From: Takakia lepidozioides
Lineage: Eukaryota > Plantae > Bryophyta
Length of the DNA: 64,000 nucleotides
Assembly (NCBI GenBank): GCA_030704615.1
Contig: CM060732.1
Location: forward strand, 45,322,001-45,386,000
Direction of reading: 5' to 3'
The notes under the pieces were generated by a model. It worked only from the letters and a program-made list of their open reading frames with translations. It had not been told where the DNA came from and searched no databases. The translations under genes and the position numbers were made by a program. Shown piece after piece: positions 1-64,000 of this stretch. Within the stretch, counting starts at the first letter, position 1; each line of letters opens with the position of its first letter.

Positions 1-2602
1 GTTTCTGGTTGTTTCAGAAGGATGGCGCTATTCTTTTGACTCAACCCCAACTTCATTGCCTGCAAAGTATGGGCGTTTCCCCTCTCACATGATTTAAGAG
101 AGAAATTTTGGATTTAACTACAAACTGTAGGCTATTCAATCACTGTGTCACTCTTTTGCACGCCAACTTGTATACATTGTGTGGCACCTCGGACTAGCAG
201 CATGTGTGTGTGTGGGGTTGGAAGTACAAAGTGGAAGAAAGTCATTTTGCAGATGGACCACAGATGATGTCAGAAAAGGCCAGGTCCATTGTAGAGAGCC
301 ACACACAAGTCTGGTAGACCCCTGAATGCCTGTCATCTGCAGATTCTACTTTATCAGCCACAGAGAACGAATGTGCCCATTCAAATTGATATTGTAAGTG
401 TCAGTAGCTTTATAGCAATGCCAAGGTCATGCCCTGTGAATGCTCTGTCCTTGTCATCTCTGACTACTCAACACTCACTGGACAGAGCCCATATGCTCCA
501 GTGGTTTGGTTCAATGCATTGGTCAGCCCTATCAACAGCTTGGCAAAGGCCTGCATCTATGCAATATGACAGTCCTTTTGCCAAGTTGTGTGCTTGTTTT
601 ATGTTCTAATCATCTCTTGTAAGTAATTGCGTATGGAGTAAGCAATAGAAGTGCAGGTTCTGGACTATGAAAGATACAGCCATGCCTAAGCTTGTTGCAG
701 GAGCTGCTGCTACAAACCAAGATTGTGGTACTTGCTTGTTGCAAGAAATTTGCCACGAGAGACCTGAGCAGGATTGATAGAGACAGCTGTTACGAAGGAG
801 GACAGCCCTCCCAAACAGCATGTGCAGTCAAATCTGTTAAGACTGAGAACAGCAAACATGAGGATGTATGTTTTAGTGTGCTAATCCTCACACTTGTACT
901 CAGGTTTGATCACTTGGAGGATGAAGTAATGGACTGTACAGCACCTGCAGTGAACAATCAACAGGAGCTCTCAACTCCCATCAACCAATCTTTGTAGTTA
1001 TTTGCTGAGGTCCACAGTGGCACACAAGAGGGATGCTGCAAAATGGGCCATCAGCAAAAGCGTTTGGCTGAATTAACATTACAATGCGCCATTGGCAGCT
1101 TCAGATTTTACAGCAAGGAACAAGCACATTGCAGCTTGTGGTGAAATAAGTGAAGGTGCAGGTAGGGAGGAGGTAAGAGGCAATCATAAATCTGGGCAAT
1201 GTGGCTATTGCATGGTAATCTTGCAACAAGGGATGGAGAGGAGCACATGGCAAAGGATAAAGACAACTCTTGCATCTTCGATCCTTAGAGTGGGAAGGTC
1301 TTAAAATAGGTAGGGAGGAGTAAGAGAGTCACGAATTTGAGCATGATGGCTACACCATGACATACTATGGTGAGCCTAGGGGCCAACCTATGCATCTTTA
1401 AGGAAGGCCATGCTGAGGTGGGGGGTACATTCCTCTCAAGGTAGAACATTTCAACCAAGTTGTGAAGGGAAACTTTCAAAATTTGGTGATACGTCAAGAC
1501 GTCCGGTTCTGCTCAGTTCTTTAAGTGATACAACTATCCTGTAGCAAAATTGCAGTGTTAGACAGTTAAGAAATCTGGGCCCAACACTACTGATGAGACA
1601 TGAGACCCTCTTTCCCTGTTGCAATGACGTGTCCATCCATCCGGCAAAACTCCTGATAATAGCCACACCTTAATACTCTAAAGCTTTTAGTCCGCATGCC
1701 CACAATCTCTAATTGGGTCTAGTAGTCATCAGCTGGAATGATGGATTGACTGGGGCAACATAGAGCATATGAGTGACTGCATTTAAGCTTATGTAACATC
1801 CCAAAAATCCAATATTTCAGTAAATCAGAACCGCTTACCAATTTTTGCCTCTAAACCGATTGTCTTACTGAAATACAAACCCTTCCAGACCACTATGGCC
1901 TACGTTTTACCATGCAGGTTTTCATGCAAGTGCCCGTTGTAGTGCCACAGTTGCTGGATTGTACCACTGATCAGCCAGAGGTTCCAAATAGGAATTTCAA
2001 TGGAGGAATTGTCATGTAAACATTCCAATCGGCCAAGTCCTCACTTTTGCATTCCCACTTGGACTTATCCAAGTCTCAAAGAGACACACAGCAAGGCTCA
2101 CTGGCTGAACGCAGAAGTTTACGTCCCAGGGCTTGGACAGGTTGGCTCATGTGTGTTTGATTCCAGTTTAGATATGGATTCTTTGTAACCTTTGGCTGCT
2201 TGATCAACCAGTTTGAATCAGCATTGCACCACCCACTTGGAGATGCAAATCCCCACCTGCTCATTAGAGCTGCAGTTTGACAGTGCAACAGTCCTCTGGA
2301 GATACCCATCTTTTTTCCATAACAAGGATCATTTGCCCTGAGGGCTGTGCTTTGGGTTCCACATATATACAGTAGAGAAGAGAAAGCAAAATTGTACAAC
2401 CTTCTACTTACAATCAACCCTAGTTGAAGCTTATGCAAAATGTTACACACTGGATGACCTGAAGCAAAAGAATCACTCATAGGGTACCCTTGTCACCTAG
2501 TCAAAAGCCCCTGTCAAAAACTCATCAATCTATCAATAAGCTGTTCATTAGATGTCATGCCAAAAATACTGACATGTCACAAAAAGAGAGAGCATTGCAG
2601 TT

Positions 2603-4271
2603 TTACTTTTTAGAAACGTAGGCATAGTATTGAGCCATTGGCACCACAAAAGCAATAACGAGGAGGCCACCAACCACAATGGTGAATTGACCTCTTTTCT
2701 CCTCTGTTTCCTCCTTCGTCTTAAAGTTCGACTCCCGCTTACTCTGTTGGAATCTGGGGCCTCCAGGGTCTTCCAACCCATCAAGGGCCGCCACCAGGCG
2801 CTTTGCTGTGCTGTAGATTGCCTCATTGTACTTCTCATCAGTAGCCAGGACAGGTAGATTCTCGGAAGTAACAGCTTCTAGAATTTTATCCCCCACAGCT
2901 TTTGTAAATGCAGGCCCGCCGGTCACAGCCCCTTCTTTCTGAGTTGTCACTAGAAGTACAACACCCTTCTTGTCCCCTTCCTCAATAGTGGGATACCATT
3001 TCTCCAGCACCTGGATTCCCTTCAATTTAGAATTCGTAATTGCTATACTGATACATTTGACTACAACTATGCCTCTGAAATGTTTTTTGTTATTTCTGGT
3101 TCTACATTTATTTCACATACAGAAGAGCTGCTCTCCTCGGATTTTGGTTCCACTAGCCATGTGGCTGTAGAACCTGGCGTGTTGATTAAGAAGCCAGGAA
3201 TGTGTTGTTTTGATGTTTTGTACTGTGACCTCACAGATTTACAGGAGGCCAGAGCATCAATGCGATGCAAATTTCATGCCTAGGAGGGGGCAGGCTTTGA
3301 ATATTGTCTCGAGGCATTCAAACGGAGTGAAGAGGGGTGTAGTGACAATCTTAGGATGCTTGCAAAGAGGACTTCTTCCAAAAAGATTACCCATCATGCC
3401 CCAAGATCAGGAACGTTGGGTCCCCTTTTCTCCAGCTCGGTTAGCTCACTGTTCCGTGGCGAGGAGCAGCCTAATCTACTCTGCGAGTGGGGAGTACTCC
3501 CACCTCAGTAAACATAGAATATGCCAAGGAGAAGCATAAACGCCAGATGCTGGACAGGGATGCATGGACAATTCATATCAACATTGCAGCACCTGGTCGG
3601 CGAATTCGAATGCGTCAGCTTTGCTAGTGAGCTTCCGGAGTGTGATGAAATTGATGTGATAGCCCTTCCTTTCTTCCAGATCCCTCAACAAGCGCTTCAA
3701 ATCCGATTTTGTAACCCGGTTTAGCACACTGGCATCGTCAACCACAAAAGCCTCGGTGGGCGGGCTATCGTTGAGCACATTGAATTCGCTCGCTTGCGCC
3801 GAGGAAGTCATGCCAGGGGCAAGATTCAATAGAGCGGAGAGGGCCAATGCGCTTAAACCTGTGCCCACAGCCGCGGCTGTTCTGCCGAGTGCCTCGCTGA
3901 CACCTATCCGTTCGGACTCCATAGATGCCCTCGCCGAGCCAGAGCGCCTGCTTACTCGCAATGCTGTGGAGATTGTAGGACCTCCTGCACCTGTCCCACC
4001 ATACCTGATCACGTAAGGTTCAAATCCAACTAGCACTCGTCAACACTCCACCGCTCATCTGTCACTGATCAGCATGTCTACCTCCATCTTCAAAATCTCA
4101 CATGCCTTAATGCTGTCTGAGATGCACAAAAAGATACAAAGGTCTCTTACCCAAGAAAGGAAACTGAGCTACAGTCTTCACGGAAGAGGGTGAACAAACA
4201 GCTGGAGACGCAGCAACGGTGCACGTTCCGATTGCTGTGGAGCTCCCGCACGCCATTACCTCCGCCATCAT
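2603..4271 (-). CDS. TLP18.3: Thylakoid lumen 18.3 kDa protein (TPM-domain / UPF0603 family), 3 exons (~4271-4151, ~3963-3593, 3010-2603)
   Basis: Translated exons contain AQA-SEFNVLND..VVDDASVLNRVTKSDLKRLL..KADAFEFADQ|VLEKWYPTIEEGDKKGVVLLVT..ESNFKTKEET..C-terminal TM FVVPMAQYYAY. Introns are GT-AG with compatible phases. The exon 2 acceptor is the best of several candidates. Confidence 0.93.
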
Positions 4272-7200
4272 CGTCACACACCCAGCTGCCCTCCCTAATT
4301 CAACCGTGCCCACCTTCAATCCTCTCTCCCTCGGAAGCTCAAAACTTGTCTGCAGGCTCTCGCAAGGATATAGTGTAAGCGAACGTGCTTTGAACACATG
4401 TCGTACTCAGATTGCCTCTCGGAGCCCAACAAATCAAACAAAAGCTATACCGGAGCCAATCATAATCGAGGCCATGTGATGTTGCTCTTTCCAGGCGCCA
4501 TTTCCCTACTCGTCCCCATGTACTTTGGGTAGCGACCAAACCTCGGTGATGATGCAACAGCAGGTCTATGCTTTGTAATCAAACTTAATGTCGGCAATTT
4601 GGGCTTTACACTAACCAAAGTTGTGATTTGTCTACTGAACTGCCGCATGGAGAAGATGGGTTGTCTGCACATTGTGAAGGTAAGTATACAGTTCTCTATT
4701 GTGTCAGCTTGTTCGTGGAGCGACGGTGCTATTCATTCATGGAGGACTACACATTTAACTCTGCGCTCCTTCTGCTAGGGTACACAGAAATGGATGTTCC
4801 AGTTGTGATGAATCACTTCTACTCCGGTTTCACTCAAAATGTTTCCTGAGATGCTATATGATCAATACATTTATGGTGGTGCCAGCACCAATGTATGTAA
4901 ATAGTGTGCTGGGCTGCCTGGTCAACATGTCATCGCTTTAAGTGAGGCACTTCAGCTTTCTTTACCTGTAGCATTCTGTTGTCAGTGTTTCAGTGCTTTG
5001 CGAATCAACAGTCTCTTAGTTTTCCTGTGTTTGTATTATTCCGTCCCAATGTTGTTACGGCCTACTGCAGATTTGAACGACTGACTGGTGTGCCTATAGC
5101 CAAGGGTGTGTCTTGGCCATATAGTAAGTAGCTTCCTCAGGGGATGGAGGTGTGTGTGAAGCAGTGTGGGTTTGTATGTCTGTATCTGTACCAGAGGATA
5201 TGTATATTGTTCCCTTGTCATAGTAAGGGAAGTAAGGCAAAGTTCTACCACTTACTACTCGAAATGGAAACCGTTCCCTTGCAGCAGACCAAAATTAATT
5301 CGCATTTTTGAGGAGGGACTCCGATATCAGGTCTCAAGTCTCAACCCTATTCTTTTTCTTTTCCATCTCTGTTAAGTGTGTAATGCTCTCTGTGGGCCTT
5401 CTGTGGGAGTAAGAAATTTCTTGAATGGCAGAAGCCTTCAGTTTTTAGGACTAGAAGTGCCTGGCAGCCTACCTGCACAAGGCACGTCTTCTCGGAGTGA
5501 CATTTCTTGCTCTGCTTTGTGCCATTCTTTTCTTTCTTCTCTGTCCTTTCTCTTGTGCTAGTGTGGCCTCCCATGGACATTAAATTCTGTCTTCTGTTCT
5601 TATTCTCTTTCCTCACTTCTGCCAGCCCTCTAGACTCTCTGCGACTAAGCACTGCCACATCTGAAGCCACATTATCAAGCCAAATTAAGCACTACAGTAG
5701 CATCAAATCAACATTGTGTTTTCTAGCATGATGTCTAAACCAGCTTACACAGTGAATTTTCAATGGCGTCACCCAAGTGCCCTGGTGATTTTGGCAAAAT
5801 AGCCTGCTGGGCTGAAAACCCTCGAGGTCCTTATTAGTAGTGTCTGGGTCCGTAGTATTCGTCAAAGATAGGGGTTTTTGCTTTGTGGCAGATGTGTCCG
5901 CCACATGCTGACCATAATGCAAACAAGCAATAATGAGGAGATTACTACCTCTGACTCCCGGTATATTCCCATATATTGCTCCATGCATTGTCAAATGCTT
6001 TGAAGTAGCCTTGAAGGCTTAGGACACTCAAGAAATGTTCTTCCTGGGATCTTTGGCCACTACTTTGTCTAATGTGGTTGCCACATAGAGGCACCTACGG
6101 GAATTCAATTGGTAGGAAACTGAAGACTGTTTTCAAAGCAAGTGCGAGAAGAATCAAATCCAGACCACATTCCTGTTGAAGTGGAAGCAATGTAGGAATT
6201 TCAGTCCTTTGGATGATGATGAATCAAAGTTAAAATCATACAAATGGTTTGTATTCCCTGTGCTTGTTTGGCTAGCTGCTGATTGAATGCAGGTTTGAAC
6301 AACTGCATGATCTGGTCGTGGGCAATGTAAGTTCAACATGCACCTTACAAAAAATCGTGGCCACCTTCTTTGTTAGTATCCCTTTCGTATTGCTGCACTT
6401 CTTATGAAGCTGTTGATAGAAACAATTGGAGATTAATTCTACATCAATGTACATAGTTCATTCAGCATCGGAAAGGTGCATAACAGTGGGAAATGGGGAG
6501 TCAACATGAGGTGGTAGGTCTTGGGTACCTCATTTTACCAGAACTGCTTGATATCCAATGATGATAGGTGTGTTCGGAACTAGCCAGACGTCCAATGGTG
6601 CTTGCAGTAAGTTAATTATACAAGATTTCAGGTTTACATCCCATAAACCCTAAGCCTTGAATGTGAGAAGATCAATCTCCAAGGTAGTCATTCATGCAGA
6701 TGTTATACCCAACTTGCAACAAGAGGTGATAATATCAGCAGAACAGGGGCTGCCTCCACAAACTGGAAAGCAGTGGGCTCTTTGCCAGCACCTCATTTTA
6801 TGTGGGCTCCCTAAATGTTGGATGGACACCCCTCTCTGAATTGCTTGTGGTTTGCTATGGTTGGACCAGCCATCACCATTATCTGTGTTGCTGCCACCAC
6901 TGGAGAGAGAGCACTGGTCACCAAGAAGCTCCCCAGCTCCACCATGTCGCTAGATTTCTCGTATTTATGGTTGCAGATTTGATGACAATGCTCCAAGACC
7001 CATGACTCTTGGAGTTCAATATTGGCTTCATTGCGCTGGTCGGGGCTCTTGGAAACACAATACATGGCTTTGGCTATGAAGCTGCTCATGGCCGGTACCA
7101 TTGAATTAGACACCTCACACAAGTCTGGAAATTTTGCCCCCCTAAACAATTCTCCGTTGCTTCTTAATAGATGCTAGATTTTGGATTTATGGACGGTTAT

Positions 7201-7744
7201 CAACCAGTGGTATTCCACTTGTAGTACCACCTGGTTACCAACACGGTATATACAATTTAATTCAAATCATGAAAGGTGGAAGTTAATTCAAGGTGGTAAC
7301 CAGAACATCTGTCCTTCAATTTATAAGCATACCTGAAAAGAGAGTAAAGAATTTGTTGCAAAATCCCTTTGCATTACACATATACGTATTTTGGAGATAT
7401 ATGTAAAATCAAGAGAAAACCCCCCTTACCACTTTCCAGTAGGCCCAAAATTTTGCTAGCTGGCTTTGATGCAATGTTCTTGTCCCTATTATAGCTTTCA
7501 GCCATGGGGGCTTTGCCTGCGTGTCACCCTATCATTGTTGATGTTCCCTCATGGATTCCTCAGTCTAGTTATATTGACAAGGGCTTCTATCTGTTGGAAA
7601 TCAACTCATTATCATTTTACGTCTACTTAGAATTACTGAGATAGTAAGTCACAGTGCAATAATAGCAGTGCTAATATTGATTAGCCTCAACTAGCTTAAG
7701 CTGGAAATGATTCAAGTCAGAGTACCAGAATAGCAGTTGGATTT

Positions 7745-8075
7745 TAACTCAAAGTTGACCATGCGGTTACACTGAAATACCACGAAACCAAGACATTTAT
7801 GCTCAACAGACTCTCTGAGGCCTCCTAGAATCAGAATTGTCCGTATGTGCTAGAATGGAATTCAGGGTTTCACATTCAAAGTCAGCCACGGCTGGTTGTA
7901 CAACTGGTGGATTCAAACAATCCATCATTGAATTCAGCAATGACAGCAGTATTAAAACATCATACTCATGTATTAAAGTTTCATCCTGATCTCTGCCCAC
8001 ATGATCCATCGGACACTTCATGCCTTTGAAACGAGGATCAAACATCAAATCCAACATGCTATGGGTCTTCGTCTT
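7745..8075 (-). mobile_element. Degenerate hAT-type transposase C-terminal remnant
   Basis: ORF 7803-8057 begins (H)MLDLMFDPRFKGM, resembling the hAT LDPRxK motif. No intact transposase nearby. Confidence 0.45.
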
Positions 8076-8923
8076 ATTGATACAAATGACAAAAAAGACG
8101 AAAAACAGTGATCACCTCTATCATCATACAGCCATATAGAATCTCAATTTCCTTGTCAAAGCCACCACAGTGTAGAGGGGGCTATATTAGAACTGGCTGC
8201 CGGTATGCAACATTCATCCTCCCCATAATGGCCATGGCAACAAACAATGCATCATTCAAAAGCCAGTAAACCCTTCTCTAATTCAACAAACATTGATGTA
8301 TGATATGGGTTATGGAATTAGTTATTAACCATGGGATGGCCCAAGTTACACCAATTTTTTTATTTTTATTTTTTTTAAAGAGAAAGGGGACGGAGGCCCT
8401 TTTACTAATATAACAGCAGGTGGAAAAAATAACCACCTAGGAAGGCTGTGAAGGCTAACTGAGGGGGAACTTCCCCGGAGCCAAAGCTAACTTGCTACAT
8501 GAGGTGCTAGACAGGGGGAAGATTGTTGGTAGCTAGAAGGTAAGAACGAGCATGCTGGATTATGGTTCCAAAGGGGGCAGCGAGAGCGGGGTGGTGGAAT
8601 CAGTGGCAGAAGAAGAAGAAGTAAGCCCAAACGAGAAAGGCGAGCTGACTGCCGAGGCTTTTGCAGGCTGTCTGCATTCTACCTGCTTGACAGAGGCAAA
8701 TTAGGTGTGCCCCAAATCAGCAATGGAGATCAAAGTAATGTCACTGAAGCACTTATGCGCTTCCAATAGGAGCCACTGTTTAAGCAGGGAACATCCTATG
8801 AAGCACACGTAAAAGAGCTAAAATCGAAGCTGAGTTCGGGACTTTGTAACGCGAGCCTTCTTACACCACTTGAAACTAGAGCTTGCAACAATGTGTTGCT
8901 CTGTCCCATATAACAAATGTTAA

Positions 8924-9190
8924 TTCTAGTGACAACCCAAGGTCGGAAGCTAGTTTAGCGTAGAGCAGGAATAGGGTACCTTAGTGCTATGTCATCGTCG
9001 CCACGTTTCGTAGACACGTCATCGTAGCCATGGCATCGTAGCCATGTCATCGTCGTCGTCAAAGTTTTTATATCTGCCCGGATTGCCCGCCCGAAAATCC
9101 CAAAGCGCCAAGTTTTTTCGGAACGTGCCCGGATTGCCCGGTTCTTGAAGTTCTTGAACTGCAGGAGCTCTGCGTTTTCCGCCATCGTTC
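8924..9190 (+). repeat. Dispersed repeat, copy 1 (inverted relative to copies at ~24.6 kb and ~40.7 kb)
   Basis: ggtcggaagctagtttagcgtagagcaggaatagg is the reverse complement of cctattcctgctctacgctaaactagcttccgacc at ~24690-24724. Confidence 0.85.
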
Positions 9191-9249
9191 ACGTTGCAAG
9201 CTGCAAGCACTCAACAGTCTCGCTGCTCAATGCAAACCGTGGCTTTTCC

Positions 9250-10580
9250 CTCAACGATCTTTGATCACGTGGAATATAATGTTGGCAGGATTTACCGAGC
9301 ATGGGATGCTTTGGAGACCTATGAGCACATGATGCGCAAAGGGGTGAAGCCCAGCCACATCACGTTTGTTTGTGTTTGCAATGCGTGTGCAAAAAGGGGA
9401 AAGAGGTCGGATTTTCGAGCACAAACGTCTACCTTGGAGCACGGAGCAGAGTTGGCATGAGTTTTTTTAAACATCCTTCACGATGGTGGGACAATCGCAA
9501 TCGCAAGGTGTGACTTTTGCTTAATGTACCATGTGAAGAAATTTTTCCATCGTGCAGATGCTCAAAGTTCTTTTGATCACGTGGAATATAATGTCGGTCA
9601 AACCCTCCTTGGGTGAAAGCGGAGCTGGCGACCTTTATACCTTGTCAAACATATTCTGCTTATGATTCTACTGTTGATGTACACCTTGGCGCTCAATGTC
9701 AGGAATCCAAAACGTATTGTCTTTGAGATTTCCAACTAAAATAGATGGAATTGCTACAAAATGTTTTCAAAACATTTTTAAGAAACCTGCTCTAGAAATC
9801 ATTCATTTGAGTATTTTGTCAGAGTGTGGCGACAACAGTACTTTGGAGTCATGCAGGCTAGCAGGGTTGGATCAAGCTCAATTGTTTGCTGGACATCTGA
9901 CTGCTAAGAGGGGTAGGACCTTCACTATCACCACTGCTTTGGAAAGAGGACCAAGAGATGAAGTCAACAAGGGCTTTCCGGGCACTTGTGGGTATGTAAG
10001 GACCATGTGTAAGGCAGGACAATTGAAAGAGGCGCTGCACATTTTGCACCAACAAGGCATTGTGGCCAACTCAAATACTTATATCTGCAGGAGTGCATCA
10101 ACCTGAAAAAACTAGAAGAGGGAAAGCAGGTGCATGCCCATATTATTCAAAGAGGACCCAAGCCAACCATCTTTCTACTCAACAACGTTATCAACATGTA
10201 CATCAAGTGCGGGAGCCAAGTGGACGCACGCCAAGTATTCCATCAAATGCTGAACGAGATATTCATATATGGACGAAGATGATGGCAGGTTGTGTCAAGC
10301 ATGGACATGTTGAGGAGGCTCTCAAAATCTATGAGCAATTGCGACATGAAGGCGTGACACCAAATAGGGTCACATTCATTTGCATCCTCAATGGTTGTGC
10401 CAGCGGAGGAGCCCTGGAAAGGGGCAAAGAGGTTCAATGTGCTGATATCCTTAAAGCTGAAATTGCATCTGATATCATTTTGGAGAATACCCTTGTTGAC
10501 ATGTATGCCAAATGTGGGAGCATGAACGATGCACATCAAGTGTTTGATAATACGGCTGAACGGAATGTGGTGTCATGCAG
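9250..10580 (+). pseudogene. PLS-class PPR gene fragments, frameshifted and truncated
   Basis: MCKAGQLKEALHIL, VTPNRVTFICILNGCA, ENTLVDMYAKCGSMNDAHQVFD and GVKPSHITFVCVCNACA are spread over several frames. Confidence 0.85.
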
Positions 10581-11559
10581 TCAAATCCAGATGCCAGGTT
10601 CTGACAGTAAAACCTAGTGGGTGACGTGTAGGCAGCACAGTATGATGTGGATGCGACGTGGCTATGACGTGTAGTAAAGTAGTTTAACTGAATTATAAGG
10701 TGGATGCATGACGTGTAGTGAGTGGCTTAAGGGCAGAGTGACGTGGATGCATGACGTGTAGTAAAGTGGTTTAACTGAAGTGGAACATATTGACTATGTT
10801 CCATGATGTTTAGTATACGGTTTGACTATAAATCAGTGATAGTGAGTTTGCTTGACTTTGTATATTGTAATATTCTACTGTGAAGCAGTAAAAGAGGACA
10901 CATTTTAGTAAATATGTTTCACTCTAGAGGTGTATATACATATATACATATAAATATAATAATACATATATATATGAATTGGGAGGCTTTTTATTTAATA
11001 TTTGGTTTTTTTTTTGTTTATTACTGTTATTTCGTTTTTTTCATTTACTTTTAGTTTATATCTATACATATGTGAATTAGTGGATACTCGCTGGTTCCGG
11101 GTATTGGCGGTGTGAGGTTGTGGACATACCATCGGAGATCAATACTAGATTTATTTAGGATTTTACGTACCCGGGGATTCATTATCAAAATTATTAGACA
11201 ACATATCAATAACAATCAAACATGGATGATAACCTATTGTCATCTTGTATTTAATTTTTTTGATTCGCTGCACTACATTGAAAATATATTACAAATACAA
11301 CAAAACATAGAATACAAATACAGGTCGGAACCAAAAACATTTGGATGGCTCAAAACTGGTTTTATATCAAGAGTGATTTGCAGAACAAGTTTTGCCCACA
11401 TTCTACAAATGACCAACATGAGGGCCATGTTGCCATATCCATAGATCACTGCCCAACTGAAGTCATTGAGTAAGGATAATCTGCTGTGCAGCTAGGTCCA
11501 GCACTATCGTGGACATGTCAAGAGAACATTAGAAATCATTTTGAGAATAAATTCAGGTA

Positions 11560-11847
11560 GTTCCAGAGAATGGTGGTGCCAGCTACCTTGTCACCCAAAG
11601 TGACATCCACTTCCATGGCTGCCTTGAAATACATATCCACCAAGGCAGTGTTTAGAGTGACAACTCCAGCTTTGACGATGTCATCATGGACCTTTGTGCC
11701 CTTTTGATGGCTGCCAGGCTCACATTTGACATAGATGTACACCAGGGGAATGTTCAGAATGACATCTGGTACAATTCCAGCTTGGATAATGTCACCATAA
11801 ACCTCTTTGCCCCTTCCCAGGGCTGCTAGGCTCGCATATCTACCCAT
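11560..11847 (-). pseudogene. PPR fragment
   Basis: ASLAALGRGKEVYGDIIQAGIVPDVILN and LNTALVDMY motifs, no full ORF. Confidence 0.75.
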
Positions 11848-13887
11848 GCAGGTTTCGTGTAGCTATCCTTCCACAGGGAATCATAGGTAATCTGGAGCTT
11901 GAAATTCGGCCCTCTTGGATGAATCTGGACCCACACTCTATCCCTGCTCCTTCAGCTATCCAGACCTCTGCACAAATCATGCACACATCCTTGCCTTGCT
12001 GCAGCTAGCAGCTGACACTGACGCCCTAACCCTACCTATAATAACATGTCAAAATCACTCCAAAACCACCATAGATCCACCAACGAGCTTCTCCTAATCT
12101 ATGTTATCTGTTTTTGGATACTTTCCTGCTGCCACATCGGCAATAACTTGTCAAAGTCACTCCTAACCACCACAGATCCACCCAACGAGCTAACTTACAG
12201 AATTCAATATGCATCTCAGGGCCGAGTCTGATGAGAGGGTAAAATAGGCAGAAATAGGTTGAAGAAGAAGGTGCCCTCACCACATTGTCGACCTTGACCT
12301 TGTGTCATGACCCATGGAGGATTTGACAGACCATCAACCCAAAGATCCTCTTGTGTGTGCTGCTTGTGTCCATCGTCAGGAACTGTCGGATTGGTTTGTG
12401 AGAACAACCACGGTGCAGCTGAGCAGAGATTGAAACACGGCCTGCTAAGACCAAGCTCTCTCTCAAGAACCTTGTAAACATCAGGAAGAATACCAAATCA
12501 TGGTACTAACAGGAGCCAACAGCCCACATTTACATGATGGACAAACTTCTTCACATCGTACATTAAGAAAAAGCCACACCTTGCGATTGCGGTTGTCGCA
12601 CCATCGTGAAGGATCTTTACAAAATTCATGCCTGCTCTGCTCCGTGCTGCAAATTCAGGGCCGAGTCTGATGAGCGGGCAAAACAGGCTGAAAGACGTCG
12701 AAGAAGGTGCCTTATGTCATTGAGAAACATACCTTCTCTTGAAGGCCTGCAAGAGCTGCGGACAGGACTGCCCCCTACACATCAATAGACAACCCGTATT
12801 GTCAGTAACACGACGACCTTGGAACAGAGTTTAACTTGACATCCTGGGTAGGCCATTGCACCCCTCTAGGACCGGGGCGATTGAGTTCATCAGAGTCAAG
12901 GGTAATAAAGAGAAGTGAAATATTATCTGATAGACCTGATTATCTCCTGCATCCTTTTCTACAGCTACACATCAACAATGTACATTTATGTATGTTGTAT
13001 AAAGACACTTTGTGCTAATATTCTTCAGCTCCCAAATTTCTTACGCTCTCTCAAAACTTAACTCCTGCCCATTTTGTGAGTGAAATCAGGTAAGTATCTC
13101 CCCACATAGTATGCCTCAAAGCAGGTTAGTCAATGAGCCAAATCTGTGGCCTACTTGCAGCACAGTGAATCTACTTTGTTTCACACAAGCAACTGTGAGA
13201 AGCATGATATTCCCAAAACAGGGGGCCTCAAGGACCCCCAGACATGAAATTTTGGATCAAAAAACAGCAAACGTTGCATAGAGACAAAACAGCTCGTGGC
13301 AATGGTGGGGCACTGCAAGTGTTTCATCTTTGGCAGAGGTTGGGTGTATTTTGGTGTGGGTTCCCTTCAAGTCCTCCTCATTGGCTAATTGTGGTAATCT
13401 CCTACTTGATAGATCTAGTGGTTGAAGAGAAGGAACAAGTGAGATCTGCTTGATCCCTCTCTAGACCTGTATTTCTCCTTTCAACTAGCACATTCTACCT
13501 TCTCTCTCTCCTTCTCTCTCTCACACACAATGTCCGCGCATCTATGGCCACAAGGCTACTGCAAACAATGTCTTATCAGTACACTCTCTCATGATAAAGT
13601 TCATTATCCACCTCATTCTTGCCAACTACAAGACCACCTGCCATAGCTTTTGGCAACAACCCATAAAACAGTCACCACCAGTCTGCCAGGCAGGGCATCC
13701 ATCTCAAATATTTCGAAGTTAGATTGTCAACCAACATTGAGGACTCCCAACTGTTGGGACCTATGGCTGCAAGGTTACAACGTCCATGTAAAGGTAAATG
13801 CATAACACTCATGGGTAAGTCCCTGCCATCTAATATATGGCAAAGGGACTTTGTAAAGAATGTAGAAAAGATGGAAGGAGTGATTAC

Positions 13888-13986
13888 CTGAGAGAAACCA
13901 ACAAGGCCATCAAAGGGCCCATGCATCTTCATGTAGTCAGATATGAAAGAGATAGTCTCCCCGACACCTTGAAATTCTGTGAATTC
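13888..13986 (-). pseudogene. Isolated exon of a serine hydrolase (FSH1/OVCA2-like esterase)
   Basis: AG|EFTEFQGVGETISFISDYMKMHGPFDGLVGFSQ|GT, matching the FSH1 GPFDG..GFSQ(G) nucleophile motif. I could not find neighbouring exons. Confidence 0.7.
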
Positions 13987-14949
13987 CTGCTTGCAAAATA
14001 TTCTCAGTGTAAAAAATAATGCACTCACACAGATCCAGTCCAGATTGATTTTACACTAGCCCACAGTTGGGGTTCGGGGAACTGTCTCACCCACCCTGCA
14101 TAACCCTGGCTTCAGCTACATTCATATGCCATCATTGATAAGGAAATCAGAACATGTACATGGCTTACTACCAATTTTCAGACCTTCTAAACACCCTCCA
14201 GTGGGAACTTCGACCCGCATGTGGATGGTTGTAGAGCTTTCTCAAGTGGTGTGAAAATATGCAATGGCATGGTACCCTTTCCAGTGACTTTCTAAGAACT
14301 CCTTCCTCCACAACAGAGGTAATTTAACAGGGCCCAGAACGAGTTATGTGACTATCGCTAGCAAAGAGCTTGCCATGAAGAACACGTCAATGCAAACTTT
14401 GAATATTGTCTTGAGCAAATGGCGCTCGTAAGAGAGACACACCACATTGTCCTCGACCTTGTGTCATGACCCATCGAGGATTTGACTGACCACCTCTTGT
14501 GTGTGCTGCATGTGTCTGTAGTCAGGTAATGTCGGATTGGTCTGCGAGAGGATTGGTCTGCGAGAACCACCACGATGCAGCTGAGCGGGCAGAGATTGAA
14601 ACACGGCCTGCTAAGACCAAGCCGACTCTCCCAAGAACCTTGTAAACATCAGGAAGAATACCAAATCATGGTACTAAGAGCCCACATTTGCAGGATGGAC
14701 AAACATCTTCACATCGTACATTAAGAAAAGCCACTCCTTGCGATTGCGGTAGTCCACCCAAGCTATTGCATATCCTGCAGATCCTCCCACGCCAACACAG
14801 CAAAACGATCAAGTCCCATAACTTACTCATCGCTGAACGCAATCCCGCAACCCTAAATCCATTTTGAATTATTTGGATGAATGTATCCTAGATGGATGGA
14901 TTTTGGGTTTTCCATAAATCTATCCATCCATCCATTTAATTTTCCGTTC

Positions 14950-15190
14950 ATCCAATAGTTGCCAGCAAGGCGTTTGCTTTATCGTTCATTCATACGTTCA
15001 TCCAGTGCACACAAATTATATTTCATATGTTCATCCAACAGCTGCCAGCAAGGCGTTTGTTTATCATTCGTTCAGATAATTCAGTTGTTCTGTTTCACTA
15101 ACCTTTCATACGTTCATCCAATAGCTGCCAGCAAGGCGTTTGTTTATCATTCGTTCAGATAATTCAGTTGTTTTGTTTCACTAACCTTAA
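14950..15190. repeat. Short tandem repeat, ~82-85 bp unit, about 3 copies
   Basis: ccaa(t/c)ag(t/c)tgccagcaaggcgtttg recurs at ~14952, ~15035 and ~15118. Confidence 0.8.
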
Positions 15191-15499
15191 CCAGCACACG
15201 ATTAGTTTACTATTAATGTGCTGGGTCAGTGAAAAAATAGTTTTACTTCTTATTATCCACATATATATTGCTATATATAGTTTATATATTGTGATTACAC
15301 ATGCCATTGCTTAACTGGTTGTCTCAATCAGCTCATTTTAGGTAGTCAAAATCTCTCACTACAGTCAAAATTTTTGCGGTTGTCTATCACCTCGAATATT
15401 TTAATATAAATTTTGACTGCAAAATGGTTGGAACAGTCGAAAGTGACAACAGTCAACGCCAGCATCAAACTAAATCGTCGAAATTACAGAGGGTATGTT

Positions 15500-18400
15500 G
15501 TAGTGATTGGTGGATGTGCCCAGCATGGTCATGGTATTGAGGCCCTGCATCTCTTTGAACGCATGCAATAGTAGCCATGCGGCCAAACAGTATCACTTTT
15601 ATATCTCTTCTCTCTGTGTGTATTCATGTGGGCCTAGTGGATGAAGGCCTTCACTACGGTTGTCTGTCTCTTGCTTAAGTGCATCAAGATGAAAGGTCTG
15701 GAAGCTGGAAAGCAGGTGCACACTCACATTATCCAAAGTGGATTCACGCCAAGGATGCGAAGGGAGTTTTCAACACTATGGCTGGACAAGATGTTGTGTC
15801 GTGGCACGCGATGCACAGCAGGGACGTGAGATGGTGGCTTTGGAGACCTATGATCAAATGATGGGGGAAGGGGTGAAGCCCAACCACATCACGTTTGTGC
15901 GCATTTGCAAGCCTCGCAGCCTTGGAAAAGGGCAAAGATGTGCATGGTTGCATCGCGAAAGCTGAAATTGTACCAGATGTCATTATGAACAATACCCTCG
16001 TGGACATGTATGCCAAATGTAGGAGGCATTTCAACAGATTCAGATACGTTTGTCTGTCTCTTGCTTAAATGCATCAAGATGAAAGGTCTGGAAGCTGGAA
16101 AACAGGTGCACACTACATTATCCAAAGTGGATTCACGCCAAGTGTTTTTCTCCTCAACACCCTTGTCAACATATCAAACCTGGGAACTCTGGAAAAGGGG
16201 AAAGAGGTCCATGGTGACATCGTCAAAGCTAGAATTGTACCAGATGTCATTCTGAACACTGCCTTGGTGGACATGTATGCCAAATGTGGGAGCATTGAAG
16301 ATGCAAAGGGAGTGTTTGACAATATGGCCGATCGAGATGCTCACCAAGTGTTCAACACAATGCCTCAACGATGGTTACTCACGTGGAATATAATGATGTC
16401 AGGATTAACCAAGCATAGGTGTGGTAGGAATGCTTTGGAGACCTATGAGCAGATGATGCAGGAAGGGGTGAAGCCCAACCACATCACATTTGTTTCCGTT
16501 TGCAATGCGTGTGCAAGCATGGCAGTCCTGGAAAAGGGCAAAGAGGTCCATGGTGACATCGTCAAAGCTGGACTTGTACCAGATGTCATTCTGAATAATA
16601 CCCTGGTGGACATGTATGCCAAATGTGGGTGCATTAAGGATGCGAAGGGAGTTTTCAACACTATGGCTGAACGAGATGTGGTGTCATGGAAGACGATGCT
16701 TGCAGGGTATGCACAACAAAGACGTGGTATGAAGGCTTTGGAGACCTATGATCAAATGATGGGGGAAGGGGTGAAGCCCGACCACATCACATTTGTGTGC
16801 ATTTGCGATGCGTGTGCAAGCCTGGCAGCTCTGGAAAAGGCGAAGAGGTCCATGGCGACATTGTCAGAGCTGCAATTGTACCAAGTGTCATTATGAACAA
16901 TACCCTCATGGACATGTATGAAGGGAGTGTTCGACAGTATGGCTGAATGAGATGTGGTGTCATGGAGTACGATAATTGCAGGATATGCACAGCAAGGGCG
17001 TGGGATGGAGGCTTTGGAGACCTCTGAGAAAATGATGTGCGAAGGGGTGAAGCCCAACCGCAAAACGTTTGTTTGCATTGGCAATGCGTGTGCAAGCCTG
17101 GCAGCTCTAGAAAGGTGCAAAGAGGTCTATGGTGACATCGTCAAATGTGTAATTGTACCCGATGTCATTCTGAACACTGCCCTGCTGGACATGTATGTCA
17201 AATGTGAGTGCATTGAGGATGCAAAGGGAGTGTTCGACAGTATGGCTGAATGAGATGTGGTGTCGTGGAGTGCGATGATTGCAGGATATGCACAGCAAGG
17301 ATGCGGGATGTAGGCTTTGGAGACCTATGAGCAATTGATGTGCGAAGGGGTGAAGCCCAACCGCAACACATTTGTTTGTGTTTGCAATGCGTGTGCAAGT
17401 CTAGGAGCTCTGGAAAATGGGAAAGAGATCCATGGTGACATCGTCAAAGCTGGATTTGTACCAGATGTCATCCTAAACACTGCCCTGGTGGACATGTATG
17501 CCAAATGTGGGTGCATGAAAGATGCGAAGGGATTTTTTAAATGGCTGAACAAGATGTGGTGTCGTGGAACGCGATGCTTGCAGGGTATGCACAGCAGGGG
17601 CGTGGGATGGAGGCTTTGGAGACCTATGAGCAAATGATGGGGGAAGGGGTGAAGCCCGACCACATCTCGTTTGTGTGCGTTTGCACTGCGTGTGCAAGCC
17701 TGGCAGCCCTGGAAAAGGGCAAAGAAGTGCATGGTTGCATCGCCAAAGCTGGAACTGTACCAGGTGTGATCCTGAACACTGCCTTGGTGGACATGTATGC
17801 CAAATGTGGGAGCATTGAGGATGCGGAGGGAGTGTTCAACAATATGGCTGAACGAGATTTGTTGTCGTGGAACGTGATGCTTGCAGGATATGCACAGCAG
17901 GACGTGGGATGGAGGACTTGGAGACCTATGAGCAAATGATGGGGGAAGGGGTGAAGCGCGACCACATCACGTTTGTGTGCGTTTGCACTGCGTGTGCAAG
18001 CCTGGCAGCCTTGGAAAAGGGCAAAGAGGTGCATGGTTGCATCACCAAAGCTGGAATTGTACCACATGTGATTCTAGACAATATCTTCGTGGACATGTAT
18101 GCCAAATGTGGGAGCATTGAGGATGCGGAGCGAGTGTTCAACAATATGGCTGAACGAGATTTGGTGTCATGGAACGCCATGCTAGCAGGATATGCACAGC
18201 AGAACATGGGATGGAGGACTTGGAGACCTATGAGCAAATGATGGCGGAAGAGGTGAAGCGCAACAACATCAAGTTTGTGTGCGTTTGCAGTGCTTGTGCA
18301 AGCCTGGCAGCCCTGGAAAAGGGCAAAGAGGTGCATGGTGACATCCTCAAAGTTGGAATTGTATCAAACGTCATTCTGGACACTGCCCTGGTGGACATGT

Positions 18401-19270
18401 ATGCGAAATGTGGGTGCATTGAGGATGCAAAGGGAGTATTTGACAATGTGACTGAACGAAATGTGGTGTCGTGGAATGCGATGATCGCAGGATATGCCCA
18501 ACATGGTTGTCATAGGGAGGTCCTGCAACTATTTGAAGGAATATAAAAGAACGAACAGTATCACTTTTATCTGTATTCTATCTGCATGCAGCCACACTGA
18601 CCTACTGAATGAAGGAAGACGCTACTTCGATTCCCTGAGTCAAGATCATGGTGTTACTCCGACAGTAAAGCACTTTGGCTGCACGATGGACCTTCTTGGA
18701 CGTGCGGGACAACTGGATGAGGCAGTGGACCTGATTAATAAAATGCCAATCAATCATAGAGGTTGTGGTGTGGAAGGCCTTGCTTGGTGCCTGCAGAATC
18801 CATGGCAATGTGGAGATGGCTAAACGTGCAGCAACATCTATCCTCAAGTGGGATGAACAGGATGTCGCGACCTATGTGTTGGTATCAAACATCTATGCTG
18901 CAGCTGGCAGGTGGTATGATACTGCAAAGGTGAGAAAAATGATGAAGGTTAGAGGGGTTAGAAATGAGCCAGGTCGCTTCGGAATTGAGGTTGGCAACAG
19001 GGTGCACACCTTCGTTGTAGATGACAAGTTGTATCCCAAAATTAAGGAAATCCATGCTGACCTGAGAGGATTGTCTGGGCAGATGAAGGAGGTGGGGCTA
19101 TATGCCTGATACGCGCTTAGTATTGCATGAGGAAAAGAAAATTTCTCTTTGCCACCACAGTGAGAAGCTGGCCATTGGTTTTGGGCTGATCAGCACGACC
19201 CCTACGATGCCTCCTCTTCCACTGAATTTACAATTGCTATCAAACATCTATGCTGCAGCTGGCAGGTGGG
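15500..19270 (+). pseudogene. Long PLS-class PPR array ending in E/E+ and a truncated DYW domain (organellar RNA-editing factor pseudogene)
   Basis: About 8 highly similar ~300-bp triplet repeats (VSWNAMLAGYAQQG..GVKPDHITF..LEKGKEVHG..LVDMYAKCG), then [49 protein letters not shown] and [12 protein letters not shown]. Many frameshifts and TGA/TAG stops. No CxDC or DYW end. Confidence 0.92.
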
Positions 19271-20847
19271 ATCCATCTGAGCAGCAGAATGTTCTCTCTG
19301 CATTTTACTAGCGCCTAACAACAAGCTGTATATCCCATTACATTTCACATGAGCTTGTTCTTCTTTGTACACCAATTTGACACATAGAATAGTTTATATA
19401 ACTACCTGTTATGTGCTACCTCTCTTTCTCAAAAAGATGCAGAGAGGAAAGGGAGATTGTCAATGCCGAATGTGAGGATGGCCTGAAGACAATATCCATT
19501 TTCTGCTACAATGTCCGGGGGTATTCTCATAAGGCTGAGCCTGAAGCACTGACCTCTTGTTTCCAGTCTGTGACATAGGAGAGGCCATCATGGATAACCT
19601 CAAGGGTTTACCCACCCTCGGCACTAGACTGAAATCTAAACTCGGGGCAGGAAGCCTACCTTTGAACAACAAACAGATGCAGTGAGGAAAGAGGGATTGC
19701 AATTACCCGTTGTGTGGGCAACTTGAAGACACAGGGATAGCATTGTGGCCGTGCCCCCAGTCTGGGCGGAATAAGAGCAAACCTTTGTGAGGGGCTCACT
19801 CCAGTAGCAATATCCATCAACATGACTTGAATATTCATCAATGTGAGTAATATGAGCACACTTAAACCGGAAGTTGGGGGCTTAGGAAATAAGGTCTGCG
19901 TCACTGATAATGCTGCCTTGTCTGTACTTCCTAGTTCTTACGGATCAAAGTCCTTCAGAGCAGTCTAATCTAGGAAGATAGTAACAGAAACTGGATAAAG
20001 AACCTGTATGGTAGTTTAGAGCAACTCTTACTTTGTGTAATTATGAAAAGAACATTATGAAGGCTAGCCTTGAGATCCTAGTAACGAATGAAGAAAGAAA
20101 GTAGGTGGGTCTCTTTTGGACATGTTCATGAAAGCTCATAGAACAAACTACCTTCGAAGAGAAATATCCATATCCACATTGGTATTTTTTATCAAGACAG
20201 ATTTTGTTCAAAACAATAGTATTTGTCACTGAGTTTATGTAGACAACTATTTTTTCTTAAGAATGTATCTTTGAATATACGGTCGTTATCTATTATATCA
20301 AAATGCTAATGTCCACCGTAAACAATAAAAACTTGGGCATGTGTATAACTTCAAATAATATGAAAAAACAAAATGTTAATGCGGAGAGGCAGACAAAATA
20401 AACGATGTACTCCGGAACAAACATGCATTAAATAAAAGACCACCAAGATTTTTCATGAAATCGTGGCATTAAATAAAAGTCCAAACTATTTGAAATCTAC
20501 ACCAATTGCAAATAAAGATGAAAAAAGATATCATCTGCTTGTTGTATCAAAATGAGCCACAATCATTACACCGGTCAAATGAATCTTGAAATGAAATAGA
20601 GAGAAAAAAATACAAAAAAGGGAAAAATACAGAAAAATATAGAAATACAGAAAAGGGGTTCCACTCCCCCACACTTCATGGGCATAGATAGAGGTAGCTG
20701 CATCAAACAATGAAATACAGAGATGTGACATACAGAGATGTAGGACCATGGGATGACCCCCCCCCTTTTTGTACCAATTGAACGTAGTTCTCAGAATTTG
20801 TCACTAGTAGTGCGGAGCAACGCGAAGCCCTAATGACAATAAGACAA

Positions 20848-21025
20848 CCAAGTTGTAGCCCAGTGGTAAATGGGCACATACCACCTCGGAAGTGGTTGTG
20901 GGTTCAATCCACCGAATGGTGTCACCAAGGTGTCCACCTTCTTGCTGGAAGGCAGTAGCCCTTCGGGGTCAAGAGATACCATAAGTTACGCTTCCTTCGG
21001 GAGGCATCATACTTTACTTTATTTT
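20848..21025 (+). mobile_element. Possible tRNA-derived SINE
   Basis: Pol III A-box-like TAGCCCAGTGG (~20856) and B-box-like GGTTCAATCC (20901-20910), then an unrelated body and T-rich tail. No full cloverleaf. Confidence 0.4.
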
Positions 21026-21087
21026 AATGACAGTAACATACTCAAGTGTCTCTGGAACAAATGACTTTGGAGACAAATCCCTAAAGT

Positions 21088-21480
21088 GTTATAGACATAG
21101 CCCAGAAGCATATAGCAGAATCCAGAATTTCTAGAACCTTCTAGAAACCAGAACATTTCAGAATCTTGCAGATATTCCAGAACATTCTAGAACATACTAG
21201 AACCTTTCAGAACATTCTAGGAACCTTCCCGAGTTTTCTAGAAATCCAAACACTCTAGAAGCTGGCTCCATATCAGTGATGAAGTTTTTTAGGAAAAATC
21301 CTTTAGTTGGAGAAGCTTATCAAGAAACGTCCTTCGGTTGAAGAAACTCCCTAAGAAAGTTCCTAGTAGCTAATATATATATGAGGCGAGACTAGGTACA
21401 CCTCAGTCTTGCCAAACACAAATCTTGAGGTACAATTTAGACTTTACGTCTGGCCTTGGTCATGTACTATCTTATTTAAT
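21088..21480. repeat. Degenerate AGAACATTCT tandem tract, possibly part of an LTR remnant
   Basis: Repeated agaac(a/c)tt(t)c(t/a) units at 21110-21260 after TGTTA. No partner LTR found. Confidence 0.35.
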
Positions 21481-22216
21481 ATAAAATTCATCTTTGATTC
21501 TTGTTCATGTATCATGTCTTGCTCGGACCACGTCGGTCTCATTGCAGCCCAGTCTAGTCTTTATGTTCGTCGTATTCGAGTCGGTTAGTTCTTTGTCATT
21601 CACACTTAGTCGACCATGTTATATTTTTCTGAAGGGCCTGCTTAGCACCCTTAAGGCTAACCTCCTTCATGCCTTCACCAACCTTGGCCTCATTTGTTGC
21701 ATACTGGCCAGCTTTGCTCATCGCATATCTAAAACAAGTGCCCGGATATGATTGTTACAGCTTCAGTGCAGGTTCACAACTCACAACAGATGTGAGTGCA
21801 GCTGTGAGGGTACCAAGATTGGTCCCTCATCCTTGACATCTGCCAGAATTTTGTTGGTCAAGCCATGCTCAGCTATGAGAGCCTTCACTTGTTCAGTTAG
21901 AGCAGCTCGACTGCATATATCAAGGGCCTCAAGAATGCCAACAGTAACATGGCAAGGGTGCCACACTTCATTGATAAAATTTATTACTACGCAAAGGTAT
22001 CATGGTCTAATATTCTATTTAATATCCAAAGGTCGAATGAGACTGTCACTATTGTACATTGAGCTATCAAAAACAACACATACCTCTCCATTGTTTCTGT
22101 AAGAAGGGCTATATACCTTACGCACAAGTTGTTGAAGCTTGGGCCTTGCCAATTCCACATTTAAACCCATGTGGGGACACACCACAACTCCACGGAGCCT
22201 CATTACTAGACGCCGA

Positions 22217-23575
22217 GTGCATACCCTGCAAGCATTGCGTGCCACGACACCACATCTTGTTCAGTCATATTGTTGAAAACTCCCTTCGCAGCCTTGGCGT
22301 GAATCCACTTTGGATAATGTGAGTGTGCACCTGCTTTCCAGCTTCCAGACCTTTCATCTTGATGCACTTAAGCAAGAGATAGACAACTGTATCTGAATAT
22401 GCTGAAATGCCTCCCACATTTGGCATACATGTACATATCGCATACATGTCAATCAGGGCAGTGTCCAGAATACAAATGCACACAAATGTGATGTGGTTGG
22501 GCTTCACCCCTTCCCCCATCATTTGATCATACGTTTCCAAGGCCCATCCCGCGCCCCTACTATGCATACCCTGCAAGCATCGCGTGCCACGACACCACAT
22601 CTCGTTCAGCCATATTGTTGAAAACTCCCACCGCATCCTTGGCGTGAATCCACTTTAGATAATATGAGTGTGCACCTGCTTTCCAGCTTCCAGCTTCACT
22701 TAAGCAAGAGACAGACAACCGTATCTGAATCTGCTGAAATGCCTCCCACATTTGGCATACATGTGCATTTCGCATACATGTCCAGCAGGGCAGTGTCCAT
22801 AATGACTTGTGGTACAATTCCAGCTTTGACGATGTCATCATGGACCTCTTTGCCCTTTTCCAGGGCTGCCAGGCTTGCACACGCATTACAAACGCATACA
22901 AACGTGATGTGGTGGCACTTCACCACTTCCACCATCATTTGCTCATAGGTCTCCAAGGCCTCCATCCCGCGCCCCTGCTGTACAGATCCTGCAAGCATCG
23001 CGTTCCACGACACCACATCTCGTTCAGCCATATTGTTGAACATTCCTACCGTATCCTCAATGCTCCCACATTTGGCATATATGTCCATGAGGGTATTGTT
23101 CAGAATCACATCTGGTACAATTCCAGATTTGGTGATGCAACCATGCACCTCTTTGCCCTTTTCCAGGGCTGCCAAACTTGCACACACACTGCAAACGCAC
23201 ACAAACGTGATGTGGTCGTGATGTGATCGGGCTTCACCCCTTCCACCATCATTTGCTCATAGGTCTCCAAAGCCTCCATCCCGCGCCCCTGATATGCATA
23301 CCCTGCAAGCATCGCGTTCCACGACACCACATCTCGTTCAGCCATAGTGCTGAACACTCCTTTCGCATCCTCAATGCTCCTACATTTGGCATACATGTCT
23401 ACCAGAGCAGTGTTCAGTGTTCCCTGGTCCTTCAGTTCATGCGTCCTTGCTGTGCATATCCTGCAATCATCGCACTCCACGACACCATATCTCGTTCAGC
23501 CAATACGCCCTCCATACATGTCGGCGAGGGTATTGTTCAGAATGACATTTGGTACAATTGCAGCTATGATAATGT
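22217..23575 (-). pseudogene. Inverted duplicate block of PLS-PPR repeats
   Basis: Same repeat units as 15.6-18.5 kb on the opposite strand, including the shared chimeric junction (YAKC..GGIS.DSDT.VCLLLKCIKMKGLEAGKQVH). Multiple frameshifts. Confidence 0.88.
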
Positions 23576-24539
23576 CGTCGTCCGGCCCTCTTGGATGAAT
23601 CTGTCCACCCACACACTATCCCTACTCCTTCAGGTATCCATGCCTCTCGACAAATCATACATACATCCTTGTCTTGCTGCTATCAGCTGCAAAGTCACTC
23701 CAAACTATCAAAGGTTCACTCAACCAGCTAACTTGCAGAATTCAACATGAAAATTTAGGGCCGATTGTGATAAGATGGAAAAACAGGGTGAAATGTGTTG
23801 AAGTGAATTTATCAATTGTACCGCTGCTGCTGCGGCTTTCAGTTGACCATCTACTCATGCAGGTTTCTTGTAGCTATCCTTCCACAGGGAATCATAAGTG
23901 ATCTGGAGCTTGAATTCCGCCCTCTTCGATGAATCTGGACCCACATCTCAGGGTCGAATCTGATGAGAGGGCAAAACAGGCTGAAATAGGCCGAAGAAGA
24001 AGGTGCTCTCACCACATTGTCCTTGACTTTGTTTCATGACCCATGGAGACCTGCTAGCAGCGGACACTGACCAACCCAATTCTGAATTGCATCTGCTTCT
24101 CTCTGTAGTCCAACAGGTATTCACCTTTTTGTCTCCATCGTCCCACCATTGACTAGGGTCAGAAAAGTGTTCATTCCAAAGCTTCTCCTCATCTTTGTTA
24201 TCTGTTTTCGGATATTTTCAATGCTGCCACAACGGCAATAACTTGTAAGGGCCGAGTCTGATGAGAGGGCAAAACAGGCTGAAATAGGTCGAAGAAGAAG
24301 GTGCCCTCACCACATTGTCCTTTGACCTTGTGTCACGAGTCATGACCCATGGAGGATCTGGCCGACCATCAACCCAAAATGACATGTGTGTGTGTTGTTT
24401 GTGTGTGTAGTCAGGTAATGTCGGATTGGTATGTGAGAACCACCACGATGTAGCATAATCTGTGAACGTCTCCATCTGCAAATCGCGATCAGCCTGTGAA
24501 ACCCCTCCTGCGGTTCAAGCAGATCAAGAAACGGGCAAT

Positions 24540-24830
24540 TTAGGCAGTTTCGAAAAACTTGGCGCAACGAATTCTATTGGTATTTTTTGAGCGGGCAGAC
24601 CGGGCAGATTTAAAAAAAAATTGGCGACGAAACGTGGCGACGATGATGTGGTAACGATGACATGGCGATGATGGCGTGACACTATGGCACCTATTCCTGC
24701 TCTACGCTAAACTAGCTTCCGACCTTCGGTCGTCGCTAGAAATATAGACTTGCAGGTAAGAGGGGAGTAGGGGAGGTGGGGATTTGAGAGCGCGCCCGCC
24801 GGAAGGTCGCCGGTACCGTACCGGCAAGGG
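24540..24830 (-). repeat. Dispersed repeat, copy 2
   Basis: Matches 8924-9190 (inverted) and 40680-40930 (direct). Confidence 0.85.
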
Positions 24831-26084
24831 TCCAACGCCTCCTTGGGTAAGCGTACCATAGTACCTTGGCAAGATCGACAATCATCTGTCGAACATTTAT
24901 GTTATTTTGAGAATTTCATTTCGACATATGGAATATTCCCAAAGATGCCTTATTATCATTCACAAAGTTATTTAATTTCACAAAATCAGTTTCCAAAATC
25001 TTCAACAATCTGTGAAATATTAAAATTTCTGTCGAAATTGCCAAGGTAACTAGGGTAGTCTTCTCCTCCACAATTATGGGTTTTTGTTTGCACAGATTCA
25101 GAGAACTGAACATTCATTCTCGCTGAGTTGAGGATGAACCTTCAACTCACATCTACCACACGAAATTCAGAACTTTTTTAACGTTTTTAAGTTTTTGACC
25201 ATGCATATGTACTGGTTCTGTTTTCTTCTTACCATGCAATATCGATTGCGATCCATACATTTAACTCGCCATCCCTACCACTATCACGTCGCACGTGTGA
25301 GGGTGTGAATGCCGCCGCCTCGCCGTTAGGGTGGCCGTCTCTCGCCTACGTCGAAGAGTGCATGCAGCGGGTGTTGATGGAGCCGCCGCCAACGAGGCCC
25401 ATATAACGACCCGCTTGGCGACCGAGTTTCTCACGTCCTTCACTTCAGATCTCTTTGGCTTCAGCTAGCTCTCTCTTTCTTGCACACATGCTCCGTAATC
25501 CTCTGTACCGCATTCCAGGGTGTCTTTGTGTGTAACTTTTCTACTATATGATCGCGCTGTTCCAGATTCATGATATTAGTTCTTGTGGCATGCATATATA
25601 GATAAGGGATCATCCGTAGTCAGTTGTGGGTGTTTCTCTCTCTAGTGCTAACTCGGCTGATATGTGTTTCACAAGACGTTGTGCTTAATATGAGTAATTG
25701 AACTAGCTAGACCTCCTCAAAGTTACCGAGGTCTTAATTCTGTAGTGCACAGTTTAATAGTAGTCATCTTCAGGCATCCACCTCACACTTATCAGTTTTT
25801 CACATGATTCGGAGTCCCTTAATCTGAGTGACCTCAAATTGAGCACTGCATACACATAGGCTAATTAACTAAATACTGCAGGTTAGAAACTCGTTTCTGT
25901 GTTTCTGTGATAAATTTGCGGGGGTGTCTGAAGTCTTCTATTTTTTACTTCTGTAGGCTAGATCTCAAATTGGCATTGGTCAGATCGAGCACGGCCAGAA
26001 GGGGCCCAAAATTGTGTGGTTCATCTGTCTGTAACGTGTGGTTTTTCAGTTTGCTGCATCAGCCAAACTAGACAGTTTTTGGTC

Positions 26085-26087
<3 letters not shown>

Positions 26088-26123
<36 letters not shown>
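26088..26123. repeat. (TA)n microsatellite
   Basis: Perfect TA run of about 18 units just upstream of the large gene. Confidence 0.95.
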
Positions 26124-26127
<4 letters not shown>

Positions 26128-26172
26128 CTCCAAACCTACATAGCTGTAGGACGCTCTTGGATCGACACAATT

Positions 26173-29100
26173 ATGAAAGACAAACGGTATACTGCATATG
26201 GTCAATATTGGAACAATGACCTTGATCCATCTTTGGCCAACTCTAACTGGGAGCAGTCATCACGAGAGGACTCACTGCAAGCGAATGATCCGGTTGTCTA
26301 TTCTCCGGATGAAATTGAGTACGCTTCGGATGGCTCAGAGTGGGAACACATTTTGGAATTACATGAGGCGCCAAGTTTTCTTGACCGTCGAGATAACACA
26401 CAGGCTGCGGTCAGAACTATGAGCAGCAGTGGGATTCTGCAAGACGGACCTACCACAATTGTTCCTGTCTCGTTGCAGAAGGAAAATCTGGCTGTTACAA
26501 TTGCAGCCACCGAAGAACACGTCGTACCAGGGGATCTGGAGTTGTATTCCCGGGAATACCCTGATCATTACTACGTTCCCGAACGGCTGCCGGATGTGGT
26601 CGGGTGTCGTCCTGGCCCTACCGATGACGGGCATTTTATTGATGGACCCTTGAACAAGAAGCTTCAGATCAACAGAGCGCGGAGCAGAGCGAGTTTGTAC
26701 AATCTGATGCAAATCAGATCTGACAAGCAAGATTTAAGTTTTGTGGAGAAGGTTGTGCTCCCACAGGATGAGATATCTGCCTTCTGCAATGACCTCGTTC
26801 CTTACTCAGTAAAGCCTAGGCACGACGGTCGTGAGTTGCTGAATTTTGGAACACTTAATACCTGCTCATTGCATTTTCTCGGATTCTACGGGTGTAAGAC
26901 TTTGATGGCGGAAATGTTTGTCCGGGATTCTGTGATCGACGATGCCACAGCAGGACTGATGCAGGAAGAGAAGCTTCAGCCTGGCTTATATGCGTCTGTG
27001 CGAAATGACACTGTCTGTATTTTCTACTGGCATGAGGGACCGAAGCTGCTGGATGCCTCAAGGAAGGACATCTCGTGCAATTTCATCAGATACCTGGTTG
27101 AATTGTGCGACACTGTGCACATTTGTCTGGATTCCGTAGGTCTTGAGGCGTCACTCTCAGTACCTGCATCCACTTCCTCAAAGAAGAAGCGCACTCAGAG
27201 ATTGAAGGTATCTGTGGTCAAAGCGTCAGAGAACGACGTCAAATTGAGCAGTGGTTTTGAGATTACGCTGTCGGGGAAGCAACATCTGTCGACGCCGGTC
27301 GAGACATTTCCATACAGCTCCACCGAGCAATCTGGTGTAATAGGCTTCAAGCTTTCGGAGGGTCTTCACCGTCTAGCATTGCTTGTCGCCACTGTGCGTC
27401 CTCCCAAGAAGCAGCTCCAGAATACTCAGACGAGTCTCAAAGTGAAGGACATGCCTAATGTTATCAAAGGTTGGGAGTCCCACTATAATTTGGATGTCTC
27501 TGGGTTGAACGATAAGGAATTGCTCGTCTTCTTACAGTGTGCAGAATTAAACGGTTACCAAGAGTTTTGTAGCTTCAAGCATGGATTGGAACAACGAAAA
27601 AAAGAACAGTCCAAGAAAGTATACGAGGTTGATTCCCTGGTTAGTGTCCAACAAGAACTTGCCTTGAGCATTTTTTTAAGAGGCGCATTCGCGTTCCTTA
27701 GACTCAACTATCCCTGGGAGGAGGCCCTGCTGTCGTCAAGTACCATGGATTCTGTTGAGATTGCTTCAAGGACTAAGCCAACGGTTGAAGGCACTAACAA
27801 AAGCCCACCCAACAAACTTACAGAGGCTGCTTCAACTCTACGAGTAAGTATTTTATTAATCTTCCACATGAATGTGTATTGCATGTCACTGAAAAACTGC
27901 TTCCTCTACAATATGAGAACCGGTCTGGGGGGATCTTCATCTTTGGTCAGTCTATTGATTAATCTTATCGTATACAGCTAGTGCAGTGGCGTTAGAAAAG
28001 CTCAACTGGTTGTAGACCTGACCAGTCAACCACATGCTACTTTTTAAAGAGGACAATTAGGAAAATTGAATTGTATATAGACCGAGGGACTTGCAGACAA
28101 TGTCTATCTCACTCTGGAAATTCACACATTGTCTGTCCTCAAACAGGGATCCACACCGTCGATTGTCGGCGATTTCTCAGTCCCTGTGGACCTGTGCTTG
28201 TCAAGCTGATATCAAATATCGTACATTGTCTGTGCTCAAGCAGGGATCCACACCGTCGATTGCCGCCGATTTCGCAGTCCCTGTGGACCTGAGCCACCAC
28301 CACGCTGAAACCAGTACAGGTCTCCAGTCTGAAATTAAGATGTGGCAGCAGTCCAAACAGGCAGATTTTGACTGCCTCGAACGCGAAATATCTGAGATAT
28401 GGACAGGCAAGCAGGTCAGCCCGTTTGTCCGAGAGTTCCTATTTCCTGACTCCCAGGTCAACTTCTCTCTCAAAGGCGCTGTCAATCTATTAAAGCTGGA
28501 AAATACGGTTGATTTCATCGTTGAAGTGAATGGTGGCAATTCCAAAAACTTGGGCCCTATCATGTATGGCCAGGAAATTTTCTTGCACTTCAAAGACAGT
28601 CACGGGCAGTTTCTGGCAAGTAGGTTCTTGCCCATCCCTGGAAAGTGCGTCGCAGGTCCTGTCCTCATATCTCAGCCCCTTCGCCTCCAGGTGACTGTGA
28701 CACAGACGATTTTCAGTTCTCGAGTACAAGTGCATGAGCTCATGGGCATCAACGTTATCAAAGATCCGCTTTCAGACCCCATGCAGACTTGGATAGGCTC
28801 ATACGCCAAAGTTGTACCGTCGGGACTCCGCGAAGTGGCAGCAGTTGCAAACTTTGCCCTCAACAGATTTGGAGAGGAGCATTTTGGCTTACACGCAGGA
28901 TTGAATACTGAACAGCAAGTATCAATTATTCAGAGGATGCTTCATTTCAAATACAACAGTTTTAAATCTTTACAGCAAGTTGATCTTACTCTTCTGCAGG
29001 ACCAGTTGGCACACATTCGGGAGACGGAGTTCAATCCGAAGGATGAAAGCGCGGTATTAGATGTTCATCCAGCTGTGCGCACGACGTGCCTCCGCGTGTA

Positions 29101-32100
29101 CAAACGAGGGCGGTCTGAGTTCCAGTCCAGGGTTTCGGGCATGGTGAAGAATACTTTCTCCCCCCTTTTCAAAGCTAAGGTCGAAGCCGACATCAAATTG
29201 GAGTCACTATCTCTGGAAGAACATGTGAAAAAAGAGGAGTGCGCCCACATACTGAATCTGCGAAAGACGGTCGCAACCAGAGTTCCTGACCTTCCTACAC
29301 TCTTCGTCAAAAGTTGCTCACTGCATGAAACTTACGAACGTGAGAAAACAGCCACCGTCAGTTATGCAAAACAGGTAAATCTAAACAGTGCATCCATTTA
29401 CCTCCAATACACTGCAGGGAAACCAAAGATACGTTCTAGATATGTCCATCTGGATCGTAGTCTAACTCTGAACGCATTAACGTACATATTTGGTTGAATC
29501 ATGATCATAAATCAAAGTAAAAATTTGTTTAGACAAATCGGTCAGATCACCATCAAGACGTACTGATGATTACGTTTTCCCCAATTTAATGTAGATACTC
29601 AACTTGTTTCTGATAAAATTTGTCTCAGGTACTGGAGAAAGAGAACATGACATGGAATGCCATCGAGCTCGCTCCCTTGAAGAAAGATCTGGATTCGCTA
29701 TCTTCTACATCCAGTCATTCTGCAACGATCATCCCCACGTGCTCTGTACCTATGAAGTTGATTGATCTAGACACCACACAGGAGAGATTATCCAAAGTGT
29801 CCTATTTGAAATCTGGCGAAGTTCTCGTCCTTGTTCAGCAAATTGTCGGGGAGGCACTTCACAAACTTTACCTCAGCCCGAGGTTTGGAGTGGATCTTAG
29901 CACTGCAAATCCTATCAGGGTGTTCAAGAGGGGCACTGATCGACTAGCATTTGATGAGACGTGTAAATTAATAGCCCTCTATGACCGCTCCCTGGCCACT
30001 GTCAAAATTGGTCGGTTTGGCGAAAGATTCACTACTGTGGACTGGACCGGTGTCGAAGTGGCTTTGAACGACTGGGGGATCAACAGTGTCACGTGGATGG
30101 AATTTGTTCCTGGGAAGAGGGAGCTTGTCATAATTGATGATGCTCAGTGTGTTCGTCTGTTTGAAATGAGCCCGTCTGCTATGATGCGCCCACGGAATAT
30201 TAAGCTCAATCCATTTTTCAAGGCATGCATTTCCGTCGATGGAGCTTGCCTCATCGTTTTTCACAAAATTACAAAGCACTACGAGGTTGCAGACGAACCA
30301 CTGCCATCTGAAGAAGTTTCTGTGGAAATTCCGAGCTTAGACAGTACAGCTGGTAAGTTTTTCAACTTTCTATAGTTTCGGTCATGATGATTTAAGGCAC
30401 TTGATCTCACTTCATGCATGTAAATCTTGATCACCACGGTGGCTATGTAGTTTTTGGTGCAGCGGGACTGCGCGTGGGGTATTATCGTTGATGCGAATAG
30501 TGGACTGTCGATAGGAGGACGATAGCTCAATGTGGACTGTCGAATCTAGATATGTCACGTTGCTTCACCTGCACCCAATTGTGATGCATGAACGAGTGCA
30601 TTTAGTAACTGCATATTATCAAGTCCTTGATGTTTTGTGGACAGCAGGGGCAATCATTCGAGACTCGAACAATGAAGCTGGCAATTTGGCAGTTGAAGTT
30701 TACATGCTTGATGAGACGATGTCACATATGAAAAGCGTTGAGCTGGACGTGCTGATTACAGACACCGAAAGGTTGGTGGCAACAGTGGTGTGTTTTGGCC
30801 CACAAATGCATTTGGTAATCCATGACAGTACGAAACCAGAGGTTATTTGCTCCAGATTGTTGGAGATCAGCTCTGCATCTGAGGTTTGTGAATTGAAAGT
30901 ACTGAATAACAAATATCAGAAAGTGGAGGAGGTTGCAAGCTCATCCGAGAGGTTATGTATTGAGTTGGAGTACATTTACTACATCTTCGATAAGTACTCG
31001 GTGAGCCCTCCCTTACAAAGCAGTTTGTCTGAAACCGGTTGTACAAGACGGCAATTATCTTTTGAATTACTGTGGAAAGCTGGGCAGGTGCAGATGAATC
31101 TAAGTGCACAAACTGTCCACTATGTGAGTTCTCGAATGGAAAAACTCAAGCAAGAAAGAGGGAAAGATTTCTCTGGGCTAGAAATCATCTTCAATTCCCA
31201 GTCACTTGAAAGTTTCAGACTGTTGCCTGGGACATCAAGACAAATGCAGGTTGGAAGCTTCTCCAGCAGTAGTCACACTGCAGTGAAGGCCGGGGATTGG
31301 GTACAACGTCTGGTTTGCCTAGTGCCGATTCAGATTGCTCGGGCAGAAAACAATGGTTTGAAGCCTCTCGTGGATGGACTGCAGATTCCAGCTAACCTGA
31401 ATTATGCAGATGCTCTTTCTCTGGCGAATGTGATTAGATTTGGGTTTTACGATTCGGTCCTGGAAAGTTGGGTGGGGAGCATCAAAGTGGTTTCCTCTAT
31501 GGGGAAACAAAGCAGTGGTAAATCATATCTTCTCAACCACTTAAGTGGTTCTCTGCTCGATGTAGCTGGAGGTCGCTGCACCGATGGTGTGTGGATGACG
31601 ATGCGCACCACAAACGATTGCATGTATATTTTACTTGACTTTGAGGGCCTCGGAAGCTTTGAGCGCAGCGAGCAAGAGGATATGCTTCTTTCCATCCTTA
31701 ATGCAGCTGTCAGCAATATCACGATCTTTAACAAGAAGGTACGTTCCCAACCCCTTCACAGGCTTGATGGTCCAATTTTATGAACCTGCTTCGGACTAGC
31801 CACATGTTCTCTTCAAATCTCCAAATTTCACTAAACTAGTTGAAGATGCACCATAATATAGGTCAAACTTCGACTGCTCAATGTGTATATACCGTACAGC
31901 AGACCTGACCGTCGTCTTTCCTGAGCTTGCTTGACACTACAGACCTGTAATGAACATTCTGACTCTCAAATGGCGCTCGAGATCACTGAATGCATTGGAG
32001 AGACGAATTTAAGCCATCCAAGCTCATGGAAAACTAATTAGTGCCACCCCAGCTCGTACCAGCTCATTTCAGTTGCATGGGCCCATTCCATCCGTCGTAT

Positions 32101-35100
32101 GTACATACAGTTCCTCTTCCGATGAGGAGCGGGTGAGGAGGTGGCACATGATAGATGTGATTCTTGCAGGACTTCCATTTGGACAAAGAGACGGAGGCAG
32201 TATTCGAAAGATTTCAGAACGGAGTGAGTTTGGTGAAGGAAGATGAAAAGCTATTCAAGGGCCTCTTCTACATGGCCGTGAAAGACGTGGACGCTGCAGA
32301 TGTTGAGGATTTGAAACGGGAATTCCAGGACAAAATCTCTCTCATTTGCAGCAAATCTCAGGACAATTTTCTGACGAAAATGTATGGTGGAGAGGTTGAT
32401 ATTGCCGCCATGGCTCCCTTCAATCGCCCAGAGTTCTATGAAAGCATCATTGACATCGCCAGAACTGTTGAAGAGCTGGATACTTGCAACCACAATGGAC
32501 AGGGCTTCAGTAGAGACTTGAAGCTGGTGATAGCTCAGATTAGTGCCAAGGATTGGTCGCCAATCGACTCGAAGCGCGTTGCATTCAAGGTCAACTTGCT
32601 GAAAAAACATCTCAGTTCAGCTGTCACCTTTGGGCGCTCGAGAGTGGCAAACACCAAGATGCCATTGCTAAATTTCGACACCGACGAGAACATTAATGAA
32701 TCGGGTCATATGCAAGTAGACGGTTATGACTTTGACATGGTTGACACCAACATTCAATTGGCTCCTCATGAAAGCCAGGTAAATTAACTTTAAATAGAGT
32801 ACTGTAGGATTCTTACATGTGATCTGAGATCACTTTTCAAAACTGTACAAATATCTTGACCCAAATACAAACAAAATTAAGCTGCGGTGCTCTAGGATTA
32901 TAGGTCTTGCGGCGTCGCGGTGCTGAGGGAGACTCTTGCACATGCTTGGTAGCTTGCTGCATAGTTTCTGAAATATTTTGGGCTCTTCCAAGTTTGATCA
33001 GGTGATAGGAACCATTTTGGATCCGTTGGGGAAAGCGTTTCAGCGTGAGGTACCCCGCAAGGGAGAGAATGATGAAGCCTGGCACTCTTCATTTCAGAAC
33101 TTCCTGGCTGCTTTGGCAGACCGTCGCAAACACAGGTAAGGCACTCCACCCCCCACATCCTGAAGTTCCCCTCCCTCCCTGGGAATATCAAGAATCTGGA
33201 ATTTTTTCCAAAATTTCCAGTAGCTTGGCAGTCTACGCGTTAGACATATCTATGATCACATTTTCTTGAACTGCACCTGGGTCGTTCCCGAAATTATAAA
33301 CATCTCGTTGGTCTTAACTTGTTATCAGTTCAGAACTGATGTGAAAGGTCTGAAAGTTCTAGCTTACACTCAGCTGGCATGCATAAACGTTAAATTGAAT
33401 ATTGCAGGGTGCTTGAATGGCTAGAGGTCAACACTACAGACTTCTCAAATGATGGAGACGTGCAGAAACTAAAGCTGGAGGCTTTGGCGATGCTCGCAGA
33501 GCTTCCACATAAGCTGTCTCTATGTAGCTGCAAGTGCCAGCGGTGTTTTCTACGCTGCATCTTAGAGCGATACCATCCAGGCGATCATTCTTGCAAGGGT
33601 TCCCACATGTGCACGAAAAACTGTTCATACTGTCTTGATGACAGCAAGGCGGCCATAACAGGAGACCACTTGAGTAGGTGTAGCGATTCCGCAGGACACG
33701 AGGGTTCTCACGATTGTCAGCAGAAGTCCCATACCTGTGGGGAAGTTTGCAGCTTGCAAGGACAATCCTCAAACTGCAACAAAGCGTGCATTCTGAAACC
33801 AAGACATAGTGGAGACCACAAGTGCAATTCCCGTCAACACATGTGTAAGATGGAGTGCTCTCTCCCTACCTGCAGAAACACCTGTGTGTCTCCTGTGGAA
33901 CTGGGAAACCACAGCCTGCATGCTTGCCACGAGAAACTGTGTCCCGAAAAGTGCACAATGAAAGGATGCAACCGCAAATGCGCATCGGAAGATCATTTTC
34001 ACGCGAAGAAACCAGGTGTGGTTCACCATTACTGTGGAAGCGAGCACCCCTGCTACCAGCAGTGTGAAGCCCCTGGCGTGTGCGAGGTTTTGACTGAGGT
34101 TGTTAGGAAAACGAGCACATTTCAAGGCAAACGGGCAAACTTTGAATACGAGCATGTTTCTGAGCAGAATGGAGTGAGGAAGGACTGCTGCATTGCTATC
34201 CCACCTTTCCAGGTATTCTCATTATCTTGTCCACACATGTACTGGATATATGTGCCGGGCAAGTTTGCTGTATTATCCGCTTCTTGTGGACCCTTTTTCC
34301 ATGTATCGATGTGCATAGTACTGAACGGTTGTCCTTTGCAATACCATTCGACAGGAGCAGCATCAAGGTCCCCATTCACACACCACAAACACAAACGCGG
34401 TGCACTTCTGCGAGATAAGTTGTGAAGCTTGTGGCTACTTCTGCAATCTTCCCATCAATCACAACGGACTGCACAACACCACTCATGGGAATATGAGGGA
34501 TGTGAGCTTTGTGTCCGAGGTTGAAGATTTTGATATTTTGGACCGGAAGTACACATGGGGAGAGTCTGGGATGGCAGAAATGTGTATGATGCATTGTAAG
34601 GCCCAGGGCCGCGGACATATCCATCTAATCCCTTGTCCCGAACACAACCACGGGGGAGCATGCTTCGGCAAGCTCGTCGAAGGTAAAACTTGTTTAAATT
34701 CAATTTCAGACCAGAGTCTTTACTTGTTACAGCAATGCTTGCTAGCACTTCTTTAATGCACTTGTCCTCCACTGGTAGGATCAAAGCAGAAAATACTTCG
34801 ATGACCTCTAGATCCTGGAACTGAAGAGGGATATAAAACACTCTTTAGCCCCGAGTTCAATGTGCACGCCTAAAACGTAGACTGAAGACCTAGAAACCTC
34901 TGCAGCGATTAGATGATCATTAGGACATTACTGGATCTAAGTTAACTCATTCTGTTGTACAGGTTCAAGGCATGAGATTCGCAAGTATGGGCCCAATTTT
35001 GATGCACCAAAAGATGAGCTTACCCATGCTGCTTTCTGGAAACAGATGCGCTTCAAAGATCCTTGCAGTGACGATGAGCAGCGGCAGTTTTCCCTTTGCA

Positions 35101-35912
35101 ATCATCACTGCCCATCTGACGAACACATTATGATAGACAGTTCATCTGGCTCCTCTCAGCAGATCTCATACTGCACAGAGAGCCTCTGGCACGCAGCAGT
35201 TCCTAGAACAACGTCACAAACCTCTGGAGTGGCCGGTTATGTCACAGAGGATGGCCATCGCTTTTGCTGCAATCATTCTAAGAATGTGGCGAACCATGTG
35301 ATATTTGTCATTGACCGATCAGGTTCCATGGGAGATAAGGATTGTAAACCGTCGATGGTGAAATTTTCGCAACCCCGTACAAACAATCGGCTTGGATGCG
35401 TCTACGAGGCTATCCTGCGTTTCATACGCACACGCCTTAGTAGTTCGAGTCTTCAGGACCTCGTCTCTGTTGTTCTGTTTTCTTGTACTGCTCTGGTAGT
35501 AATTGAGGGCCAAGAGATGAAAGAGAATCTTGTCGACCTTCTTCTTTGCTACAATTGCGATGGTGGGACAAATTACTCTGCTGGCATGAGAAATGCAGAG
35601 CGAATTCTCAGTAATCGGTCCAATCTCGATGCAACCTCTCAGACGAAAAGTCCTGTTATCATCTTTCTGAGTGATGGTGGTAACAATGGCGGAGAGGATC
35701 CCGTGTTCGTTGTCAGAGCGATGAAACAGGTGGAGCCTAAGCTTATCCTCCACACAATTAAGTTTGGATCTGATCCATATAACCAAATCTTAATGGACAT
35801 GGCAAAAGCCGGAGATGGGACGTTCCAAGTTAGCCTTGATGAAGTTGAACTGGCGAAGAGCTTCGAATGTCTGGCAAAAAGTTGCAGGCCGAAGGTGGCG
35901 TCTCTCATGTAA
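26173..35912 (+). CDS. Giant (~2,480 aa) protein: unknown N-terminal region, GBP/atlastin/VLIG-like GTPase, Cys/His-rich (NF-X1-like) zinc repeats, C-terminal vWA; 9 exons
   Basis: Exons 26173-27843, 28244-29374, 29629-30352, 30645-31738, 32170-32778, 33002-33135, 33408-34212, 34355-34682 and 34963-35912. All introns are GT-AG, phases match, and the joined frame has no stops. Motifs: G1 MGKQSSGKS, G2 RCTDGVWM, G3 LLDFEGL, G4-like VKD; many CxxxC..H..H repeats; vWA MIDAS DRSGS..GGTNY..LSDG. Confidence 0.9.
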
Positions 35913-37047
35913 CATCCTGAGTTCTGGCTTTGGGAAATATCTATCAGTGTGCACCGTTGTCTAATCCTAAGAACTTCTGTGGTTCTGGCGAACTCGGCCT
36001 CGGATAATGTGCAGTATAGTTTTGTAGGGCTTTGACAAATTCTAAGCTTCTTTGCCACAATTTTTGCGGCACAGAGCTCTCAATGTGTGCTTGCATCTGA
36101 AAGCATCCCATTTTGACTACTGCATGTAATGAAAGCGGCATGTGTGTGCATTCTTCTTCGGCTAAGTTGTTGAGCCTTGGTTAGTGAAGAGAACAGCTTG
36201 TAAAACACTTCTCCCCAGGATGCGCACTGTGGATTTCAAATCTCCCTACATGAATTATCTTTGCTCCTTCACATAACCTGCGATAGCTTAAAATGACAAT
36301 TATATATATCCTGGTGAACCCAATCAACGTTTGTGCAACTAGAGTTTCTCTAAATATTATGTTTAGTGGAAACTCATTGCATGCTGTTTGAATAGCAGTG
36401 TTGGAATGAGCACAGAAGGAGGGGATGGGGCAGCTGATCAATTGGTCTTGAGAATATGCTACATCTGTTTTTCAGCTCAGAGAGGCTGTAAACTTTTAGG
36501 ATTGTCATTATGCTGTCAAGTTGAATTTCTGTATGCCAGTTGATGGGAGAAATAATCTGTTTCTCAAGTGTTATGACTATTGCATAGAGTTGCGAAACCA
36601 CACATCCTGAGTGACGCAGATCTGGTCCTTTGATATATGTACAGAACATTCAACAAATCTAGACAATCAAGTCCCGCTACCAGGATGAGAAGCAAGAGAG
36701 AAGGTCCACCAGCTTTGTGAGAAAAAGGATGAGTCTGTAGGTAGCCTGGTTGATGATGAGCTATGCATTTGCACTTGGGAGCGACTGCACTAACATTCAC
36801 TTTCAAGCAAACTTCTCTAACTCTTCATATACTTCGTGCTAGTCCAGTCTGTATGTGTAGTCCTGCCAGAGGCCATATTGCAAGCCACTGTGCTACACAT
36901 ACATTCTTACATAAGCATTCATCGGGGTAAGTGCCTTTGTCAGGGAAATCTAATTCAGCCTGCATATATATTGTTGAATTTTTGTATGAAGACTATAACA
37001 GAGACCACATCTTGTCGAGTCATATTGTCAAACTGTGCGCACTTCCT

Positions 37048-37473
37048 TTACGCTTCTACATTTAGCATGGCTGTCTGCAGAATGATATCTGCCCCAATTC
37101 CAGCTTTGATGATGTCAGCATGTACCTCTGTGCCCTTTTCAAGAGCTTGGAGGCTCCCATACGCACGAAGAACGCAGACAAATGTCACCTTGTTTGGGGT
37201 GAGCCCTTGGTGTTTCATTTGCTCAGAGAGGCCAAAAGCTTCCCTAAGACTCCCATACTTTGCATATCCTGCCATCATTGCACTGCATGAGACCACATTG
37301 CGATCAGGCATTTTGTCAAACCCTTGACGTGCATCCTTCAAGCCCCCACATTTGGCATACATGTCCACAAGGGTGTTGAGTAGAAAGATGTTTGGCTGAA
37401 ATCCACTTTGAATAATGTGGGCATGAACCTGTCTACCCTCTGCTAGGTCTCTCTTGTTGATGTACTCCTGCAA
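37048..37473 (-). pseudogene. Isolated PLS-PPR fragment
   Basis: GRQVHAHIIQSGFQPNIFLLNTLVDMYAKCG..MPDRNVVS..PNKVTFVCVL; about 3-4 repeats only. Confidence 0.8.
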
Positions 37474-38019
37474 GACAAAAACATAATTATTATAGTGTGC
37501 CCAATCGCCTCCTTGGTTTACTGATGCTTTGGGTCTACTGGCCCTCCCTTAGCAGGTTGTATCCAGTGTCAACTTGTGTGTCTGAATTCAACAACACTTT
37601 ACGCCCCTGTTACAACAGCAGGCAGTTGAAATAACTCATTGACGAACCTTCCAGTGTGAGATAACATGGAAATCTAGCCAAATCCTTGAACAAAAGGGCA
37701 GAGATCTTAGGTGATCAGTCAGCTACTAACCTGAGATAAGAGGAATTATATAGCCCACAGCCTGCACGCCAAGCATCCCAAGCGAGATGTAGGGCGTCGA
37801 CTCCGGATGGCGCTTGAGGTAGGGTTGCCACACTGAACGACCCTTCCAGACTCTTCCGAGAAATGATCTCATCCCGCTGTCGCGGTGAAGGACAACTCAA
37901 CCCAATTACTTTAGTTCTAGAATGTATGAAAACACCAGCAGCCCAAAGCAGAGTAGATGACAAATTCTCACTCGCTCTTCAAATAGCAGGTACAAATGGT
38001 ACATATAGAGAAGTAGACA

Positions 38020-40647
38020 CACCTGCTTGGTGATATCATTAATGATCTCCTCCATAAACCAGAGGTCAACGTCACGCCCACAGGCCTCAGCAACTCTGGC
38101 TTCGGGCTTTACCTCTTCTAAAGGCTTCCGCAAATTTTCAATTACAATGCCCCCATCTCCCATCCGGCGTACATCAGTCGCACAAAAAGAGTCATACCCA
38201 AAACAACTCTTTACCTGCAAATGCCCCACAAAAGGGTTTTTCAATATTTGTAGATGGTGTAATACAAACTTCAAGGCGGACATAGTTGCAGTTGTGTGAG
38301 TCAGACAGGGACAAACAGAGAAAAGCGAGGCATGATCATCATGTACTTACTATAAGTTGCTTGCCACAGACTTGTGAGCACACACCCCATAGCCGGTTAG
38401 GAAAAGCAGAAAGGGGGGAGGACACATGGAGATGGAAGGGTAAAACTGGCTCCATTGATTTCACAGAAGGCTTGCTCCAATAGTGGAGGGTATCTCAGAA
38501 ATAAGTTGATTTCTGGCCTCATGCATCCTTCCCATAAAGCTTTCAATAGACAGCAGCAACTACTCATCCCACAGATTAAGTCACAGGTTTTGACATCGTC
38601 TCAAGTTATTCAATGAGTCAAAGGAGGTGAGTGACTGTTCTTTTAATGCTCTCAATACACACAAAAGATTGTCAAGAGAATCAGATAGCTTGTTAAGATC
38701 TAGAGCTATGTAAGTTGCTTCAGCCTTATCAAGCCTTTCAGCACAGCACCCCCGCAGATGAGTATTCCTTAGTCAACAAAATTCAACCTACTTCTTGTTT
38801 TCACAGACGAATGACACCCCTACAGATATATCCAACTTTCAGATGCTGGAAGCTTTTCAAGTGCAGCAAGCCTCTCTTAATCCTGCAGCACTTACCATTG
38901 TGAAATGCTACCATGCCCTCTTCTCAATATGCTGTATCCACCAGTGCAATGGAGGCCACAAGTGTTCAACTTAGTAACAACATTTTCAGTGCTACAATGA
39001 AGAACATAATTTCCATAATCATGTCAATGTGAGCCTTCAGAATTCCACTGGATCAACCCTGTAACCAAATTGTAGTTGGCAGTGGATGAGACATATGGCA
39101 ACATCACACTCAGTTCGGAATCCTGGTGGGTGCAACACCCTGATTTTTGTAGAGGGTCCAGACCCCATTGGGGCTGTACTGGTTAGGTGGGTCATACACA
39201 GATTCATAAGTATCTTCATAAGTACATATCTACATAAGTACATATCTTCATAAGTATATCCCCAACAACCCATTCCTCCACCCTGAACATCCATCCACCA
39301 ATTAAGCGAGAGCATTCCCCCTTGCCCTCAAGAGCCGCCTCTGCAGTCTTCATCGCTCATTCGCTGCGAAGGAGGTGGTCTTCATCAGTAAGTTATGTAT
39401 CCCTTGCTTTATTGTCTCTAAGTCTGCCAGAGATCCATGTAAGCGTCGTCTTCTCTGCAGAAAAGCCCATCTCTGTCCCTCAAAGTGCGGAAACTCATTC
39501 CGTCCATCTCTTGCAGGCCAGCCAATGAACAAGCACCATACATCTTCCTTCCAGGGAACGACCAACAGTCCTTCCTTCTATTCAACATATTATTCAATCT
39601 GAGTCAGTTTACACTTTTACGCCCTGTCTGGCAGGCTTTGCGCCGACTCTTCTATGTATTGGTCTCTTTTTAGAGTTGCCAGGCCACCCTGAAGCACATA
39701 CATACAGAATACATTCTTCAAAAAGACAAAAGGGTTAAATTTCATTTTCATCATAGGTATCAAGCCTATCATATTGGGCATCAGGGTCCCCATGGACTTT
39801 ATAAAGCCTGTTTCTTTTCATTTCTTTCTCTGGGACTACATTCTCTTTAAGGAGACCTTTCTCAATTTAGTCTCACCTAACCAGCTTGGATATCACCCCT
39901 TTGAAAAAGTTTCCCTGTTCTTGACTGTCGAGTTCTTTCAGCTTCTCCTCTGCACGCTTTTTCTCCAGCTTCAAGGCTGTTTCAATGGATGGGTTTCCCA
40001 TAAACTTCTTGAAGTCCTCATCCAACCTCCAGTCGCGCTCTTGATTCTTCTCCACGGACTCTTCTTTCTTAGGCTCCTCTTTCTTCTCTTCCTTTTTGTC
40101 CTCAATGGCTGTGCCTGTCAAGAGTCATTACTATCCCACATTTGTTATAGGTCCTTCTGATTGTGACCCAACTGTGCATAACCAGGTTACCTGGGTTCTA
40201 TACTTTCAGAAAAGACCCATAACCTGGCCCTCTAGGGTGTGCATAGCTCCACTTGCTGGAGTGTGCTATAGCGAGATCCTCAAAAAGACATTCGAAAAAA
40301 ATCTCAATCCTGGAAGCTAAGCACAAACATCCCCTTTTTGCCAGACTGCAAATTTTACCTGCTGGTTTAGATGTTCCGTTATCATCTTCAATCTCAGCTC
40401 TCACAACCCCTGATTTATGTCTTCGAGAGTTGGGTACTTGACATTGAACTGTTACGGAATTCAAGCCCGTTCCCCCAAACTGCAAACAAAGAAACACAAA
40501 GTTACATTATTACAACAAAGTATGTTTACCAAAAGAGGAACAAAACTGAAACTGAAGACCGGGACAATCCGTGTAGGGCTTGGCGATTCTGACGTGATAT
40601 AGTTCGTTCGATGAAGACATCAGATGGCCAGGGCTCAACACCTCCAT
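38020..40647 (-). pseudogene. EGY3: Chloroplast EGY3 (M50 metallopeptidase-like) 5' half, degenerate
   Basis: DWRLDEDFKKFMGNPSIETALKLEKKRAEEKLKELD (39873-40121) and KSCFGYDSFCATDVRRMGDGGIVIENLRKPLEEV..GRDVDLWFMEE..ITKQVC (~38020-38215). The intervening exon is disrupted and the downstream TM/M50 exons are not found. Confidence 0.8.
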
Positions 40648-40679
40648 GAAAATCCGTTCAGAGAGTTCAAGAGGCTTCA

Positions 40680-40930
40680 GACAGTTCGAGAATTTTTTTC
40701 GGTTTTTCCGGGCAGTCCAGGCAGGATCCAAAAACATTGACGACGACGATGACGTGGCTACGATGACGTGGAGAACACACGTGGTGAAGACGACGTGGCA
40801 CTATGGCACCCCTATTCCTGCTCAATGCTAAGCTAGTCTCCGACTTCAGTTGTAACCGAGGTAAGAGGGGGTGGGGGAGGATTTGACAGGCCCCCCCCCC
40901 CGCCGGAGGAGCCCAAGCTGCCGGAATCCG
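40680..40930 (-). repeat. Dispersed repeat, copy 3
   Basis: cctattcctgctcaatgctaagctagtctccgac..gtaagagggg matches copy 2. Confidence 0.8.
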
Positions 40931-41059
40931 GCGAAAGAAGTACCGTCAGACCATAAGTGTCCATTAATTTCTTACATTATTCCTATTGTCTTCCATTTTA
41001 CACTTTTACCCTAGTTTTTGGAAAATGTCAACAGGGACCACTGGGCGCTTAGGGGTTAA

Positions 41060-42300
41060 CCCTTAAGTGTCAAACCGACCGGTTTTGGGTTGGTTCGGTT
41101 TCTTTAACCAGCCATAACTTCCTGTGGTTAAGGCTGATTGGCCTTTTTTTTGGCTCAATCGACAGATAATCGGGTCCCCCTTCATATGGCATTGGCCAAT
41201 TGGTCAATGCCTGAAGGGGTAGGGATCTCGATCAATTGGAAGGGGGCCAACTCAGCTTTTGAGGCCATTTTGGCACCCCTAACCTGCCCAAGTTGCTGAC
41301 ATGGCAACTGCGGTCAGGTTAGGGTGAATGAATGATACCCCATAAAGGGATGGGCGGCACACTTCCCCCGACCCATTGATTGCCCGGTGGGTATGGCGGC
41401 CTGCGCAAGTCTAGGTATTCCCAGGCCTGCATCCTAACCTGAGATCGACGGAGATGGCTGCTCCAGCCAACACGATGGGCTCATAGCAGGGCGGGCTGGA
41501 GGCGGAGTCAGGGCGTAAAGACACGATGGCGGCAGAGCTCGCGGCTCGAAAAAGTGGGCCAAACCCACACAGGGGGTTTGATAGGGTTGCGTCAAATATT
41601 CATGGTTGTTGTTGCTGAATATTAAAAGCAGGGCCGGGTAGCCAGAGGAGCTCCCAAACCCTGCGCCCTTCTGGGCTACGGCTCCAAAATATCCTAGGCC
41701 TGCAGGCTATACCAAAGGTGTGCCATTTGAAGTCTTGGGCAGGGAACCTAAGGATGCGGTGCATTGGCTGATTGGCCTCAAAGTTTTTCGGGGACTTCAT
41801 ATGGAAGCCCATGACATTTCAAGGGGAGGGTTAGGGATTGACCGGCTGAATTTTTTTTATAATTTTAGGAAGAGAGATTTTGGCCTGCCCAAAGAAAATG
41901 GCATATTTTGACCCCCCAATCTGTCACTGCAAAGGAGCCCACTTGAGAACATTTCAGAAAAAACTGAAATTTTATGAGAATGTGTGTTATCAGGTATGGA
42001 ACAACATTCTTGAGACTCTCAAACAGAAAAAATTAAAAATGCCCAAATACGAGCAAAAAACTGCTTTTTTGGCACCTAGTTCTTAGTGGAGATTTTGTTT
42101 TGTTCCCACTCTACACTTTATAATCTTCAGATCTGGCAGTTGGATTTTGGTGAAACTTTTTGTGGTAGGAGGTGGGGTAGGTGGGAAGTAATTCCAACGG
42201 TCAGTTTTACAGGGACACAGAGATTCTCTAGATTTTACTTTTTTGTGGGCCAGGGTCATGTTTTTCCACGAGAGGGTGAAAATGAGTTTTGACACTTAAG
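41060..42300. mobile_element. Non-autonomous TIR element (MITE) with piggyBac-like terminus
   Basis: Perfect 13-bp inverted repeat cttaagtgtcaaa (41062-41074) / tttgacacttaag (42288-42300). The left end reads TTAA-CCC. No coding capacity. Confidence 0.6.
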
Positions 42301-43676
42301 CCAGTGTTGTGCTGGTAAATCATTTACCCAGATTTATCCGATGGATAAATCAGGGTAAGCGTACATGATTTACCTGGGTTGGCCCATTTCCCTTACCTTT
42401 ACCCTTACCCTTCAGACGGGTAAATAATCTGAGATACCCATACCCTTACCCATCTGAAGGGTAAATAATATCCATATACCCTTTACTCGCGGGTAAATAT
42501 ATATTTTTGGAGGGTAAATAGCAAAAGGGTAAATGACAATCTATAGCCTTTCTTGGGAGCTGGACAGAGGGGAGTATGGTGTGATTAGCAGTTTTTTTTT
42601 TTAATTAGCATTAGGAATCGAAAACGGAACTTGTGTAGGTAGTTATAAAGATGTTGGGAGGGCAGGAGTGCACTTCAAGTTCCATGACTGAATTCGATCG
42701 AGATATTAATTGTATGTATCGCCAGGAAAGAGCTCCATCAAGCTCAGATTCGACAAGTAATTCAACCGCCCTGTCCCGCCTCTCTCTCCGACTGTTTTGG
42801 GGAATGGGGGTAGGCTGACAGTTACATACAAGGGTCATTTTCGCTATGCATGCATACAATTTCCGGCATTCATGATTTATCATCATTGAAGGGTATGGGC
42901 TTCGACCATAACGGTCGCCCATCTGCCCTTTCCCGGCTATCTCGGGTTATTCTAGTTAATTCTAGGCTCTTGCTATTCCATATAGCTGTCTCTTTAGTAA
43001 TCGGACTGGGCTCATCCCTCATCCAATGGATGTGTCTTTTACCTTCATGATATCAGAGGGTTTAATTTTTTCCCTACAATAAACCAAATGGCTTTATGCC
43101 CTTGGGAAAAAATAAATAAATAAAAAATGCCCACAATTCAGCTGTCCCCTCTTTTCACTACTTGGCCAATGACTCTATCTTGCTTGGAGAATCATGGAAA
43201 ACTTCATAGAGGCTTGATTATGTCATTTTATTAGTCATAGGCATTGAAATTATATATTACATTGCATAGTCATATTTTTCTTTGTTTCATTATTATCTTT
43301 ACCTAGTTTCATTATTATCTATTATGTGCATCTTGGTGGCACTAGGTAGTTTTGTGGACGAGGCATTCGCACATGGTCTTATTTGGTTTTGTTTGGTGTG
43401 AAGAAACACTCTCATAATCGTCCCTCATATTATTCACAACATATAATACAATCGCCTCATAAAATAGAACAAAAGTTGATTGCCTTAATTTAATTAGTTA
43501 TATCTTTTAGTTAATTAGTTATTTATATATCGGATATATAAAGGGTAAATCATTTATCCTTACCCGGTCAAAAATATTGGCCTTTACCCTTTACCCGTAG
43601 GATAAATAATGGACATATAAATAATTTACCCTTACCCGGAGGATAAGCAAATATCTATTTACTCACACAACACTGG
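42301..43676. mobile_element. hAT-like MITE
   Basis: 11-bp inverted repeat ccagtgttgtg / cacaacactgg, with dense subterminal TTACCC/GGGTAA motifs at both ends. A further ccagtgttg terminus starts at ~43683. No TSD seen. Confidence 0.65.
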
Positions 43677-43959
43677 TATACACCAGTGTTGGACCCGGGT
43701 ATCAATACTCGTAGCAATCCGGATAAGTAATATCATACCCGGCTGGTATGTAGGGTGGCCAATACTCGGGCAATACCATACTAGGGGCAATATGTACCTC
43801 GCTCCATACTATGGTATATACCATACCTGTCTGGTATTGCAATGGACTAGATAGTTATTGATACCAATATTGTTGCTATGTGAGCCTCCAAAAGGCAGTA
43901 GGTGTATGTGTGGAGTTAGGGCAAGGGAATTCAAGGGCATTTATGGCAGTTATGGCATT

Positions 43960-46900
43960 TTTTTTCATCTTTTTTTTTCTGTTTTTGTTTTTTTTTTTGG
44001 GGGGGGGAACAGGGAACGGTGCCCTGTAGTCGAATTTTATTGAGATTATTAAAGGGAAAAAAATTAAAACCCTTGGTTGGCCTTTGGCCGCCTTTAGGCT
44101 TGTCTCACGATAAACGTGACGGATATCCCAAAGAGCAATACGATTAGCTAAGCTAAACAAGTGAATCTTGGCTCTGTGATTTGAGTGAGAGTAATACGAT
44201 TAGCTGAGCTAAAGAAGTGTAGTTTGGCTCTGTGAGGAGACTTAGAGCAATGACATCAACAAGAGTGACACAACCTAGAGATGTCTCGTAGGTCAGATAC
44301 ACATTAGACTACGAGGCATGAAGCTACGAGTCTAAATGATCGAGGGGTAAGAATACACCGGATAAACTGAATAAGAGCCTATAGATTCAATATGGTAGAG
44401 CTGTGTTGTGGAATTTAGGTGCGGTAGTCCAGCTTGGTCTTCGTGGTTGCCCTCACATGCTTCCAGTTGATGTCCGTTTTGTCAAACTCTGGGGAAGCGG
44501 AAGAGGAGGGTTCGGTGTCCCCTCCATTGAGGGGGGATTTGCCGAGGCCAGTCACAAGAGTCAGGTTCTGGCTTCCTGGTAATGCCTGCACAGACTTTTT
44601 TCCATGCCAACTTAGCTACTACAGTGAGTTCAAAGAAGATCCTTGTAAGCACAGCAGATACAGTTGAGTTAAGATGTCGCATAGACCATGAGCTTCTAGC
44701 TTTCCATAATTGCCATAGAGCGACTCCTCTCAGGGTTTCCTTTTTGAACAAGAGTGAAATGACTCCCTGGGACATTGAAGGAGGCATCTGGCCCTGGGCT
44801 TTAATTGCATTAGCCATAGCAGCATGCCATCGATGCCAGGTGCTTTGCTATTGTTCATCTTGTTTAGTGCATCTTGAAGCTCCATACCCGTGAAGTCCTC
44901 CCCTAGATAATGGAATTCTTCTGGTCGAAGTTTGTGGGGCACTAGCAATTTGGAATGGTGCAAGGGGTCTTTGGTGTCTTCCTGGAAGAGTTTCTGAAAG
45001 TGGGAGAATGCAAGACTACACCTAGCCCTAGGATTCGAGGTGGAGTGACCCTGGTTGTCCGAGTAAAGTTCCTGTATCCTTTGAAGAGATCTGCGTAGTT
45101 TGACTTTCTCAAAGAAATACTTGGACATTTTCTCGCCTTTGGCCAACCAATTTATTCCCGCCTGCATTTGCATTTTTTGTTCTTGAAGGATCTGATAGGA
45201 TTCAAATTCTTGGCGTGCTTCAAGGTAAGTATGGAGTGTATGCTCATCACAGGAGGCGGTTTCAATCTTTTTTTGGCAGACTCCTAGACATTTCTTGAGA
45301 GCTTGAACCTTTCTTTTTTGTTTGATCGAAATTTGTCTACTCATATTCTGGCTTTCTTTGCTAGCTGCCAGCAGCTTAGCTTGAAATCGTTGGATTGGGC
45401 ATTGAATCCAGTTTCCGTTTTGAGACCATGCATTCTTTAGCCCCTGCTTGAAGGACTGAAGTTTAACGTGGCTGGAGTTGAGCCTGTAAATGCCCCTACC
45501 TTTCTTTCTTACGTTTGGCATAGAGACTATGCCAGAAACACAGGCATGGTCAAAACCTTGCGCTATTGGTTCTTGGGGATTAATGGAGGTCCCGTTCGAG
45601 ATATCCAGGGTGACATAAATGCGATCTAGCCTAGCCATGCAGATGTCTTGGAGGGAGCGGTTGTTCGTCCACGTGAAGGCAGGGTGAAGCCCCCCATGGT
45701 GGGCTGGTGGATGATCGATCTCGGTGAAACTATGTGTTTGAAGCAATTCCTCCCAATGTCCTTGTTCTTCTTGAGTGAGCTGGCTGGAACCTGATCCTAT
45801 TCTGTCAGTTTCGTTCTCAACCATATTGAAATCCCCTGCCATCACCCAAGTTCAAAGAGTAGTAGGATGGGTTCCGATCTTTTGATTTAGTAGTTGCCAG
45901 AAGGATGAGCGTTCTGTTGCTGTGTTGGGAGCGTAGATGTTAATGAACCCTATGGCTTCAGGGGCGTTTGGGAGCTTTAGAGAGCAAAATTGGATCCTGC
46001 TTGGCATCCACAATTCTTCAGCTAAAAGGAAGGGTTTGAGAGATGGAGAGAGAAGTATTGCCGTGCCCCCCTTCGAACCTTCGTATGAGGGTTCCCAGAA
46101 GGCAGCGTCTGAGGGCCAGAGCTGATCCGACAGGCTGGCGATTTTCCTATTATCGAGTTTGTGTTCTTGGAGAAACACTATTGCCTCCGTTTGCATCAAA
46201 GGGGCTAGCCAGGTTTGGCATTTTCCCTTGGAGCAGATTAGTCTCGTCTATGAGTGCCAAAATCTGTGTGGAAGGGCTGAGTGTCGGGCTAAGATCCGGA
46301 TATTGCTCTATGTATGATCCCCATGTGATAGAGGTGGTGGGCTGAAGTGTGTATCTTGCAAAGAAGGATCCCAGAAATATTTGAATCTTGTAGGTAAGCG
46401 TGTTTATGGGAGAACCACCATCCGGGTGAGTTGCTATGATGTTGTGGGTATCAGTCGTGGTAAGCCAGAGTGACTCCATACCTACTCCTTGTGAAGCCAG
46501 TGTAGCCAATAGTGTAGGGGATGGCATCCTTTTGAATATGATCGGGGTGATGCAGGTGGCTTTGGGATCCTCCAATGGTAACGCATGTGAATAATCCCTC
46601 AGAGTTAGCCGGGGAAAGGTTTGAATGTGGGAGCATAATTTGGCAATGTTTGGGTTAAGGGCGACTGTGACTCTGGGTGGGGTAGATGCACCCTGCGGCG
46701 GCGGGAGCTGACTCCTTAAAGCGAGCTGGGGTGGGGGAGGCTGGTGTATGCTGGAAGGGCCTGCTTCAGAGGGTGGCTATGGGAGCGCCTATTGGGGGAT
46801 TGATGAAGTCGTCTGGTACTGAGAGGATTTGGCTAATGGGCCCGCCTCCAGAAGCATTGGATCCATGTAGTCTTTTCTTTTTGTGTGCACCGGGGAAATG

Positions 46901-48680
46901 GAGCGTTGAAGAGAAGAGTCCCAATAAGGTGGAGGCATCTGTAGGGGCTGATTGCTGCGGGCGGGCATAGGGGAGAAAGACTGAGTGTGACCTGTGAGGT
47001 TGAGAGCATGGTGATCCTGGGCCGAACCTGTTCGAGCGTTTGGGGCCCCCACAGAAAAAGCTGCTCTCTTCCTTTTGGATTTAAGACAGTCTATCCTCCT
47101 GTGTTCAGTATGTCCACAGATGTAGCATGCAGTCGCTGAAGTATCCTCTGTGACTTTCACTGAGAAGAAATTTCCTTCTTCATCAATTGGTGATCTAATA
47201 AATTCTGGGAGACTGTCTTCCACCGGCATTGCCACCACAATTTTGGGAAAGCCAGAATCATTTATTTTGGAAACGATTGTGGTGTGTTTCCAAGCCGGGT
47301 TTTCCTTGAGCTTCTTAGTGCACATTTGGGGATCAAAGACTGACTGCAGCCTAAGTAAACCCCAAAGCGATTGCCAATGTCGGGGAGAAAAAACAGGTAC
47401 TGGTCTGGGATGTATGGTATTGCAATAATTCTAGGGGCCCATACTTTGCCATTTCTATTCCCCAACGCAGGCGACCAAGGGAAAATATTCACATTGAAGC
47501 CTTGAAGGTGAGGATTGAAGGAAAGCACCTTCTCAGCAGCCTCTTGTGAATGAAGTACTATAGAGAAGAAACATTTCCCCCTGGATTGACAGAAATGTTG
47601 AGTGAGATCCCCAGTGCCCCCAAGGTGTGCAATCGCCTAGTCTCTGACGTCGTCCTTGGGAACCTTCCTACCTGGGAAATGTAAGAGTACCCCGCGACCT
47701 TGAATGTCTGACATCGTTCCCCTGAGGTGAGACACATCTAGCTTGACTGTAGATGTGTTCTTACTCATTGTGAGTTGTATCTTGGAGATGTCATCAATAT
47801 TCTCCGATCGAGGGCTTTCATGTATCCCCGTAGGCAAATTGTCCAAGGGTTGGGCATCGTCGTTGCTCGTGGAGTGTAGAGGGTTGGGCATCGTCGTTGC
47901 TCGTGGAGTGTAGAGGTTGTTGAGCAGCTGCAACCTGGGGAGAGCAGAAAGCCGAGGACTAGGTGCGCGTGAGCAATTGATGTGCCAAGAAGAACCTCGT
48001 GCTAGACAAAGGTTGGGGACGGACAATCGTGGGGATCCTGGATAGAGGGTGATGGGTTCTGTTGGAGGAGTTGCCCCTGTGGGGCTTGAAGCCGGAGGGG
48101 CCCATGAGATAGGAGGGATGAGCTGAACATAGAAGATCGAAGTAGAGGAGCGAGAAAGGGCTAATAGAGAGAGATTCTCTTAACTAGCTGACGCGAAAGT
48201 AGGATGAGTAAGCTGGAAAGGATGCAATAGTGGGAAAGATCAGCAGGTGAAGGGGAGAATTGAAGGATGACTAGATGAAATAGTAAGCAGTTAAAAGGTT
48301 GTAGCAAGAGGAGCTGGGAGGTGAGAGCAAGCGAGGCACAATAGCATGAGAGGAAAAGAACTCCGTTGTCGAAGAGTTCATGTCAGCTGGTGGAATGAAT
48401 GGAGACGCCCTGGGGTATAGATCTTGGCGGCTGGAGTTAATTAGATGTAGAATCATGAAATCATGAGATTGTGATTGCAGAAGAGGTCGGGGAGGGATGC
48501 AGGGATGCCTTCGTCGTGCATGGGAGGTTGATTGGTACTAGAGTTATGAGAAACTAGATTTCGTTGTCTCCAGGTAAAGGTGATGATGGTTTCAGGTGTG
48601 GGGCGGAGGTCAGGTTACGAGGTTGGGGGTGCAAGGATTGGGAGGCGGCAAGGAGAGGTTCGGTTAAGGAAACTGTGAAA
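43960..48680 (-). mobile_element. L1-type LINE, degenerate, with most of the RT deleted
   Basis: ORF1 pieces with zinc knuckle CYICGHTEHRRIDC. ORF2 APE endonuclease motifs FLQEHK, INIYAPN, AGDFN, FTW, ARLDRIY and DH. Pre-RT KAPGIDG..GVISLLFKK is joined directly to C-terminal ALWQLWKAR. A-rich tail at ~43960-44000. Confidence 0.9.
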
Positions 48681-48685
48681 ATGGA

Positions 48686-48873
48686 TGTGCTGTCGTGCGC
48701 ATACATATCGCTACACAACTACATCGCTGTCCAAAACCACACAACACATGTGCACGCCACACACTAGTATATCACTAGTCCACCACTAGTCCAGCCTCCA
48801 ACCACTAGGCTACAACTAGTCAGTCACTAGGCTGCCACTATGCTGCCCACTATGGCAGTCACTAGTCCACACA
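48686..48873 (-). repeat. Putative 3' LTR of the Gypsy element, with polypurine tract at ~48874-48886
   Basis: TG...CA bounded segment. On the minus strand a G-rich tract immediately precedes TGTG. The 5' LTR is not in the window. Confidence 0.45.
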
Positions 48874-51329
48874 ATCGCCCCCCTAGCTGGTGCTTAGGTC
48901 CCTCTAAGTCCAGGTAGCCACAAGATGTGATAGTGACCATAGCCTCACTAAGTCCTCCACCACTATCCCTACTACACTAAAACTCGATAGATCAAGAGGC
49001 CGGGTGCAAGAGTTGCCCCATCGTTAGTCGCCGTCTTGCAACCTGTGAACTTGGGCTTGGGATCTCATGTATTGACTCCTATGAGCTTGGCCTCCCATGT
49101 CTTGTTAGCTGCCTCCAGTCATGTCCACTGCCACTATCCCAAGCAGTGTGGACACAACCAATCTCCGTCAGGAACCTTCTCAAGAGGTGGTGTCAAGCAT
49201 CCCATATGCCAACCCCTTGAGCATTGATCACACACCAGCATGGTGGCTGCCCCTTTGGCAGACCCACAGAACATGCACCTCAAACCTGCAAGTACCACTG
49301 CCAAGTTTGGGTCAACTCTGCCATCGACATTGGGAAGGTGACATGACGCACAATTACGCACATGGTCCTTCCAAGTCATGCCATCCCGACCCTCCAAGAT
49401 CAGGACCCCTGAGGGCAACACCTCTCGAACCCTCAGAATAACACGTCCTGCAGTAACATCCAGAGTCGTAGGAGCAGTCTGCTGCAAATAAACATAGTCA
49501 TTAGGGCTAAACCTCCGAACCCCAGGATGATATCCTCCACCACGTATAGTGGCATACCTCAACGTATCACGGTGCTGTGCAATGGCAAGGTTCTCAAAAG
49601 CCATGGACATGACTTTCTTGAACAACTCTGCATGCTGATCACATGCACATACCCACACGTCCGGATCGTCAAGGTTAAGGACTTGAGCAGTGTCCCTACA
49701 AATGGCTGCATGCAAATCCGGCTCTCGGCCAAAGAGAAGGAAATATGGTGAGAAGGAGGCAAGTGATGCTTGTTTGCTGAACCTGTAGCCCATGGCTAAC
49801 CAAGGAACCTGAAGATCCCAATCTCCTAGGTGCCATTTCTACAAGCCATACTTGCGCAAACCCCTCTTCACCGTCTGAACAACTCTCGCTGCCAAGCCAT
49901 CGGCCTCAGGATGATCCCGAGAAGTGGTGCGGTGGTCTATCAAGGCTTTATCACACAAAGCCTGAAACTCCCCCAAGAACTCTCTCCCTTGGTCCATGAG
50001 TACCTCAGCTGGAGCACCAAATCGGCTAAGCACACGATCCAAGAATGCATACGCAGCCCCCTCACTAGCCTTGTCAGGCAATGGAACCAACTCAATCCAC
50101 TTGGAGAAGTGCTCCACCATCACCAACACATATCTGTGGTGGCGCATAGTCAGTGGCAGCGGTCCTGCGAAGTCAAGACTTCCACCTGTAGCCCAACCCA
50201 TGATTGGTAAATGATGCAATTGTGGTGTAGGGGCGTTGAATAAAGCACGCACCCTGTCACACACCATGCACCTAGCCACGAACTGTTGCACCTCTGTGTG
50301 CATATCACGCCACCAATACTGCCCCTGCAGTAAACTATGAGTGCGTCGCACTCCAAAATACCCCAACTCCTCATGGGCTTGCCGCACTAACCGTGCACAT
50401 TGTGTTGGGTGAGGCACGATCCTCACTCGACCATCCTCCCACACTCGAAGCAGGTGTATCCCCTCCCACTTGAACCTCTTGGCTCGTTGTAGGATCCGAT
50501 CCTCTCCTTGGCAGTCACACTAGCTGTCGTGTCTCCAGTGCGGAGGTAGTCCAACACAACCGAATCCTCATGTATATCTCTGGCACCACTTGGCTCATCA
50601 CTAGCCTCAGGGTCCTCAGACACTCCGTCTATAGTCATCCCTGTTGTAGATCCAACCTGACCTCCCGATGCCAAGATATACAAAAAGACAGATGCATGCC
50701 ATCCCGACACCATCTCCTCATCCGTCTCACCATGCCACCGAGCTCCAGTGTCATCTTGCTGGCTTGTGCATGGATTGCGACTCAATCCATCCGCATCCCT
50801 ATTGACCAAACCCAGTCGATGCACAACTTGAACATGTCTCTCATGCTCTTCCACCGTAGCACGAGAGGCAAAGCAATTCCTGTAAGCCTCAGGAACCGCT
50901 GTATACGTCGTCTCTCTCCTCTAGTGACAATAGGTCCAATGTCAGGCTCCCAATTGCCCTTTGTAACTGCAACCTTAAGTCCAATAGACTTAGAGGTAGA
51001 GGACGCGTCCCGTGGTTGCTATGCCGCAACCTCTTGAGCAGTACTCCCTGCCTGCTCAGTCAATGACAATGCCTCATCCTGCCCCATCATCTCATCCTTG
51101 AGGACCTCCTCAACCCGAGAAGAATCCCCAACCTCATCCATCACAGCCGCCTTGGCTGCCAACTCCCTCTGAACCTCGAGCACCTCACACATGTGCCATG
51201 GATGTCTACACATTGTGGTCCTCATCGGCTCGCCCCCACTCACTGCCTGTACCGTCTCGGTAGGCAAAGAGACCGTCAAAGGAAGCGCACTCCGCACTCT
51301 TTGTTGCTCAGCCATAGCCAAGCTGATAA

Positions 51330-52275
51330 TCCAGGTCAAGCAATTTAGATCCATTGCTTGCCCCAACACCTGACGACGTGATGCCTCAGAAAGAGAAGGC
51401 ACCGCCGTGGGTCCCAGTGGAAAAAACCCATAGCCCGCTCTCGCTCGTCGGCATTAGGCTCCACTAATTGCTGCAACTGAGCATCCCACAGGAGGCCAGG
51501 TCCATTATCTCGGAAAGCATGCGATCCTGGGAAGCTGAGCAGTGTAGGTAGTGTTGCTCGTGGTTGACCCACCTTGTTGACCACTGCCAAAGGCGAATGG
51601 TCATCATGTCTCACACGCTGAGACTGCCTCCCTGTGTCCAAAATGCTACCCACTGTGAGGTGTGCTGGCCGCTGCACCCCATCAAATGCACGCTTAAGCA
51701 GTGCGGGTGACATCAAGTTAGTCCACCATAACCGTGGACGATGAGCCCGTGACCCCACTGCAGCTGCATCCAGCAACACTACTGACCCAAAGCCATGACC
51801 GGACTTGATACACACTGGCCATCACCCTGGCCCGAGAATCGCCCATCAGTGGCACATTCTCCAAGATGTATGCTGGAGATATAGCCTGATGAAGCTGTAA
51901 GTGGCGCAAAACCCGCACCATCTCCCAAAATAGACCCGACCTCGAGTCTCGCAATCCATTGTCATGCCCGGCTGATGAATACCCTTGGCAGGGCTAACCT
52001 GCCACTACCAAATCAATGAAGCCAACCCGCTCCAAATCCTGCGCCCCCAGCAAAGAGATGTCTGCTGGCATGGCCTGCTGATATCCACGAACCGCAGACA
52101 CCGGCAACAACTCAGGGTACTGCTGCACCAACTGAGCAATATGACGGAGTGAGATGCGTCATGCAGTCTCATCCCTCTCCACATACAGGTAACGCCGAAC
52201 TCGAACACTTGCCTGTAACACAGCAGTCAATCTGGTGCTGATCCCGCCAAACAAGTCCAGAAGACAAATGCCTTC
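51330..52275 (-). pseudogene. C5-cytosine DNA methyltransferase domain within the Gypsy polyprotein
   Basis: Manual translation gives motif I LLDLFGGI, II YVERD, III ADI, IV VVAG*PCQGYSSAG, V RSGLF, VI YILENVP, VIII AHRPRLWWTN and IX/X ERERAMGF..RRQVLGQAMD. Two point stops and frameshifts. Confidence 0.9.
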
Positions 52276-53884
52276 ATCCGGTGTCCAATAGGTGTGGTGT
52301 CCAATGGAGACAACTAAGGTGGTCCTGGTGCAATCCCCGCACTCTCCTCCTCTCCTGATGGTATAAAAGCCTCCACCCAGGCTTGTTGCACCTGTCGATC
52401 AGCATCCCGCTGCAAATCCTTGCTCGTGCCCCACAATGGAGTCTGAGCAACCATGGTAGGCAACTTCGCCATACCATACATGTCATCCTGCTCTCCCGGA
52501 GGTAGCACATCCTCTGAATGAGCGTTGCCCTCAAGCAACTCTCCAGGCCAACTCACTGCCGCTGTGAATGCTGCTAGTGTCGGCATCTTGCCTCGCTGGA
52601 TAACCGCAACTCCTCTTATGAACGTCATAGGGAGCTGCACACGCCGGTCCTCCCCTGACTGCCATCCAGGCCTGTAGGAAGCTGACTCCTCCCAAAAATC
52701 CAGGATGAAGCCCATGGGGTACAACATTGCCCCACCAACAAGGACATCGTACGAGACCGCGTCTGTCACAATGGCTTTGGCTCTCATCACTGAGCCATCT
52801 GTAGGATGATCCGGCTGTAGTCTAATAGCCAATTCACGCCGTGTCATGCCCCGAGCCCAGGGATGCCTCGGCGTGAGCCTGGTCACGTGAGCGCGTGAGC
52901 GCAACTGCGCTCACGCCACGTCACCTTGCGCAAATGCCACGTCACGGGGCTCAGTCCACGTCATCACACGTGAAGGCCGAGTCACCACGCACCCAGAAAG
53001 AAGTGGAGTGTATTCCCGCGGATTGGCACCCTTTACCGCGGAAACAAGCTGGACGACATAATAAAAGGCATTGAATAAAGGATGGATGAATGTACAGTTG
53101 GATGATAAACAGATGGATGAGTGTGAAAAATGTATGTAGATGGATGAATGACGGATGGATAAGAGTAAAATGGATGAATGTATAATGGATGTTGAGCAAT
53201 GACAAAAATTCATGACAGGAAGATGCATGACCAAATCTTTTGACGAATGCACAAAGTATATGAAATGAGTGTGGAAGGTTTGTGGGGTGGATTAAAGAGT
53301 ACAGAGGATGAATGTACAATGGATGTTGTACAAAGGAAGCTTTCATGAATGGAGCACGCATGAATACAGTGTAGATGAATGCACAATGGATATGAGAAGA
53401 GTCAGGAAGGTTTGTGAGATGGATTCATACATATAGCAATTTAAACGAAAGTTGATTCTGTGATTATTATTTGTTCTAAAGGAACAACTACGGTAGAGGA
53501 AGGGGATTCAACGTTTTCCAGATAATATGAAAATGAATATTAAAAGAATACAGTTCAGTCTGACTCAGAGTCAGTACAATGTATCCCCTCTTCCTCTGCA
53601 TCTAAGTCTAAGTATTTTAGAACACCGGATCCACGCTGGATACACCTACGGCTGGCCACTAAAAAGTCAGGGGATAGGGACTCGGCCGCGTGAAGTGCCA
53701 TTGCTTCGGCATAAACAGGGAGCAGAAAATTGGAAAGGGGGCTGTCGAAAACAGACTCGCCAGAAATGACTGTATCTCCTGAAGATCCACCGCTGGCTTT
53801 CCTGAAAGACAGCCTGAAAAAGTTATTACTGTAACTTTGATGTTATCGAGAAATTGAGTATGACTCCCAAAGAGGGTTTAGCAC

Positions 53885-56800
53885 TTACTCACATGAAAAG
53901 TCGTTGTCGACCTGCTTATCTTCGGGATCGTCATCATTTCGAATTTGAATCCGATCAGTCTGTGTGCCTGAAGTGGAGCCAGACAAAAGGGGGAGGAGCA
54001 CTGTGTTGTAGAGGTCAGAATCACCCTCCATGCCAAAAAGGCTTCTTCCGCCTGCCTTGCATGCGTGGTAAGTTGCTCCTGCACCAGACAGGAGAACATG
54101 AACAGTTTGGAGGGGGGGATTTAAGCAGATGAAACTGTTGAAAGGAAACCAATTCGGAAGGGAAAAAACGAACCTGTGGACACAGAAAGATCGACCACCC
54201 GTGCAGAGCGGTGGCTGCATGACTCCAGCAGTATTTGCATGAATGCTGGTGACTTTTCCTTTGCACCTCTCCAGGGAGTGCCATCTGGTCTCTTCAGAGT
54301 CTGACTGGACTGCATGAAGTTGTACAAAATGTCATCGACATGGGGCTCATAGGGGGGGTTGACGAAACAACCCTGGTCAGAAATCTCAAAGCTGCGGATG
54401 GAGGATGGTGTCTTTGATGTGCGAATCCTCCGCAGGCAGATCGCCTCGAACATCCTCGTCTGCCAAAGATAGCAGGTTAGTGTGGTAAACACAATCTATA
54501 GTGGAAGTGTGTACATCGGCTATTCAGAACTCTGACACAAAAAAATCATGAATCGTTGATGATCGGTGTCGATCATAAAACATTCTACTAGAGTGGAGCT
54601 GCAGAGAAAATTGAAACTCATGATCAAAGCACAAGCAGAAGGGAGACGGCATACCAGCTGACCAGGGAAACCCCCTTTCACAAGGTAGAGGCTGTTCACA
54701 CAATTCCATGTGCGCAAAACTTCAAACCCTGAAGACTTGAGGTATGATGCCAATGCCCGACGACTATCATTGTCACATGACTGAAAAAGCAGAAGTGTCC
54801 CTGCATCAGAGAGGAAATTGTTACAGAACCCGAACACCCAACTCCAGTAGTTGTCCTCGAATTTGTTCCAGCCTGGCGTCTTGCCCTTTGGAAGAACTTC
54901 TGGCACAGCCTGGCCATCCGGGATGTCGAGAATGACAATGTCGGCCGCATAAGTTTTCTGCACACCGCACACGAAGGTGGGACCTGTGCTCACCTGCAAC
55001 AGACATGTTTTTTATAAGAACGATGGCAAGAATGTTTTCAAAGAACGAGACTGAAATACTGCCAACGAAACTTTCAGAGAAAAAGGAAAGAAACTGGAAT
55101 TCTCACCAGATTGAGGAATGAGATTATATTGTCCCAGGTAGGGGATGGCACCCCAGTGTATCCTCTCTTTCGACTCTGCATCATCGAAAGCCAACCCTCA
55201 TTAACAATTTTCATCTCTCCTGCTGAATCAGAACGGGAAGGGTGTGGCTTGGCATCGAACACGCACTGAAGAGTGCGGGTATATCTTCCAGCAGTAAAGT
55301 CCTGCCCACTCTCCATCTCCTTTTCATTCTCCTTCCCCTTGTCCTTTTCCTTCTCTTTGGACTTGTCTTTGTCCTTTGGCTTTGCTGGTGAGATGGCTAT
55401 GACATCAACAGCCTTGTCTTTTGGTTTGCGGCCCGCCTTCTTTCCCTTCTGCGGCGTTCCCTGAGCATCAGGCTCCTTGGCAGCCAAGGTTGCTATGTTT
55501 CGTTGATACTCTTCGTCAGTCAAAGGCGCCAGCATCTCAGCGTTATTGTTCAAGTATTTCATATGCTGTTCTTGAAAGGTCGTGTGCTCAGGTGGGCAGT
55601 CAAGGTACCACCCACAGTCTCTGAAGTGAGAAGGACTCCAGTCCTCCCTGCAGTATACATGGTTGGATCGTTTGCAGGGGGTCCGACCACATGTCAGATA
55701 GTCAGGATTCCCGCTCAGGTGATTTCCTTCCATACAGCACATATTTCGTGTACCTGAAAAAATACAAAAGCGCTCAGTGAGTAAGATGCAAGTAGAACAG
55801 AAAGAATAAAACATGATTGAAATGGCTCTGACAACTGCTCCAAGGACCTTTCAGGACCACACTACTGCTCCAGATATGAATGTCGTCAACGCCATTCAGA
55901 ACATTCCATTCATGACACTGTAAATACATCCTAATCCAGGTGAATGCAAATATCGATTACGACATTCAAGAATGAAGCCAAATTAATACTTAAATGAAGC
56001 AAAATCACAGGATGGAAATAAAAAATTGAGTAAGGAACCATCCAGGAAAACTCAATGCACATTCATAACGAACCTATCACTGAGGACCTCACAACATCAC
56101 TGTATGTGAATGGCGTCAACGCCATTCACAAAAATACCAAAAAAGAAACCAATTACTTAGCTCCCCAATCCATGTAAATTGAATTTGTCGCTTTGAATAA
56201 TACAGACACAGCTGTGAATGTCGTCAACGACATTCACTTTGGATTTCTTAAAACAGAGCTTATCAAGCCTCCACATTCATCGCAAGAGGAAAAAAACAAT
56301 GCAGAACAACTGAATGTCTGCATTGACATTCAGCAAAATGAAGTGAGGAACCCTCACTGTAACCTCTATGGACATTACAAAAATTTAAATAACCTGAGGA
56401 CCTCTCAACAACTCCGTATGTGAATGTCGTCAACGCCATTCAAATATTGCACCCTTAGATCCTAACCAGGTGAATTCATATACTCGCTTAAGAATGACTT
56501 AGACAAAGAAGTGAATTGTCGTCAACGACATTCAATTGGATCTAAGATTGCAATCCATATGAAGCCACATTTTTTCCCAAAAAAACAGTAGAGTTTCAAG
56601 TATGACATTGCACCTGTACACTAACTCGCATTCATGGCCCACTCTCCTCCAACCTGACTGTCAAAAGTCGTTGACGTAAAATGTTACCATCTTTGAGAAC
56701 TCCCGAAAAAACAGTATCTCCCAGGTGAGACCTCTCCACTTCCTTATGTATGTCTCCAATGACATTTGGGGAGAGGAAACATCGCAATGTTCAGGTCCTT

Positions 56801-58475
56801 CAAAGTCCTGATCCAGCACAATGGACGGCGCGCTTTTCGACTGCTGCAAATAGTATATTTGTCAGAATTGCAAAAAAGATATACACATCACATACTTGAA
56901 GAGAAGAAACAGCATGTTCGAATACACACCTGACTCCAAAATGTAGCCTTGTGGAAGCCAATTATTATCAAACACCAAATCACTGATTCCTTCCACCTTT
57001 GTGCCAGGCTGTATGGTGCTCTTTGGGAACTGATTCAAGTCCTTTCCTGTTTGATCTGAGTTCCATATCTCCAGCCACCTTATTTTTTGTTTGTGGTTCG
57101 ACCACCATCGATATGGCAGCCGGTGCAATTTCTCCCTGCTTGCCTCTCCGATGCACATGCTTGTCATAGTGTGTTTTATCTGCTGAAGGAACTCAGGACC
57201 AAGTCAGGATCTCCTATTTCTAAGCTGCGTTCCGAAGGCTGACATCAATTTGGTTCTTCGCATTCTCAAACTCCTTCTTATTGCAGCTTCCACACCCTTT
57301 GATGTCCTTAGTTCCTCTGGTGTAGTGCGGTAATATTCGATTTCCCTTCTCAGCTGCCTCTGCCAGTTCTTGCTGCATTCATTCCAGTAGTGATTAGCTC
57401 CGAAGGGACTCTAAACATGTATTCGAAAAGTAAACAGATTACAGACTCGGGCTTACCGCATACATGTACTCCAGAACGCCTCGTGTCAAAGAATACCAAA
57501 GTGCCCTGCGCTCTTCCTGTTTCGCACTTCTTGATGATAATTGGGTGGTAGTACTGTCCGAAAATCATTCCAGCTTCATCAGACCAATCCTCTGAATTCG
57601 GAATAAGTGTGTGAACCAATCTTGTTTGTCACATCTGCGATTTCTCTGTCGATCTGCAAAAACATTGGAAACATTGCATTCCTTAACACTGTTTTTGGAG
57701 GATTAACAAGACACTACAGAGGGAATCAAATCTCCTGGAATGACTTACTTGTTTGTTCACGTCGTGCCATAGCTGTTAAGAAGCCTAGCGATGTCGTTTC
57801 CTGGATCCAAAACCATTGCCTCACAGCAACATGCTTGTCTTTGTCTTTCGAATGGTGTTTCTGAATGTATCCATCCATGCCAAGCAATCGGTGGTTGCCG
57901 TCCCAGACGTAGAACATGTGGGTTGCAGAATTGCTGGGTGTTCTTTCCCATCATGAGGCCCAGCTCGAACTCCTCATTGGCATCTTTCCAGCACTCATCC
58001 CAGTTATCACTGATCTCTGGAGAAACTAATGTGCTTTTCCCATTTATATCCGTCAGTGACACATAAAAAACTTGTGCACCAAGTCTATATCCATGCACAA
58101 AATCACTCTCCAATTTTGTTATGTCATGGGAAAGAGGTGGACGCACAACAGGCATTGATATCATCCGGCACAGAATAACCTCCTGAGAGTTTACCTTCTG
58201 GAATGACATGAGTTCTTTCACCTTGTCAAGGTAGTTGCACTTCGGATTCATCTGCTTCATCTGTATTCTCTGAGCACGAGCATGTCCCTTATAACCTCCT
58301 GAGAGTTTACCTTCTGGCATGACATGAGTTCTTTCACCTTGTCAAGGTAGTGCACTTCGGATTCATCTGCTTCATCTGTATTCTCTGAGCTTTTTGCGGA
58401 CTCGTCCCCATCTCCAGATCCTTTCCCCTCTGATCCTGTAGGCTTCGACCTCACAGTTTTCTGGCACGATGCCAT
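53885..58475 (-). pseudogene. Multi-exon cargo gene: ParB/Srx-like domain, PHD-like finger, Lys-rich linker, beta-class N6A/N4C DNA methyltransferase (frameshifted copy)
   Basis: VRPPL..FYVS..FYVWDGNHRL (ParB-like). CCM..CGRTPC..HVYC..W..CPPEH (PHD-like). MTase exons 54993-54655, ~54459-54174 and 54078-53885 splice in frame: ADIVILDIPDG..FLSDAGTLLLF..GFEVLRTW..GAKEKSPAFMQILLE..VVDLSVSTG|ATYHACKAGGRSLFGMEGD. A possible further 5' exon lies at ~59000-59195. Confidence 0.75.
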
Positions 58476-58820
58476 TCAGTTCTGACTAAGTGATTTGCAA
58501 TAGTGAATGGCGGTAACGACAATCACTCTGTATCAAGGAACTCACCATGAATGGTGGTGAAAGAATTCAGCACAACTACACATGCAAAGTCGAGACTGCC
58601 GTATTCAAAACAAAATCGAGATGGGCGATAGCGAACGGCGTTAACGACAATCACAAAGATAACAACCGCCGGATCGGTGTTGTGTAATGACATATATGTG
58701 CAACTGATTGGGCAACGACAATCATTGTAGTTTAGGAGAATAGTAAGTGCAGACTCTCTCTTCAACACATAGGTACATAAATCTCATGAGGAGAATGGAA
58801 TGGCGTTAACGACGCTCGCC
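55877..58820. repeat. Dispersed 22-bp palindromes TGAATGKCGTCAACGMCATTCA in non-coding segments of the cargo gene
   Basis: Near-perfect copies at 55877, 56107, 56215, 56421 and 56512. Degenerate copies at 56311, 58504, 58632, 58705 and 58798. Confidence 0.9.
58177..58390. repeat. Direct tandem duplication (~98 bp copies, ~115 bp apart) within the cargo gene
   Basis: ataacctcctgagagtttaccttctgg..ctgtattctctgagc occurs twice, giving HYLDKVKELMS.QKVNSQEVI in two frames. Confidence 0.9.
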
Positions 58821-60499
58821 GATTCAGTAGTTCCTGCTAAAGAATGGAAGAGGAAGGACTCCTTGAAAGGCAATCATACAGACTATATGATAAAACTTAC
58901 TGGCACCTTCTTAGGTTTTGAAATTTGATCCCCTTCTGCAGCTTTCCTCTTCCCTCTCACATCTGCTGGAGTTTCGGTCTGCGCAAGGGTTTCTTGACCT
59001 TCTTCAGTTCGGCGTCCGCGTGCTTCCACCTTCTTCCAGTGTCCCCTTTTCGTTCATCTCTGCCTCCACAGGCTGGCGCCCTCTTATCGCCGACTGTGGC
59101 GCAGCCGCTCCCTCAGTCTCCGTCTGCTTTGAATCAGTCTCCGCGTTCACCTGCTGCCTTGGCCCTGTGTTCTCCAACAAACGACGCCTCGTCATTTTCT
59201 CTCTTGCTCTGCGTCTCTCTCTAAGGGAGTAAAATAAGAGACTTTCTTCCTTTCGTATTCTAGAAGGACCTCTCCAGCTTGACTACCACTCTCCCTCTAA
59301 CGCGAAAAGTAGAAAAACGAAGTGAAGTCCCGATTTCTTGCGGGATTGCCTGTGTTCTTGCGTGTCTCTAGAAGCATCGGATTCCCTCCCGCGTGACCGT
59401 TACACATAGTCGTTCCTTATTAGTGCAACATGCCAGCAATTGGTGTACAGCTGTTCGTATTCAGTTAGGGATGTCTTACGTGTGCCGCCCAAAAAAAACG
59501 GCGTGTTCTTTATTATAACGGGTTCAATATTTAAAAGAACAGCGAATCCCAGAAATTGATGCGCAGTCTTAACAAATAAATATAATGAACGAGAGTTTGA
59601 TGACAAATTTTGGAATATCATACACGGTCATCCTTGTTATCCAAACCCCACATTCGTTTCACATTTGAACTTTCCAGGTGCGCCATGATCATTGGTAGTA
59701 GTATATAGATACATTTACTTACTCTGCAATCCCATTCTCAGATCCTGTGGCATGCTTCCAGGAAGTCGGCTTTGTTATTGGGTTTATTGATGAGGTTCTG
59801 ATTAACGGTTTAACAGTTGCCGACACTGCCCCTAGGGATTCTCTGACCACTGGCCCCAGGAACAGTAATTAAAATGGACGGCTGCATATCTGGAATGAAT
59901 AACAGAATATGCACAGTCGTTATCTGGCTTCCTCCGCCATATGCTCTGCTCATTCTTCAACTGTGTTTGGAGACAGCAGTAAACCGATTAACACTAGATC
60001 TGCGATAGCAAGGTACAAACATACTTGAGGAAGGAATGGCTTCCTCTGAAGCGGATCTTCTTCTCAGATGACAAACCGTGCCGTTCTCCCGGAAGTCCTT
60101 GACAATGGATTTTGCAATTGTTCTGGAACATGTCTTGGCTACCCTTTTCAGCTGCAGAATGGCTCCATCTTTTTGGAGAAAGAGGTTTACGATCTGAAAA
60201 GGGAAGTTGTTGAAATATTCTTTCCAAAACCGTGATGAGACGGCTCATATCAGCCAGTGGAGAGTGCGTCCTGGTCGATACAGAGTACTTGGAGAGCCTC
60301 GGCGAAAGTCCCTTGGGTCATATGTGACGCCCGGGACTGCTTGCTTCGGTCGTTGAAGACAAGAGGGAGGTGGTGGTGAAAAAGAACAGACTTCCTCCAC
60401 TCCAATCGTTGAGCTTCGGATTCTTCCGATGATGACATAAGTGAAATTCCAAATCCGTCCTTCCTACTGTGGTTGCAGAAGCTGATGAAGAAGAGATTT

Positions 60500-63400
60500 G
60501 TAGTGTCATTCCAAAATTGCGGGCGATGGAGGAATGGCTGGATTCAAAAGTGAGTTGCGGGGAATTGATTGGGAATCTTTGAAGCAGGTGCCTGTGAAGT
60601 TCTTGCCGGAGACTTTTGATGGCGATATCCTATTCGAGCTGCCTCCTCCTCCGCGAATTGGAGGTGTAACATCATGATGCATGGAATGGACAAGAAACAC
60701 GACGGGCACCCGTGGTGCAGAACAAACCATCCAATATCAGAATGATACAAGCTTGTTTTCAGGAGGACAGTTTGCAATGGACACCTTAGGTGTGATAATT
60801 TGAATTGCAGACACTTTCTTCAGTCTGGGGTTCATAATCAAGCGAATGGGAGGGTCTGGCGGAGAATCCATTTCAGCCTGGGACTGCCCCTCCACCGGCA
60901 AACACTTCGTCTGCAAATTCTGCAAACTTGTGCCATCCTGCTTGGTCGCTCTGCTGAGCAAGAATGTACTATGTTGTCCACCGTTTGAATACAATGACGA
61001 GAGCTTGTGTGCTTTTGGATTCCATAACCATCCTGTCTCGAAGGGGATTACAGGGAGATGTTGAGACAGTATCGAGGTTGATCAAACAGGAGTTCGGGAG
61101 AAACCCATCCGCAACAACATCTGCAATTGCTCTTGGCGCAAGCAAGTCCTTCTTGGAACCATATTTTGAGTTAAGGAGATTCTGTGGGGACTAAACTTGA
61201 CGGTGCAGCATTGGACCTGGTCATGGATCATTTCTCCACTTTAAGTTCACCTAACATTCGGCATCAGATCAATGCATTGAGAATGGGCTCTGGGATCAGA
61301 GGCTACATAGACATATTTTGGAATTGAAATGACTGAGCAAGTACGATTACATCCAGGACAATGTATTCCAGGTCAAGGTGCCATCAAAGTTTTTCTTTTC
61401 AAAATGTCGACTGTTTGGGGAGGGCAGTGGGGTTAGCCTCGTGAAGCGGATGCAGAAGACTGGGGACTTGCAGAACTGTTTTCTTATGTGTTTGATCATG
61501 TGAACGAGTGAAGGATTGGACGACAATGGCTTGTCATGTCTACGATCCAGTGTACCAACGAGTTATGACAATTGCAGTTTGTGACATGCAATCCATGATA
61601 CGGAATCCCAGAAGCTCATGTGGAATTCCCTGATACGTGTCATGGGCTGCCATGGGCTGCCATCTCCAAATTTCGCAGGTTTCATGGCGGATAGTGCTCA
61701 AGCAAATTTCAATGCTATTCGTATTGTCTTCGGATCGGGCGACCCAAAGTGCCTATGCCGGAAGAGAGCGTACATGTCTATTCCATTGGACACAATCTCT
61801 GGAAAAACATACAAAGTCGGACATCAAACCAGAGATGCAGACTCAGCACCGTAAACTGTGCAAAGAGTACAAAGATGCTAGAACAATGAAGGAGGCGGAC
61901 ACTTTGTTCCAGACAATTCGTGCCTGGTGGTTCTCTTCTGGAGCTGGCATCACTTGAGAGTATGAGAGCATTGAAGATTGGCTGGCGTTTGGCACTTCCG
62001 GTATAGACAGTGGGGAGCAGCCATGACAATGGTACGAGGCTCTATTTCATGCTTTATTCATACATTTGCTTTCCATATTTTTGACTCATGCTTTCTTTAT
62101 GTGTTTCCTGTGCACTATTCTGAAGTGTGGTTTATCCTCTTTGGCAGAACATGTCCATTGAGGAAATGGCGGACATGCCATCTTGCAATTTGCAGAAACT
62201 GTGCACAATGCTGGTTGCAGCAGTCTGGGAAACGAGGTCGGGATTTGTATGTGGCAACAACAGATGATTTGATCGTGCTTGCAACAACAAACCCGATACC
62301 GTGATTTCTTACGAGGTGGGGTTGGTGGCAAGGGTCCGGACAAATGGGAGTTGATGTTGCGTCCTGCAAACAGATCTGGGGATCCAATCAAGATAGCACG
62401 GGCGGTGAGCATTATGCCCAGGGAACGCCACTTGTTTTCTAGAGTTCCACATCTTGAAGGGGAGGAGAGATTCGGCTCCTGTAAGAGGAAATTGAACACT
62501 CCACCTGGTTCGGATTCAGATTCCCACAGGGCAGACCGTGATAACTTCTCGAAGCCTCGTGTTCCCCTGCATGACAGCTCCATGTCCGGAACCTCCATTG
62601 TGGAGGAACCTCCAACACGACGGCAAGCTCCAGCATCAAACCGTGCCACTGAAATGGTGCAGAGAGAAATAAACAACCCCCTTGATGTGCTTGAGTCCGC
62701 ATGCCCCGACCACGTTTTGGCACATAGAACGCACAAGTGTCGGTCTCGTGTGAATGTACAGCGATCAGGGCAACTAATTTCGAGAAGTGCACTTCATCTA
62801 TATCCAGAGGTGGTGCCCGAACTCCTGCTCCGACTTTCACGGCAAGCTGGTGCACGAATGGTGCGAACTTGAGTCATCCGCTCCGCACTTTAGAAAGCAC
62901 AAGGGTCTCGTGGAATGCGTCAGGGCACTAACGGATATCAACCACCCTGCTCCGAGGGCTTGAGTCCAAGAACCAACAAGTTCTGGTTCTGCGCAGATGA
63001 TTGTGCCAGATGTGCATGAACTGTGCGTCCTTCCGTAGTGATGAAGCCATCTCCTCCAACCGTTTGCCCGTAAAAGGTGGGACACATCTCAGTTTTCGGA
63101 GATTGAAAGCTGGAGGAGGAAAGGTTGTTCCCTTGCGAGACAACCCCAACTCCATGCAGTGATACTACTCCTGCGCCTCCCGGGTCCCCCCGGCAAATCC
63201 TGACTTGTGGCCAACCAAACGAGATGGAAAGCTCGTTCGGGTTCCCTCCAACCGCTGAACACTTTGGCCAAATGGAGTCCGCAAGAATGCTCCAAGCTCG
63301 TGTCGGAAGCACACGGAAGTACCCGATCCAGGATATGGTCGGGTATTCACAATCATCACTTCCACATCTGCTGTTCATGACAGGACCTACGACATCACGG

Positions 63401-63560
63401 TTTCCAATTTCCCCAATTGCACATGTCCTGATTTGTGGATATGCTATCACCAGTTTGGCAAGAGAGGTAAATTCATACCCTGCAAACATTTGTATTTGGG
63501 ATGACCATGATTTGAAATGTGTAATTCCATCAATTTCGTCGGCTGTGCAATGATATGGCC
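60500..63560 (+). pseudogene. MULE-type DDE transposase with C-terminal SWIM zinc finger, frameshifted
   Basis: N-terminal HDGHPWC..CNGHLRC zinc region. FDHV..IAVCDMQ, FMADSAQANFNAIR, CLFHW (CxxH) and WHFRYRQWG. SWIM CTCPD..PCKHLY at ~63418-63495. Confidence 0.8.
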
Positions 63561-64000
63561 TCCAACTATACGGAGTGAGGTCTGAATGACAACTTTTAGG
63601 TAGTGCACATTTGTCATTGCACCGTTCGAAGTCTACATGTCTTGCTGTCGCTATGCACTACAATCATCTTTTGAAGATGATCATAACTCTCATTGTTATT
63701 TGAGGAGGGGGAAGTCTTCTCGTGGCAGCCTTTATGGCGCACACTTTGTGAGGTATTTTGTCGTCTTCGTAATTGTAAAAGTGAAACAAGCATTTGTAAT
63801 TGCACAATGTTGGATGCTGCAATTGTAGGCCTCAACGCTTCGTCTTCATTCTATTTAGGCAAGATTCCCTGCATTAATTCACGGTAATAGGACCATCCAC
63901 GGTATAGGCGGGCGCATGTTAATGCTGACATGGCATTGACGGACAGTGCCACGTCATCATTTACCGCCACATCAGCATGCTGACATGACGCTCACGCCAC

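Follow-up and report, generated by a model that had tools for sequence, protein, structure and literature searches.

Features of the locus

The 64,000-nt stretch of Takakia lepidozioides DNA analyzed here, referred to as the window, carries on its minus strand the remnant of a Ty3/Gypsy retrotransposon that includes a DNMT3-type C5 cytosine methyltransferase (DNMT) domain (Table 1). This copy is dead and partly deleted. It is broken off at ~52857, with Gag and the catalytic half of the protease missing; a contig of the same species runs on into more protease sequence at this point, and the corresponding region of the relative P0174 is Pfam gag-asp_proteas. At the internal deletion, the contig of run X12, a run that may be RNA but was given no weight as a sign of expression, holds 1281 additional letters, and loose ends occur at both places in runs X5 and X6. 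Neither a reverse transcriptase (RT) core nor Gag was found anywhere in the 64,000-nt window. The first-pass annotation, which placed the methyltransferase between protease and RT, was accurate for the family but not for this copy, which has half a protease and no RT core. At the 3' end, depth drops and loose ends cluster at 48689 in three sequencing runs. No long direct repeat and no segment A (see below) were found in the window, where the copy keeps only segment B, so that its target duplication is unreadable.

TABLE 1 Features of the retrotransposon copy in the window
Feature	Position	Strand	Evidence or remark
Protease C-terminal half (retropepsin) and linker	52287..52857 (protease match, 52857-52630)	-	tblastn with P0008/P0002, 42-46% identity
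DNMT3-type C5 cytosine methyltransferase domain	51315..52284	-	Canonical motif order; 2 stops and 2 frameshifts
Conserved in-frame TAG, then CAA CCA	51019..51021	-	Ends Gag-protease-DNMT frame; predicted readthrough site
Remnant of RT-region N terminus, ~50 codons after the Gag-frame stop	50866..51018	-	Matches sequence before RT in P0010
Deletion junction, ~1.28 kb lost (RT core and most of RNase H)	50832..50866	.	2173-nt contig of run X12
RNase H tail and linker	50500..50845	-	tblastn with P0010/P0027
Integrase, HHCC zinc finger and DDE core, one stop at 49841-49839	49660..50500	-	PF17921, E 1.1e-13; PF00665, E 1.3e-12
C-terminal PHD finger and end of Pol	49134..49290	-	PF00628, E 3.8e-11
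Polypurine tract, common to related loci	48875..48888	-	blastn of window 3' end versus loci, 83-92% over 52 nt
Terminal segment B, ends CACGACA; element 3' end	48691..48873	-	End motif as in segment B of related loci

Next to the truncated 5' end lies another repeat of high depth (52858 to 53430), with short units of the GGATGAATG type. Beyond it lies a broken, apparently intron-containing gene (54100 to 58400, minus strand) with the motif WDGNHR, which we take to be ParB-like, then DIVILDIPD and EKSPAF...VVDLSVSTG, presumably the motif order of a beta-class amino (N4C/N6A) methyltransferase. It had no Pfam or PDB match, and its Atlas neighbors are Rossmann methyltransferase clusters at 0.85 to 0.89, a lead only. 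This gene may be part of the repeat by which the Gypsy element is interrupted at 52857.

Elsewhere in the window, a gene for a TPM-domain thylakoid lumen protein (2606 to 4039, minus strand) has its closest counterpart in Physcomitrium (88% identity), ahead of Diphasiastrum (85%), Ceratopteris (79%), and Marchantia (78%). In a tree, it falls among mosses with a support of 81/88 only, pointing to a land plant host that is probably a moss. A large gene on the plus strand (26125 to 35909), as judged by eye, encodes a GTPase-like P-loop (VSSMGKQSSGKS) together with repeats rich in Cys and His, and its C-terminal domain resembles von Willebrand A. Degenerate PLS-type PPR repeat arrays occur on both strands (9250 to 10600, 15650 to 18550, 22200 to 23750, and 37050 to 37550), and a decayed LINE (44730 to 47640, minus strand) retains ORF1 with a zinc knuckle, an endonuclease, and the start of an RT. 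A small repeated element in which the first ~90 nt recur ~300 to 440 nt further on (X-Y-X) is present at 12211 to 12731, 14450 to 14650, and 23943 to 24454.

The methyltransferase domain

In a six-frame reading of 48600 to 53100, the motifs follow one another on the minus strand: FGG (motif I) at 52251 to 52243, PCQ at 51993 to 51985, ENV at 51861 to 51853, RxR at 51740 to 51732, motif IX at ~51446 to 51423, and motif X at ~51380 to 51355. The first piece of the domain alone matches PF00145 (DNA_methylase) with 52.7 bits (E, 5.6e-14; cut-off, 22; stops entered as X). Motif order and profile match confirm the C5 methyltransferase where the first-pass annotation had seen it, and the match of the stop-masked translation, on which that annotation had made its claim depend, is clear. 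Both of the point stops that it described are present (52161 to 52159 and 51996 to 51994), with, in addition, frameshifts within the domain at ~51790 and ~51421 and a third directly upstream at ~52283. The stops are private to the window copy (96% and 99.9% of the summed depth in run X1 differ), as are the two frameshifts within the domain. End-to-end alignment with stop-free relatives leaves no room for an intron. The domain is intronless and collinear with the polyprotein, as had been proposed, but a conserved in-frame stop at 51021 to 51019 separates it from Pol. Of 25 positions at which the window copy differs from the family majority, 18 are of the C-to-T type, which indicates an old, decaying insertion.

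Among solved structures, relative P0003 is closest to DNMT3A (E, 6e-12), compared with 1e-8 for DRM and 3.5e-4 for M.HaeIII. An AlphaFold model of P0003 from a 57-row alignment (pLDDT, 93; pTM, 0.91), which replaced a poor 14-row run (pLDDT, 48.5), matched DNMT3A/B in Foldseek (DNMT3A E, 3e-19), with the fold of DNA-bound DNMT3A. On sequence and on the predicted fold of this relative, both nearest to DNMT3A/B, and on its linear motif order, the domain is assigned to the DNMT3 class. DRM was rejected; the circularly permuted motifs are absent, and motif I precedes IV, VI, VIII, IX, and X. A search of viral contigs returned only seven distant phage-type methyltransferases (24 to 53% over short stretches).

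In alignment A3, the catalytic Cys is present in 56/56 sequences, the ENV Glu in 55/57, and the two RxR Arg residues in 53/57 and 55/57. These residues and the S-adenosylmethionine (SAM)-binding glycines are near invariant over 57 sequences, down to ~31% identity.

A repeated family in bryophytes

A protein search returned 34 clusters 49 to 76% identical to the query, including 16 from Marchantia polymorpha, three from Calypogeia fissa, and one from Sphagnum troendelagicum. Relatives in these three genera are 65 to 76% identical, and in some M. polymorpha proteins the Gag-protease-DNMT frame seems to be whole. Ferns, lycophytes, and seed plants had no named protein among the 34 clusters, in a search limited to longer proteins. 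These named liverwort and moss proteins, together with the plant genes in the window, bear out the earlier suggestion that the lineage persists in a land plant. A metagenome scan yielded 80 loci, or 62 distinct loci once duplicates were removed. RT lies downstream of the DNMT in 34 of 38 informative distinct loci and protease/Gag upstream in 44 of 47, giving the family order Gag-PR-DNMT-stop-RT-RNase H-integrase-PHD. The loci were retrieved via the DNMT, and the rate at which the family loses the domain is therefore not readable from them.

The order PR-RT-RNase H-integrase in these loci is that of Ty3/Gypsy elements (RT being absent from the window copy), and the best match of relative P0168 is Ty3 Gag-Pol (E, 2e-91). 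The first-pass annotation had allowed for a one-off insertion, and other copies carry the DNMT at the same position. Capture of a host DNMT3 gene, or a chance insertion, in the window copy alone has next to no probability: nothing was found in its favor, dozens of loci, along with named proteins of liverworts, mosses, and algae, have the domain in the same place, introns are absent, and the DNMT and integrase trees (below) divide two domain orders alike. This explanation was ruled out by the position shared across loci.

In run X1, 47,797 contig pieces fall on the window element. Summed contig depth is 0.3 to 1.4 million over the element versus 216 to 281 in the two flank bins. This sum is a sign of repeats only and not a copy number; the family is highly repeated in its host. 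pN/pS between the window copy and nine closer loci is 0.27 to 0.32 for the DNMT and 0.19 to 0.30 for integrase (rough ratios, as dS is near saturation); it is 0.50 for a tenth, distant locus. Within-family values of 0.4 to 0.9 mostly reflect postinsertion decay and were left out of the estimate of constraint. The ratios indicate purifying selection on the DNMT, with a constraint similar to that on integrase.

Decay has affected nearly all of the copies sampled. This, with the C-to-T differences of the window copy, would fit an enzyme that restrains its own element, such that self-silencing slows copy gain and benefits the host rather than evading it, an idea raised in PMC5890265. Host enzymes alone would, however, produce C-to-T decay, and so repeated a family is not what restraint predicts; we consider this role very improbable. 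The CpG observed/expected ratio of the element (0.51) is close to that of the window (0.54) and thus provides no footprint of self-methylation.

A conserved stop between DNMT and RT

In 34 of 39 distinct loci, the frame is closed 17 codons ahead of the RT query start by TAG or TAA, with CAA-C next to it, and the window copy has TAG CAA CCA at the same position (51021). The context CAR-YYA makes a stop leaky, as in tobacco mosaic virus. Against readthrough, this context is complete in just two of 39 loci and in the window copy, most loci having CAA-CCC, and the stop is TAA in 12 of the 39. Annotated Marchantia and Calypogeia proteins terminate at the matching place, which, with the conservation of the stop, makes the DNMT the last domain of the Gag frame. 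Translation of RT-RNase H-integrase-PHD likely needs readthrough of this stop. With the DNMT in the Gag frame and Pol produced by readthrough, Gag-like amounts of enzyme are expected. The stop is not universal, since it is missing from P0168 and P0319, distant relatives in which the frame is open from the protease to the integrase.

Such stoichiometry would also fit a structural protein, and the domain could have been kept for a noncatalytic or non-DNA role, such as cDNA or RNA binding, particle scaffolding, or RNA methylation. The Klebsormidium domain produced no methylation in yeast, a result termed inconclusive by its authors (PMC5890265). The near invariance of catalytic and SAM-binding residues over 57 sequences and the match of the P0003 model to DNA-bound DNMT3A argue against such a role, which we regard as doubtful.

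Terminal repeats and insertion

The anatomy of the terminal repeats was read from related loci and, in the host species, from loose ends only. In related loci, the 5' end is formed by segment A (340 nt), and segment B (112 nt) comes after the polypurine tract. What follows B is segment A in five loci and flanking sequence in 10. The layout is A...B-A-B in L042 and L060 and B-A-B in L010 and L052. Seven complete elements are bounded by 4-bp target duplications, exact in six and matching at three of four positions in the seventh. Inserted copies are thus A...B or A...B-A-B between 4-bp duplications rather than elements with canonical two-LTR ends. At the B|A junction, three loci show the palindrome GACA-GC-TGTC, and in two the spacer is AT; the A|B junction has two extra bases, GT or AT, of which GT is the pair found between the tract and B. 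In the host species, loose ends in three runs lead from B into a TGTCA start.

Split repeats bounded by 4-bp duplications imply that integrase cuts inside the LTR. Recombination between the B segments of A...B-A-B elements could also be a source of A...B copies. No tyrosine recombinase family was detected in 24 relatives (E, 1e-5), and the window has an rve match. A DIRS/Ngaro identity was rejected, as a DDE integrase takes the place of the tyrosine recombinase. Integrase is followed by a PHD finger only and not by the chromodomain of chromoviruses.

No tRNA-type primer site was seen in these loci. In nine of 16 copies, the sequence after the 5' A contains at least 10 nt complementary to a site ~30 nt below a TATA-like box, compared with 7 of 3,200 shuffled controls.

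A proposed role for the methyltransferase

On balance, it is probable that this highly repeated bryophyte Ty3/Gypsy family, with its first frame encoding Gag-protease-DNMT3, uses the enzyme to methylate its own new DNA in the particle before insertion. The leaky stop would supply the DNMT in Gag-like amounts, with RT and integrase made by readthrough only, and the protease would release the DNMT inside the particle, where it would act on newly made element DNA. Reverse transcription may self-prime from the RNA's own 5' end, as in Tf1, giving cDNA with B-A as its LTR. Integrase would then cut the palindromic B|A junction (GACA-GC-TGTC) within the LTR, so that one-LTR circles or doubly cut linear DNA could give A...B insertions and two-LTR circles A...B-A-B insertions. 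Only the latter would retain terminal redundancy and hence the ability to copy again. Premethylated copies would resemble host heterochromatin on arrival. De novo CG methylation was demonstrated for dinoflagellate retrotransposon DNMT3s, and cDNA methylation was proposed as a role for retrotransposon DNMT3 (both PMC5890265).

The enzyme might instead act mainly after integration or in trans, entering the nucleus either alone or together with the integrase and its PHD finger and methylating the insertion site or other host chromatin. Expression at Gag levels would provide far more enzyme than one cDNA requires. Furthermore, the integrase PHD finger lacks the aromatic residue carried by H3K4me3-reading PHD fingers, and PHD plus DNMT resembles the animal DNMT3s, in which an ADD domain is paired with the catalytic domain. 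In chlorophycean relatives, the DNMT directly precedes integrase. In the bryophyte clade, however, DNMT and PHD are in the products of different frames unless readthrough occurs, and the K. nitens methylome is ordinary and plant-like despite such elements (PMC5890265). We judge an action in trans to be rather unlikely and favor methylation within the particle.

Relatives in green algae

Among 1.84 billion representatives, a profile search found 435 matches at an E value of 1e-30 or better, partly via profile columns outside the DNMT. Among 31 proteins looked up, the named hosts were Closterium (five proteins), Mesostigma, Klebsormidium, Hariotina, and Scenedesmus. Streptophyte proteins have the order protease-DNMT(-RT), and chlorophycean proteins have RT-RNase H-DNMT-integrase-PHD. 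The two orders form separate groups on both trees, with a support of 99 for the DNMT and 88 for integrase; the trees were built from selected subsets of 58 and 30 rows, respectively, with midpoint roots and host DNMT3 rows absent. One side of each tree consists of P0327, P0245, and related proteins (Hariotina and Scenedesmus), whose DNMT lies between RNase H and integrase. K. nitens P0250 lies across weak branches (59) of the DNMT tree, which is without host DNMT3 rows.

Within bryophytes, the DNMT tree departs from host phylogeny, with Marchantia nearer the L004 type than the window copy is, which may reflect either old parallel sublineages or horizontal transfer. Given relatives in Klebsormidium, Mesostigma, Closterium, and chlorophycean algae, the published acquisition in Klebsormidium alone looks too narrow. 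As a tentative extension, less probable than methylation in the particle itself, a Gypsy lineage spanning the green plants may have kept an active DNMT3 since before the colonization of land; in bryophytes, the element would load the particle at capsid stoichiometry, methylate its circular cDNA, and insert the circle through a cut at a palindrome inside the LTR, and the CpG of that palindrome could place integration under the control of the element's own methylation.

Significance and comparison with known systems

DNA methylase-encoding transposons were stated in 2019 to be absent from land plants such as tracheophytes (PMC6338049), and KnitGypsy-Dnmt3 of Klebsormidium nitens was described as having been acquired in the lineage of that alga (de Mendoza et al. 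2018, PMC5890265). In contrast to these statements, as worded in the accessible portions of both papers, the family is common among bryophytes, and its relatives extend across the green algae. A 2026 preprint lists "streptophytes (Gypsy-DNMT3)" and, in the portion available, does not name land plants. No report of the family in land plants was found in openly readable text, a scope beyond which lie figures, closed supplements, and subscription bryophyte genome papers; the accessible text of PMC12344493, PMC10952607, PMC6453930, PMC11982613, PMC3350952, and two preprints has no mention of a bryophyte family. Relative to this readable literature, the land plant and green-wide range, the position of the enzyme in the Gag frame, and the integration anatomy are new.

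With 16 of the 34 clusters coming from Marchantia polymorpha, some of them keeping a seemingly complete frame, the role of a transposon-borne silencing enzyme is testable in a genetic model. The DNMT genes of these elements are also uncounted candidate de novo methyltransferases for work on bryophyte methylomes, and their repeat anatomy offers an explanation for the unexplained DIRS-like ends of these Gypsy elements.

Ngaro and PAT are split-direct-repeat tyrosine recombinase elements with an A...B-A-B layout and a likely circular intermediate. The present family shares the layout and, probably, the circular intermediate but differs in its DDE integrase and 4-bp target duplications.

The precedents cited by the first-pass annotation, in dinoflagellates and Klebsormidium, are as published (PMC5890265). 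According to the available text of that paper, KnitGypsy-Dnmt3 has an intronless, nonpermuted DNMT3 in a Gypsy polyprotein, a DIRS-type repeat layout, and purifying selection, all as here; that text is silent on a stop after the DNMT, 4-bp duplications, an internal cut, and self-priming. The K. nitens protein GAQ93235.1 (P0250), which we infer to belong to that element, shares the Gag-protease-DNMT order, at 34% identity to the window piece. The present family differs from KnitGypsy-Dnmt3 in its land plant host and in being highly repeated. SymbioDIRS-Dnmt3 of Symbiodinium is likewise a retrotransposon-borne DNMT3 and methylates CG de novo in yeast, but it belongs to a tyrosine recombinase DIRS element and is an independent acquisition (PMC5890265), unlike the DNMT described here, which accompanies a DDE integrase.

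Moss Tcn1/Tf1-type chromoviruses are Gypsy elements that, as described in the text available, have no tRNA primer site and are predicted to self-prime (PMC6317226), as is this family. The family is set apart from them by features rather than by an RT tree: a PHD finger in place of the chromodomain, the DNMT, and the permuted LTR. With the DNMT3 and DRM enzymes of host plants, as covered in the accessible text of PMC6453930, it has in common a DNMT3-class catalytic domain, which is here intronless and embedded in a mobile element and, unlike that of DRM, is unpermuted.
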